A stretch of DNA of 64,000 nucleotides from Lophium mytilinum. Its lineage: Eukaryota. Location of the stretch: positions 202,391 to 266,390 of the forward strand of contig MU004203.1 in assembly GCA_010093605.1 (NCBI GenBank). Direction: 5' to 3'. A program made the position numbers and the translations under genes. Shown in pieces: positions 1 through 64,000 of the stretch. The notes under the pieces are model-generated. The model was given only the letters and a program-made list of their open reading frames with translations, had not been told where the DNA came from and made no database searches. Position 1 is the stretch's first letter, and the number at the start of each line of letters is the position of its first letter.

Positions 1-2870
1 ATTAGTAAAGAAGTTAATAATAGCTTAGTATTACTATAGCTAGGTTATACTAAGAATATATTAATACTCTTTAAGGTCTAGAATATATATAGTTAGAGTA
101 CCTAATAGTGTATAGATTTTAAATAGGATCTCTAAGGCTTTTATACTAATTATAGTTATATCTAAAAGAAGTTTAACTACCTTAAAAGCTATTATTTTAA
201 TATTTCTTAGCTAATATTAAGTATGCTTTAGTAATATATAGATAGAATTAGCGCTATAGTTAATTAAGAAGGTAGTTCTTTTCTAATAGTTAGATAGTTT
301 TAAAGTTCCCTTATATTCTAAAAGATATTTACCTAGAAAGTTAAGGTAGTAGATTCTTTCTTCTATTAATTTAATAATAATTTAGTTAGAAGAATTATTA
401 AAGGGCGGCTAATTCTTCTCTATTATAAGTTTATAAAAAGTAAAAGTCTTATCTTTTAGATTAGTTAGTTACTCTAAGGCTACTAACCCTTCTAGTTTTC
501 TAATAGCTTTTTAGCTAGCTAAGTATAGTTATATTTAATATAGCCCTTCTTACTATAATTATAGTACTTATATATATTAGTATTCTATTAAGTATTACCT
601 TTACTACGTCTACTATAGCCTTAACTGCATTCTTAAGATCTAGTAGTATTTCTACCTTTAAAGGCGTTAAGTTTAGCATTATTTTTAGCGTCTAGATATT
701 TATATTTATTAGAATTAATATTAGTTTCTTAGAAGTAATTATTATCTAATTTTTTATTAGCCCTAGAGATAGTATTAAGGCGGCCCTAATAGTCTCTTAT
801 TCTCTTATACTAGAAGATCTAATACTTATTAGTAGTAGTAACCTACGCTATCTATTTATTAAAATTAAAAGGGGCCTATACTTAGGTATTAATATAAAAC
901 TTAAGGCTAGGTTTTAAACCTACGCGGGCATATTAATATACTTTAAGATTAGATAGAGCTATATTAAGAGAGTATATATAAGTAGCCCTAATAAGCTTAT
1001 TAAAGAACTACTAAGTACTAGTTATCTATACTATCTTATTAAAGTAATATTAGTATTACTCTAGTGTATCTATACTCTTATAGCAGCGGCTAAAGGTAGT
1101 AAAAAACTAATCTAATATAGTAAATTTAGTATTACCTTAGTAGTGCTATTAAATATCTTAATTCTATTAAATAGCTATAGTTCTAGCTATATAGCTACCG
1201 GCTAGCTAAATCTTTTAAGTTTCTAGTATCTACTAGTAAACCTATTAATAGGCGTCCGCTTATATAGTAATAAAGTTATATATCTAAACTATCTAGATAG
1301 AGTATATATTATTATTAACTTTATCTAACTATATAGTAGGAGTTCTTATAAGAACTTTAGATAGTATTATTAGGTAAGGTTCTCTTATAGCTAATATTTT
1401 CTTAAAGACTTATTAGAGCTTTTATATAGTTTATTTTAATAGAGTCTTATTATAGTCTAGTATTAGATAATCTAAGAAAGTATTAAATAATAGACTCTAG
1501 AAGTTAGTAGTACTTTAAGAAGTAGGCTACTACTAGAGGTTATCTAATATATTTTTAATATAGGCGTAGTAATTAGAAACTATAGCTTATAGCTATCTAG
1601 GTATAGTAGCCTACTACTATTATATAAAAGAAGCTAATATAGAACTAAAGAGTTCTAGTTTCTAGTAATTTATTATATACTCTATTATAGGGGCTTAAAA
1701 GTATTAATAGCTATCTAAAGAAGGTATAAATAATAGCCCTTAATAGATAAGCTCTAGATTATAGGCTAGGGCACTACTATAAATAATTAGAGGACCTTAA
1801 ACTAGTAGCTTAATAGATTCTAAAGTAGCAGCCTACTTAGTCTATAAGGCTAATATTAAATTAGATAGATTAAAAGATATAGTACTAAACTAAGAGAGTC
1901 TTTAAAAGAGTTCTTAAAGGTTAAAAGATAATCTATTAGAATAATAATATCTATTACTAGATATAAAAGAAAGCTAAGAGTTATAGAATATATAAGTAGA
2001 GAAAGAGTAGAAAAGAGTTAATAACTATAATATAATTAAAGTAAAGAGTAAGAAAAGAGTACTAAGATAGTAATATTAAGTTTCTTTCTTAAATACTTTT
2101 TAATATCTTATTAGAGAGGGAGAATTCTTAAAAGAACTCCTTTACCTTCTTCTTATAATTAACTTATAAGGATTTCTAATTACTATATAATTATTAGGCT
2201 CTATTAAGCTATAATATTATTCTTCTTACTATTCTACTATTAATCTTACTTTAGCAGCTAATAGAATATATAGTTAGTTGTATAGAAGTATTAAAAGAAA
2301 TAGAAAAATTCTATAGTAATATTCTAGCTAAGAGCTCTTTAGACCTATACTATTTAATTTTTATAAGAATATTTATAATAGGTAGTTATACTATAACGCC
2401 GGCCTAATACTAATTAGGGGCTATTATTAATAGTTATTATTAATTACTAATTAGGTTAATTTTTAGAAACTATTAATACAGCTTAGTATTATTATAATAA
2501 TCTAAAAATTCTACTAATTATAGAAGCTAATATCTTCTATTATTACTAAGGGTTAATTATAAGAATATAGCCTTAGCTAGCTCTACGCTATTAAGTTTAA
2601 GGATTTAATAGCCCTCTAAGAAGGCCTTAAAGGCAGCTAGAACTATAACTAAGCTACTAAATATAATATTTCTAATTATATAATATAAGAATTTAGAGAA
2701 TAATAGATATTAATTCTATATAGAAATCTAGCTAGGCTATATATATATTAGAGAGGCCTATATAGGCCTTAATTATACTAGATTTATATAGAAAAGTATT
2801 TCTATAGTAGATCTATATATTATATATATAATATCTAAATATTAACTATATATTAAGAATTCTATAATAG
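1..2870. repeat. RIP-degraded AT-rich repeat/transposon relic (family not recognisable)
   Basis: Extremely AT-rich, CpA/TpG almost absent, TpA in excess, no ORF >60 aa in any frame until ~2846. This is the classic repeat-induced point mutation signature. Sharp return to normal composition near 2870. Confidence 0.85.
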
Positions 2871-4137
2871 GTAATAATGCCGTTTAAGGTGGCCCCATTG
2901 CGTAATAGGAACCTTAGTACGATGTTATTTTCTAGACAGCTAAGATTGCATGAAGTCAATTCAGGAGGGTTTGGGAGGTGTTTGGTACCGTTTGAGGTAG
3001 CCCAATTTTCTGACGGGAATCTTGGGACGATGGATTGTTCCGGACAGTTCGGCCCTGACAAAGTCGAATCCCGAGGGTTTGAGACGCGCTTGCTACCGTC
3101 TGAGGTGGCTTGAAAGGGTCAGAATCTGCGAGCTACAATGTTAGAAGCGTGGATTTGAAGCGTTTTGTCATTTAAATAACGTCGCAGGAGGTCCCCTGCT
3201 TAACTGACTTGAAAGGGAATGCAATGTAAATGTCGGCAGCGCCTAGATCTTCACATACTGTTTCGGGGCGTTTTGGTAGATGGCTGACACCGTTTGATGC
3301 TCTTCAGAAAAGCGAATGGCGTAAAACGAAATGTTAACGTTCGGGGGCCCTAAACCTCATGGGGGTGATTTGCGGCATTTTGAGACGCCGTTAGCGTCGT
3401 TTGAAGGCCTTTAGCTAGTTGAGAAGATAAAAGATTCAATATAATGCGTCTAAAGCCTTGTATAGAGCGAGCGGTTTTATGAAGTCTTGAAAGGTAACTG
3501 GTAATGTTTGAGGTCCTTGAAAAGGGCTGGACATAGACGACACGATGTCATGGTTTGGAGGTCTAATATCTTATATGGTCGATTGGGGAGGGGTTGAAGA
3601 GTGGATGACGGCGTTTGAGAGACTCCAGTCGGGTGAATAATTGCAGCTATAGTGTGATGGTTTAGAGACCGTGAATTACGAGGGTGCCGATGGGCGGCAC
3701 AAATTAATAAGAATCCAAGGTGTACATGATAGATTTAGAAGCTCGTCATAGCCAGTCGAACTATCTCAAGCCGCGGTATCGGAACAGTAAAATGAATAGC
3801 AAGGGCGTAGGATGTTAAGTATGGTGTCGAGGGATAGTTTCTGTTGTATACGATACTAGGCTATTAAGTCTGGGCACCCGGAGTCATTGCTTGTCGGCTC
3901 CCATCTTGCTCGTTTGACACTGCTGAGATAGGTGGCGCAGCTGACTAGGCGCCAATGAATTAAGGAGCAGTCTGATATTCACTGGCTGGAATTTGTCATC
4001 ATGCTTAGATGTGTAAGACCTCATGGAGTAACCCCAAGCAGTGGTGTATAAATGCGCATAGACTCCTGGCTTGTCCCTGTAAAATGGAACATCTTTCGTA
4101 CTAACATTATACCGACGTATGAGACCATCCGACATGT

Positions 4138-5025
4138 CTACTGCTTCGTCAAGTCCTCCAAGAAACTCTCGAGATACGGCATGAAAGCATCCGGCGCCTC
4201 CCAAAACGGTGCATGATGCAGGCCTTCAAGCCTCACGCATTCACCCTTCCACAGATTGGCCCACTTGATCTCGTCCAAGTAATCGAGGTGGACAAACGGC
4301 TCAGCGCCTCCATTCACTACCGCTACAGTTACGGCGGTGTTCGTTTCAACCTCCTTCCGCTGATCGAGTCCACGACCTTGAACAAAGGCTCCGAACATGA
4401 CCTTCCGCGTACGCCCATCGGCACGCTTCACAGCATGGCGCATCCAAGGCTCGTATGGGACCGCGGTCGCGTGAGCAAAGTCGTCGATTTCGGTTTCCGT
4501 GAGAACCTCGCGGCCTGGTGGGAGGCGGGTTGGGTCACTGGGGAATTTGAAACCGAGGCAAATCTGGTCAAGGCCAAGGCACGGGGGCGTTCCAGTAATC
4601 ATGATTCCAAGGAGCGTTGTCTCCGGTGTAGTAGCGGTAGAAGAAGGGGCGAGAAGAGGCATCATTTCAATGGCAACGTGGCCGCCAAGGCTCCAGCCGA
4701 GGACCACAACATAAGAGATGCGGAGGTATTGAAGAAGTTGAGTTGCGGCAGCGGCGTAGGCAGCTTGGGTGTAGCTAGTGTCGGGATCTTCGGCGTTGGA
4801 GGAGGCGCCGTGGCCTGGGAGGTCGAGAGCGATGACGCGGTATCTCGTGGTAATTTGGGGTGCGTCGAAGACGGGGCGGAAGATTTGAGAGCTGGTAGAG
4901 TTACCGTGGATTAGGAGGAGAGTGGGTGCGTTTGAGGAGGTCGACGGCTCAGGTTTGGAATCGAAGTAGGCGATGGTCCCGTAACGTGTTACTAAGCTCG
5001 AAAGCTCAGGTACATGCGCATCCAT
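4138..5025 (-). CDS. Alpha/beta-fold hydrolase (intronless)
   Basis: ATG at 5025 (MDAHVPEL). Motifs LLLIHGNS, YRVIALDLPGHGAS, nucleophile elbow GWSLGG and C-terminal HAPFWEAP. Confidence 0.85.
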   Translation of the reverse strand: MDAHVPELSSLVTRYGTIAYFDSKPEPSTSSNAPTLLLIHGNSTSSQIFRPVFDAPQITTRYRVIALDLPGHGASSNAEDPDTSYTQAAYAAAATQLLQYLRISYVVVLGWSLGGHVAIEMMPLLAPSSTATTPETTLLGIMITGTPPCLGLDQICLGFKFPSDPTRLPPGREVLTETEIDDFAHATAVPYEPWMRHAVKRADGRTRKVMFGAFVQGRGLDQRKEVETNTAVTVAVVNGGAEPFVHLDYLDEIKWANLWKGECVRLEGLHHAPFWEAPDAFMPYLESFLEDLTKQ

Positions 5026-6781
5026 GATTGATTCTCGGAAGTACCAAAGTCTCTGTATCAACGGGAGTCGACTTTGTGTGCTGTGGTAGCACAATCTAGA
5101 GGCAAGGTTCCTCGAGGCTTGTGTGGACTTGGGCCTCAAAATTTGCCGCCTTTATAGGCCTTTTCCCGCAAGCGCGGACGCTTTCGGCAGTTTCTTCTAT
5201 AGGAATATAGAGCGACAAGAGTTTGGCGTTGAAACCCAGACAGCGACTTCCTATGCGATACACGAGCTTATCGATACTAGTGCAAAGAAGGTCAAACTCG
5301 GAGGCGTGGTAGCAAGAACCAGAATTCCAATGCTACCACAGGTTAGCAAACGGTTAAATTGGGGTTGAGAAGGCTAGTGCTGATGTAAGTTCAAATCCGA
5401 CGGATAAATCATACCTAAGACGGTGCGAGATTGATATATGGCACCCAAGGTGTTGAGACGTGCTGGAAATGAGGGGTATCTCGGCTGTGCTGATCACGAT
5501 ACGTGGTGTAAGGATTGCAATGACGTTAAGTATGACGGTATTTTTTACCTTTTGAGTCCAAAGGCAGCAGTCCACATCACCTTTCTGAAGTTCTGTTCAC
5601 GCTCTTTTCGTTGAGAATAGCGTTGTATAGGCCCTTGTTAGATAAGCAGCTTCTTGCTAGCTTCGCGCAGCACCACAAACCTCAACACCATGGAACTCAC
5701 CGTCTCGGAAAGGACGGCAGATCCGTCCGCATCACTCCTCATACTCACAAGCGGAGCATTCTTTATGCTCGAAGCAGCTATGTGCGCTAAATGGATCTCG
5801 CCATGATAAAAATGATGCGGATAATACCCAGACTTACAGAAGTTTCTTGCAGCATCATAGAGGCTACAAGGGCCTGGGCACTATACTGGGACGCATGTGA
5901 GCCTTGTATAGACTATACTGCTACCTCGAGACTGCTTTAACGTGTATAAAGTAGACATGCATGGACATGAGATAAAGAAGCGACGTGGCCAGTCGGTCAC
6001 GTGAGTCTATAGAACGACATAGAACGGTCAAATGGCTAATACATACAAGGGATCTGTAGATGATTTCTATTGCCGTAATGGTAGGCCTGGGGAACGAATT
6101 CCTAACAAACAGCATCATGATGCAATGGCGCTGGCGAAAGACATGTGGCGCGCTGCGAGTTGGGGGCCGATGAGGCTGTGCCTGCATGGACCATCTGGAA
6201 CTCCGCATTCTGGTGATGCGTGCAGATACTCCAGGCCAATGTCAAGAACAAAACATCACTAGAGCGGCCTATAACAAGGCAGACTTGAAACACGATGAAT
6301 ATATAATAGTGTTGTGTGTCTTAAGCAGCGTCCACATATGCACAGAGCAAGGCGCAGTCGAGTTTCTGCGAGGCTGCTCGCATTGACATCATGGTGTGGC
6401 ACCAGAATCCTTCTAGAAGATTGCCGCAATGAGTTAGGTAAGATCAGCCTTCGATCCCACTAATTCCACCCCGCCGGCATCGAGTGAGCCTTGCGGCGCC
6501 TTTGCAACCAACCACCATCCAACACCAAACCAAGGCGAAGCAAGCATCAAGCCATCTTTGCCACGGCTCCGCCTCAGGCTGCTTCCGGCTATCACTTTCT
6601 TAGCCCCCGGTGTGAGCTGTGCACCAGTGAACGCTGCGACATCTGACCACCTTCGTCACTTCCCAACCTTTGTATTGGAGACCCGCTCCTGTATATTTAG
6701 GCTCTCCCAAACCTGTCTTCTTTGGGTTCCAACAATTTCTATGACTTCCTACTATCCCTTATGAATACCTACGTCTAAATC

Positions 6782-9115
6782 ATGAAGCTTGAAAAACCCG
6801 CGCCGCAGACAGGAGGCACGCTACCACACGACTCGGTGCTGGCCTCCTCCGCTTCCAACTCCAACTCGGACAATGCCCGCCCGCCATCATACCACGCAGA
6901 GGACCAAGAGCCGCCAAACCAGATTCCAGAGGACCTAAGCGGAAGGCTGCGCAACTTGAATCTTAGCCAACCTGTGGCAATCCAAACACCGACCAGCGAC
7001 CAATTAATTGCCCACCTTAAGCTTCTCGAAGCCTTCTGGAAGCTGAAAGAGGAGGTCGGCAAGTGGGATGGCCTGTTCGATATCTCTGATCCAGCTGGCC
7101 ACCTGGCAGAAGATGCAGATTCGAGAGCTAAAGTGTGCGAGAAGAGATGGGCTGTATATGTCGCGCGAGCCGTCGACCGCTTCGAAGCTTGGTGGACTCG
7201 ATGCATTCCGCAGTCGAAGGGTGGGCGGGGATGCGGGAAACTACGACTTGCCAACCTGACCACCGACAAGTCAATTCATCTCGTTGCGGGCGAGGGACAG
7301 CCGCTGGCCTATTTGACAGACCGCAATCACCTTCCGCCTCTTGGTAAGTAGTCATCGTCTATTGAACCTTAAAGGGTGAGAGTACTAACGCTTTCAGATG
7401 TTATCATGGTCTGGCACTCTTTCTTACTCAACCCCCGATGCTTTTTCGAAGACTGCTTGCGTCTCGGAAAGATAGACTTCTATACCACAGGGATGCCGTG
7501 GGGCGCTGTCGATGCCCTCATTGATCCCGTCACGTTCGATTACACACCCAGCGACGAAGCCAGAGCCCACTTCGAAGGCATGACTGGATGTCTCTGGGAC
7601 AATCTCCAAGACCCTCTAGCCAAGAACCTGCAATGCCCAGCTTGCAAGAACGATGTCACCGTGCCTTGGACCGCTCGAAGTGGTTTCGTTTCCACGTCTA
7701 AGTTCGAGCTTGGTAACGGGTTGGCAGACAACGATTTTACCGCTGTGTGCGAAGGCTGCAAGTTTACCATTACACACGAAGCCCTCCGTGTTGCGAAATT
7801 CCGTCGCGATGTTCAGGCCCTTCTTTTCGAAGACCTGCCACTTCCCGGCACGGTACTCCAAGTCGATGGCGCGCCGATGAAGCTTCGTACCGTCGGCAAA
7901 TCAGTTCTTCCCGAATGCACGTTCCCTTCATATATCGTCACCGCAGGTCTTAGCGGCGCTATCATGGAGACTACTGATCCCAAAGGGAACCCGCTCTGTA
8001 CAGTTGACTCAATCAAAAACATCTTCGAGCAAGGCGTTACAGACAAGAAACTAGTCAGAAAAGTTCAAAAGGCCTCCCTCGTCTACCGCCACGAGAAAGT
8101 CGCCATCCGCCGCATGATGTCTCGCTACTGGTACAACTCCTCCCCCTTCGCCCTCGACCTCACCGGCGCCGTCATCCGCCAGGGCTCCTTCGTCGACAAA
8201 ATGCACGCCATCGACTGGCTACACTCACCCGCCCTCTCCGCAACTACAACCCGCTGCCTCATAAAATACACACGCTTCTTCTCCATCATGGCACTCCACC
8301 CCCACAAAGTCGCCGTCCCCACCCTCGACGTCGACCTCGCCTGGCACACGCACCAAACCGCCCCAGCCCTCTACTACCTCTACTCGCAATCCAAAACGCG
8401 CAAGCTGATCGACCACGACGACAAGATCGAAGAAAGCGCCCTCAACGACGCCTTCATCTGGACCTCGCGCACCTACCAAGACAAATACATGGAGCCCTAC
8501 AGCGAATGCACGTGCTGGTACTGCGAAGCCGTCCGCGAGACCCGTATCAGCGGCTTCTCGAAGCTCTTCAAGAGCAACAACTACCAGACCTCCGAGAGCG
8601 TCCACGATATCCCAGGCGTCGCTAACGATCCTGCAACCGCCCCGCATATCAGCGCGCATAATGTCGTGCATGACTCGTCGGTCGTCGCGAAGAATAAGAA
8701 TAGGGTTAAGGCTGCGAGTATGGATGCCGCGTACCATTCTGCCTGTGCGCGGGCGCGGAAGAAGGGTCGTCCGGAACCGAGGCGTGATGATTATTTTTAT
8801 TATTATGCGTGGGGTTATCCGATTATGTATCCGATGTATATGCCGTACTATGTTGATCCGTGTGTTGGGGGTGCGGCGGGCGCTGGAGTCTATCCTTGCG
8901 ACTATGGCAATGTGGATTCGAGCAGTGGAGCGGTGGGGTCTTGTGCTGCTGGGACGTGTGGTGGCATGGCGAGCTTTGGAGGTGGGAGCTGTGCTGCTTC
9001 TGCAGGAGGCTGCGGAGGTGGTGGAGGCGGGGGCGGCTGCGGAGGGGGCGGAGGATGTGGTGGTGGTGGAGGTGGAGGAGGAGGGGGTTGCGGTGGCGGA
9101 GGAGGAGGGGGTTGA
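6782..9115 (+). CDS. Glycine-rich domain-containing protein (DUF1399/GRDP-like), 2 exons
   Basis: Intron 7344-7397 (GTAAGT...CTAAC...CAG) joins LPPL-D-VIMVWHSFLLNPR. Motifs VIRQGSFVDKMH, VPTLDVDLAWHTHQ, IDHDDK, CTCWYCE, PHISAHN and a C-terminal Gly/Cys tail. Confidence 0.88.
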
Positions 9116-9455
9116 GCAATGTAGAGGACGATCTTGGGGTTTGGGAGTTGGTATACCTGTGATGCTTCTCGTATTTCTAGTGGAAATCGTATATTGTTTC
9201 GTTTTCTACGTCTTCATTTAGTTCACGCGGTGTAAATCATCTCTGTATACATATATTGACGGTGGATATGACTAGTTTTAACCCTGACTCTGTACTTTCT
9301 AGTGAAAACAATGGATCATCTCAAAAAGCATCGCATGCCGCTCAGCAGGCTATAGTATGAGCGCTTCGATGATGAGCTTTATTAACACGTGACTGGGGTA
9401 GAATACCTAGCCTAAATGGTCTTAGCTTCCTGGACTTGGCTTTTCCTCCAGTGTC

Positions 9456-10150
9456 GGCCGTACCGCGTTTCCCTAGTTCCTGAACGCCGAATCAGCACCG
9501 AGCCAGCAGCATCTCTACAGCAACGCGATGCAGCAGCTGACTCTGCGTATGTGCCATGCCCAGGCGTAGGCAAAGTTGCATCCATCTTCAAGTTATTGCA
9601 ATAACTTGGAGTTTTTCCGAACATAAATAATTTATCCGAACATGAACAGTTAATCCGAACAGCGCCCCAACAGCGGCCAACAGCAACCAACAGAGGCCAA
9701 TAATTGCATGGGCAGCAGCAGCATAGTATACAGGCATGCTAACCATAATACTACTTATACGTGATAAAGATTGTCTAAGGTAAACTTTCTTAGCTAGGAA
9801 TTATTAGATGCTTTTCATCTTAATGGCGTTGTTACCTATTAAAAGGGAGCTCTAGCGAAATCTTTAGTGATGTATAAGACTACTAGTTGCATACTAATAC
9901 CGAATTTACGCCGAACATGAAATTCTAGCGAATATGAAGTTACGCTATAACATACTCTTATACTAAACCTAGAATTTTGTAGAAGATACACAGTTAGGGG
10001 AACTATACAGTTAACGCGAATATAGTTAGATAGAATATGCTATTAACACGGCGTTCTCTATAACTACGGGTAGGCACGTGATGCGCCGCGGAGATGTTGC
10101 CTACTCCGTGCCAGCTCCGTGTTCGTGATCTAGGGAAACGCCATACGGTC
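9456..10150. mobile_element. Degenerate non-autonomous TIR element (~695 bp)
   Basis: Imperfect terminal inverted repeats 9456-9515 and 10091-10150 (43/60 identical by eye, core GCGTTTCCCTAG). Interior AT-rich, RIP-like, with repeated CCGAACAT motifs. No clean TSD. Confidence 0.65.
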
Positions 10151-10340
10151 TCTAGCTCAGCAACGACCATCATTGCGATGTTGTATCTGCCACAATCTCG
10201 GTTACATGACTCAATTTGTTGAGCTGGGCAACTAGTAGCACCAAAGATGTCACACGGCGTGGCAAAAAAAGTACAACCATATTCCCGGACAAAGCCAAGA
10301 CTACGAATTCCACTCAGCCGTTTCAGCGCTTGACTTCGCA

Positions 10341-12684
10341 ATGGACAAGACGGAAGACCTCGCGCCGGCGACGCCTAAACCAGAGGATGGATCTTTCGAT
10401 ATGGAGGACTCGGAGTCCATGATGCTTGATGATGATCTCCCCTTTCAAGACCGGCGGTATGAACCCAATTTTATCGATGGCGTCGAGGACATTGAGGACT
10501 ATTGTCTGGGTGGCTTCTTTCCCGTGCATCTCGGGGACAGACTTGGAGACAAAGATCGGTATCGGGTCGTCCACAAGCTTGGTAGTGGCGGGTTGGCTAC
10601 CGTGTGGCTTTGCCGGGATCTTGAGACGGAAAAGTATGTTGCTTTGAAGATCATCATTGCCGACCAGTCTCGGGAAGACGGTCCTGACTTGAAACTATCG
10701 AAGCTTGGCAATGCTGGAATTGGAGAGCTCGCTTTACCACTGGCACACTTCTGGGTTGAAGGGCCGAATGGTCGGCATCTCTGCTTGGTTCTCCCTGTCT
10801 TTGGTCCCCGAGTGGATGACATTTGGGAACGGTTTGACAATCCTGGCGAAGCCTTGAGATCCATCGCAATGCAAGCCACAAGGGGACTTCACTTTCTTCA
10901 TAGCAATGGCTTATGCCATGGTGGTTAGCACTTCATCCTTATTCTATATGTCACGGAACAAGGAGCTGTAGGCCGTGTACGTGATGTATTGGATGAATGA
11001 TGATTGATTTGTCGAAGAGAGAGAGGTCTGGAGGAAGGTGAGGCTATATACAAGAGGTAACACGTGCCTGCCGTAGCCCTCACCGCTACTCCCTGACAGT
11101 TGCCGCCCCAAAGAATAGCAGGCGTCCCCGTCTGCTGCCCATCAAAACAAAAAGAAAACAGGGAAAGGGGAAGTAGGTGGCGTAGAGGTGAAAGAGCTGT
11201 ACAGGCTAGACAAGGCGTACATGGTGTGCTGATAGAGTGGTGATAGAGGAATTCGCTGTTGACGTGCTATTGATAATGCCGAAGTTGTTCAAGGAGGCGT
11301 TGTTTAAGGAGGCGTTGTTTAAGGAAGCGTTGTTCGAGGCGTACAAATAGGCGATGTTGATGGTGATGGCAATGTAGATGGCGATGGCGATGCCGATGCC
11401 GATGGCAATAGGTCGGGAGAGGTCGTTCGCAGTGCTGCTATAGAACAAAGCGTACGAGGAGTAGGAAAGAGGAAGCAAAAAAGGGGGTGGTCGATAGAGA
11501 ATCGTCCGCGGCGCTGCTGTAGAACGGAGCGTACGAGAGGTAGACAATACTGCTGTAGAGCAAGGTCTCGGGAGAGTAGTTAGGTGTGTAGTGGTCGATA
11601 GAGAATCGTCCGCGGCGCTGCTGTAGAACGGAGGGTACGAGAGGTAGACAATACTGCTATAGAGCAAGGTCTTGGGAGAGTGGTTGTACTCAGTGCTGCT
11701 GTAGAACAAAGAGTGTGGGTGGGTGTTTTTTTCCGAGAGATCTTTGGATCGATGCTGCTCAGCTACCAACTGTCACGGAACAAGGAGCTGTAGGCCGTGT
11801 ACGTGATGTATTGGATGAATGATGATTGATTTGTCGAAGAGAGAGAGGTCTGGAGGAAGGTGAGGCTATATACAAGAGGTAACACGTGCCTGCCGTAGCC
11901 CTCACCGCTACTCCCTGACACTATATCACGGGCGATGTAGCTAACATTATTCCAAGATTTCCGTCCTGCAAATATTTTGCTCAAGATATCTAATTTAGAC
12001 CATCTCAGCGAGGAGCAAGTTGTGGAAGCGCTCGGCAAACCTGAGCTGAAGGACATTCGCACAACGACAGGCGAGGACCCCGAGCCGATGGCCCCGAAGT
12101 ACACTGTAACACCGATATCCTGGGCCGAAGTGGACCGGAAGTATCTAACTAATGAGATTTCGATAATCGATTTCGGTGAATCGTTCGACATCGCAAGCCC
12201 TCCCAAGGAATTGGGTACGCCAACCGCCTACTGCTCGCCTGAAGTCTTATTCGATAGCTCGCCTAATCTGGCAAGCGACCTCTGGGCTCTGGCGTGCACG
12301 ATCTCTGAGATACGCTCCGGCCGGCGCCTTTTCCGCGACTGGGACGGAGATGGCGAAGACCCCAAGTTCCAAATGGTCCAACTGCTAGGGAAGTTTCCTG
12401 AACCTTGGTGGTCTTCTTGGGAAACCCGGGAAAACTGGTTTGACGATGAAGGCAACCCATTTACCACAGAGAGAGGAAATCTCTCCGTTGGGGGTGCGAG
12501 GACGATTGAAGGGTACTTGGCTGAGGGACTTCACTACAAGATTTTGGAGGAACCGAGGGACCTTACGATACCCGCTGAAGAGGGAAGGCTGTTGGCAGAC
12601 CTTCTAGGGCAGCTGTTGAGGTATGACCCCAAGGAGCGGATCACGACTGCAGCTGTGCTAGAGCACTCGTGGTTCAAGATGTAG
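10341..12684 (+). CDS. SRPK-like (CMGC) Ser/Thr protein kinase, 2 exons (10341-10923, 11957-12684)
   Basis: Exon 1 has Y..GGFFPVHLGD, KLGSGGLATVWL, VALKI and GPNGRHLCLV. Splicing GTTAGC(10924)...GCTAAC...AAG(11956) restores the catalytic loop HGDFRPANIL. Exon 2 has IIDFGES, YCSPE, SDLWALAC and YDPKER. Confidence 0.88.
10949..11920 (-). mobile_element. TRIM (terminal-repeat retrotransposon in miniature), non-autonomous LTR element in kinase intron
   Basis: Two apparently identical 150-bp LTRs (10949-11098, 11771-11920) with TGTCA...TGACA ends. 5-bp TSD CTATA (10944-10948, 11921-11925). 672-bp interior. On the minus strand, PBS-like TGGTAGCTG just inside the 5' LTR and G-rich GGGGCGGC before the 3' LTR. 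Confidence 0.93.
11487..11685. repeat. ~95-bp direct repeat (period 104) inside TRIM
   Basis: GTGGTCGATAGAGAATCGTCCGCGGCGCTGCTGTAGAACGGAG... present at 11487 and 11591 with few substitutions. Confidence 0.85.
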
Positions 12685-13381
12685 GACATAGAGCTTGGAA
12701 GAGCTGGGTTCATATAAAGCAGTTATCTAATATACCCTAGTAGTAGGTCTGTGAGCTGAACGTCAACAGGGCTCATATGTTAGTAACTGCAGGGGCACTG
12801 CATGTATCTAGAATTCTTAAAAGTGCAACAGTGGGACAAATGACCATGAGGCAGGTGGATAGGGAAACTCGATATGCAGAGAAATCCATTCCCAAGAACA
12901 GTATGCGCAAGCACATTGTGGTATATACTACGGCTAGAAAGCACTCTTGGAGTGGCGTAGACTGAAATCGTGCGGCGAGAAACCAGACGTAGGGTATAGT
13001 CACATGACTACTCTAGGCCTATACTGCTCTAGCGTCAAGGCTCAGCCTCTCTGCCTCACATCGAAGCATCAACCATCACTCAACCCAGCTCTTCAAGCAA
13101 TATCTATGTCCCTTTCGCGCCGTAGCAACAACGTTGGTTGACCCTCTTGGCAGCCCTTTCGTCTCTCTTCTTTCACTTCTTAGAACGACGCAAAACGAAT
13201 CTCAGCCTTGCCGATATCTATCGTTGCTTTTGTCAGCCTCGCAGCGAGAGATGCTGTCGACGATGATGTTCTGATGTTCTGACGCTACATCCCAACTCCA
13301 TTCATTCTGCCTCTTCAATTCAAATTCTCATTCCGTCTATGTGGTTTCCCTAGTCAGGCACACGAAGGCAAGGCTGTCATC

Positions 13382-15133
13382 ATGCGCCTCATCAACGTCA
13401 AGACCTATGAGATCGAAGAGTTTTTTGGCTCTGATATTCCCAATTACGTCGCATTGTCTCATACATGGCTACCACAGGAAGAACCCTCGTTCCAGGACTG
13501 GGCGAATGCATATCGCAGTGCGAAAACGTGCCCTGACGGCATAGTAGCGGGCATGCGAGTTGTCATGATCGACCTCAACAAAATTCTCGGCTATGAAAAG
13601 ATCCACAACTTCATCTGCGAATCACAAAATCTTGACGGTACATACTGCTGGGCGGACACCGTGTGTATCGACAAATCGAGCAGTGCGGAGTTATCCGAGT
13701 CCATAAACTCCATGTACAAAATTTACAAAAACTGTGAACGTTGTCTTGTCTATCTGCAAGATATCGAGGTTGAGGTTCTTCTAGAGAATGACGATTTTTC
13801 GTTACTTGTTCAATCAAGATGGTTCGCTCGCGGGTGGACCTTGCAGGAGTTGATCGCACCCGAGCATCTCGTGTTTTACGACCGAGAATGGACCTACATC
13901 GGTTCCAAAGAGCGCTACAAAGCTTATTTTCAAGAGGCTACTGGAATTCCATCCGAGGTTCTTCTTAACGCGAACAGTTGGAGGGCGTATAGCGTCGCCG
14001 AGCGGATGTCATGGGCATCGAAGCGAACCACGACTCGTGAGGAAGACATGGCTTACTGTCTTCTAGGTATTCTTGACATCAATATGCCCTTACTCTATGG
14101 AGAAGGCGAAAAGGCTTTTCAGAGACTGCAAGAGGAGATCATCAAAAAATATGACGACGATAGCATTTTCGCATGGAGCTGTCCCCAATCGTCGCGCAGT
14201 ACCTACCGCAGCATATTAGCGAGGTCTCCTTCAGAATTTGCGAACTCGAAAGGAATATCGTTCTTTGGGTCTAAAAACAGCGAGCCATATATGATGACGA
14301 ACAAAGGACTCCAAGCGCATTTTCATGGGTGGGTAGTTCCAGGGATACCGGACGAATTCGACGTCGTGCTAAACTGTTGGAACTCGGATCAAAAAGCTGT
14401 TATAATTCGTCTGCGTAGGCTATCCGCATATATGCCATTCTACGCACGCGTGGACAGCCACTTTAGTCACACGATCGGCGCCAGTCTATCTCAACAAAGC
14501 ATCGTGAAGGTCGAGTCACGAACTGTGTATGTAAGAGAGGAGATCCCTCTCCCTCTCCCAGTACCGCATCGGTCTTCTCGAGCTCGCGGACTATGTTTTC
14601 GATTCAAACCACGCGGTCTATTGGTCAAGAGGATGTGGCGGTTTGTCAGCGCAGGAAATTGGCAATGCGAACAGCCGTTCCAATATCCTACACACCAGAG
14701 ATCGAGGGAGTTCATGGTTGTACTTCCTAAGGATCTCGCCACCCGACGGGGACTCACAATACCGGCGCCACCTCCGGATAAGCCAATCACTTTTTCCATC
14801 AAAGTATTGCTCCGACGCTGGCCAGAAGAGGAGTTCTTTGGCATGCATATAGAGTTCGGTCAATATCAATGGTGTGACTGGGATGGGGACGAGTTAGTCA
14901 GCTTGTGGGCCAGTGTACGACTCGGTGATCTACCAGAGTCCTACGATCCGGATTATGGTCCACCAGAGTTTGTGTCTGATGGGCCACGGTTAGTAAAGCT
15001 TACTCCCACTTTGATTAACGATGACCTATGGTTCTCCACCTCTGTGCCCTGGACAAAGCAGAGTGGTCAGCTTTGTGTCGACAAACTAGTGCATCCTCAG
15101 ATACTTAGGATTGACCGTCGTACTATTGCATAA
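13382..15133 (+). CDS. HET (heterokaryon incompatibility) domain protein
   Basis: Motifs MRLIN...YVALSHTW, WADTVCIDKSSSAELSESINSMY, SRWFARGWTLQELIAP and RMSWASKRTTTREEDMAYCLLG..MPLLYGEG..AFQRLQEEI. Confidence 0.93.
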   Translation: MRLINVKTYEIEEFFGSDIPNYVALSHTWLPQEEPSFQDWANAYRSAKTCPDGIVAGMRVVMIDLNKILGYEKIHNFICESQNLDGTYCWADTVCIDKSSSAELSESINSMYKIYKNCERCLVYLQDIEVEVLLENDDFSLLVQSRWFARGWTLQELIAPEHLVFYDREWTYIGSKERYKAYFQEATGIPSEVLLNANSWRAYSVAERMSWASKRTTTREEDMAYCLLGILDINMPLLYGEGEKAFQRLQEEIIKKYDDDSIFAWSCPQSSRSTYRSILARSPSEFANSKGISFFGSKNSEPYMMTNKGLQAHFHGWVVPGIPDEFDVVLNCWNSDQKAVIIRLRRLSAYMPFYARVDSHFSHTIGASLSQQSIVKVESRTVYVREEIPLPLPVPHRSSRARGLCFRFKPRGLLVKRMWRFVSAGNWQCEQPFQYPTHQRSREFMVVLPKDLATRRGLTIPAPPPDKPITFSIKVLLRRWPEEEFFGMHIEFGQYQWCDWDGDELVSLWASVRLGDLPESYDPDYGPPEFVSDGPRLVKLTPTLINDDLWFSTSVPWTKQSGQLCVDKLVHPQILRIDRRTIA

Positions 15134-15602
15134 CTCGTCAGGAGAGATCGTTTTAGGACTTCAGACTGTGGACCTATTCATCCGACTATGCCAATACGAA
15201 AGAGACTCAAGGAGTCCTGTAGCAGTGTCAGTCTATCTCGTTTCCTGCGGTCTTGTATTCGATCTCTAGACTCTAACATTCGTGGAAAATTTCAAGACCT
15301 CCTTGAGTCATGTCTGACAACGGCATAGCAGGATCAAATTGAGCAGTTCAGGTTCCTGATATCTGCTCTGTTGGAATCTTTGTGTCAACGAGATGCAATA
15401 TAGGGGACTAGGCATGCCCAGTATATAATCTCGCCGTCCGGGGCATTGTGGAAGTTCCCATGTTTTTTTGTCTCACTTCTCACAAGTCTTCTTGTTTAGC
15501 CCTTAGCATTGGCAGCAGAAGGCAGCATTTCGTAGTAAACATTCATCTAATTACTGGGCCTCCGCCATCCCTCACTCATCTCTGCTCTGCCTCCCGATGT
15601 GC

Positions 15603-16510
15603 TTACTCCGCCTCATCTTCCTCCTCGACTTCGTCGTCCTGGCCCCTTCTCTCGCCACCTTCCTCATCTCCTTCTTCATCTGCCTCCTCTCCCTCCTCCG
15701 CCGCATCACCCTTGGCGTACCCAGCGGTACCCGAGTTCCACTCCGCGAGCCCGTCCCACCCATTCTGCTCGATCTTCCGGAACTCATCGTTGTGGGCCTT
15801 CAACTTCACCAAGTACGTGCAAAGTCCCGCCAGCTTCACCTCCAACGTCTACACCACGCGTTAGCCACACTATCCCACCAATAAGACAACAACTACAATA
15901 TCCTTACCTTCGGGAACAACTCGCACAGCTTCTCCGCCGGCACCTCCAAGAACGCCCTCAACTTCGAGATCTCCGGCCCGATGGGCTTGTTCCACACATG
16001 CTCCGTCTCTTCATCATCCTCCGACACCTCCGCTGCCTGCGACGTCTTCGACGTCCTCTTAATCGGGGCCTTCTTCGGCTCCTTCTTCGGCTCCTCTCCC
16101 TCCTTTCCGCGGAACGGCAGCCACGTCACCCTCTCCTTTCCCTTGATCAATGACTGCCACTTCAACGGGCAGTCCCGGGCCACCAGCTCGCTGTCCACCG
16201 CACGTGCACGGCTCTGAAAGCCCTTGTTGAGGCCGAGTTCCTCCTTGAACATGATCCGCGCCACGGCAAGATACATCTTGACGAGGTTGGAGGCGTCCTC
16301 GGGGCACTGGAAGGGGAGGTCGACATTACCGCGGGTGAACTTGTAATCGACCCAGGTGCGGTAGAAGTTGTCCCAGTTAGGGTGTCCGCCGGTGGCTTCG
16401 CGCAGGAGTTCTGCTAGGAGGGTGGCGGGGATGCCCGAGGCGGTGTGGAACTGCTGGAGCAGGACGGCGGATTCGGCGGGGGTGAGGGTACGGGGGGTCC
16501 AGTTGGACAT
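15603..16510 (-). CDS. Hypothetical protein, orphan family A copy 1 (2 exons, intron 15849-15907)
   Basis: ATG 16510 (MSNWTPR). Intron GTAAGG...GCTAAC...TAG joins FPK-TLEVKLAGL. Acidic tail. Alignable to the 18424-19425 protein. Confidence 0.75.
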
Positions 16511-17259
16511 TTTGAGTTGGTTGGGTGATGATGGGGAGGCGGGGGTCCAGGGTGTAGGTGTGGTAGGTGTGGTAGATGTGGATGTAATGTTGAAGAGCTT
16601 CTTTGAAGTGTCTTTGTTGATGTAGAGGTTGAGGAGGATGTAATTGGAGCTGGCGAGTTGAAGGTCTGGGGGTGGAGGTGAGTGGACGAGGTGGCTTAAA
16701 GAAGGCAAGCGAGATTGAAACCCACGTGTTGATAAGCTGCGGATTCAAGCGGCAGGGTGAAGGGACGCGGAAATAGAAGGCTCTCCTCGGAAGGTTCGTG
16801 TAGAGGTGTCGAAGTCAAGCCGAGTTGGCCATCTAAGTGACGATGATGTTCACATGGCAAGGGAGGCCACAGAAACCTCTAATATCCAGCAGAAGTTCAA
16901 AACAGTCGACACATTTCTCGCACTTCTTTCAATTTCTTGAAGTTGACGCTCATACTAAAGGTTCTACACCATATACTCTGCTAAATTTAATTCTGCATAT
17001 ACGAGGAGACCTTTCTCCCACTCATGTCTCTGTCAAAAGCTGCTTCATAGGCTCCCAAATTGATATACTTCCACTTGTTTCAAGATACTCTTATAGCCCC
17101 CCCGGTTACAAACACTTCACACGTAGTACAAACCGTCACTGCAGTAAAACTCAAGAGGCAAGCAAGGCACAGCAAACTACAATGGCAAACATGAAGCTAA
17201 GTACTTATGTCTACTCCCACAAGCTATACCATGCACTTACAATGCTGTACAGTCAGTCC

Positions 17260-17668
17260 TACGACATAAATTTGGGCACTCTTATACCGCTGCCTAGGGT
17301 GCGCTTAGGGACTTTCAATCCTCCGGATACAATGTAAAGGTTAATGTAGTGGATATCAGGCTGTACTTTGACTGGCCGAACACCTGCTGGCTGAGCTACC
17401 CTTCACGTTGGTGTGAGCGGTCAAGATTGGACGTCGGGGATGGTTATATCGCGTGCCACGAGCCATAGAATGCACTCAAAAGTCGCACAAATCTACGACA
17501 TAAGTCTAGGCACTTTCATACCGCTGTCTGGGGTGCACCTATGAAGCTCTAGTCCTCGAAATACAATGCAAAGTTCTGATGCAGTGGAAGTAGGCTGCCC
17601 TTTGAATGGCTGAACGCCTGCTGGCTGAGCTACCCTTCACGGTGGTGTCGAGCAATCAGGATAGGAAG
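17260..17668. repeat. Diverged tandem direct repeat, period 234 bp
   Basis: TACGACATAA...GGCACT...ATACCGCTG...ATACAATG...CCTGCTGGCTGAGCTACCCTTCACG present at 17260 and 17494. Confidence 0.85.
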
Positions 17669-18423
17669 CCGCAGGCCCCCATATTCAGGTGTCCAAGATT
17701 GCGTCCTGGAACTGTAGCAGACGTTTGCTTACATCCTTTTGCCGCCACTTAGGGTGCTTCAGACTATTCACCCTACTTGGACCAACTAGACATACACACA
17801 TTCAGTGTACAATTATCTACCAGTGCCTAAGGTGGCTCGGTAGACTATCAGGCCTATAACGCTGATAGGCTGGTATTCTCTTTAAAGAGGTTGAAGTACC
17901 TCTAACGGCAGTATAGCTGTGGAGATAACCTCTAGATCCGATAGTGTAGCTCTTAGAGTGTAGCGCTTAGTTATCACTTTTTATTCCAACATCATTGTAT
18001 AGTCACGACGTAAAGCTTATAGTCACAACTTTCAAGCCAAATTACACGTAAGTAAGTCATTCTGTTCGTCATTGTATGACTATCTAACATATCTGAAGAC
18101 TGTTTCCAGGCCACCTAGCCCACGACCTTCCTAAACTGCCCTAGAACTGTCATTAGGCCTCGAAGCACTTCCTCTACACTTTAAAGATCCGAGCCAACTT
18201 TGCCACTGGACAATCCAACGATGAAAATCTAACGGAGTGTCCGCTTCCTCTTTCCATTCGTAAGTTATGGCTCAGGATGAGGAGTGACGGAGCACCTGGT
18301 TCTCATGCTCTCTTCGAGCTCCTCCACGCTGTTGTCCTCTGAGCCTGACTGCTCGGACTCAAGGTCTTCACTGTCTGTCTCATCGAGGGCCAGCAGCCGC
18401 TGTTCAGCATCTTCTAGCTCAGT

Positions 18424-19425
18424 CTAGTCCCAGTCGCCGGAAGATTCGTCCGTCCCATTGCTATCTTCCTGAGCGGAGAGGCGGCTGTCCTGGCTGCTAG
18501 ACAGGCGGGCTCGCTTTTGGGCCTTTGTACCGCGTTGAGTAGTCCGGGCGCGAGAGGGTGTCTGAGATCGGGCTGGGGAGGTGCGCCCAAACATCGGATT
18601 GCGGCGGCCGGGCAAGGGTGGGCTGTCTGGCACGGTTTGCGCAGAATGTTCCCTGCACCAAACCGTAAGCCATTCTAGCCCCTCATCGTCCTCCTCTTGT
18701 TCCTCCTCGTCGTTCTCGTCCTCATCGTCATACGAATCGTAGGATTCGGGCAATCCCGAGAGCCGACGTTGCCTCATGATCTCCGCATTGGCTTCCTCAT
18801 CATCCTGAGTCCACCCCCAGGGCCAAATCGCGACATAGTAATACACGGGTTCCTCTAGTTCATCGTCCTCCTCATAGCGACAGTAGTCATGTCGCATCTT
18901 GAGCCCGCGCCAGTTCCTCGCCTTGTAGGCGTTGAGCTTTGTATTCATTTGGTCCAATGCTTTGAGCACCCCAGCGACGTTCATGCAGTGTTGAATGAGG
19001 TCGTTGTAGTTGCACTTGGGGTCGACAAGCTGCTCAACAGACACTTCCACAATCTCCTGCAGTTCTTCCCGCGTAGGGAAGAGGTTCTCCCACCGTAGGT
19101 CGCAGTCCTTGCGGGGCAACTCGCCAAAGCCCCGGGCCTCGTGTACTAGACGCTTGTTTGTGGCAATCGCGTCTGGGAACATGATGCGCGCCATTGCGAG
19201 ATAGGCGCGGGCAAGTGCGGGAGTGTCCTCGGGGTAGTCGATTGGTCGAGGATTCTTAACTGGAGTAGCGTAGTAATCAGCATACTCTCGGAACTCGACA
19301 CGGCGGCCGTAGGGGTTTGTGAGGATCTCTACGACAGCTTCTGAAAGACCGCAAGTCTGTCGGAACAGCGACATCTGACCTCTGAAGGTCCGGGGGGAAA
19401 TCTCGGCAGGTTCCCAGTTCGACAT
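18424..19425 (-). CDS. Hypothetical protein, orphan family A copy 2
   Basis: ATG 19425 (MSNWEPA). Shares PED...YLA.ARIMF...NK...AR...EL...DC.L.W..L with the 15603-16510 protein. Acidic/basic low-complexity tail. Confidence 0.75.
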   Translation of the reverse strand: MSNWEPAEISPRTFRGQMSLFRQTCGLSEAVVEILTNPYGRRVEFREYADYYATPVKNPRPIDYPEDTPALARAYLAMARIMFPDAIATNKRLVHEARGFGELPRKDCDLRWENLFPTREELQEIVEVSVEQLVDPKCNYNDLIQHCMNVAGVLKALDQMNTKLNAYKARNWRGLKMRHDYCRYEEDDELEEPVYYYVAIWPWGWTQDDEEANAEIMRQRRLSGLPESYDSYDDEDENDEEEQEEDDEGLEWLTVWCREHSAQTVPDSPPLPGRRNPMFGRTSPARSQTPSRARTTQRGTKAQKRARLSSSQDSRLSAQEDSNGTDESSGDWD

Positions 19426-19912
19426 TGTATTGTTTTGCTGCGTGGTGGGTGGGCACAGCGGTGTCGGTGGAGGTTGTGATTGTAAAGAAGGAGTTGGAAG
19501 ATTGGGGCCGGGTTCAAGTACTTGCGCCGCTCGAAGAAGAGTTGTCTGGAGTGTGGGTGAGCAGCGGAGGTGGTGGTGGTGGTGGTGATGGAGAGTGATG
19601 AGGAACAAGGCAATGAAGAAGCGGGAGGGGCCTTAAATACTGCAGGTAGTCCAAATGCTGCTTAGCAGGTCGGTGAATTGTGGCGTGAAGAAGGCGAGCG
19701 GGGTGGTGCACTGAATGCGTGCACTTGGCCGTGATTTCATCGGCGGTGGTGAAAAAGTCTCCTCCAAACGCCAGGGCCTGTCAGTGAATCGCGTTGCAGT
19801 TGCGAGACTCGGGACCAGCAGGCGATCGGTGATCCTGTGCTAGTGACGTTGTTATGGTGCGGCAGCCTGGTGGCCGGTGGCCGGTGTAAAAGCGGATTCA
19901 GTCAACAGTGGC

Positions 19913-19918
19913 TATATA
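19913..19918 (+). promoter_or_regulatory. TATA element of U6 snRNA gene
   Basis: TATATA exactly 30 nt upstream of the inferred U6 +1 (19943). Confidence 0.7.
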
Positions 19919-19942
19919 TTTAGTGCAAATTCAACTCACTTC

Positions 19943-20095
19943 GCCTTCGGGCATTTGGTCAATTTGAAACAACACAGAGAAGGTGTGTACCATTCCTCCT
20001 AACACTCAGCTTCAAAACTAATATCTTCCAGATTAGCATGGCCCCTGCACTAAGGATGACACGCTTTATCAAAGAGTAGCTTCAAAATTTTTTTT
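19943..20095 (+). ncRNA. U6: U6 spliceosomal snRNA gene containing a 49-nt spliceosomal intron (19983-20031)
   Basis: 5' GCC-TTCG-GGC hairpin, then ATTTGGTCAATTTGAAAC, ACAGAGAAG | intron GTGTGT...ACTAAT...TTCCAG | ATTAGCATGGCCCCTGCACTAAGGATGACACGC, ending in an oligo-T Pol III terminator. Confidence 0.95.
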
Positions 20096-20117
20096 AGCTT
20101 TCATTTTGCTTAGATGA

Positions 20118-20127
20118 GGTTCGAGCC
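20118..20127 (+). promoter_or_regulatory. Pol III B box downstream of U6
   Basis: GGTTCGAGCC matches the B-box consensus GGTTCGANNC and lies ~23 nt past the terminator. Confidence 0.7.
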
Positions 20128-20936
20128 GCCTAGCGGCCACCTTTTTCTTTTTGCCAGTGAACGGTTTTGAGAGCTACAACAACGCTAACCATAAGCCAAG
20201 CCATAGATGAGCTACGTGCGAACTCGAATAATTCTCCCATGAAGCTATAGAGTCGGCCATGGATTGTAGGGAGTTGGCTTCCTGGAAATGGGAACGGAAA
20301 TGCTGCCACTCCATTACACTGACGAGCGCTTTTCAACATCTAGTAGGTAGCTACACTGAACCTAAGCACGCACTGCGGGATTCAAACCCCCGCCCAATGC
20401 TCCTCGTAGGACTACCAAGGTACCAATTCATCTTCAGCAACATCTCTAGAGACTTAGCCCAATTGGGAGGCTGCCATCACTTCCTGCGTGCTTACAAACC
20501 CAAGCCTTTCACGTTTCCCAGCACCTTCATCAACCCCCTCGAGAGTCTTATATTGTCAAAATGCTCTCGAGCTATGGATTTCGATATATTTTGCTCGTGC
20601 CAGCTCTTCTATTTCCCATTTGTGCTTGGCAAGACAGTTGTCGGCAGTCCAACAGTGCCAACGGATAGGCAAAGTCCTATCCCGCGACAGATGATATGTG
20701 TGTTGGTTGGTGCTGTACATACAGTAGGTCAGTAAGATACAGCATCGTTCTCGCTAATACTAACCTTCACTACGCCCGTCCACACCACGTGGCTTATAAC
20801 CTCCGCTCTTCCATCATCATCTTTCTCAACTATCAGCGCACTCCTCCAACTCTATTCAACACTCCGCTTCAACTTTCTGGACACTTACCATCATAGCTCC
20901 ATAGCATACTACTCTACCCAAAGCAGCGCCTCCAAA

Positions 20937-21842
20937 ATGCTCACCACCCTCTCATCCACCCTCCGCAACCTTCTTCCCAGAAGCCAACCACCCACCACCA
21001 CCACCTCCACCACCTCCCCCAAACTCCTCGGCAAAATCATCCTCATAACCGGCGCCACCTCCCCCCTCGGCACCACCACCCTCCTGCACCTCTGCACCCT
21101 CTCCCCCGCCGAAATCTACTTCACCAGCCGCTCCCCCACCGCCGCACGCGCCCTAATCGCCCGCGCCGCCGTCCTCGCCCCCCTCGTCGTCCTCACCCAC
21201 ATCCACCTCGACCTAACCTCCCTCCTAAACGTAAAAAAAGCTATTACAACGCACTTCCGCAACACGCGCCTCCACCTCCTTATCTGCTGCGCCAGCACCA
21301 ACGCCAAAGACACACTCAGCGCGAACTCGCTCACGAAGGACGGGTATGAGCGGAACATGGGCGTGAACTACCTCTCTCACGCGCTTATAATCAAGTTGTT
21401 GCTACCGACGCTGCTAAGGACGGCGGAGAGCAGGCCGACGGCGGATGTGCGGGTGGTGATGGTTACAAGTCCGGCGTTCCGACGTGCTTCGGGGGTTCAG
21501 TTCGCGAAAGCGAGGAGGATCACGGCGGAGCATGCGGGGAGTTATGCGGAGTCGAGATTTGCGGAGGTGGTATATAACTCAGCGCTGGCGGTGCGTTATG
21601 AGAAGATTTTGGCGGTGACGGTGCTGACGGGGGGGAACGTGGGGTTGGCGAGGTGGATGCTAGGACGGGGGGAGTCTGCGGAGAACGTGGTGTGGGCTGC
21701 CACGGCGGAGAGGAGGGTGGGGGAGGGGAAGGTAGGGAGTGGGGTATATGGGCCGGTGGGGGTGCCTGAGAATGTTGGTTTTGATGGGAAACTTATGGAT
21801 GAGTTGTGGGAGTGGACGGAGCGGGAGTTGAGGAGATTTTGA
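20937..21842 (+). CDS. Short-chain dehydrogenase/reductase (retinol-DH/WWOX-like), atypical motifs
   Basis: Motifs GKIILITGATSPLG, LDLTSL, TKDGYE...VNYLSHAL, RVVMVTS, YAESR and LWEWTE. Confidence 0.82.
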   Translation: MLTTLSSTLRNLLPRSQPPTTTTSTTSPKLLGKIILITGATSPLGTTTLLHLCTLSPAEIYFTSRSPTAARALIARAAVLAPLVVLTHIHLDLTSLLNVKKAITTHFRNTRLHLLICCASTNAKDTLSANSLTKDGYERNMGVNYLSHALIIKLLLPTLLRTAESRPTADVRVVMVTSPAFRRASGVQFAKARRITAEHAGSYAESRFAEVVYNSALAVRYEKILAVTVLTGGNVGLARWMLGRGESAENVVWAATAERRVGEGKVGSGVYGPVGVPENVGFDGKLMDELWEWTERELRRF

Positions 21843-22267
21843 TGGGTTTGGAGGGGGAGTCGCGATTGGATATGGTGGTTAAAGGGTTTGGGTGGTAAGA
21901 GGGAGTTCAGTGGATCGCTTGAGGGTTTGATTTGTTTGGGAGCGTTGGGAAAGTGTAGATGCGTTGCGAATTGGACTTGGTTTTTGAAAATATATGGGAA
22001 GCATGTGAGGTCTCGTAATCGAGCCAGTACTTTCGAGAAGGTGTTGTGGCGGGCTAGTGATTTACAGGCTGTTTGTACCTGATATTACGCAGTGCTTAAG
22101 ATGAGACCTTAGAATGATGAATTTGTGGGTATCGAGAAGCTTACTCCAAATCATCCATTCGGCAGGGTAAAGAATTAGTAATTAGATATAATCGCCGGGG
22201 AATCATCAACACTACCATCCATCTAATAAAAGCTCCGCCATGACTGCCTGTTCCACCTCTTCCTGGT

Positions 22268-23334
22268 TCAAGACGATGCCGGGGCAGCGTTTGGATCATT
22301 TGCTTCCTTCGAGGAGCCTTCAGACGGTGTTCCAGCATCACTAGTCCCATTCGCCTCCTTCTTTGGCTCTTCCTTCTTCGAATCGTCCGGCTTTGCGTCG
22401 TCTTTCTTGAGATCGTCCTTCTTCGCGTCGTCCGGTTTTGCGTCGTCTTTTTTCGCATCATCTTGCTTCGAGTCGTCTTTTGGGGTCTCTTTGAGGTCCT
22501 CCTTCTTCTTCGGTGCCTTAGTAGCAGGACTCGCATCCGGATCATCAGCCGGCGGCTGCGAAACCACAAACACCGGCGAAGCAGCTGGAGTACCAACCCC
22601 CGAGACCGCAGGAGCCGGCACAGTAGCTGGCGGCGCAGGAGGCTGTCCCGGCGCGCCCGGTCTCGCCCTCAACGCCGCATTCCCGCCCTCACCAACCCCA
22701 CCCATATACATATCCGCTGTCCTCAAATCAGCATGCATCCCCCCCAAAAAGTCAAAACATATGAAAACTCGCCCTACTTACGATCATTCATAGTATCACT
22801 CCTAACCGCCTTATCATACAACCTCGTCAACCGCGCCACCTCACTCCTCACACTAACATCATCATCAATCGCAATCTCATCATACCCGTGCCACCCCCTA
22901 CTAATCCCAAACCACATCACCTCGCTATTCTCAATCTCATCAACCACTCTATCCATCTCGTCTCTAAACATCCGCGCCCGCATCGGCTGTCCCCGGCTCT
23001 TGAGATATGCGACGACCCCCGCGATGATAGTGTTGAGCACGCCGAAGATCGTGATCAGCACGTGCGAGGACTGGCTGGCGCCGAGCGCGGTCAGGGTCGC
23101 GCCGAAGACGACCTGGGTTAGGAGTAGCGTGTTGGAGAGCGTGGCGGTGAAGACGTAGGTGCGGTTTTGGGTGCGGCGGCGGTGCAGGGCGCGGCCGTAG
23201 AGCGTGCTGGGGATTGGGGAGGGTTTCTTGCCGCGGATGTTGGAGGGTGGCACGCCGACGAGGGTGCAGAATTGGTGGTGGATGCTGTTGGGGTCGTCGG
23301 CTTGGGGGAGGAGGGGGGTGGATTCGTCGGCCAT
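22268..23334 (-). CDS. Fungal SLATT (SMODS/SLOG-associating 2TM effector)-like protein, 2 exons (intron 22717-22781)
   Basis: Two TM segments (LLLTQVVFGATLTALGA; LITIFGVLNTIIAGVVAYLKSRGQPMR), then NDPDMY after splicing, and a KKDDA-repeat tail. Confidence 0.78.
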
Positions 23335-24236
23335 TGCGGCGGGAAAGGTGCGCGAGGATTGGGGAAATTGAAGGGTGGAGAACGCAGATAACGCTGAAAA
23401 TCGCTGGAAGTACAAGAGTAAAGCAATGGCGGGTTGACAATGGAGACGGAAGCTTCAAATTTGAGGCTTAGGTAGCTCTTTCCTTGTGAGAGGATATCCT
23501 GCTCATATAACAAACGACAACGAACCTGAGGGGCAGCGAAGCTCGAGATCAGGTGGGGGCAGATCGTAGCTTTATGCAGGGCGCACGGAAAAGAAACGAT
23601 ATCGACACTAACCTCAATCACTATGATGGCTGACTCGTGAAGTTAGCCCCATATTGGCGGATCGGCTCGCGCGTATCGAGGCAGAGACCAAAAGATGAGT
23701 CGCGGGCATCCTGATGATGCTGAAATATACGGTCTAAACATAGGCAGGAACATTGAAGTGCTATTTTTGTTCTTATTGGTGTGTTGAAGGACCTCTAACG
23801 GCTGTGAAGAGTTGTTGAGAGTTGGCAATGCTTGGTGGCGTTTGGTGGGGCTGGATCAGACACGTGATATAGTGAAATCGAAAAGTGCCTAAAGTGTCGA
23901 TAAAGACACCACATCTTCTGTTATTTCTTGAAATTACAGGTAAGCAGTTCTCTAGTATAGCCAGACACGATCTTAAGGGCGAGTCTCGTTACAGCCGCAC
24001 GTGATCTCGAAACGCGGACGCGCCATGATACGTATCCAGTCAGTGCGAACCTCTCTGCCACCGCTTGAGATTGGCCATCAAAACACGAAATCCCTTCACA
24101 CCACAGTACACAGCTCAAAGGTCTTAATATAACTTCCGAACCATCTCAAGTCATATTACAACAACTACACTCAAATGCTACAAAAGGCTGCTCACAGCCG
24201 GGTATACCCCCCTTACTCCGCCTTCTCCCTCCCCCC

Positions 24237-27200
24237 TCACGCTCCTCCTTCACTACCAAGCGGAGTGCTCACGCTCCTCTTCCCCCATCCCCAGAAGCCC
24301 CCAGCCTGCGCCGATTGCGTTCCCACGCTACCTGGGCTCGGCGTAGCCAGTTTTGCCCCAAAGAACCCATTACTGACCTCGCTGGGGGTGGCTTTATGCC
24401 CGGGACTCACCCCACTGCCTCCAGGACTGGCCACACCGCCACTCAGTGCTCTACGCATTGCATCCATCTTCCCCTTTAGCTCTTCTAGCTCCTGTCGTGC
24501 AACCGCTTCAGACGTTTTCGCAGTTACTAGCTCTAGTAGAAGTGCCTCGTTGTCGGCAGGTGCGTGGTTTTCGGTAGCAAGAACAGATTGAGTTGCTAGA
24601 CTACTCGAGCGTTTTGCGAAGGTTTGTTGCTGCTTCACCGAGCCAGTGCGATTAAGCTTGAACTCCCTCAACCCACTCACACTCACGTTCGAGGCGGTCG
24701 TGTCAGCAGTATCAGACCTCGTGAGAGACGGAGGAGTGGAGCTGTCCGGGCTAGTGTCCGCAGGCGACCATGGGATCGAGCCTTTGCGAGCAGAAGCGCG
24801 GAGATCATTCACCACCTTGTCGAGGCGTTGTCTCTCCGAGTACGATTCTTGAAGCCGGTGCCTCGTTTCACGTATGACTTCTTGCGCGGAAGCAAGGTCC
24901 TTGTCGCGCTCATCCAGTTGACGTTGGAGAGTGTGTGTGCGGGTTGCTTCACCGTTCAGCTGCTCCTTAGTGCGAGACAGAGATTCGCGGAGGAACTCCT
25001 TCGTCTCGAAAGCGGAGGATTTGCGGCGGTGGGACTTGTCGGCAGGGAAGCGGGTGTCGAGGCTCTCCACGAGATTGACCACTTCGGCGGGTATTGGGGA
25101 CTGTGATGAGGCGCCCATTCCAACAGACAAGAGTTGGGATAGGGATGCGCCGCGTTTGTGGCTGTGATGATGGCGGGAGGTGGATGGGTGTATAGTTCTA
25201 ATGCGGTCGACAACAGCGCGGACAGCGCGCTGATCTTCGCGGCGTTCTTCGCGCTCCCTCTGGAGCTCGTCTGTCAGTGAAGTGTGGTCTTTTTGCATCT
25301 GGCTTATATGCACCAGCAGCTCCTCGATCTGTCCATGCAGGTCCTTGTCTTTGTTGGACACGGTCATCCTGACTGATGGTGCGAAAGACTCTGCAGTTGA
25401 TTTGATGGAAAGTGCATCTGCTGATGAGACTCGAGAGGTACTCGAAACCTCTGTGGGAGCGGTGCTAGCGTGACTAGCGTCTGATCCTCCTTCGATGGAA
25501 TTAAGAGTCGATGCAAGGCTCTGTTTTGATGGTGTCCTGCGAAGGAAGCTGACAGGTCGTGAAGGAGCGGAAAGATTCGGGCTTAGAGAGACAGACTTGG
25601 TGGACGAGCTGCTTGGCGCCCATAGCCTACCCAGGAACGACGTCGCGGTTTTTTGGACCCCAGGCTTAACACCTCCTTCGTCTTTCTGCGTCTTGAAGCC
25701 CGCCTCGAGATTCTGCAGGCTATCTCGCGTCACTACGCCTGTAAAGCCTACAAAGTCGTTGACGAGCTCATCAGCCGATCTCGCGTTGCGTCCATAGGGA
25801 TCCCAGAGTGCTCGCGAGAGCAGGAGTTGCATGACGTCCTCAAATTCGCTGGATGCCAAGATTTTCTCCTCGTTCCTCTTCATAATAGATAGGGCAACGC
25901 GCATAATCGTCTCGGATGCGCCCTCGGCAAATATCACATCGTAGATCCGGAAAAGCATTGGCAATGGGCATGTGACTGCGAAAAACGACAAGAACCACTG
26001 GGAGAGGTATGCTGCCTCGACCTGGAGAGTATCGAGATGTGCTGAGAGTTCTGGCATATGCTGCTTGAGCAATTGCTGGAATTGATAAATTCGGAGGTGC
26101 AGCCCGGAAAGATCCGGAAGGAAACAGGACCTCAGGTCGTAGTCTTCCATGAGCCTGGAGAATATTAGTGGTGATCCAAGAACTCTAGGGGGGTAGAACA
26201 TACCGAACAAGAACACAGAATGCCTCCTTGTCGCCCATCTGCATCAGCAGTGGGCCAACGAGGAAGCCCAGTCCCTGGCAATAGCCTATCTTAGTATCGT
26301 ACAAGCTGAAACATTTCAGCACCCGTCCCATCATCTTCTGGCCTTCACCTTCCGGGTCGCGGAACATGTCCACACCCGGGAAACTCCTGCCAATGTCCTT
26401 GTTGATTATGTTCTCGTAGGAACTAGGCTGTCCACACAGCGACTCGTACTGCTCTTCTATTAGCCGATCTCGGGAGCCTGCCATGCTTTGCCACACGACT
26501 CCTCGTAGAGGAGGTGGGATTCCACCTCTGATCTTATTCAGGGTGAGGGTCGGGAGTCGTTGTATGGTTTGGGGATAGTCCCGGACGAGGGCTGCCCAGA
26601 ATTCGAGCTCGGTCATCGGTGGTGGGGATGGTAGTAGGGAGAATCGGACTGCGGCTCCATCTTGTTCCGCGACCAGCTTCTTCAGCTGGTGTATCGAAGG
26701 CGGTCGAGACTGGCTGCGAGACCGAGCTTTGAGGCCGGACTTAGGGTCTGTAGCTATGGCGTTGTTTTCTTGTTCGAGGCGCGCTAGAAGCAAGGCCATT
26801 GACTGCACATGTCAGCGATAGCCAATTATATGATGTTGTTGCAGCATACATCATCAGATCCCTTCTCCCGCGGCTCCTGTTCCTCTGTCTTCTCCAACTC
26901 CTCCCAGTCTACTTGTACACTGTGATCCGTCTCGTTGCTGTCGCTTCTAGAGCGCTTCGGTGTTGTAGGAGGACTCAGTCGCTGCGAGTCTCGAGGAGAG
27001 GTCGGGGAGTCGGGCGTGATTGTCGCGTCCTGGCTGGAATCTCGAGAAGTAGAACCACGAAGGATGTCTAGTGATGATGGCCGTGATGAAAGTCTTCGCG
27101 TGTCAATCTTGATCTCGGGTTGCCGCGATTGGCGGGTGTCCTCCTCTTCTGTCTCTGTCATCTGGCCTGCGTCCGACTCAGACAGACTCACGGTGACCAT

Positions 27201-27299
27201 AGAATCGGTGGGCAGGGGCTGGCTGTCCACATGCGTCCGCGGCGAGCGCTTTACCGCTTCTGCCGCCATATGTACGGAATCGGTAGCCTCCAGATCCAT
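24237..27299 (-). CDS. GYP5: Rab GTPase-activating protein (TBC domain, Gyp5/EVI5-like), 3 exons
   Basis: Introns 26803-26849 and 26155-26203. Motifs GIPPPLRGVVWQ, INKDIGRSFP, GYCQGLGF, YLSQWFLSFF and RIYDVIFAEG. Coiled-coil C-terminus. Confidence 0.9.
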
Positions 27300-29201
27300 G
27301 GTGAATATGCAATGTGCGCTCAATATAGGGACATCTGAGGAAGGAGCTCCTGGACAGAGCTTCGGTGGTGAAGACTGCGGCACGCGGTTGAGCAGGACAA
27401 CAACCCCGCGAAGGCACCCTGTACGTCGGAGTATCTCGTGCCGCCCGGCCTGGTAGAATAGGCGTGGTGATGCACCTACAAACAGTGCTGGCGGGCTTGG
27501 TGTTTCAAAGGGAGGGTCGGGTAGGAGCTCGTCGAGGGCCGAAAGAAGCTTGAATCTGGGGCAATGCGGTCGCTGAGAGCTTCGCTCGCTGTGTCGATTT
27601 GTATATACAGATAATGAGCGACTGTGCAGCTAAAACAGATATACAAGAAGGCAGAAGGAGTGTGAGTCTGGAGGGGAGGGGAATCTGGCGGTCAGGTCGT
27701 GAAGGGGTCAAGCTGCCCCTGCTGCCGTTATCAAAAAGGAGAGGCCCTTGGGCCTTGGCGCGTGACTGGGTCCCATAATTGGCCGCACCCACGCCTTTTC
27801 TCCGCAAATTAATATCGCCATTGTCCCCAATAACTGCCGCTCTCCCTTGCTGAACATCAACTTTGCCATCCTCCATCAGGGAGCTCTCTACATTGGTGTC
27901 GGCTGCTGCGGATGCCTCCTTTACAACGCGGCGCCGTGTGCTCGTTCATGCCTCATCGAAATCTATCCCGAGAGCTCACCGACTCATCACTATTCATCAA
28001 AGACGCGTCTTATATCACCCAGTCACAAGCAGAACTGCTTGAAAATGTATGGGTAAGCAAGTCAAGAACGAGTAATGCGTAGAATCCTCGCCCAAGCTTC
28101 ACGACTGCGAGTTTCGCGGCGTCTGTGGGCTACCGAAGCCTAGGCACTCCGACCTTAACTTTACTACTATGTCTCAACACCTTCTAAAGGACCTCATCCC
28201 AAGCTCGAGTAGCCACGGTTCTGCCAATAGGCTAGATAATCTGGTGGACATATGGAGTAGGCCTCTTTCAACACTGCGATCCCTTGTGAAGACGATCACA
28301 GGAATCTCGTCCCTTTTCGACTACCTTGATGGTCGATCTTGACTCCATTCGATGAAGCTTTTCGGTATAGCGTCCCAAAATTAGCTCCGTGCTCAACATT
28401 AAGCCGATATTCGACGACTATTGGGTATCTCGATTTTAGCGTCGCCTGCGGTTTCTTTAAGCCAAAAGCCTCCAAAAACCTACTATGATGTGGACCGTTC
28501 AGTTCTCGGTGCTGGGGGCAAGTTGTCATGCCTTCGGCAATGGTCTGGCAGTGTTCTTGTTGGCTGCATCCAGCAGCTAACCGCTTTCTACGTCCGCTTT
28601 TTTGTAGGTATTTCCATAGAGCCTATTCTTTTTCTGAATCGTCATGAACTTGATATACATCCATATTTCTGTGACTCTCCACCTTATTTGACAAGATACC
28701 GTGGATGGGCGATAAGTTCATCGTGAGTCAAGTGTCTCTCGTCCCCGCTATGACACCTTATTTTGTTCTACTAACACGGCAGTGCGCACACAAACCCAAC
28801 AACGAAAGCACTTTTCCTGTCTCAGTTCTCTACTTTGAAAAGAACAATCATTCCTTGCTGTCTTCGAGCCGCTTTTGACCTCTACCAATATGCTTAGTGT
28901 CTCACGCTTTCTTTGCCTACGATGTGTCTTGGTGGAATATTGTAGTCGTCTGCTGGTTCAAAGAACAACTACTCGCATGAAACTTTCTCTTCACGAGAGT
29001 TTCGACGCTCAGAGTCCATTCAAGGAAACGTAGGACACAGCCTGTGGCTATCCGGTTAAAAAGGCTTGCGTGAACTCCCAGAGAGTCACTCCCACGCAGA
29101 TTGCCTTCCATCATCATTTCGGATCAGCCAGCATATCGCATTCGTAAGTGACTCTTGGTCAGAAAGGTCTTTCATCTCGACGTCATTCATCATTCTCCAA
29201 A

Positions 29202-30959
29202 ATGAGCAGCTCCCTCGCAATGCGCCCGAAGAGACGTGCATCTGCCATCTCCTCCGTACCGTCTGGGGACGCGGCTACTCAAGAGAACAACTCTAAGCCA
29301 CGAGATACAGCTTCCGTTCCATCGCCTTCCCCACCAAAGAAGAGACATACATGCAAAGAGGATGTCCCGTCAACAAGCAACCAAGACGAGGAGGATTCCG
29401 ATGCGGAGGATGGACCACTCACCCAGATGAGTCGAAGACAAGGCGCAATTTCCATACAAGGTGGTTTTCAGCCTCCGTCTGTGTTTGTGCCTCCTATCAC
29501 AGGCCTGTCTTTCGATCATGCGGCTGGGCTCTTTTCTACGGCCCAAGGGGTCTCTTCCGACCCAGCCACTGGACTTATGCCTTCAAATATGGCTGAATCG
29601 AGCTCGTCAGATCCAACCGTAGACTCCTCGCAACGGCCAGCGCCCCTTCCACCCTGGGATAGTCTAAAGGAGGAAATAGAACCACTCTTCACCATCCTCG
29701 CCACCCCAGAGCCCACCGTCGACACTAACCGCCCCGAAATACCTGACGACGACCCTCCCAAGCGCAAACGCGGCGCTTTTGCCGCACACGCCTCGAAGTA
29801 CCACCCACCCTCCCACACCCACTGGGCCACCCGCACAACCACCCAATCTCCACACGACTACACCCTCCCCGCTCTCTTCGCCGACCACACTTTCAAACGC
29901 GGCACCCGCTTCGTCCCCGCCCAGCTCTCCAAAGGCTTTACCAACAAACCCGGCGACCCAATCCCCGGTCCGCCATTCGACCAAGCCACCCTCTTGGTTC
30001 TGAAGCTGCTAGACACCCGCATAGACCCTCGAACCGGTAAGCCCCGGAACACGCCTGTGGTGGTCCGCCATCCTGTGCCTAAGGACTGGAGCTGCAGAGC
30101 CACAATCCGCCAGCTGAACATCGACCGCGCGCAGAACCTCCGCCGGATCACGGGGGTGTTGCAGCGGAAGGTGTGCGTACCCTACGAAACGGAAGAGCGA
30201 GAGTGGATCGCGCGGGAGAAAGACAGATTCAACTCCGACTCCAACACCACCAAGAACGGAAATGGTGGCCGAAAAGGAGCTCGCAAAGACTTCGAAGCGC
30301 GTTTCAACGAGCACTTCGAAGGGAAGCTTGTCGGGAACTACTGGAAGCCGCGAGAGGCACGGAGCCAAGCGAGTTTGGATGCGGAGTATAACCGTGGGAA
30401 GCGGTACTATGACGAGGGAAGGGTGCCACCGGAAACTGCAAAGGTGTTGGCTAAGGATGATTTCGGATGGAGGGAGCAAAGGGTGTTGCACTACATGCTG
30501 AACAAGACGCCGACGCTGAGTCTTGATGCGGAGTTTGTGGAGACGTTTAACGCGAACATGGCAGCGGCGCACCCGCGTAGCCTCTCTCAGCTGAAGAAGG
30601 AAATGCAGCGCAATTCGAGGCTGTATGAGAATCCGGGGTATGTCTTCCCATCGTACCCGCCCAAAGGTGCGGTGGACAATTTCCGTTACGCGGAAAGGAA
30701 GTGTATTGCAGAGGTTATGGGAAAGCATCCGGACATTGATATGGAGAAGGTGGCGGAAGTGCTGAATGAGCGCTTCGAGGGGGAAGTATTGGACGGAGTT
30801 ATGAGGGTCGAGAGGACGGTAGGCAGTGTAAAGCTCGAGGTCGAAAGGTTTGTAGAGGCGTATCGGAAGGGGGAGGTTCCGGTAGAGATGAGGGCGGTGG
30901 AAGAGATGAAGGCCATCAGAGAGGAGGAGGATGAGATGGACACCGCAGAGGAAGTATGA
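29202..30959 (+). CDS. Hypothetical protein with three Myb/SANT-like repeats, orphan family B copy 1
   Basis: Long single-exon ORF. LKLLDTRIDPRTGKP domain followed by three [YF]xxxE[RQ]xx[IL]...[FL]N...R[ST]...E...Y repeats. Alignable with 44458-47235. Confidence 0.78.
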   Translation: MSSSLAMRPKRRASAISSVPSGDAATQENNSKPRDTASVPSPSPPKKRHTCKEDVPSTSNQDEEDSDAEDGPLTQMSRRQGAISIQGGFQPPSVFVPPITGLSFDHAAGLFSTAQGVSSDPATGLMPSNMAESSSSDPTVDSSQRPAPLPPWDSLKEEIEPLFTILATPEPTVDTNRPEIPDDDPPKRKRGAFAAHASKYHPPSHTHWATRTTTQSPHDYTLPALFADHTFKRGTRFVPAQLSKGFTNKPGDPIPGPPFDQATLLVLKLLDTRIDPRTGKPRNTPVVVRHPVPKDWSCRATIRQLNIDRAQNLRRITGVLQRKVCVPYETEEREWIAREKDRFNSDSNTTKNGNGGRKGARKDFEARFNEHFEGKLVGNYWKPREARSQASLDAEYNRGKRYYDEGRVPPETAKVLAKDDFGWREQRVLHYMLNKTPTLSLDAEFVETFNANMAAAHPRSLSQLKKEMQRNSRLYENPGYVFPSYPPKGAVDNFRYAERKCIAEVMGKHPDIDMEKVAEVLNERFEGEVLDGVMRVERTVGSVKLEVERFVEAYRKGEVPVEMRAVEEMKAIREEEDEMDTAEEV

Positions 30960-31584
30960 CAGCGACGAGGAGTAGGTGGTGTTGAAATTCTTAGGGGGGT
31001 TGCTTGGTTCACGGTGTTCTGGTTTGTCAATGGTTTGTTATGTCTGTACGTATCTATTGGAGTCTGAGGCGTTTGGGTTGGTATATCTTATTTTCTGCAC
31101 ACTTCTCAATAACTCCTCCGTGGTATCAGTGGATAGTATCCTGAGTATCTCTACGCTTCTATGCTGGCTTCTCTACCCTAGCACAATCCTCGGTGGTCTT
31201 CACCGGCTGTACATCCTTCGTTCGCTTTGTCAACAAATTTGAAGTGACAAAGTTGGAGCTCTTGCGCTAGCTCCCAATTCTGCACCTCCCACAAACACAG
31301 CTGCGAATTTTCTGCAACACGCTGTAGTCCCTCAAGCATATACCTACCACAGCAACACTTCAACGATCAGTGTCTGATCCTTAGCTCCTTGCCAGTGTAC
31401 TCTCCCCAAGCTCGTAAGTCAGCCCTCATGTTCCAGCACTCTCTAAAACAGGTCCGCCGCACGCTCTTTCAAAGCATCAGGCTAGTAGTGATTGAAGCCA
31501 CTCCATACGGCATCATTAGTCGAGCAGTATCATCATAGCAAGCTCTTGGTCTGAGATCGCTGACCAAATACCAGGACATCTGCC

Positions 31585-32782
31585 ATGTCTTCCAACAACA
31601 ATAGCTCAACCAACAGAAAGGGCAAGAAGGGTCGCCGGGGCACGAACCGTGAAGGACGCCAGGGCCAGTCATCTCAACAACAGCATGGCCAGCAAGGGCT
31701 CTCAGGAGGCCATATCGTGCAGCCAACTGGCGCTCCGACTGGGTCTTTGAACCCCAATGCGTCAGCCTTCCTGCCGGCGTCTCTGCCGAGAAACCCCTAC
31801 CTCCATCCAAACGACCCACCCATCGTGCCAGCGTCGCTAGTCTCGCAAGGTATGTCAAATGTATCCTAATTAAGCAGTAAAAAGATCATAGTTGAAGACT
31901 TGCTGGCAACCCTACCACCATAGTCATTACTTGTCTAACTTCTATTCAGTGCGACGGACTCCCTCAGTGGCCAATACTCCTAGTGACTCCGATTCAAGCC
32001 CATACGTCCCTGGCCAGGGCCTGCGTTACCGGACTGCCAAACAGCTTCAGCAGGCCAGGACTCCTGCGGCTTCTTCCAGCCAACGACCTACACGCCAAGG
32101 TCCTCAGCAGGGCACCCCGTTGCCACGCAACTGGGAGAACCAAGACCAGAACCAGATTCAGCGACAAGCACAGCCTCCTACTCGCCCGCAGCGTGGCCAG
32201 CAGACGCATGGTCCAACGCAAAGCCCGCAGGAACCTCAAATACCCGTCACTGACCCGCGATACGTCCACGCGTGGGCTCCATCCACCACGTCCGGCGGCA
32301 GTCAGGTCGGAGGCTCCGTAGCCGCAGGAAATGCCACTCCGTCCAACAATCCGCCTCTACAAATGCCCGCCTCGCTCGCAAACCTCTTCAAACCCCCGCC
32401 CTCTGGCACTTCAACGCCCACAAACACCACTCTCAGCCTGCGCCGCTTCCTCGAAGAGCCTGGACGGCTCGTCTATGAACAGCAAATGCCCGCTCTCCGC
32501 CAGCTCATCATGCGCTTCATCACGTACGCGGAGCACGACCCCACCGGTCCGCCGAGAGCAGAGCGGGTGGCGATGCTGCGGGTGTATACGCGGGGTTTGA
32601 GCGATGCGGCGGTGGCGCAGAGGCTGGTGTATGCGGTGAGGGGATGGACGGATGAAGTGGAAGATGCGTTGCTGGTGGAGGTGATTCGGGAGGAGAGGGA
32701 GAAGCTTGGGAGAGAGGGGAGGGAGATGGAGGAAGCGGAGAATGAGAAGCGATTACGGGAGGAGGGGGAGGCTGGGGAGTAG
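31585..32782 (+). CDS. Hypothetical Q/P-rich protein with PAM2-like motif, 2 exons (intron 31850-31949)
   Basis: GTATGT...CTAAC...CAG intron keeps frame (SQ-V-RRTP). SLNPNASAFLP resembles PAM2. Helical, charged C-terminus. Confidence 0.7.
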
Positions 32783-33305
32783 AGCTGGCAAAGGTATGTT
32801 TACCCCTTATATTCGTCGGTTGCTGGGCTTTTAGTAATACGCAGCAGCACAGAGACGCGGCTTTGAGCATCAATAGCTATTGCGCATACTTCCCACGGAT
32901 CTTTGTTTTGGACGCCCTATCCACCTCAGTATCCGCTGCCTCTGATGTTCGGAGAGTTTTGAAACCAATTCTACAGCTATGGCCAGCCATGCTATCTACC
33001 GCCACCTCTGTTTCTACCTCTCCACTGGGATAGAAGGCCTATACCATCGCTCCTCCGCATGGCCCTTGTCCAAACCCATCCTTGCCGGGGTATTGGTATG
33101 GTTCCCTGGTTCGATTACTTGCTTTTTTGTTTTTTGATTGTAATAATCTCTTGTTCCCCTTTCCTGTAGTAGCCTAGCGTTTTGGTTATGTAGTAAGAGC
33201 GAACAGGAAGAAATGGTAATTAGTATGGCTTGTATGTTAAAGAATCGATATTAGATAATCCAGTCAGAGGAGGCTTGTGCGCTTGATAAGCTAAGCAAAT
33301 ACCGT

Positions 33306-33799
33306 ATTTGTCGGGTGCAAAACAGCACGGAATCCTTGGCACAACTCTCTGCCACACTAAAATAATTCTTAGGAATACCAACTATAAGATTTATTAATAG
33401 AATTAACTCTAAAAACTAATAAAGTATAGGTATAAGCTACTAGAGTATATTACCTAGGCTTTCCCTTCTATTAATTATTTTTAAGGGCGTAATTCTAGTT
33501 ATAGTAAGAAGATATAATAGGTGCCGCCCGCGGAAGATACCGCCCCCTGCTGCCCTATATTGCACCCCTGCTATACCCCTGCCGCCCGCCTTTTCTATAC
33601 CTTTCTTTACTAGAAATAACTTCTCTTCCTATAAATATTTAGAGCTTATACTTTTAAGATAAAGTAGGTAGTATATAAAGTAGCTTCTAGAGAAGTTTAA
33701 AGGTAATAACTCTATATTTATACCTTTTAGTTGTTAGAAAATGTGTAGTGTGGCAGAGAGTTTTGCCAAGGAATCCGTGCTGTTTTGCACCCGACAAAT
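33306..33799. mobile_element. Non-autonomous TIR element (MITE), ATTTGTCG...CGACAAAT family copy 1
   Basis: Near-perfect inverted repeat 33302-33359 / 33746-33803 (55/58). RIP-like AT-rich interior. Termini similar to the 40208-43974 element. Confidence 0.9.
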
Positions 33800-34124
33800 G
33801 CGGGGGCACGTACAGAAGCTCGCAAGTGCCGCTAAAATACTATTTGCCCAAATATACCGTTCTTCAATCTTCAACTGACTCTCGTCCCAGAAAGTCCGCC
33901 ATTGACCAGGTCGTTATTTCTAGAAAAGGCGAAGATGATGAGCTATAAGGACCATGAATGGCCCCTGTGGCGCGGATGCATCGGGGCAGTGTGTCAAATG
34001 GAATGCTCTTACGCGCCGCCAAGGCCTGTGCCACCTTGCAGCTAACACCTTTTCTTCCCGCGCCGACCTGATCTCTCATAACAATGAACGCAGATCAGTA
34101 GATCCATTCACGTATCGCTCGATC

Positions 34125-36380
34125 ATGGCTTCAAATACACACCGCAATGGTCATTCGCCGACAAGCGGAGTGGATCCGGAGCGTACAGTCGGAAAGTACA
34201 GTAGCCAGCGTACAGTGGGTCTCGTACAGTCACCTGCACGCGTTTATTGTATCATGTCTACGTATATCAGGTCCCCCACCGCTTACCTTGTCACGCCGTG
34301 CGTGTATTATATCACGGTCTTAATCTTTTAAAACCTATAAAGCCTTGTACGCCTAGCATATACGCCTATTACATACGTCTATTAGGTTATTTCCCCTTGT
34401 TTGCCTCCTTAACCTTCCTAGCCCGCGCACCTCCGAGGACTAGGCAGGCTACAACTCCGGGGAAAGGTAAGGAAAACAAGGCTGATAAGTTGAGTGTTTC
34501 TAAGCGGCGGCGACCGTTAATTTCGCATACTAATAAGGCCCAGGCGCAGCCTGTATGAAAGTCTTAGAAGGCTAAGGAGTTAAAGAAAGGTAGTAAAAAG
34601 GTGATTTTTAAGGTTGTGATAATATATACACGCGACGTGATAAAAGGAACTGAATGGAATATAATATACGCGCGGCGTGATACAATAAACGCCTGCGGTG
34701 ACTGTACGAGACCCACTGTACGCTGGCTACTGTACTTTCCGACTGTACGCTCCGGATCCACTCCGGCCGACAAGGCTTCTCACAATACCAAACGAACTTC
34801 TCCTCGAAATAGCTTCCTCGCTCCGCCTCCCAGATCTCAGGCGCCTCAGTAGGGTCAATTGCCAGCTTTATTTCTTTACCAACGACTACCTAGCTCGATA
34901 TCGGTATAATTCCGGACTTGTCGCTCTGCCAAATGAAATCATACTCGAAATCGTGCAGCACCTGGGACGTCAGAAAGATCGTAGTAATCTCGCGCGAGCA
35001 AGCCAGAGGTTTTATCCACTCATCATGCACTACATAGTTCGTCACGACGTTCGACACGGCGGAAGCAGTCTGCTGAATTATGCAGCCAAGAAGAACCTTG
35101 GGGGAATGGCGCGCAATATCCTACATATAGGGGGGGACGTAAATACTCAACGTGGATGTCGAGTGGGTTTCGCGAAGAGGCAGCCAACCCCACTCGTGAC
35201 TGCAGCCTCACACGGACATAAAAAGATGGTCAGGATACTTCTGAAAACTGGCGCCAGTCATTTCGTTGATGGGATGCGGGTTCCGCTTGCGGTAGCCATA
35301 TCCAACCGACATGAGAATGTGGCTTTGATACTTTCCCAAGAGCTCGACTTCGGCGACATGTTTCTTACAAAGACAGGGCAAATGGTGTTCCAGATGGGTT
35401 GCGAGATGAAGCTTGTAAACTTAGTCTGCCACTATCTTGAACGGGGATCACACTGCGCGGAGAGTGTGAATGCCCCAAGATTGCATCCCCGCAGTACCGC
35501 CCTATACCGAACTCTCTTAAAGGATGCCAGCAAGGATATCCTTCTCAAGAGGGAGTTGCATGCCAATGCTTACCAGATTGTATTGATGCTCCTGCAGCAC
35601 GGCGCAAGTCCTGATATTCGCATTGGGGCTACGCGTTCACCACCCCTCACTGCCCGGGACATTGCCTCTAAGCACCCAGATCCACGGGTGAGGAACCTGC
35701 TTTTGAAAGCAACGCCTGCGACGGAATCTAAGGGGTCCCCACTGATTGGAAGACCTTGGATCTCGTTCAAAGATGGCCCCGTCGCATCTTACAACCCCTA
35801 TGCGGAAGCGTCAGTGTTTGAAAACAGCTGCTATGCTACATTGTGGGATTTCCTTGAAAGGCCGAATGTCGAAATTCCCCCTTTGATGGAAGAGGATGGA
35901 ACTGAAGATTGCATATTGGACGCTTCAGAGATTGCAAGCTTGGTGGATGGAGGAATGCGCGGTCTCAAAACGAAGCTGGAATCTATAGGGCCTCCTCCTT
36001 TATCGTTCTTCCCGCAACTTGGTAATGCGAAAGCGACTGAGCAGCAAGCTGCTAATGCTTTTTGGGCCAAGATACCGGTCCGGGCACGCTCAGGCGCGGC
36101 CTTGCTTCAAACGCCTAGCATGAGTGGCATGGGTGCTATTTCAAAGAATGTGAAGCGGTTGGAGGAGCCGGCAGAGACAGATCCCTTTCCACAACTGGGA
36201 CGACCAGGCCCAACGTCAAATGATACCGGAGAGGATTTCTGGGCCCGTTTCCCAAAGAATAAGGGTTTTCAAAGGATGAGTGAAAGTCAACAAACCCCTC
36301 CACACGAAGAAGGGAATGGCATGAATCGGTCTTTTCACAAATCGTCGAAGAAAAAGAAATGGGAGCCACTCCTGCTTTGA
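34125..36380 (+). pseudogene. Tandem F-box + ankyrin-repeat protein, interrupted in codon 14 by a Mutator-type MITE
   Basis: Removing 34166-34774 restores MASNTHRNGHSPTRLLTIPNELLLEIA. Second F-box-like motif LVALPNEIILEIV. Ankyrin motifs SLLNYAAKK, TPLVTAASHGH, PLAVAISNRH and LLQHGASPD. Confidence 0.85.
34166..34765. mobile_element. Mutator (MULE)-type MITE, 600 bp
   Basis: Long TIRs beginning CGGAGTGGATCCGGAGCGTACAGTC (near-perfect ~70 bp, degenerate to ~150 bp) with four GTACAGT sub-repeats. Perfect 9-bp TSD GCCGACAAG (34157-34165, 34766-34774). Confidence 0.93.
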
Positions 36381-37108
36381 AGGTACCGCCCCATGTCACT
36401 TGTACTTCGAACAAGCAAAAGCAAGGAGCGATGGGAGTTGAGTAATAAACCCTGATGCGCATAGCACAAGAGGGCAACAAAGGAATCGGGGGTCAAATTG
36501 CACGAAGGAAGAAACTTCTATAGTCTGAGGGATTCCTACCTGCTTCTCTCCTTCGTACTCAGCTCACTTACTGAATCAACCTTGACGCCTAAAACGTAAA
36601 AGCTAGTAAACGGCTACATTTATTATACTTATAAACCATCAAGATACCCTTACAGATGTTTCATACTTAATCTGCTATCATTAGATGAAAACTAGGATTC
36701 ATGACCGTTTCATCTTCACACGTGCACTAGTCAACATGAGAATATATATTACACTATCACGTGACACCTCTCCCTTTTTCCATCACTTAGAACCAACGTC
36801 TGCTCTGGGTATCTAGAATACAACTCCCTTCTTAGGCCTTAGCTAGATCCTCCGAGTACATATGATCTCGACAGTAAAAAAACCTCTCCGGCGCTAGTTC
36901 CTCAATTAGGAATACCCCATTCAGCTTCAGCCTTGCACTGCCCCACAGTCTCAGCCTTGTCGGACCACGCAGGAATCCACACCTCTTATACTAGACTGGA
37001 AGCTGCATTAGTCCTGCTGTCGTAACTCCTACAATCATCTCTCTAGGCGGTTTGCGAATGTCCAGCTCCCCAATATACTCGATCAGAGCTCTCTATCACT
37101 TCCACAAC

Positions 37109-37612
37109 ATGGCAAACGCCATCATCCGGCCCCCAAGTCACTTATACCACTACATCAACAAGGCTGGCTACGGCAGCATCATTGCCTCACAGAAACCTCG
37201 AGCTTCTACCATTACGGGAGTGAGGAACACACATTACGGCAAAGGCGTATATTTCGCGTCAATAATTCCTCTCGACATACCCATTCTCGGCACCTACAAC
37301 TCGATCGAGCATATCTTCGGAAGCGTGAGTGTGTACGCCGTCGAGCATATGGCATACTATGTCGAAATAGAAGTGGACCCAGAGTGGTATGTTGCCGACG
37401 CTTTCGATCCCAAGCATGGGGTGGTGCAGGACATTTGGTTGGCCCCGGACTGGGCAGGAGAGGATGGGGAGCTTAGTATCCAGGGCCGGATTTACACGCA
37501 TGGGAAGACGACGATTGGATACGATTTAGATTGTATAGAGGATCAAACTAGAGCTGCGAATGATTATGCGTATTGTTTGGCGCAAAAGCGTTCCTATGAA
37601 GTCCACATGTAG
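37109..37612 (+). CDS. Tox-ART-HYD1-like ADP-ribosyltransferase-fold protein
   Basis: LYHYINKAGYGSIIAS...RAS...HYGKGVYFASIIP...YYVEIEVD matches the LYHYT..G...I..S...S...YG.GVY.T..P signature of HYD1-type ARTs. Intronless. Confidence 0.65.
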   Translation: MANAIIRPPSHLYHYINKAGYGSIIASQKPRASTITGVRNTHYGKGVYFASIIPLDIPILGTYNSIEHIFGSVSVYAVEHMAYYVEIEVDPEWYVADAFDPKHGVVQDIWLAPDWAGEDGELSIQGRIYTHGKTTIGYDLDCIEDQTRAANDYAYCLAQKRSYEVHM

Positions 37613-39808
37613 AAGGACGGGTTAAGTGCTTTATGTTGCCAGACTTGATGTGTTTACAGAGAAGGAATGTACGGCATTGATTAGGGTTGATCTCCAATCG
37701 GATCTTGGCCAGCCAACAAGCAGGAATAGAATCGTGTTGCTTTTCATCATTATTCACATTCTTTTACATCTTTACTACACTCGCTTGCACCATCAGCTTC
37801 GGGTTTTCGCACGCTGCAAAGCCGGTGTCCCGCATCCGCTCTTTCGTTGTTGATTGGTATGGCTGCATCACGTTACGGGGTGCTACTGGTATATGCAGCT
37901 GTGGTTTATCGACGCGTTCTGAATGGCCACCATTCGACCAATCCTAACCGCCCCAGGGGACGATAACGAATTTTTAAAACCCCCTGTCTCGTGTTGCGCC
38001 TTTTGCCATCAAATAAGCTTCCGCAGCACTGCTTTCCGCGCATGATGTGCTGGCGCTTAGGGACTGCGGTGAGATCGCTGCGGTAGGGCCCCCTGCTGCC
38101 GGGCTAGTGAATGTCGGTGCCTAGCATCAACGCCTTTTAACCGCTCTTTCATGGCGTAATATCTTCTCCTTGACCGGAACGAACAGGGGTCTGAGACGGA
38201 CCTATCACATATTCAAGGGATTTCAAAGGGCGGCGACGCAGTTCTCCGAATGCGTGAAGATGCAATGAAGGCTACTGCTCGACTGAAGAGAGACGAGGAG
38301 GGATACGATGTGCCTTATGTCTTAAAGACCAGAGGGGTTGGCTCTTCGATCCAGGCCTCCGACTATACTGAATGCACCAGGAAACATCACCGCTTATGCT
38401 CCTACTTTGAAAATGGTGAATTGAATGTCTTTCTCAGCCTTGCCCTCTCCGTCTCCCTCCTCGTCCACCTGGCGTCCAGTAGTATCAAGTTGTTGCTAGC
38501 GGGACTTTTTGTCCTTCTCGCGATCCTCGTATTTGCAATTTGCGTTGCCCGTACAGCCGTGCCACTGCTACGCAATGCACTCTTGGGATTTCTACAGGGA
38601 CAATGGGCTGAGTTCAAAGCAATTCTGCGTCAAACAGCTACATCGAGCTGTATATAATTTCCTGATGGACCTACTTCGACCACTCATCAAAAAGGTTCGA
38701 CTTATATTCACGGGCGAGGATGGTCCGTACGAGGACGACATTTACACAAGTATATTACCTACAAATACTCACTCGCCAAATTGTAATATTCCCTGAGAGA
38801 AAAGCCCCAAAAAAGCTGTCATGATCGTCTCCTTCCCTTATGGCATGTCCTACTCCGCAATGAAAGCTACACTTAGACTACCGCTCCCCGACTCACATTT
38901 CATAGACTAGTAAAGCGACCAAAAGTCAAACATACCTCCCCTAATTCCTCCGACAATCTCGATCCGGCACTACACTCTCTGAATCGTCCCCCTCCGAGCA
39001 TGGGACGACCCGACTAAAATCCTTGCACAACGATTTCACAACAGGAAGTTTTGGGAGCTGATTGGACCCAGTGTCCGGCCGAAGGAAGGCGAGTGCGTGA
39101 GATTGAACGCCGAGAAAATTGAGAGTATCGATGGCATAGCGAAAGACGCGATTGTGTCGTATAGTAATGAATACGTGCTGGAACAATGAAACGCCTAAAT
39201 TACGCGTCTTCGTAGGAACGACTCCATTGCTACGAACTCTCTATAGTGTCCGTTAAACATATTTCACTGAAGTTGAGTCCAACTGCCTTACCTACGACTA
39301 TTCATGGCAATCATTTCCATGACCACAAGTGCAAAAGTCCCTCACTCCCAAAGTCTGCCAGTATTCAAACGCTTCGCACGCGCATTTCGGTGGTGGGCTG
39401 ATAGTTCCTACGAGGCATTTGCCCTTGTTTCGGTTCATATCTTTGTCTTTTCGTGGCTTTATGAACAATCTATGAATAAGGTGTGCGGGGAGATTGATTT
39501 TGATTTGATTGATAATGGCTGTAATTGTGGTAGGCTAACAAAACTATTGTTGAGGGGGATGGAGCTTTTATCTCATTCAGCCTGAATTGCAGCCTGCCTA
39601 CATGCCACGTCAAGGCTCGTCGGGCGTAATGAGACACCCAAAAAAGGGCGCACAAGGCGCTTTGATTCGACAAGGTGTGATGCGGAGTTCGCTGGCAACG
39701 CTGCAACCTATGGCAACAGATACGATTCGGGGCAGGGTAACATTGGCTTCTAGGCCTCTTAAGATGTCGCAGACCAGTCGTCGATTTGAGCCCAGATCCA
39801 GCCACCTG

Positions 39809-39913
39809 ATGGACGGGCTCAGTGCCGCTGCCAGCATCATTGCTGTGGTGCAGCTAACCAGCAGCGTTATCTCATATTTGCACGACGTCAAGGACGCCCC
39901 AAAAGGAATGTGA
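39809..39913 (+). pseudogene. Truncated N-terminal HeLo-like/SesA (fungal NLR/STAND N-term) fragment
   Basis: MDGLSAAASIIAVVQLTSSVISYLHDVKDAPK is the canonical start of fungal NACHT-ankyrin/WD proteins. It stops after 34 codons, with no NACHT downstream. Confidence 0.7.
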
Positions 39914-40617
39914 TAAGTGTATGATCTACTCGACACCGGCAGGGTCGACGCAGACTCGAAGGACAATGACGGCCGTTGTATGAGCCGTCTGATGGTAAAC
40001 AAGTCGACAGAGAGATTGGCCGTAGAGGGGGTGCTGCAGTGACTGCAGAAACTACAAAGATTTGCGTAGTCATCCCATACCGCAGCTACTGAAGTGCGCT
40101 AAACTCTAATGCTGAGATACACCGCAGACCTGTTTCTAGGAATGGAAGTATAAAGAACTGAACAGTGTGGAAAAAAGGTGAAGTAAAAGAGTTACGACGC
40201 CAAAACAATTTGTCGAATTCAAAATAGCACAGAACGCTTGGCGCTTTTTCTCGGCGTTCCTCACCAAAATTTGTATAAGAACAGCAGGGAGCACCACCTA
40301 ATTAAATGCCAGCCTTTCAACGTCCCTTCAATTATATTAAGTAAGGCAGCTTACAATAAAGTAAGGTCATTTATGCGTGCTACAGGGCTATGTACTTTAT
40401 TTTCTAGTATCTAGTAAGTCTCGCAAACGAGATCCTCCGGGCATGTAATACTAAGAATAAACGCGTTGTAGTAAAACCCTCTCTATAATTTATTACTTTA
40501 AATTTATCTACTGCAGGTGCTTGCGCTTCTTCTACTTATAGTAGTCCTTAAGCTTAAGCAATAAGGGGGCTCTTCTTAGGTGCAAAGAAGACGCGTTCCT
40601 AGGTAGGATATGTAGTA

Positions 40618-43600
40618 ATGTCCGTCCATGCGTGGCGCAACAACCCCTGTGCCGCAACAAATTTTGTTATTCAATATCGTACGCTTTATCCCGCGACTCC
40701 ATCAACCTATAAGTAGCCTAATATTAATTTTTAGGCATTTTTCATCAAGAAACGAGCGTGCAGCCAGAAAATTACGCTCTCTTAACCTTGCTATTGATTA
40801 TTACTTCTAGAGCATCCAGATCAGCAATTGCTTTACACCCCTGCTGCACCCTAGAACTCTACAGAGTTTCAAAGCTCGGAGTAGTTTATTTATAGTTCTT
40901 TGATAAAAGAAGGTATCTTGAAGCTACAAAGCTACTAGGCTCTTTATAGGATGCATTCCGGATTTATCCGTGCAAAGGGGCCCGGAAGCAGAAGTTAGCG
41001 CGGGATCGGATCCAGCTAGCTGAAATGTACTGTGTGGCGCTAAGCCTACTTCATAAAATACAGTATTTCTTCTAGAAACGTCTTTGTTCAATCACGTGCT
41101 GGCTATTCGTGCTTTGTTGCCACCTGTCCGTTGCCACCTGTCTATCGTGCCCCCATTCGTGCCCTTCGTGCCTCTGACACGACGATATGGACCGAGCCAG
41201 CCAGGTACTGGCGCAAGGTCTTCCTCCGGATGTACCTAAAACATATGCTGCCCTATCAGAACATGGCGATGTACCTCGGAGCACGCTCTGCTATCGTGCT
41301 CGCGGACGACCCTCAAAGGAGGACAAGGCCCAACAGCAGCAATACCTTACTGTAGAGGAAGAGAAGGCTCTTGTTACTTATTTATTACTAATGTCTGCAC
41401 TTGGGCATCCTGTTCGAATCAAGTATATACCTAGGCTAGCCTTCATCCTCGCCCGCCAGCGTTCCACGACGATCAAGCCCACGACGATCGAGCCCACGAC
41501 GATCAAGCCCCCAAACAAGAACTGGCCTCAAGCATTCGAGAAGCGCCATCCTGAACTTAAAGCGAGGAGAGTCAGGTCGATAGACTGGAAACGTCACGAG
41601 AATAACATATACTTTAAGATCACACACTGGTTCGATGTAGTTGGAAGGGTATTACAGGATTCGGCAGCCGGGACTATCCTGCCAGATAATGTCTATAACA
41701 TGGACGAGACAGGGGTCATGTTAAGTATGCTTGGCTCTGTGAAAGTCCTGATAGATAAGGCCCAGGTGTGGAGCGGATTGGTAAGGTCCGGTGTTGAGCG
41801 GATAGTCCAGTGTATTGAGTGGATCATAGTAACTGATTTTAGGCAAGGACGACCTACGAGACTATAGAGGCGCCGGTGTCAAACGGACAATGGTAACTGC
41901 TGTTGAGTGCATAAGTGCTAGCGGTAGGTCGCTGCTCCCACTTATAATCTGGCCAGCTTCAACCCACCGGAGCAACTGGACCACGTACCCAACCCCTGGA
42001 TGGCATTATGCACACTCCGAAAACGGATATAACGACTCTAAAATTAGCTTGGAGTGGCTTACGCGTGTATTTGACCCCCAAACCAAAGGTCTGGCTAACC
42101 GAAAACCACGGGTACTAATATGTGATGGCTTCGGGACACATGAGACGCTTGAGATATTGGAGTTTTGCCTTGAAAACAACAATATCCTTTGCCGTCTCCC
42201 CTCTCACACCTCTCACAAACTACAGCCCTGTGACGTTGGAGTATTTGCGCCTCTAAAGACAGCCTATCGCGACGAGGTTGAACGACTAAATCGAGGCGGT
42301 GTAGACACAGTGCGCAAAGAGCACTTTACCTCTCTATACAAGCCTGCAAGGGATAGGGCGTTCACCAAAAGGAATATTATAGCAGCGTGGGCTGCATGCG
42401 GCTTGTTTCCGTTCAACCCAGAGAGAGTGCTTCGACATACCCCCAAACCTGCACTTAGTAATGCCGCTGAACTTACTAGTTCCACTAACGAGGTTATGGG
42501 ACAAAACGAAGCACGGCCATCAACGCCAGCAACTCCGGGGACAACAGAGGCTGTGTTATCGTTGCGTAACCTGATTAAAGAGGAGATGAATGACCCAAGC
42601 AAACAGCTGCGCGTACAGAAATACATACAGAAGCTTGCAAGTGCCACCGAAAGATCCTTTGCCAAAAATGCCCTGCTTCAGGATCAGAATCAATCTTTGT
42701 TCGCGGCTAATAACGAAGCCAAAGTTCGCCGATCGACTAAAGCCATAGTCCTAGGTACAGCGAAGGTAATGAGCTATGAGGATCTTGAGGAGGCAAGAAC
42801 AAAGCGTGCTGCAAAGGATGAAGCTAAGGCGAGCAAGGGGAAAGGTAAACGCGGTCGTCCGCGCCTGAACCCTGTGCCAGAGGAAGAGGAGGGAGAGCTG
42901 GAGGCGGAAGCGGAAGCAGGCAAGAGAAAGCGCAGTCGTAAACGCAAGAGTTCTGCACCAGAGTTGGAGGTAGAGGCAGGCTCATTAGTGCTAGAGGCGG
43001 GCTCATCGGTGGTGGGCTCATCGGTAGTGGTGTGCTTATCGATGCCAGAGGCGGGCTCATCGGCGCCACAACCAGGACAGCCATGGAGGGCTCCAGTGGC
43101 ACGGATGTATTAGGAAACTGCTATTATATTAATATTACGCTTAGATTTGTGCAGATTATATGAAAAGAGGTTGAAATGCAGGTGTGACTTCGAGAGTGTT
43201 ATTTCGAGATGTGTTGCTGACTTGAGTTGGAGCATTATCTAAGCGTCTACACCACCCACAACCATGCAAAATGCTTACCTTGATGACATGAGTAAGTTTC
43301 ACTGTGATCATTATGTAAGACTTTGAGGGTCGTTTTGTCCTAGCCGGAACTGGCAATTGCTTCAGCCGGAAGTACCGACCAGGGTGGCGATCTTGCATGA
43401 ATTTGGGTGCGATAGCAGCCACAAGGCTGATAACGACTTTTTAATACGGTATTGAGGCTCTGAAGCTATGATGAGACCATTTTATGAGCATCAGGAGGGA
43501 CAGGAGCTCAAAAACGGTGCTGTGGTGGAGGATTTCTGTTATGCCATGAAACAGGGCTCTCCGCAAATCAGGTGGAAAGGCGAAAACGCTCACGGTTTTT

Positions 43601-43762
43601 TTTGTTATTGGGGGTTCCAAGGTCTGTATAGTGGCCCTAGCACATGACCTGTACAAAATTATAGGAAATATCAACGTTCCCATCGAAAGCGGATTATTTG
43701 AAGTTCATGTACCCCTCCTTTATTGCGGCACGGGGGTTGTTGCGGCACGCATGGATGGACAT
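40618..43762 (+). mobile_element. Tc1/mariner-pogo (Fot1/Pot-like) DNA transposon
   Basis: 44-bp TIRs 40618-40661 / 43719-43762 (ATGTCCGTCCATGCGTG.CGCAACAACCCC.GTGCCGCAA). TA TSD at 40616-40617 and 43763-43764. Encodes a transposase. Confidence 0.93.
41187..43113 (+). CDS. pogo/Fot1-family DDD transposase (two exons; intron ~41755-41842/41847)
   Basis: HTH/CENP-B-like N-terminus. Catalytic motifs VYNMDETG, LICDGFGTH and LQPCDVGVF. The frame switch between GSVKVLI and DDLRDYRGAGVKRTMVT is bridged by an intron-like segment. Confidence 0.85.
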
Positions 43763-44457
43763 TAGGTAGATATTTATTCTAGGGCACTATAGTACTAAAA
43801 ATCCTATAAGATAGCTATATAGCATGCCCGAGAAGCCTCACTTATAATTATTAAGCGGACCTTAAGAGGTTGACATTCAATTAGGTGGTGCTCCCCGTGA
43901 CTCTCATACAAGTTTTGGTGAGGAACGCCGAGAAAAAGCGCCAAGCGTTCTGTGCTATTTTGAATTCGACAAATATTCCGACACGGGGGTTTTGCGCCCG
44001 TCGTTGAGGGACCTTACACGTAATCACCGTCCGCGTCCAGCGCCTCTAATTTCGGCCCGATATGCTAGAGCCATTAGCATACAACATCTCTATACTTCCT
44101 TTCCAACCGTCTTGGGCGTCCAGCGCCTGGCTCAACATGCTAGAGCCGATAGCAAACCTCTTTCCCAAACCGTCTATTCTAAGCTCAGACAAAGAAGTTC
44201 AACAAACCTTTCTCAACGTCGAGCCCGCGACGTCTTTATCCCTTTGTACCCCCAGACCAGCTAGGAGGACAAAAGACCAGGATCTAGAACCAGCTAAATC
44301 ATACTTACCTTCTCTTCCCATCTCGACCAGCGCCACCAGCTTGTCCACTACTCAGAGAGCCTAGTCCAGCCAGACCAACAACAAACCTACCATGCTCACC
44401 TCCCTTACCTTGGCGGCCAGCGCCTTCTAGCTCAGCATTTTCCCACATGCAAATGCC

Positions 44458-47235
44458 CTACAACTCCGCCTCCTCCTCCTCATCCACCTGCTTCTCAGTC
44501 CAAGACTTCGGCAGCTCGGCCTCGGCCTCCCCCTCATCCACCTTCCCATCCGACCAATCCACCTCATCCTCAACATACTCCTCAATCACACGGCTCGACA
44601 TCGCCGCTTCCTCAACCACCGGCTCGGTCTCCTGAATAGCAGCAGCAGCCGCAGCCTCAGCCTCAAGCTCCGCACGGATCTGAAGGATAGCAACAGGCCT
44701 TGTATCGCGCTGCGCGCCATACATGTTCAGCAGCCCCACCACCCCGGCTTCCTGAGCAATCCGCACGGCGCGCGCGTTCACGCGTGCTATAGCTTCGGGG
44801 GAGAGGCCCTCGGTAGTGGGGATGGGATCGACTGCGGTAGCATTAGTAGCGGTAGTAGTAGAAGTAGTGGTTGTCTCCTGAACAGTCTCAGCAATGACAG
44901 CAGTCTCATTTTCCGTTGCGGTCGCAACCACGGCGGTAGAGGTAGTTTGTTCGACATTCACCTCCACCTCACCAGCATTCACAGCAGTAGGCTCGGTCTC
45001 AGCCTCGACAGGCGGCATCCACCCATCGTACGACTCATCCGGCACCTCGCCCTGCTGATAGTAGTACCCGAAGTGCGTCCAGTGCTGCTCCATCTCAGCG
45101 CGCGTGCGGTTTTTCTGCTTGAGCTCGGGCACTTCCTGGCGGCGGCGCTTGTTCAGCGCGTCGGCTAGTTTAGTGAAGTGCTCGTAGGCGTAGGCGTCCT
45201 CCTCGTTGAGCTCCTTGAGGATGCGGCGCTCGGCGAGGTGGAAGGAGATGCTGTAGTCGCGCGCAGCCTCCGGGATAGGAGTGGTAGGGCGGGGCGGTGA
45301 GGGGGTGGTGCGGCGGGGAGAGGATGAAGAGGGGAAATCGGAGGCGGAGATGCCAGCGAGGGCGAGGAGTTCATCTCCTTGGGATGAGGTGGCGGGAGAG
45401 GCGGGGGTGGCTGCGTCGCTATCCTGTTGAGACACATCAGCTGTCTGAGTAGTGTTTTCTTGAGGTGTATCTTCGTCCTCGGCGTCTCTCATAATGAGGT
45501 CGCCTGAGATATCGAAGTTGGGATCTCGGTACTGCTCCTCGAACTTGTCGAACTCGGCGCCCAAAGCTTTGTATTGAACGTTCTTGTACTTTTTCACTTC
45601 GGCAGCAGACATGTTCTTCTTCTTACAGTCGTTGAACGCTCGCATGACCTGCTGCCAATTGAGCCTCCTCGCCACCTTTGAGATTTTACCTGATTCAGCT
45701 ATGGATTTCGCGGCCTTGGCGACAAGTTGTGTCTGGACGTGTTTCTTCATTAGAAGGCGGTCTTCGGGGGAGAATGCTGACTCTGGAGCTAGAGCTTCCT
45801 CTTTTTCTTCTTCTTCAGGTTCAGCTTCTTTTTTCTCTTCCTCGTGTTCAGGAGGAGCTGGAGTGCTCTTCCTTTTGGCTCGCTTCACCTTGGGCTTATC
45901 TTCATCGTCGCCGTTGTCTTGGTCGCTGCAATTCGACTCGATCTTCCGCTTCTTACCCTTCTTATTGTCGTTTGGTCGCTTCTTGATCTTGGGTGCCTGG
46001 CCTACATTATACGCCTCCTGGTTCTCGAGGTACTCTGCCCGAATCGACTCGAGCGTACGAGGGCAGCGTCGGATAGCATCCGGCTCCACAACTTGTGTTT
46101 CCTCCGGATCGTCTGAATTGGCATTTCCGACGTATCCTCCGGTGATGTTGTTCACAAAGTGGTAGTTCCACCGCTCAGCGGCTTCCCTCATCGACATCTC
46201 GGGATACATCTCGAACAGGAGTGCCAGGATCTTGCGTTCGTACTCCGTCCAAGGTGCATCACAGCAGATACGCTCGATATTCGTCTTCCGACGATCGTTA
46301 ATGACCTTGATAGTTCTGTTGTCGTTGTAGTTCAGGGGAGCACCCCAGGTCCAGTACATAGGCTGGCGTTTCGGTTTCTTGGTCTTCGGATCGACCCGCA
46401 TATCGATGAGCTTGAGAGGTAGTTTATCTGATTGATCGATACCGTTCTTCTCAAAGCGAGATCGGCGATCTTCCCAAAGCTCGGGGTTCGTTTGGCCGTT
46501 AGTGCTTATAGCAGGAGGTGAGCCTGTATGAGCGTTGGGGGACTCTCCTTCGGGGGGCATGGGGTAAGTGCCCCAGCCACAGCCTTCGGTATACGAAGGG
46601 ACTGGTAGCTCTTCAACGGCGGCTTGAGCTGCTTTATAGTCACTGAATAGCGCTGCGGATTTAGATTTCAGGGCCTTTGAAGGGGTTGTGGTCGTTGGCT
46701 CTTCCGCTTCGGATCCAGATGAAGTGTCGTCTTGGATCCGGTTGACGGGTGCCGATGCGGAGGCCACGGGTACACTGAGTACTAGCTTATTGGTTTCCGG
46801 CTCAGCAGTTGTTAGTTCTGCAGGAAGAGTGCCGGAGGCTGGCTGATCAGACTCGGGCTCCTCATGTGGGGTTTCTCCGTCATTAAGGACGGCAGGTACG
46901 CCAGAGGCATCTGAAGTAGTAGCTCGTTCATTGCTCGCTGACTCTGGATCGGACTGTTGATTGCTGAGTTCCTCATTCAGTATTCCAGTCGCGGGCACGT
47001 TACTTTGCTGACTATCAGGAACCCCCGCGGAAGCTTGAGGAGCGGGGTGATTGACAGCTGTCCATCCAGAGGGATGGGTAGAGGGCGTAGGGTTGATCGA
47101 TGCAGCTGGCAAAGGAGGAGAGGCGCGCGGAGTTTGAGGGGTTGCACTACTCTTCAAAGCCTCTTGAGTCCCAAACACAAGAGACAGCCCTGGGATAGAA
47201 AAACCTGCGGGCGGAGTCTGGTTTCCGTCAGCCAT
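44458..47235 (-). CDS. Hypothetical protein with three Myb/SANT-like repeats, orphan family B copy 2
   Basis: 925-aa ORF. LKLIDMRVDPKTKKP domain plus three repeats (WTEYERKIL...WN...RTLESIRAEY...YNVGQAP; FSPEDRLL...; FHLAERRIL...LN...RTRAEM...YQQGEVP). Basic NLS-like stretch. Confidence 0.78.
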   Translation of the reverse strand: MADGNQTPPAGFSIPGLSLVFGTQEALKSSATPQTPRASPPLPAASINPTPSTHPSGWTAVNHPAPQASAGVPDSQQSNVPATGILNEELSNQQSDPESASNERATTSDASGVPAVLNDGETPHEEPESDQPASGTLPAELTTAEPETNKLVLSVPVASASAPVNRIQDDTSSGSEAEEPTTTTPSKALKSKSAALFSDYKAAQAAVEELPVPSYTEGCGWGTYPMPPEGESPNAHTGSPPAISTNGQTNPELWEDRRSRFEKNGIDQSDKLPLKLIDMRVDPKTKKPKRQPMYWTWGAPLNYNDNRTIKVINDRRKTNIERICCDAPWTEYERKILALLFEMYPEMSMREAAERWNYHFVNNITGGYVGNANSDDPEETQVVEPDAIRRCPRTLESIRAEYLENQEAYNVGQAPKIKKRPNDNKKGKKRKIESNCSDQDNGDDEDKPKVKRAKRKSTPAPPEHEEEKKEAEPEEEEKEEALAPESAFSPEDRLLMKKHVQTQLVAKAAKSIAESGKISKVARRLNWQQVMRAFNDCKKKNMSAAEVKKYKNVQYKALGAEFDKFEEQYRDPNFDISGDLIMRDAEDEDTPQENTTQTADVSQQDSDAATPASPATSSQGDELLALAGISASDFPSSSSPRRTTPSPPRPTTPIPEAARDYSISFHLAERRILKELNEEDAYAYEHFTKLADALNKRRRQEVPELKQKNRTRAEMEQHWTHFGYYYQQGEVPDESYDGWMPPVEAETEPTAVNAGEVEVNVEQTTSTAVVATATENETAVIAETVQETTTTSTTTATNATAVDPIPTTEGLSPEAIARVNARAVRIAQEAGVVGLLNMYGAQRDTRPVAILQIRAELEAEAAAAAAIQETEPVVEEAAMSSRVIEEYVEDEVDWSDGKVDEGEAEAELPKSWTEKQVDEEEEAEL

Positions 47236-48822
47236 CTTAATGAGCAATCGCTTACCGTGGGCTATACGAAGGGGCTATTTGCTTCTACGCTGTATATATC
47301 GAGTCAAATATGGTAATATATTCGGATTTCTGTAGCGTCTTGGAGATGGAGAATGATGCAAATAGGAAGCGTGGAAAATCTGTACTTATGTCGCCGTGCG
47401 TTGTCAAAGGAAAACTTGAATATTGCTAGAGGTTGCTGGTCGTCAATGGAGAAAGTCTTGAGAGTTTTACAATGCTGTTGTCGACGGATTTGGATATTCG
47501 AGCTTCGTGGGTCAAGAACATTGGAACAAAGACGACGGCGACCGAGGACAATAGATGGCTACGAATTGAAAAGACAATAGAACAAAGAGAACAAAGGAGC
47601 TTCGAGTGGATACCCATGAATAATCGCTGCTCATGTCTTGATGAGTGGACGTCATGTTTAGCTGATTGAAGTGGCGGAAGACGGATGATTGGAAGATATG
47701 ACTCTGGAAGGTCGGAGAAGCTGATACTTGCGCAACAAGCGCTGTCCTTTGTGATCGTTTTAAAGTGATGGATCGATTATCAATCTTGCTGAACTGGTTA
47801 TGCAACCACTGGAGTGCAGCTCCTGTCCCGTGTTGATATACCATTCCACACTGAAGTCTAAAAACTTGAAAAGGCATCTGCGAAATTGACCACACCCAGT
47901 CAATGGAACCATGTTAGGACGCTCTCATCAACGACTTCATAACGCTCTCTCGCACCCCATTATCAGATAGCGCAGCCTCGTCAGCGTGAAAATAGTCGGG
48001 GGCCTACCCTCATCATTGCCATACCACCCAAACCCCATCAAGAGGAACACCTCCATCCGAACCATCGACAAGAGCTCTGCCTCAAAGAACGCACACCGGT
48101 AGCCAGAGTGTTTAGAAGTAGTTAGGATGACAAAGGCTTGAACAAAGGACGCGCTGGTGGTTGACGAAAACCCCCTAGATCGCATTCGCTCTAGCGTCAC
48201 TATCTCGGTACGCGGCTCAGCGACCAGGGGCACCCCTGTCACGTTTCATTCTTATCCGATCGACAGACACGGCATCCCTCCGGGACGCGAGCGATCAGCA
48301 TCGGTTGCGAGATGAGGTTCTAAAATTGGAAGACCCTGACAATCAGGGTCCCAGATATGTTATGTAAGGGGGTGATCTGATCTATGGAGGATGAGGGGAT
48401 GATCTATGACAGCGGTTGAGCGGTGAACTGGGAAAGGGTATGGAGAGGATAGTGAATGCTAAACAATAGTGGGAGGTTCCCAGTGACTGGTAAGATGATG
48501 AGTAATCTCAAATGGCGCGATGGGTGGAAGAAGATGCACAAAGTATAAACACAAATAGGTGACCGTGGGAATCTCATTCAACGTCCCCATTTTAGATAGC
48601 CACCAGCCCCGCATGGCCAGCTGATTAGATTTATGTATAACCATCGCAGTGCTGTACAACTCCCGACTTGGTTAACCAACAACAAGTCGACAAGCTCCAA
48701 TAAGAATACCGTGCCCTACCAATCCCTAAAGCACCTCAGTACTCATGAAACGCGTGAACAAGAACACCGCCCGCTGCTACTTCCTCATCTTTCTTCCACT
48801 CTTTCAATGCGACGCGCAACGC

Positions 48823-51140
48823 TTACAAACCCGAGTCAATCTGATCCGGGATGTTGTTGTTCGTGAACGCGTCCCAAGTCTTGCAGCCGTCGAAGTTGTC
48901 CGAGTCTAGCTTGAATGCCTTGATCTGCTCCTTCTGCTCCAACACGTTGATGTACAAGCCACCAGACACGTGCCACGCGAGATGGCAATGGAACGGCCAC
49001 ACACCAGCATTATCCTGCTCCCATTGGAAGACGGCGTATGAAGGCGTGTCAGCGTCCTGTGCGTTCTGGAGGATGTGGGTATCACGACGAGTAGGGTTAG
49101 CCTGGTTAACGATCTTGCCATCCCAGTCACCGAAACCCTCGGCGAGGACCTGGAAGTCATGACCGTGAAGATGCATGGGGTGACCGCCAAGGAGGCCGTG
49201 GTTCTTGAAGATCATGCGGACCGAGGAGTTGGAGCCAAAGTCGTGCACGTTCCTAGAGACAGGTTAGCACGAAATTAGCAGACAGAAGGATGAAGGACTT
49301 ACCACTTGGGCTCGAAGGTGTCGTTGCCCTGGTTGACCTGCAGAAGGATAGGTGCGTTGTAGTCACCGCGGAAGGTGCTGTTGTTCATGAACCAGACGAA
49401 GTTGGTTCCGTTGGACGCGAAGGTGATGTCAACCTGCTCGGTAGTGGCCGGGGTGGCAGCGATGCCGATCGGGCAGTAGGGCTCGGTGGTGTTAAGAGCG
49501 TCGTTCTTGCAGACAGCGAGTTGGTCGGCGGTGACGTCGGACTTGGTGTCAGGAAGAGTAGTATCATCAGCATCCTCGTAGTAGACGGCAGCGACAGCGT
49601 TCGGGGAAACACCGTCGTTCAAGGTGCAGCGGTTCGTTCCGAGCTGAGAACGCATCCAGTAGACGTCAGACGGCTTTCCAATGGCCTCAACGATGATATC
49701 AGCGCGCTGGGCAACACCGAGAGTGACGACGTTGGTGGTGTACGGCTTGCAGGGGACGAAGTCGTTGGCAATGACAGTCAGAGTGTGGTTGTCGATGCTG
49801 AACTTCTCAGTGCCCTCAGCAGAGGTGTTGATGACGCGGAGGAGATGCTTTTTGCCAGACTGGAACCTGAACTTGGAGATACCGGCATTTGGTGTGCAAG
49901 GAAGGGTAGTATTTTCACAAGGGTAGTTCATCTTTCCGTTGATCAAGTTGTTGTTGGACGGCGGGAAGTTAGCAGCCATGGTCTGGTTGATCAGGGTGAA
50001 GTAATCCTGGTGGAAGTGATCAGAGACAAGGACTGGGCCAATATCAATATCATACTCCTGGGTACGGGGCCCGTGGATAACAACAGGGCCAAGAGCTCCA
50101 CCAGCATACTGAGCGCTGTAATGGCTGTGATACCAGGAAGAACCGTAACGGTCGGCACGGAATGTCAGGGTGAAAGTCTTAGTAGGGGCAACAGGGCACT
50201 GAGCAACAGCTGGAACACCATCGTACCAGGGGGTATCCTTCTGGGTAAGGCCGTGGAAATGGATGGCAGTTCCCTCGTTGGGGAGGTCGTTAGTAACCTT
50301 GACCTCGATGCTGGGTACCTGTTAGTCCGTGCGTTACAAAGGTAACAAGATGCCGAATACTCACAAATCACCCCAGTTAGCCTCAACGAGAGGGCCCGGG
50401 TATTGGCCGTTGACAACGAGGCCGTTCTTCTTCACACCGTCGGGTGCAATGGTCTGGTAAGAAACATGGAAATCGTAAGATCGCGTTACACCAGTGTCCG
50501 GCATTTTACCACAGGCAGAAGCTGGCGTTGATGATGGGGTAACTGAAGTGCCCGCAGAGACGGTTCCAGTGCCGGTGGCGACGCTGGAAGCGGTGCCAGT
50601 CGCAGTTGGGAACGGAGGAAGAGTGGAGGTCGCCTCGCCACTGCATGGCAGGCTGCCAGGCAGATGCGGGTAACCGATTAAACCCCACGGAGAGTTACCG
50701 TTGGTGTCGGACTGGGGGAGCGATGGCACCAGAGAAGAGCAGCCCACAGGCACCCAAGCGGGGGCCACATAAGAGGCCGCGGCCTTACCACCATAGGGGA
50801 ATGGAGGAGTTGGCTTTGGTCCTGGGGAGGTTTGACCAGCAGTTGGCAGACCCGGCCAGTGGAATGGCAGGGAAGATGTGTCGTACGGGTTGTCGTAAGG
50901 TCCGTTGGGGTTCGTGCAGACAGGCGTCGGGAGCGAGGCTAACGAGTCTGTGCAAGGGCACACAGTAACGGTCTCGTACACCCACTGAGTTGTCGCAGAG
51001 ATGGTGCCATAGATACCAGTGGAGTTGTAATGAGGAGCGGGAGCTCCACTGGGAAGTCCAGTGGAAGCATGCTTCAAGACCGACGTGACCGTGACAGCAG
51101 CTGAGTACGCCGCAGCGTAGTAAGGAGCGGCAGCCACCAT
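48823..51140 (-). CDS. Multicopper oxidase (ascomycete laccase, AA1), 3 exons
   Basis: Introns 50311-50364 and 49253-49302. Cu motifs [21 protein letters not shown] and [16 protein letters not shown]-terminal DSGL plug. Confidence 0.93.
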
Positions 51141-54100
51141 AATGAATTGGAGGCGATTAAAAGAATGTAGACCAATTAAGATAGATCAAATAAAAAACTA
51201 AACCACAGTAAACGAGTGTAGGGCTTCACAAGGGAAGAATCAACATGTGCAGAGACAATGAGCAGGAATGCGCAGGTTTTAAGAGAGAGCTTGATTATCA
51301 CCGGATCGGCAGTGCTGGCACTGTCCACATTTCTGAATCAGCCCGTATTCTGGTTCCTGCATTAGCCCAGTCAAGGCAGCCTGCGTAAGGCAGGGCGCGG
51401 GTGGTAATGCCCTAGACGGATCCAGCGCACCGGCCGCTCGCAATTGGATGTTCCCCAGACAAAAGCGGGAGAGTTCTCGCGAGGGCGCGATGCTGCGCAG
51501 GACGCTGAAACGGTCGACGTGAGCATGCACCACTCGCTGACAGCCGGTTGACAGCGCCGAGAATGTTGGCGTCAACACACTCGTAAAGGGGCGGTGGGAA
51601 ATTTGGCTGGTAAGCCACCACCGTTGGATAGCCCGCTTCCATCCGATCTTGCGGGCGATCGGCTGAGCTGTGCGTCGTCTTTGGGTGACTGAAGCCTGGC
51701 CTGGAGACATGACCTTGACTCCTGCAGCCATGAGCCCGCAGATACTTTTGGGTGCAGAAGATTCTTGGAGACGCCGAGTCCCACGGTGACAGCCTCTCGT
51801 CACATTTCTCCTCTTACGCCTCACGCTGCCCTACTCGGAGCCCCTAGCAGCCGTAATGAGAACAATAGCGCTGGCATGACGGAGCGTGGGCCAGATGAGT
51901 GCATGCAGCAGAGCGAGTCGAGGGCGGGTCAGCGCTAAACAGGAGCGGCGCGAAAGTCCTCTTCAGACAGGGCAGACAGGGCTCGTCAGGAAAGGGAAAG
52001 CGATGTTTTGTCGTCTCGCGTCTGTGCCGTGAGGGGAGCCGGAGGGCCGTGCAGCGTGGTGTCGTGGGAGGCATGGGAGGGCGGCCGGTGTGTGAATAAG
52101 GTAGCCAAGCTTTGCAGCACGGGCCGTGATGGGAGACGGCACGCTCAGGGGCACACCCGCTTTAGGGGCCCATCCCTCGGCCTTGCATGCCGCCATGCCC
52201 CCTTCGTCCTCGCAACACGATCGCTAAACCGCTGTCTGCATCCTCCCGGGCAGATTAGTGGGAGGGTAATCGCTGAGCCCTACGGTGCAGATGCTGGCAA
52301 TGCATCTGACAGGAACCGAAGCGCTGAGCCCAAGACGCCTTTGCTGTGTCGTTGACTCCCAGGCTGTGGAGCTCTGGGGAATTGTCACGTTCAACTAACT
52401 CAGCCACATCGTGATGGCTGAATCTTCGCCGTGTGGCGGAATGGGGTAGCGTGAAGCCACGGAAAAGCCTCGGAGGCATTCTTGACATCAAAGGCACCGT
52501 CAGAGACAACCGCTTGGCGCTAACAACACCGGCGAAAGTCAACAGCGCTCCAAGAGATGGCTCATCTTCTCCTGAATCTGGGCTGGATAGCAGGATTGAC
52601 GGTGTGTCAGGCGATACGAAGTTGCAGCAGACTGGGCAGCGGAGAGAGTGGTGCGATGATGGGGGCCTTAACACGGCCGCTGGAATTCCGAATTCCTGGA
52701 GGACCCTCAGGAGCCTCCTCCACTCAGCGATCGAGGGGTGGATTCTTTGCGCGCGACAAAAGGCTCGCACTAACAGGCCACCTTTGGGGGCCATCTGCAC
52801 AGATCCCCTGGCACGCCTAGCAAATTTCAGCCTCGTGGCGCTAGGTCGTCCATGGTATGCACCCCTAACCACATCTAGAAATCGCTCTTCACTGATCTCA
52901 CGCTTGGGAGGTCTACGTAATGATGTCCACCGAGATCTGCCGTCGATACTTTTAAATAGCGCGAGGATGTGGGCAAGGTCTGGATCGTGACTTTAATTAG
53001 TGGTCTCAGGCATTTGTCAGTGTCTGCGCAAGAAGAAGGAGGAAACGGTATGAAGGTAACTATGCAAACATTCCTTTTGCCAAGCACAAGAAATATACGA
53101 GGAGTGCTTTCACCATTCTGAGAGGGCGTGCGCCGGATCGACCAATCAGTCCCGACAAACATAAGCCAACGATCCCAGCCGCCAGGCGCCCGTCAGCCGT
53201 CACTCGTTACCCATGCACGTTGCCGAATCCCCGCTGACAGCACTGTCGCACGCCTGGTGCCTGGAACCGAGCCCATACACCAAGCCACCGGTGTCATGCT
53301 CCGAAAAGAATGATTTGTTGCAATACTCAATAGTTTCTCCGCGCATCAGCATGCTTGAATAATGCAAAGGGGACGCCCGACACATTCCCCACACTGACTT
53401 CACAGTGAATCGACAGCCGAGTCGCTGCTGCCAATACTCCAACTCATTTTTTTTTTCAATCCCAGGAATCACGCTTCTGATAATACCAGACTCTCATATT
53501 CGCGTCCATTCTTCTTGTCATCAGGCTTGTTTTCTTAAGGTTTGCTGATTGAGCAAAGAATCCTTGATGCTGGATTGTCTACAGTCAACTTTCCTTTTTC
53601 AAACCCTTTTAACTGGTTGCTCGAAACGTCTCTTGCCCTCAAGTCGCCAACTCTAGAGCACGTTACCGTCCTCTTGGACTGGATCCACACTGATAGCTTC
53701 CTCATCGGAAGGGGAGTTGTTATCCAATTGCTTTGGATTCTCCTTATCGAGTTATTACTGAAGCGGCGACTCGAAAGGCCTTTTGCAATCGCTGGACTCA
53801 AGCTCCTCGAAATAGATCAGAGTCGATGCTTCCGCTTAAAGACAGACACGAGTATACTCCTCAAGCGACCTCCAGAAGCGTTGCATATTTGACTGGTCTT
53901 CGATATCGCACAGAGCAGAACTGTCAAAGAAAACTGAGAAACCGTACTCAGATGAAAGTCTCAATGACAGCATCGATATTGCCTTTTTGAACGGACCTTT
54001 TCCGACACGTAGTTACTTATGCCGCCTAGACGCTATCCAACCATCTGGTATGTGAAATCCGTGAGTGTCGAAACGCGGCTCGATCCAATCCCAACCTTTG

Positions 54101-55119
54101 GAGATCCCATTAGCGGCATTGATTAAAGACGGAACCGCTATCAGACCAGGGGCTACAAGCGCAATGCATCGTCGAGATGAAGACTCCACTCAGTTGTGGA
54201 TTACAAACAATGGTCACGCAAAGAATAAAGGCGTGGAAAAAACTTGGATTGCCTCACTCGATTACCTTCCAATATGCGATCTTGCAATTTGAGCATCTTG
54301 TGTAGCTCTGGGCCGATCAGCTTCTTATTTACGCTTGGTCTTGTATAATTGAGTACCCTAAGACAGGTAAGGACAGCCTTCTCCAATGCTCGAAATGGTG
54401 CTCGCGAATGTCTCGATTTTGCCCACTACGCAGCAACGTCGCTCTTGAGCGCATGGTGGCAGAACTACAATATCAGCCATCTAAAAGGACCAATGATGTC
54501 TCATCGAGACTGTGAATAAGACGCTCTTAGTCAGTAGTAATACCATCACGCCATCGATGATGAACGACGACTTATATCGAAGTAGAAAACGCCGCAGACG
54601 CGCGAGATTGCCAGTTGAGGGCATTGTGATCTCAAGACGTGCGAATGATATCATAGACAGCCGTTTCTACACTTTCTTAGTAGGTACGGTTTCATATCGC
54701 GTTGGGCTTGTAGGGCGAAATGGTGCGAAAAGCGAAGTTGCACTGCCCCCCACTCGGCAAGCTGACCCCTGCCTTCTTTCCAGGTGTCACCGCCTCCTCA
54801 CCACTCATCTACTCCCGTCCTACACCAAAAGACGCAGCTAAAGGGCGGCGAGATGCAAAAGCGGAAATAGGTCGATCCTGATTATCTGACTAACACAGCC
54901 TCGTTCAACACACAACCTTTATTAACGAATCCCGCTACCATAAAGATACTTATACTCCTCTTCCTACAGCTGCTCCAGAACGATTCCACCTCGCATCTAG
55001 ATCCCGCCGTTCCCCTCAAAGACCCTCACCTCGCAAACTTATCTCGCCAATATCTCCACCTCTCCATCGCAACACAACACCCACATCACCCCCCCACAAA
55101 ACCGCCCCCAAACCCCACC

Positions 55120-55458
55120 ATGCCCGCCCCCACCGTCCTCTCCGCCTTCATGTCCCTCACCCCCACCGAGCCCGTCCTCGTCTTCGCCTCCAACACCGAC
55201 GCCGAGACCTTCCAATCCCGCTGCCGCCAAGGCCGCATCCTGAGCGCCCAGTCCGGCCGCTGGGTCTACCTCCCGCTGCCCGCGGGGCTGCAGCGCGTGC
55301 GTACCGCGCGAGGCGGCGATGTGGCGTTTGAGTTTGACTCGAACCGGAATGCGGCTGCGTGGAATCTGAGTATTGGGGAGGTGGGCAAGATTTATGCGAG
55401 CTCGAAGGAGAAGCCTAGGTTTGATCAGGGGGTTTATTTGGGGAGGGTGTGGAAGTAG
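55120..55458 (+). CDS. Small hypothetical protein (112 aa)
   Basis: Strong start context (CCACCATG), coding-like codon bias and globular-looking sequence. No recognised motif. Confidence 0.65.
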   Translation: MPAPTVLSAFMSLTPTEPVLVFASNTDAETFQSRCRQGRILSAQSGRWVYLPLPAGLQRVRTARGGDVAFEFDSNRNAAAWNLSIGEVGKIYASSKEKPRFDQGVYLGRVWK

Positions 55459-55644
55459 GGGAGGGCTTGTTTAGGAGGAACTGTATGTTCAATGGTCTTA
55501 AGTTGAGTGGGTGGTTAGGATTGCTTGGATGTTTTGAGGGGTGGTGACTATAAACCGATGTTTAACGCCGTCGGTACTTTACAATTCTATGAATATAAGG
55601 AAGATCAATCCTTGTTCTATACAATGAGTTAAACTCTTACGCTA

Positions 55645-55750
55645 TACTCCCATTACTCCCATTACTCCCATTACTCCCATTACTCCCATTACTCCCATTA
55701 CTCCCATTACTCCCATTACTCCCATTACTCCCATTACTCCCATTACTCCC
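55645..55750. repeat. Perfect 9-mer tandem repeat (TACTCCCAT)n, ~11.8 copies
   Basis: Directly visible. Confidence 0.95.
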
Positions 55751-56648
55751 CTCTGCTCTGTTCTTTCTACCTTCTCCTGGTATGCACGCCAAGTACCCAG
55801 CCCAAAAGTAATTTCAGTGATCGATTTATATCATTCAACAGGATATAGAGGGATGATTAAGCGACCTATTAATCCTTTCAAGGTTATGAAGATAATCCGT
55901 ACTTATCACGTGCGTGTTAACGAAACAATTGGGTGGAAGGCGATCTCCGGCAGTTTGCGGGACCACAGAAACATCCCCGATCTGGATCATCGTGATTCGC
56001 AGTCGCGCATCAACATAGTACGGAGATCATGCAGATCAGATTTGTGTTCGGGCTCTCTGAAAAATATTCTCTGCCCACACGAAGTGGTAGCTATCCTAGA
56101 ACCATCGAGAGATACCGATCAAAATATGTACGAGCGGCCGGTCATAATCGCAGTTCCGATAAGTCAACACGTGTTCCGGCAAGTAACGAAAATGGAGCAA
56201 ACCCGAACGTTACTCTTACGAAATCGACATTTCGAGGAAACATCTCACCTATCAACTCTTTATTCATGCTTACCGATATAAATGCATTCTCAAATAGACC
56301 TCGCTAAAGATTTTCGGTGGAGTTTCCGCTGATCACTACCGAGTTTGAAGTGATGCATAGAAGGATTCAGCTCCATCGTCCGGTTTAAGAAAGCTTCCTA
56401 CCTATACGAGATTCGCGAAAGGGGTTCGTCCACTCACATGGCAGACAGTCTTCCAAAGCTAGTATGTCGCTCTGAAGTCCAAAGTTACGAAATATAGCAC
56501 ATGGAGGATTTCGTTACCTACACATGACATCTGCAGGGGATAATGTAGCAAAAACCTGCTGGTAAAGCCATACTCACTCGTTGGACCTGCTTCCTCTCCG
56601 TCGTCGAAACCCCACCATCGCTACTGCATTCCAGCGCTTTCTTATGCC

Positions 56649-57467
56649 ATGAAGTTCGCAGTTCTCTTTCTGTCTCTCCTTTCACTCACCACTGCACGAT
56701 ATCTCGGAGCCCGGACCAACAACACCATCCTTCCGACCGGTATCGAAGTTTTCCTGCCTTTACAGACAGTATGGAACGAGCTCATCGATGGTCCTTGCAA
56801 AAAGGTAACAATCATATTCGCACGCGGTGCTACGCAGCCAGGAAATGTAGGACTGCTTGTCGGGCCTTCTTTTCTTAATGCGATGGCTGCTGTAATCGGC
56901 GCTGCAAACATTGCCGTTCAAGGGGTAGATTACGCTGCCACAGACTTAGCCGCCTTGCTCGGAGGTTCAGAGTACGGCGCGGCGACGGTGGCTAGTCTTA
57001 CCGATCTAGCTGTTTCAAAGTGTCCGGATTCGCAGATTATATTATCCGGGTACAGGTATGTCTTTAATCAGACGACGATGTAGTTCCTAATGCCATTACC
57101 TTATAGCGAAAGAGCTGAGATCATTCATCGCGCCGGTCCGGATCTATGTAACGTAACCACAAGCATCAAAGCCGTCGTAAGCTCTCGGAATTCCTCACTT
57201 TGTAGTTGCTTCCGAGGCCTCCCCAATGCCGCTCGACTAATTCAACGATAGGTCGTCTTCGGTGATCTAATGAATGGACAACCTATCGCAAATATCCACG
57301 ATTCGCTAGTCAAATATTTTTGCGCCTGTAGCAATATCCTTTGCAGACAGCCCAGCAATTTGATGCCGGATGCTCATACTTCTTACGATGGTATTACACC
57401 TGAAGCAGCTGATTTTGTCAAGGAGAAACTAGCGATCCAAACCCGAGAGTGCCAAATCATCGCCTAG
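56649..57467 (+). CDS. Cutinase-family (CE5) protein with degenerate catalytic motifs, 3 exons
   Basis: Signal peptide. Motifs CKKVTIIFARGATQPGNVG, VQGVDYAA, KCPDSQIILSGYS-ERA, VVFGDL, FC..SNILC and HTSY. Introns 57056-57106 and 57177-57251 keep frame. Confidence 0.82.
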
Positions 57468-58008
57468 CCGGGGTCTCTTATTTGTATCAAACATGTTCAA
57501 TTGGATAATCGCACAATCTAACGTTCTTTTGTGCTGGTAGAGATATTCTTCACAGCCATACGTTCCTTTATGGGATTTAACATCCTACTTTCTCTTAATC
57601 GGAGTTGGGCCTAGGTTTGATGAGGCGCTTAAAGGTGCTAAAGAGTGGCAGAATGGAAGCCATGCAGGCTTTTCATCGCCTTTCATCAAGGCCAGCCATC
57701 AGCGTAATGTCAAAACATTTCTGCTATTCGTTAAAGCTCCCATTTCCTTTCGAGTACTCCCAAATCGAAAAGACACAGCCCGTGTACTCACCGAATCCTC
57801 ATGTGTATCATTACTGCCTTCCGTAATCTTCACTACTACTTCAAAGACGCTAGTTCTGACACAAGGTCTTTCCAAACCCTTATACTCCGAGACAGCACAC
57901 TCACAGATCAGCAGCTAGGCCCACCATCACGACTCCCACCAGGTCGAAAGACTTCACTCCTCACCGACTTACCTCTCGCACATCAACAATCCCACCCTTC
58001 TTCGTCCA

Positions 58009-58942
58009 CTACGTATACTCCCACACCGCAAACCCTGCCTCCGGCGGCCCCACCAAGATATCCACCCCAAAACACCCCTCCTTCACCTCTGGACCAAGCT
58101 GCTGGAAGACCTCATACCCACTCCCCACCCCCGGTATCTCCCGCCCCGCCAAACACGCAACCCACCCCCACGGACTCCTCAGATTCACCAGCATCCCACC
58201 CTCATAGGCCTGAAACCCATCCACCTGACTCCCCGGCGGAATGTACGCTGAGTGCGCTTGCGTGAACCCCAGCGCGCCGCTGGGGTCGACGTACCAGCGC
58301 TGGCCGCCGGGGACGAGGACGTCCTGGGGTTAGGGTTAGCGAGTGCATCTCTTCATTCGCATCATATGACGTAGGGATAGGAAGGTGAAGGTTTGAGGGG
58401 ATGGGGGTGGGGGTCAGCGTACCAGGCTGTTGCTCGGGAAGATAACCGTCGTGGTGCTATTCGGACAGCTACGCACGACATCTTTCGGGCAGTACGTGCA
58501 CGTCTGGCTATAGTAGCCGGTGCTGAATTTCTGACTGCAGGCGCGAACGGGATAGCCGTCGAGGTCGGGGAGGGTGGGGTTGGAGATGGTTAGGGAGACG
58601 GGGGAGGTGATGATTGTGTTGAGGGCGAGGACGCCGTCGGTGCAGCTGGGTAGTGATGTGAGTCAGATCTACCATGGAGGTGAGGTGGGGGAAAGCGGAC
58701 GTACTGGTACATATGGGGAGAATAGCAGGCGCCGTTGCAGTAAGAGAGGGGGGAGCCGTTGGTGTAGGGGCAGAGGAAGGATGAGTACCAGCAGACGTAC
58801 TGGGGTGGTCAGTAGGATCGAGGTGGTGGAGGGAGGGACGTACTTTGGAGGGGTCGTAGTCCGTGGTGCCGCACACGCTTGCTGTTGAAGAGGTGATGAG
58901 GAGGGCTAGGATGACGGCCGGGAAGGAAAATATCGGAGCCAT
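58009..58942 (-). CDS. Secreted fungal protein (IgE-binding/cell-wall protein-like), multi-exon
   Basis: Signal peptide MAPIFSFPAVILALL. Last exon DVLVPGGQRWYVDPSGALGFTQAHSAYIP...WVAC...YEVF...C...VWEYT. Several short GT-AG introns; internal boundaries approximate. Confidence 0.72.
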
Positions 58943-59742
58943 GGTGAGCTTGGCAAGTTAAATGTCGTCGCCTGAGATGATGAGTCTTGTATCAGTCTCA
59001 TAGAATCGGAAGAGATAGCTGACAATATATAGAGGTTCTGAGACGCAGACGGAATCAATATATTATGCGCACAAGAAATACGAGATATGCTTCCCCGTTG
59101 AGACTTAAGTCACATCGTACCACGACACCATGATCCAAGAACCGATACACTAGCCATAGCGAGCATCTTGATCCCGCCGACGATCTTTGTACGAGCGGAA
59201 ATCGAGGGACAGTGTGCCTGCCAAGCAATTGTGCTAGTTTGTTCTGGTACCTGAAGTGCTGCGATTGCGGGGATTCCGTGGTACTTGTGACCGTTCCCCT
59301 CAGCTGTGCCACTCGATGGGCGAGCACCAACGGTTATAGGTACGCTTATGGTGGTCACGAAGGCTGCGTTAGATCTATCATGTATTGGTCCCTACCCCGA
59401 AGTGGCTAGTCTTCAAAGTCGAATGAGGTCGAATTGCGGAGAGGGAAAGGCAAAGCACTCAAGAAAACAATTTTTCGGTGTGTTCATGATCGTGGACATA
59501 ACGATTATGGATGAATGAAGAGTATACCAGGTTTTCAAAAACGTGATAGAAACGGAGCCAGGCACTTCGAATAGGGTGGCTTTCTAATTCTTTTCAGATC
59601 TACGTCATTCGTGCGTCCCCTCCAAAGCGAATTCGGACGAAACCCTCGTTGCACGGCCTGGGTACCGTACAGCTTTCGAACTTCCCACCCTGGTTGACAA
59701 ACCCGAGTTGACAGCAATGATCATTGGGACTGGTTCTCGGAC

Positions 59743-60534
59743 CTAGAACTTTGGCTTCGTATCCAGCTTTACACTCCCGGTGTCCGGAAACTGCTTGCTC
59801 ATGCTCCAAACCGCGGTAACCAGGAGGGACAAAGTCCCCAAAGCAGCCGGGTACGTAACCTGGTACCCCAGATCGGTGCTCAACGCCACCCACATCGGCC
59901 ACCCCGCGATACCATGAGCAATCGCAAAACTAGACGAAATCATCGGCAGAATCGCGATTCTCGCGGCGCCCTTAAGATGTGGGCTCATAACATGCACCAT
60001 CGACGCTCCCACCATTGGCGCAATGGCATTGATAGCCGGGAACCATAGCGGAAACCCGCCGATGGTGAAAGGCTGGTACCCGTAGTACGTGTACACGCCC
60101 ATGTACAAGGCGGGGTACTCGAGAATCAGATTCGAGATCCAGCTCCTCAACCACATGCCCCAGATATCGCGCTGCGTGGTACCGTTCTCTTCGAACATTG
60201 TCCAGAACCAGTAACCGATGCCGCCGACGTACCAACCGTAGGTAGTGGGCACGAAAAGCGGGATAGGGCGGTTCATCCATTCGAAGACGACCCAATTGCC
60301 TTCGCGGGGGAAGTAGCAGAAGCCGAGGACGTCGACGATCGGCTCGAAAGAGCTGGCGATGATGCCGCCGATCGAGAAAAGAAAGCAGGTAGGGTCGCCT
60401 TTGAACAGGTTGCGGAAAGCGATGAAGGCGAGATATATGAAGGGGATTTGGGTGAGGATGGTGAAGACGAGTTGTTCAGTGTGGGGCATCACCATGCCTT
60501 CTGGCGGCCGGCTGGTGGTTTCTGGGACAAACAT
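59743..60534 (-). CDS. Multi-pass membrane protein (intronless; AveC/CruF-like hypothetical)
   Basis: ~7 hydrophobic segments with polar intramembrane motifs FEPIVDVLG, RPIP, LEYPAL..GVYTYYG.QPF..GGFPLW. Confidence 0.72.
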   Translation of the reverse strand: MFVPETTSRPPEGMVMPHTEQLVFTILTQIPFIYLAFIAFRNLFKGDPTCFLFSIGGIIASSFEPIVDVLGFCYFPREGNWVVFEWMNRPIPLFVPTTYGWYVGGIGYWFWTMFEENGTTQRDIWGMWLRSWISNLILEYPALYMGVYTYYGYQPFTIGGFPLWFPAINAIAPMVGASMVHVMSPHLKGAARIAILPMISSSFAIAHGIAGWPMWVALSTDLGYQVTYPAALGTLSLLVTAVWSMSKQFPDTGSVKLDTKPKF

Positions 60535-61314
60535 GATGCTGGAAGGTGCGATATATTAGACGGAGGAGGTATGAGAATTTGAAGAAGAGAAAGTGTTCGA
60601 GATATATGACCGTGGAAATCAACCTCGGTTACGATATACCTTACGAATAGCTCGGAGTGTTTCTCGCGCTTTGTAATTATGCAGGCAGTCGGCGTAGGTG
60701 TATGCTTCCGTCCTTTTCATCCAGATCCTGCAGAGTTCTGCATGTGAGATTGTGTCGATGGGCCGACTGCAATAGGTAAAAAGCCATGCGCTATTTGCTG
60801 CGTAGATTCCTTTTTTAGACGTTGGCAGTTTGATCTCCCGGAGCTCGCATACTCACCCTTCCGGACCAATGACAGACCTGTGGGAGGTGTTGTGCATTGT
60901 AGATACCAAGAAAATCCGGGGGGGCTGCATCTTAACGCTCCCGATATAGTGGGTCCGTGTATTTTGTCTAGCTTCACGGGGCATCCGACCCCATTTTCAC
61001 TAGCTACCGAATCAGGTCACCAAACGGATACCCAAAGACCAAAGCAAGAACCTGAGAGAAGGATGTATCCCGGCCTATATACCACTCATGTATAGCTGAT
61101 ACTGATGACAGCATTGCCTCACGCTGTTTGGGGAATCTTGCAAATCCTCCAGAAGATGCACACACGCCAGACTCCGGTGAAAACCCTAGACCCGCGAAAC
61201 TCATCTATCCAATGCCACAGATTATTTTCGTGAGAACACAATTGTGGCCGACAGTTGCGCAACAAGTTTGTGGCTACCCAGCCCTTGAACCGACATGAAA
61301 ACGCGCCAAGTCTT

Positions 61315-62941
61315 TTACGACTCCATCTCCGGTAGCGCAGGCGTCGAGACTTGCCGTCCGCCTAATTCCTGTGTCGCAGGCGTCGAGACTTGCCGTCCGC
61401 CTAATCCCTGTGTCGCAGGCATCGAGACTTGTAGTCCGCCTGATTCCTGGGGCTCTTCCATGTGATTGAAAGTCTCGTGCACAACTTGTTCGGCGTCGTT
61501 GTAGACGGCTACCTCTTCTCCAGTTGACGCATGGCCCTCGATCGTTCCGTGTGAAGGGGAAGCACCATACTCTTGTAGTTGGATGCCATCTTCCACATCA
61601 TCCGAAATAACCTGCCTGGGATTTCGTTTCGAAGCGCGTTTGGGGAAGTACTGGTAAGCAACGAAAGCGGTGGCAACTGACAAAAGCGGAGCGTATGCTG
61701 TCATGATTTCGAGGATTGGGAGAGTCGAGAGTGAAAACACGGCCACTAGGAGAGTATCAACAACAATGCAAGCGAGGATATACGTTCCTCGTTTTTCTGG
61801 AACAACGAGATATGACTGAAGAGCGACGAACGTGACTATAGAGCCAGCCCAGACACCGAAAAGACTTCAACTGATATCAGTGTGGGTCGAATGTAATTGC
61901 AGTCAGACTTACGAGTAATACGCTTCTTTCACGACTCGTGGATCATCGTGAAGCGCCGTGATTGAGAATCCAGATAGGGCAGAAATCCCACCTGACATTG
62001 GTTGTGCAATCCTGGCAAAGCCTTGGAGCTTCCCGTCTGCTGACACAATTGGGCACGCTATCCAGAAGAGTGTAGAGTAGAAAAGAAGCTTCGTCTGAAG
62101 GGAAGTGGGACGGGGGTGTGACAGAGATCTGCTTTGACCAGGATATCTGCAGTGAAGCGTCAGTAAGACCTTCATGCTAGAAAGTTCCCAATCCTTACCT
62201 GGTGAAATCTGGAACTGGATTCAAACTTCCATCTTTTCGATCTGAGGGTGTCAGGCCCGCCGGCATTCTCAATGGCGCCTCCTCATCCTCCGAGAGGGGA
62301 TGTTCAGAGTGCAGAGATTCCCCTCTACACATATCCCTGATTTCGTTTGTATGCCTCTGCCCATCTCTTTGGCTGGTACCCAGCTTCCACTCGTCCGCTT
62401 CTAGGAATTCAAACACCCAGATGTCGTAATCTGCCATATCTCCGTACACACGTTTGATCAAACGTTGGTCATCAAAACTCAAGGATTGGCGCCATTTTTC
62501 GTAACACTCTGCTCTGAGTTCATGGCGTCTGACGCTTCTGAGAATCCTTGTCGAAACCTTTTCGTAAAAGCTTTGCCTCTTTGCCGACAACTTCCAGAGA
62601 TAAGTTTGGCATCTTGCGTTGACCTCTGCGTTAGGCTTTGCAACTAACTCGTCCCAGAAGGCTGCGGATACATCGCAAGTCATTGTACGACAGCCAGGGT
62701 CAGACTCCTCAAGCATATCAAAGTGTCCGTGTTGGTAGGAGTTGGTGGAGGGGGAGTCTCCGTGAGTATAGTCGGGAGGGCCGTTGAAGAGGGTCAGTTT
62801 AGACATCATCTCGGGAGACTCAAGGATTTGCATGCTCAGAGCTAGCAATTTTGAGTGATATTGTGGTGGAAAAAGTTGTCGTCGCAGGTAGCCTCGCTGC
62901 TCACCTCGAGAGAAACCGGTCGAGGTCAGCCGCCCAGCCAC
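61315..62941 (-). CDS. Hypothetical membrane protein, multi-exon (5' end uncertain)
   Basis: Introns 62147-62198 and ~61865-61912 join three ORF-track segments in frame. TM-like segments in the later exons. C-terminal 13-aa repeats. Confidence 0.55.
61336..61449. repeat. 39-bp in-frame tandem repeat x3
   Basis: CGCAGGCGTCGAGACTTGCCGTCCGCCTAATTCCTGTGT units at 61336, 61375 and 61414, encoding QELGGRQVSTPAT-like repeats on the minus strand. Confidence 0.9.
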
Positions 62942-64000
62942 CAGCCGCGCTGCGTTGGCAGTGCAGGCGATGCAAACTCATCACTTCGACTACAGCCTCA
63001 GCCTTCTCACCCTCAAACTCGACACCACGGTCCCATCTCGTTGATCTGAGCCTCAAGGGACATTTGAGCATCTATTATTTAGTCTTCTGGAGACGGTCCG
63101 CTTCGCAGTTCTTTGCCGACGAAGTCATCGTAGCTCCATCTATTTCACAGTACCCAAAAGGCGTTTCCGAGGGCATTACAACATGACGACTACACCTGAT
63201 CTCAGTTCAAGCTACCAGGTGGAATCGCAGGATGCTAGGTCCTTCTGTAAGACTGGACTAGTCTTCAACATCGTATGGCCAGAACCCGCGGGAAGAAAGC
63301 AGGATTCGACCGATAGCCAAATGTTGGCGAGGAGGTACAGTCTTCCTTTCACGAAACGAGCGATGATATGGAAAGTGTAGAGTTGGGTCGAATGCTAACA
63401 AGACGGGAGGACTAGATCGTCAGCTAGCGCCAACCCACGGCTCGGTCCAGTCCGCGGCGTACGAGCCTTCAACATCGTTAAATCAACACCCTCAGGATAT
63501 ATCACTTACCCGATACAAACATATCAAGCAGAAAGGCGCTCAAACTCAACCCGCCACGACCATGACGTGGTACACCACCATGGGCGACTGGAAAAATCGA
63601 CAAGGAACTGCCTTAGAGATGCCGCTAGGAGGCTAACTACCGCGCAGGCGTACGACTCCAGACTCATCGATAGCAGCAAGCACACACCCTTGAGGGAAGC
63701 CGATGGAGACACTTACCAGGCGGATAATGGCTACGGGGGTTTGTCGAATCACTGGGGTTTCGGGGGGCAATCTGCAGATGTCTACACACCAGGAGCAGAG
63801 GGTTTTCGAACAGCGATGTCAAAGGAAGTGATCCCAATCGTAGTAGCTTCTCTTGCTTGCATACTCAAAAGAAGCTACCGGAATGCCGAGCCGACTCGGA
63901 CGACTCCGAAGTCTGATCGAAATCTGGGCCATTGGCAGAGGGTTGGAAACAGCGATCATGCCGGATTTCGACCACGAGGCAGTTCAGCCCACGACACAGG

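Follow-up and report, generated by a model that had tools for sequence, protein, structure and literature searches.

The window, i.e., the whole stretch of 64,000 nucleotides that was analysed, harbours a gene for U6 RNA. It is the only match that a default Rfam scan with gathering cut-offs finds in the whole window: RF00026 at 19943–20091 of the plus strand, with 59.1 bits versus a cut-off of 44, an E-value of 2.4e-12 and the model covered from 1 to 105. The ACAGAGA box, the AGC triad, the internal stem-loop and the telestem, which define membership in the U6 family, are all present. So are, judged by sequence alone, a Pol III promoter and an oligo-T terminator (Table 1). The transcription start is a putative one, derived from the Rfam model and the spacing of the TATA box; the A box, too, is a candidate, assigned by its likeness to the yeast layout.

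Table 1. Features of the U6 gene in the window and of its surroundings
Feature	Position	Strand	Remark
TATA box TATATATTT	19913–19921	+	30 nt before the putative start
U6 gene	19943–20091	+	Rfam RF00026, full-length model 1–105
Exon 1, ending with ACAGAGAAG	19943–19982	+	Rfam and sequence
5' stem-loop	19943–19952	+	within exon 1
A-box-like stretch	19949–19958	+	within exon 1; likeness to yeast layout
Telestem, 5' strand	19963–19968	+	within exon 1
ACAGAGA box	19974–19980	+	within exon 1
Intron, GT-AG, U2-type	19983–20031	+	49 nt; donor AAG/GTGTGT, acceptor CAG at 20029–20031
Invariant block of the intron	20003–20021	+	19 nt; same in 7/7 intron copies
Branch ACTAAT	20017–20022	+	branch A at 20021; the intron ends 10 nt later
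Exon 2, beginning with ATTAGC	20032–20091	+	Rfam and sequence
AGC triad	20035–20037	+	exon 2, after ATT
Internal stem-loop	20039–20061	+	exon 2
Telestem, 3' strand	20081–20086	+	exon 2
Pol III terminator T8	20088–20095	+	by sequence
Downstream B box GGTTCGAGCC	20118–20127	+	at +176; +127 without the intron

The gene is flanked by an open reading frame of the minus strand without a Pfam match (18424–19632) and by a short-chain dehydrogenase gene of the plus strand (20736–21842); a functional tie of U6 to either of them is not evident. At 20713–20764, opposite the beginning of the dehydrogenase frame, a GT-AG intron of the minus strand is missing from an RNA contig of low depth. Further away, the window contains a HET-domain (heterokaryon incompatibility) frame at 13283–15133, a remnant of a DDE_1 transposase in two frames at 41178–43113 and, at 1–4000, an AT-rich segment (GC 25–36%), which we take to be, probably, a repeat mutated by RIP. 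By its sequence, the host is a dothideomycete, presumably of the order Mytilinidiales. Over the 635 amino acids queried, a protein with a TBC domain encoded in the window is identical to one of Lophium mytilinum (100%); the next relative is found in Mytilinidion (94%).

The intron between ACAGAGA box and AGC triad

An initial annotation had placed an intron of 49 nt, starting with GTGTGT and ending with CAG, between ACAGAGAAG and ATTAGC, i.e., between the ACAGAGA box and the AGC triad. The coordinates proved right by sequence, Rfam and the intronless paralogues, and the position relative to box and triad is equally seen in the sequence and in the Rfam alignment. Because intronless paralogues exist in the same genome, the junction 19982/20032 is fixed: exact removal of the intron leaves no difference to four intronless copies (L001–L004), nor does the spliced form differ from that of another intron-bearing copy, L014. 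From the two branch points offered by the annotation only one survived: ACTAAY is invariant in all seven intron copies of the genome, while the upstream CTAAC (intron positions 17–21) is found in no more than three of the seven.

The insert displays a GT donor with G at +5, a CTRAY branch, a YAG acceptor and the usual length, and is hence classified as U2-type. Shuffling the insert 200,000 times never produced a start of the form GY..G together with a CTRAY branch and a YAG at the end. When the seven introns are aligned, none of the 10 columns of the splice signals (GT, ACTAA, CAG) varies, versus 19 of the 42 other columns (Fisher p 0.006); position +5 of the donor is not part of this count, and copy L014 has lost its G there. 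The length of the U6 intron fits that of spliced mRNA introns deduced from RNA contigs between 10400 and 30300 of the window (47, 49 and 65 nt; a further one of 52 nt has weak support), which counts toward a real intron.

If the nucleotides are numbered via A43 of human U6, which according to a passage in PMC7229813 is the middle A of ACAGA, the intron lies between the equivalents of G49 and A50. It ends three nucleotides (ATT) before the AGC triad. The stretch of U6 that holds the intron pairs with U4 in stem I and with U2 in helix Ia; by eye, the U4 and U2 genes of the genome carry words complementary to it.

The donor GTGTGT is not a common one. In a de novo survey of 264 kb, GTAAGT and GTGAGT dominate the intron-like sites, and GTGTGT was seen once versus 2.9 times expected. 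Genome-wide, AG/GTGTGT followed by a branch and YAG yielded 25 rows versus 6 in the reversed control; they correspond to 23 distinct donors, 4 in U6 genes and 19 elsewhere. Being enriched over the control, this class of donors looks used in the genome. An AAG at the end of the exon favours splicing in fission yeast, as stated in a passage of PMC8163875. The minimum-energy fold of pre-U6, which does not surpass those of shuffled sequences (z +1.05), has the donor base-paired to exon 2, and in co-folding of U4 and U6 the unspliced form of U6 scored no worse than the spliced one.

With its mRNA-type intron, the gene in the window belongs to a known group of fungal U6 genes. The trait dates back to 1989, when Tani and Ohshima reportedly described such an intron in the U6 gene of Schizosaccharomyces pombe. 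That spliceosomal introns in U6 are an established trait of fungi, as had been annotated, is also stated in passages of a review (PMC5855946). According to these passages, S. pombe has a sole U6 gene, which is transcribed by Pol III and from which an mRNA-type intron is spliced. Both are Pol III genes whose catalytic region is interrupted by a short spliceosomal intron; the differences concern site, promoter and copy number. In the wording of the review the intron of S. pombe sits directly beside the AGC triad, not 3 nt before it, and contains the B box; the intron in the window has no match to a B box, which here follows downstream at +176. Further, 14 of 21 copies are intronless here, whereas S. 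pombe has its one gene. Site and position of the B box rule out that the two insertions are the same. The promoter rather recalls that of SNR6 of Saccharomyces cerevisiae, with a TATA box upstream, an internal A block and a B block past the terminator; SNR6 is, however, a single intronless gene with an A–B spacing of ~200 bp (passages of PMC5855946); the spacing here is ~170 bp, or ~120 bp when the intron is left out.

A mixed family of U6 genes

A genome search, in which 48 of 2221 candidates were scored, revealed at least 21 U6 genes above the cut-off. Mapping the intron over these copies, as the initial annotation had proposed, found it at the same site in 7 of the 21 (48–51 nt, pairwise identity 76–94%) and absent from 14. 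The fear that such genes are easily missed by naive Rfam scans turned out to be unfounded: the default scan detects the gene, and all seven intron copies score 55–61 bits, i.e., over the cut-off. Searching the genome with the intron sequence gave seven matches, all of them in U6 genes at this very site. An introner-like mobile intron is discarded on this basis, as copies at unrelated sites are lacking.

A TATA box at −29 to −31 precedes 20 of the 21 copies, and a B-box match within 70 nt downstream follows 19 of them; the window copy belongs to both groups. The exceptions among the intron copies are L016, without TATA and B box, and L017, without B box. The homology between the copies extends ~50–120 nt upstream and ~55–110 nt downstream. 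Since it takes in untranscribed parts of the promoter, the copies are DNA-level ones, not processed ones, and the unit of duplication, as read from the sequence alignments, is a small DNA cassette that carries its own promoter. A processed (retro) pseudogene in the window was rejected for the same kind of reason: this copy has both the upstream TATA and the downstream B box. Over 18 base pairs of U6, 95% of the cells are paired in the 18 distinct rows of the alignment. Changes on both sides of a pair were seen in 6 cells, all in the telestem; each of 500 shuffles, a control blind to kinship, gave fewer.

The statement that this Pol III transcript needs the spliceosome to mature must be relativized, as it does not concern a lone U6. 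The supply of U6 does not depend on the intron in the window, because 14 of the 21 copies are intronless and four of these are identical to the spliced product. Nor does it follow, as had been argued, that an intronless U6 elsewhere would turn the window copy into a pseudogene; its TATA and B boxes have been retained, as have its terminator and the splice signals. The same four copies also deprive RT-PCR across 19982^20032, suggested as a check, of its power: a product cannot be attributed to splicing as opposed to transcription of an intronless copy. In the contigs of one RNA run the joint 19982^20032 was absent, and, the mature copies being identical, it would not have been diagnostic. The run matches Lophium mytilinum and has three well-supported mRNA joints; its contigs also hold pieces of three other U6 loci plus flanks, which may be read-through or DNA. 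A test of splicing is nevertheless possible, as the intron copies L015 (C4:181672), L016 and L017 (C4:297658) bear private letters in their exons; over the first 94 nt, their spliced forms are unlike every intronless copy.

How the intron came to be distributed in this way can be read from the flanks up to a point. Trees of the flanks demand at least four changes of state for the seven intron copies. A single clade of intron copies is rejected by the AU test (p 7e-5 on the flanks, 0.003 with the mature sequence added); without the long-branched L016 the p values are 2e-4 for both flanks, 2e-4 for the upstream flank alone and 0.18 for the downstream flank alone. A starred branch unites the intronless L005 with the intron copies L012, L015 and L017, and the exon-1 types GATACAG and AACACAG are each found with and without intron. 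These observations are pointing to repeated exact loss of the intron or to gene conversion among the copies. The trees comprise 63–123 columns, leave 10 of 18 inner branches open and are unrooted, so that gain is not separable from loss. The simplest inference from the sequences would be that the intron was gained once, with exact losses or conversion thereafter. Exact loss via a spliced cDNA would imply splicing; conversion from intronless DNA copies, however, explains the pattern equally well.

A survey by Canzler, Stadler and Hertel of 2016, as summarized in passages of PMC5855946, covered 145 genomes and counted up to 20 U6 copies per genome; the at least 21 copies here are at or just above this maximum. 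The introns it described are specific to lineages, have canonical signals and accumulate around the ACAGA box and the internal stem-loop; it also described flexible TATA/A/B promoters, and mixed paralogues are mentioned. Fungal U3 snoRNA genes offer a parallel: according to passages of PMC5832005, intron-bearing and intronless paralogues are mixed, duplication was at the DNA level and the intron is judged functionally neutral. U3 is a different RNA, though, and its introns are near the 5' stem, not in a catalytic centre. On multi-copy fungal U6 families, nothing relevant was found in the literature searched, the scope of which was papers outside subscription. Among metagenome contigs, the exact pattern of the intron site had one match, bacterial-gene-like and without U6 context; this pattern demands exact exon ends and is no measure of rarity. 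U6 patterns matched prokaryote and viral collections 0, 0 and 30 times, the latter by chance, with a U6 core in 0 of 30.

Some members of the family have peculiarities of their own. The intronless L021 (C7:859525), whose upstream flank is the nearest to that of the window copy, has a T7 insertion in the core after the AGC triad, which should stop Pol III early; it is probably a dead copy. L025 (C1:1758395–1758449, minus strand) is a lone inverted 3' half of U6, ~520 bp before the intron copy L016 (C1:1758966). L006, L007, L009 and L008 vary in the letters before the triad (ATCAGC or GTTAGC), where the words pairing with U2 and U4 still fit by eye; L007 and L009 have a changed 3' segment in common, and in L009 AGAGA replaces ACAGA.

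Splicing, tolerance and competing readings

Most likely, in our judgement, the gene in the window is a working member of a dispersed family, from which the intron is spliced out to yield the same U6 as the intronless genes provide, and the intron is tolerated. Intact TATA and B boxes and the complete lack of variation in the splice-signal columns argue for a working and spliced gene. From these data we infer transcription, splicing, a single gain and subsequent loss or conversion. In detail, Pol III would make a pre-U6 of ~150 nt from a promoter of the yeast type, with TATA at −30, an internal A box and a B box past the T8 terminator. The major spliceosome would then excise the 49 nt and leave a U6 of 100 nt, identical to the product of four intronless copies; the exonic AAG and the donor GTGTGT would be read by U1, U5 and U6, ACTAAT by U2, and CAG would serve as acceptor. 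The unspliced RNA should be unable to act as U6, because the intron separates the ACAGAGA box from the AGC triad within the stretch that pairs with U4 and U2. The intron would have been gained once, in line with the homology of its seven copies; exact loss or gene conversion would later have shuffled its presence among short duplicated DNA cassettes. It would be tolerated, not needed.

The intron copies could instead be mere passengers, little transcribed or poorly spliced, with the intronless copies supplying all working U6 and the splice signals persisting by recent duplication and conversion. The prevalence of intronless copies, four of them equal to the spliced product, would suit this idea, as would the minor donor GTGTGT, the lost +5 G of L014 and the missing TATA and B box of L016. 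Yet the introns have diverged by 6–24%, while GT, ACTAA and CAG stayed constant. Also, the exons of the window copy are identical to those of the four top-scoring copies, although the 24 nt upstream differ from theirs at 4–5 places, and its TATA, B box and terminator are intact. We consider passengers rather unlikely, albeit the conservation of the splice signals could in part be due to recent gene conversion rather than to selection.

Still another possibility is that the intron serves control. One in three U6 genes would be productive only under active splicing, the level of U6 thereby being coupled to splicing capacity, and the 19-nt block would refold the precursor, replacing the 3' strand of the telestem, or bind a factor. 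The idea as such is raised for species with mixed paralogues in passages of the review (PMC5855946). It could build on the invariant run, which extends 14 nt beyond the branch core (permutation p 1.5e-4), and on the recurrence of AGCTTCAAAA from this block at the 3' end of U6, a 10-nt match that same-strand comparison reached in 13, and comparison on either strand in 31, of 5000 shuffles. The match is, however, unexplained and was noticed post hoc, the conservation of the block may stem from conversion or from the context of the branch site, and the apparent repeated loss of the intron fits near-neutrality. Regulation of this kind appears very unlikely to us. The shared AGCTTCAAAA could also mean that the intron arose by partial tandem duplication of the 3' half of U6 itself and acquired splice signals later, instead of being a foreign intron inserted by reverse splicing, which is the hypothesis of origin in the literature; that the intron sequence is found nowhere else in the genome would agree. 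Gapped alignments of the seven introns to mature U6 gave shuffle p values of 0.008–0.09, but they need long gaps, vary between copies and have p above 0.04 in four of the seven. Moreover, the introns are rich in C and poor in G and in this, as in length and in the 3' end, resemble the U2 and U4 introns and one mRNA intron of the genome, and AAG/A near the active site is a typical context of insertion. Such a self-made intron is hardly credible. The genome is a natural test bed for a question that the passages of PMC5855946 leave open: are U6 paralogues with an intron expressed and spliced, and do mixed families set U6 levels by splicing?

Altered ACAGA boxes and other snRNA genes

Four intronless copies have an altered ACAGA box: CCAGA in L010 (C1:502832) and L024 (C1:55473), CCATA in L023 (C24:165370) and CCGGA in L022 (C1:314841). 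The first A is replaced by C in all of them; promoter and core are intact, and the telestem pairs are kept, partly by compensation. Compared to the window gene, 6–11 of the 27 positions up to the ACAGA box differ, but only 0–1 of 34 in the core (Fisher p 3e-5 to 0.007 each, for 4 of 20 copies tested that were chosen after viewing the alignment). The L023 form was found in a contig of the RNA run at a depth of 5.3. According to a passage of PMC10581693, the ACAGA box is invariant in 240 genomes, mostly of budding yeasts and represented by the best copy per species; if functional, the four copies would break this rule. The literature searched, i.e., papers outside subscription, gave nothing relevant on naturally occurring variants of the ACAGA box in fungi or on the CACAGAGAAG form.

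One might imagine a diversified set of U6 isoforms, composed of intron-gated copies and four with a rewritten arm for the 5' splice site, which, if expressed, would retune the choice of donors (e.g., those with G at +6) or guide other RNAs. We regard this as distinctly unlikely. A dedicated class of introns for the altered copies was dismissed: the predicted donor pattern occurred 5 times versus 3 in the control, none being clearly an intron. Intron-like sites with GTAAGGG numbered 14, fewer than in the control (34), and those with GTAAGGH 136, more than in the control (94); G at +7 is not favoured (0.20 among 60 strong-donor candidates). The tests for matched introns being negative, the altered copies may be decaying ones that are kept alike by conversion.

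Another deviation is found in 13 of the 21 copies, the window gene included (19971–19973): they have CAACACAGAG where the Rfam consensus has CGATACAGAG, i.e., C in place of U ahead of ACAGAGAA. The first U of the METTL16 motif is thereby gone. This motif is UACAGAGAA in passages of PMC7229813 and PMC6162343, which do not test the first U singly. A gene of the METTL16 family is present in the genome (C1:967379–968116), whose donors mostly have A at +4. As the exchange converts a U-G pair of the telestem into C-G, it may be structural.

U6 is not the only snRNA with interrupted genes. All six U4 genes found contain an intron of the spliceosomal type. There are 9 matches to U2, 8 of which were read, and 7 of these loci have at least one intron. 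In view of these introns, the fungus probably splices snRNA precursors routinely. The introns of U2, U4 and U6 are all poor in G (10–11% versus 23% in mRNA-like candidates). A shared origin of the U6 intron with those of U2 and U4 was nonetheless rejected, since their likeness does not exceed that of dinucleotide shuffles (1 of 15 below 0.05) and is explained by composition.

One of the three U5 genes found, L063 (C4:82780), looks by eye like a Pol III gene, with a TATA-like word upstream, a T run at its end and a B-box-like word just downstream. The snRNA genes are clustered: 15 of the 39 genes for U2, U4, U5 and U6 lie within 414 kb of C4 (48988–462786), where 0.37 would be expected, and clusters are likewise seen in C23 and in the first 0.5 Mb of C1. 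Seven of the 18 non-U6 snRNA genes are at most 50 kb away from a U6 gene (p 2e-6), and for 19 of the 21 U6 genes the nearest contig end is no more than about 503 kb away. The contig ends are AT-rich, with telomere repeats at 4 of the 20 ends read.

Follow-up and report, generated by a model that had tools for sequence, protein, structure and literature searches.

A MITE-like family of ATTTGTCG...CGACAAAT elements in a filamentous ascomycete, with a probable 2-bp AT target-site duplication

What kind of DNA transposon carries ATTTGTCG...CGACAAAT ends, and does it duplicate its target on insertion? The question is raised by two elements, at 33306-33799 (copy 1) and 40208-43974 (copy 2), in a stretch of 64,000 nucleotides that was analysed as a whole and is referred to here as the window. 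The length and sequence of the target-site duplication (TSD) are the main handles for placing orphan MITEs in a transposase superfamily. A motif scan of the 64-kb window with ATTTGTCGnnTnCAAAAnAGCACnGAAnnCTTGGC returned four matches, at 33306 (+), 33799 (-), 40208 (+) and 43974 (-), three of them with 0 mismatches and one with 1 mismatch, against a mean and a maximum of 0 in 100 dinucleotide-preserving shuffles. These matches are the ends of two inverted-repeat elements, and no additional copy came up in a looser scan of the window with a limit of 8 substitutions. The left ends of the two copies are identical at 28 of 35 positions, which confirms the shared 35-nt terminal motif of the original prediction. 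The terminal inverted repeats (TIRs) of copy 1 are 54 nt long with 2 mismatches, and those of copy 2 (40208-40347 and 43835-43974) extend over 140 nt at 86% identity, the outermost 62 nt being perfect. AT is present at both ends of both copies, and beyond ATTT/AAAT the flanks read ccgt/gcgg (copy 1) and aaca/attc (copy 2). Also as predicted, no TA and no 3-, 5-, 8- or 9-bp direct repeat is found at the flanks of either copy. The evidence supports a real TIR family with these ends and no conventional TSD, called the outer family below. Two sets of candidates were considered and rejected: hAT, Mutator and PIF-Harbinger, since neither copy has an 8-bp, 9-bp or 3-bp TWA TSD; and longer TSDs or termini further out, from the flank sequence and a DNA alignment across the insertion point.

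The longer of the two copies has the following parts:
40208..40209, + strand: left AT of copy 2, putative target-site duplication (from sequence and by analogy with copy 1)
40210..40617, + strand: non-coding left portion of the shell of copy 2, ending in the TA hit by the inner element
40618..43762, + strand: nested pogo/Fot1-type (Tc1/mariner superfamily) transposon of 3145 bp, with TA at 40616-40617 and 43763-43764
41187..43113, + strand: transposase gene of the inner element, in two frames (41178-41867 and 41833-43113)
41752..41839, + strand: segment of 88 nt interrupting the transposase frame, missing from the organism B copies
43765..43972, + strand: right portion of the shell of copy 2
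43973..43974, + strand: right AT of copy 2, putative target-site duplication (from sequence)

The region 40208-43974 is a composite of a non-coding shell of about 616 bp and an unrelated, later pogo/Fot1-type transposon at an internal TA. The inner element has its own TIRs of 44 nt with 4 mismatches and TA on each side (42 of 46 positions match between 40616-40661 and 43719-43764, TA included). In the source genome, a contig connects 40617 to 43770, with the inner element absent and 9 other letters between (contig sets X1 and X2, whose contigs also carry a second joint, from 40305 to 43816). Organism B contains many copies of the inner element, up to 99% identical, while the outer TIR bins are without cover; on its contigs (records 23 and 30) the alignment stops at 43764 and is followed by unlike sequence. 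Summed contig depth over copy 2 (X1) is 2957 at 40244 and 2094 at 43932, versus ~130 in the single-copy flank, and on two other source-genome contigs the match runs exactly to 43974 and then diverges. The earlier description of "two otherwise different elements" is corrected by these results, and the expectation that a long copy would be the source of the family's transposase fails for copy 2, where the DDE_1 gene belongs to the nested element. The inner transposase is uninformative on the ATTTGTCG family because it is nested with its own TIRs and TA duplication and because the shell exists without it; the family is visible here solely as two non-autonomous (MITE-like) copies.

The inner transposase itself matches PF03184 (DDE_1, E 9.3e-30) and PF03221 (HTH_Tnp_Tc5, E 0.0019, under the curated cut-off), and 1534 fungal-type homologues were found at E<=1e-10 with 8000 scored; among the matches listed, homologues are ~390-620 aa long and many contain both PF03184 and PF03221. 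Elements of the pogo/Fot1 type have TA TSDs (not AT), a DDE_1 transposase and a CENP-B-type HTH domain. The inner element fits this type in its DDE_1 domain, its TA duplication and its TIRs of ~44 nt (~40-50 nt being usual), and resembles Fot1/pogo in a CENP-B-type HTH, the HTH hit itself being below cut-off; it is unlike them in its length (3145 bp) and in the interruption of its frame by the 88-nt segment. Deleting 41752..41839 gives back a single transposase frame, as read from the sequence, and organism B contigs (X3 and X4) have a joint from 41751 to 41840, i.e., they lack the segment. No canonical GT..AG intron restoring the frame could be placed exactly at the borders of this segment, and a tblastn search of the window found no second copy of the inner DDE_1 protein at E<=0.01.

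The shorter copy and its surroundings consist of the following:
33255..33960, + strand: host of copy 1, which interrupts it: the relic of a pogo/Fot1-type transposase gene, C-terminal region
33306..33307, + strand: left AT of copy 1, putative target-site duplication (the empty-site reconstruction needs exactly 2 nt to separate CCGT from GCGG)
33308..33797, + strand: copy 1 itself, MITE-like and without coding capacity (490 bp; termini TTGTCGG...CCGACAA)
33798..33799, + strand: right AT of copy 1, putative target-site duplication (from sequence and the empty-site reconstruction)

Judged by homology, copy 1 is inserted into a dead pogo/Fot1 transposase gene. By blastn (E 1e-4), the host relic at 33808-33866 shares 76% identity with 42623-42681. 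Its DNA alignment crosses the insertion point of copy 1, and once joined the flanks give EEACALDKLSKYR-M-RGHVQKLASAAKILFAQ, which matches the profile of homologues. The termini of copy 1 do not lie further out, a possibility that the original prediction had named as damaging to its case, because transposase-relic homology adjoins the AT on both sides. Copy 1 has a GC content of 0.365, and its interior a summed contig depth of ~3-6x that of the single-copy flank in the source genome, where a diverged copy on another contig differs at 47 positions, plus 8 gaps, over 387 nt.

The position of copy 1 within a gene allows the empty site to be reconstructed, and with it a choice between the two readings left standing by the original prediction: (a) insertion without a TSD into ATTT^AAAT with GTCG...CGAC termini, and (b) a 2-bp AT TSD with TTGTCG...CGACAA termini. 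A protein profile of the host transposase, for which 100 of 120 segments from homologues were taken, was used because the DNA-level paralogue (the inner element's own gene, at 76% identity) is too diverged to fix the junction. Scored against this profile, the flanks joined with 2 nt align in frame and ungapped at 41.7 bits, those with 5 nt reach 38.9 bits, those with 8 nt (ATTTAAAT) reach 35.0 bits with a 2-residue insertion that includes a stop codon, and those with 0, 1, 3 or 4 nt give 23.9-27.0 bits with the frame broken. An R is positioned 7 residues before KL in 89 of the 100 homologues, which matches the 2-nt reconstruction; the junction codon of that reconstruction is ATG, at a position occupied by L (72) or I (17) in the homologues. 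Reading (b) is favoured over reading (a) because an ungapped in-frame join of the copy 1 flanks needs exactly 2 nt, and reading (a), 6.7 bits lower and burdened with a stop codon, is disfavoured. Two further contigs stop exactly after ...CGACAAAT and two others start at CAATTTGTCG; ATTT/AAAT is carried by both copies and by these four further contig ends. The reconstruction compares a decayed relic with its protein homologues rather than with an orthologous or closely paralogous empty site; a 6-nt indel in the relic could mimic the 2-nt result, and the left flank contributes only 13 residues of homology (~4-5 bits alone). Among the joints listed for organism B, none crosses 33306-33799, and the surroundings of copy 2 are without cover there. 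Taken with the anatomy of the two copies, the 2-bp AT TSD can be held with good confidence.

The outer elements have the properties of MITEs: they are small (490 and 616 bp), have no coding capacity (longest open frames of 72 and 67 aa), are bounded by TIRs and occur in multiple copies, among them diverged ones on other contigs; two copies were read completely, and the remainder are known from contig summaries rather than from sequence. Four points are shown: the TIRs, the insertion of one transposon inside the other, the occurrence of multiple copies, and 2 nt at the reconstructed empty site of copy 1. On this basis, ATTTGTCG...CGACAAAT would represent a low-to-moderate copy, non-autonomous cut-and-paste DNA transposon family of a filamentous ascomycete. 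A single AT would be duplicated through a 2-nt staggered cut, and a DDE transposase whose gene lies elsewhere in the genome would bind the conserved terminal 35-60 nt and move the elements in trans, most likely an enzyme of the PlavakaA / CMCT (CACTA-Mirage-Chapaev-Transib) kind. This explanation as a whole, from the MITE-like family with its AT TSD to a PlavakaA / CMCT-like enzyme in trans, is the one we consider probable, if by no great measure. The window has 80 ORFs of at least 130 aa, and the 53 that were scanned include no Plavaka and no other second transposase (25 overlapping ORFs were left out and the two transposase frames were scanned separately). A scan of public metagenomes with TTTGTCGNNTNCAAAANAGCAC returned 45 loci, all attributable to chance, with no extension beyond the pattern and no inverted partner, the best match being identical at no more than 29 of 52 positions, 18 of these forced. 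Scans for the outer family gave one chance match, in a bacterial MAG, among public genome contigs and 0 matches among public viral contigs, and five 12-15-nt TIR strings searched in the full-text literature retrieved only unrelated primers and similar sequences.

Plavaka elements were reportedly named in a 2014 PNAS paper. PlavakaA, a member of the CMCT clade from Laccaria, Serpula and Coprinopsis, has TGTCGG...CCGACA termini and 2-bp TSDs in the available part of its description, which concerns Agaricomycotina and not ascomycetes (PMC12730594). Among the sequences given in the supplement, five of six consensus starts are TGTCGG and one is TGTCGC, and a 2-bp TSD is seen in all eight junction pairs; the TSDs vary (TA, TT, GT, TT, TA, CA, GT and TA), and none is AT (PMC12730594). 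The outer family is like PlavakaA in its 2-bp TSD and its fungal host. A hexamer comparable to TGTCGG...CCGACA is present, with an A-rich stretch after it as in PlavakaA, but TGTCGG in copy 1 and TGTCGA in copy 2 each lie one base inward of AT. The outer family differs in the extra T/A pair between AT and TGTCG...CGACA, whereas TGT..ACA of PlavakaA abuts the TSD; in having AT at every end seen, whereas the PlavakaA TSDs in the available data are variable and never AT; and in its long TIRs (54-62 nt or more) and ascomycete host. Assignment of the outer family to a PlavakaA-like group is a tentative proposal that we rate at a little below an even chance: PlavakaA appears to be the closest published match found, and the hexamer in common could be due to chance. 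The original prediction had stated that neither terminus type was known from common fungal superfamilies and had suggested a possibly undescribed group. The family does fit no routine fungal class, as that statement implied, but instead of being wholly undescribed it may vary on a kind already described, because PlavakaA has similar termini and 2-bp TSDs (available text of PMC12730594).

An ISL2EU-type DDE transposase (PHIS) is an unlikely alternative mover of the outer elements, although AT flanks both copies and there are 2 nt at the empty site of copy 1. According to the available text of PMC4482050 and PMC4122938, the ISL2EU TSD is 5'-AT-3', as originally stated, and the PHIS relatives in fungi have variable TSDs of 0, 2 or 3 bp in the available part of PMC12730594, which would leave room for such an enzyme here. 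The portion of the ISL2EU survey that is available (PMC4482050) gives the target as A/AT/T, the A and T that enclose the TSD being conserved, states that the TIRs usually begin with GG, and covers 25 families from 14 species, all animals. The AT duplication is all that the outer family shares with ISL2EU: AT is preceded by T and followed by G in copy 1, and has A on both sides in copy 2 (T follows in neither of the two), the TIRs begin with TT, and neither partner gene (THAP-DDE or YqaJ) was seen when 53 of the window's 80 long ORFs were scanned.

Insertion without a TSD in the manner of Spy, i.e., reading (a), is very improbable. The original statement that Spy inserts without a TSD into AAA^TTT agrees with the available text of PMC4122938, which describes the elements from invertebrates, with the tip GGANNNNG, and so provides a precedent for such insertion at an A/T-rich palindrome. 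Spy and the outer family are alike in their A/T-only junction bases and lack of a conventional TSD, and ATTT/AAAT at both copies and at the four further contig ends would suit this reading. However, the outer family has 2 nt left at the empty site where Spy duplicates nothing, and the ATTTAAAT join that this reading calls for is the one at 35.0 bits, with its inserted stop codon, against 41.7 bits for the AT join. The polarity is also reversed, AAA being on the left and TTT on the right in Spy, and the Spy tip is absent from the outer family (tip GTCG or TTGTCG), as far as the Spy description in PMC4122938 allows comparison.

A Tc1/mariner-type MITE (impala/mimp-like or pogo-like) with a decayed TA duplication has an equally slim chance. 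Tc1/mariner elements are the commonest DNA transposons of fungi (PMC5751038), and placing the termini at TTTGTCG makes one junction per copy read TA. TA is then found at only 2 of 4 junctions, about the level expected by chance, two other contigs end in ...AAAT with a next base other than A, and with a TA duplication no nucleotide would, on balance, be added at the empty site, so that the frame is broken (23.9 versus 41.7 bits). The mimp/impala elements are Tc1/mariner MITEs of Fusarium with the tip CAGT, a TA duplication and the TIR pattern ..CAGTGGG..GCAA[TA]AA. Like the outer family they are small, non-coding and TIR-bounded, with a similar inner TIR (G-T-x-G-G-x-x-G-C-A-A-A-A). In a comparison chosen post hoc, the copy 1 TIR fits this pattern at 10 of 14 specified positions in a register that leaves 2 nt for a TSD, a score of at least 10 being reached at 89 of 200,000 random window positions (4.5e-4). 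Copy 2 fits the pattern at only 8 of 14 positions, and the outer family differs from mimp/impala in its tip (TTGT, not CAGT) and its duplication (AT, not TA). Finally, that 40208-43974 is one autonomous element whose DDE_1 protein is the family's own transposase is hardly credible: the gene is situated between the outer TIRs, but it is bracketed by the inner 44-nt TIR pair with TA flanks, pogo/Fot1 TSDs are TA and not AT, and the source-genome contigs with the shell but no gene, together with the organism B inner elements lacking outer TIRs, contradict it.

With the AT-duplicating, MITE-like reading thus preferred, the ATTTGTCG family lies outside the routine fungal classes (Tc1/mariner, hAT, MULE, Harbinger). 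It is conceivable, if rather doubtful, that an AT-specific, 2-bp-duplicating ascomycete lineage exists, either as an AT-targeting Plavaka/CMCT branch, the first in ascomycetes, or as a fungal counterpart of ISL2EU. Automated pipelines would mis-annotate the family, and the nested pogo/Fot1 transposase would lead to the long copy being called Tc1/mariner. The practical value of the finding is modest and concerns repeat annotation and transposon classification rather than a new biological principle. If the PlavakaA-like link is false, the family points to an unknown transposase; if it is true, the recently delineated CMCT lineage would have a wider host range and a wider target preference.

The outer transposon family, whose elements end in a shared 35-nt motif, is real: four sites in the 64-kb window carry the motif, namely 33306(+), 33799(-), 40208(+) and 43974(-), three matching exactly and one with a single mismatch, and the motif matches nowhere in 100 dinucleotide-preserving shuffles of the window. 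Loosening the scan to as many as 8 substitutions added no motif copy in the window. The left ends of copy 1 (33306-33799) and copy 2 (40208-43974) are identical at 28 of 35 positions; the arms of copy 1 differ at 2 of 54 positions, and those of copy 2 are perfect for the first 62 nt and 86% identical across 140 nt. The flanking bases are ccgt and gcgg around copy 1 and aaca and attc around copy 2, and therefore form no TA, 3-, 5-, 8- or 9-bp direct repeat, confirming the original observation of a shared terminal motif with flanks that lack a conventional target site duplication (TSD). Copy 1 is 490 bp long, with a longest frame of 72 aa; copy 2, after removal of its insert and one TA, leaves a 616-bp shell with a longest frame of 67 aa.

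The outer family is multi-copy within its genome. In X1, one of two public runs (X1 and X2) that may derive from the source genome, contig depths add up to 2957 at 40244, 2094 at 43932 and 390-750 across the copy 1 interior, compared with ~130 for adjoining single-copy contigs; since summed contig depth is not copy number and each arm can map to both ends, these values indicate only that the arms number between several and a few tens. Two further contigs match as far as 43974 (...CGACAAAT) precisely and differ from there on, the next base not being A; two contigs start at 40206 (CAATTTGTCG), and a 393-nt contig represents a diverged relative of copy 1 (47 differences, 8 gaps). Searches for the outer family in metagenome, prokaryote-genome and viral collections returned chance matches or none.

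The span 40208-43974 had been read as a single element, a reading that does not survive the discovery of a second inverted-repeat pair within it (40616-40661 and 43719-43764, 42 of 46 positions matching), whose outermost two bases on either side are TA. The repeats enclose two frames, of which one matches PF03184 DDE_1 (E 9.3e-30) and the other gives a sub-threshold match to the PF03221 Tc5/CENP-B HTH domain (E 0.0019). Of 8000 candidates scored for the inner protein, 1534 are related at E<=1e-10; the 120 relatives listed span about 390-620 aa, many of them with PF03184 and PF03221, and the few named come from Curvularia, Exserohilum, Bipolaris, Alternaria, Pyrenophora, Paraphaeosphaeria and Pseudogymnoascus. 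The inner element (40618-43762, 3145 bp, TA duplication) is thus an ordinary fungal pogo/Fot1-type element. In X1/X2, one contig links 40617 to 43770 with 9 other letters in between and another links 40305 to 43816; therefore the outer shell also occurs without the inner element. Conversely, X3/X4, runs of a second organism, contain the inner-element interior in several copies (up to ~99% identity, 4 differences in 542 nt), with essentially zero cover in bins holding the outer TIRs, and their 6.5-6.7 kb contigs align up to 43764, with unlike sequence beyond. Because public contigs independently support this nesting, the DDE_1 transposase, which belongs to the inner element, is unusable for classifying the ATTTGTCG family, and the proposal to do so through a long copy fails here.

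The inner transposase frame is disrupted at 41752-41839 by an 88-nt segment of three ~24-nt repeats, which the second-organism copies lack; the segment is an unusual intron, or else arose by insertion or expansion and disables the gene. Those several copies are about 96.5-99% identical to 40618-43762, and the few unique window stretches covered in the same organism (32536-32671 and 35881-36387, orthology putative) show only ~80-84% identity. A transposon far more alike than unique sequence commonly hints at horizontal transfer, provided that the stretches are orthologous.

Copy 1 interrupts the remains of a pogo/Fot1 transposase, namely of its C-terminal region (76% match between 33808-33866 and 42623-42681), and the DNA alignment of this host spans the insertion point. 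The stretch is strongly conserved in 120 homologues (..ALDExSKQRLQRHVQKLASAA..), of which 100 formed a protein profile, 20 being left out because the anchor was missed by a simple pattern or lay too near the protein end. The copy 1 flanks were joined with varying numbers of nucleotides and each join scored against the profile, which transfers to the protein level the paralogous-empty-site test applied to Spy and ISL2EU (PMC4122938, PMC4482050). The 2-nt join (AT) reads EEACALDKLSKYRMRGHVQKLASAAKILFAQ without gaps and scores best, at 41.7 bits; the 5-nt join scores 38.9 bits with a one-residue insertion, and the 0-, 1-, 3- and 4-nt joins break the frame, leaving the right half alone to align (23.9-27.0 bits). 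In 89 of 100 homologues an R stands seven residues ahead of KL, a spacing that the 2-nt join reproduces exactly, and the junction codon ATG corresponds to L (72) or I (17) in them. A TA model and zero duplication are both argued against by this frame test. Of the two options originally put forward, TSD-less insertion into ATTT^AAAT with GTCG..CGAC termini is disfavoured, the ATTTAAAT join reaching 35.0 bits and requiring two inserted residues, a stop codon among them. At a single site, with a decayed pseudogene as host and left-flank homology of 13 residues only, the other option, duplication of AT (2 bp) with TTGTCG...CGACAA as the termini, is the better-supported reading and probably the correct one.

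Other features of the window were also observed. A non-coding element of 600 bp at 34166-34765 has 69-nt terminal inverted repeats without a mismatch and is bordered by an equally perfect 9-bp direct repeat (GCCGACAAG, at 34157-34165 and at 34766-34774), features that mark a recently inserted Mutator-like (MULE) MITE; its position is at the start of an F-box/ankyrin ORF (34689-36377) or just before it. Two perfect 150-nt direct repeats (10949-11098 and 11771-11920, 822 nt apart) enclose 42-nt and 95-nt tandem repeats, and the region 10949-11920, flanked by the two halves of a protein kinase domain (N-terminal in ORF 10239-10925, C-terminal in ORF 11941-12681), could be a duplication, an intronic repeat insertion or an assembly artefact. 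At window positions 1-3000, a ~25% GC block adjoins ~50% GC sequence; in filamentous ascomycetes, old repeats that have undergone repeat-induced point mutation typically look like this. This transposon-rich region also holds three ORFs that are candidates for a role in fungal allorecognition or conflict:

13283-15130, + strand, HET ORF (E 5e-13)
22777-23454, - strand, SLATT_fungal ORF (E 4e-34)
36995-37609, + strand, HYD1-type ADP-ribosyltransferase ORF (E 1.6e-5, just above cut-off)

Regarding superfamily, a PlavakaA-like origin is tentatively the leading candidate, and PlavakaA is the best match found. Among the entries inspected in the supplement of PMC12730594, PlavakaA consensus sequences start with TGTCGG in 5 of 6 cases and TGTCGC in the other, and all eight junction pairs are 2-bp (TA, TT, GT, TT, TA, CA, GT, TA). 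The ends of the present family, AT-T-TGTCGG in copy 1 and AT-T-TGTCGA in copy 2, agree with PlavakaA in the hexamer (TGTCGG in copy 1) and in TSD length, but include one extra T/A pair, and the duplication is always AT; Plavaka was reconstructed from Agaricomycotina (PMC12730594), whereas the present host is an ascomycete. An ISL2EU-like family, which ranks behind, would share the AT duplication, as PMC4482050 describes for ISL2EU (25 families surveyed, from 14 animal species); however, ISL2EU targets A|AT|T and its TIRs usually start with GG, whereas in the present copies T (copy 1) or A (copy 2) precedes the AT, G or A follows it, and the TIRs open with TT. A Tc1-like (mimp-type) family, also behind, draws on the Fusarium mimp pattern ..CAGTGGG..GCAA[TA]AA (quoted in PMC7576743), a comparison chosen post hoc: the TIR of copy 1 agrees with this pattern at 10 of 14 positions when aligned so that two bases remain for the duplication (background frequency of at least 10 matches, 4.5e-4), but copy 2 matches at only 8 of 14, and tip and duplication differ. 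A Spy-like family falls behind as well, since insertion at AAA|TTT, absence of duplication and the GGANNNNG tip, all reported for Spy in PMC4122938, are missing here.

Under the AT-duplication reading, a DDE transposase encoded elsewhere would bind the conserved terminal 35-60 nt, excise the element and insert it at an AT dinucleotide through cuts staggered by 2 nt, whose repair would duplicate the AT. Copy 2 was disrupted afterwards by a pogo/Fot1 element that integrated at an internal TA. Both outer copies look young because the copy 2 arms are perfect over their outermost stretch and the duplications intact. The outer family is probably a variant, itself new, of an already described kind.
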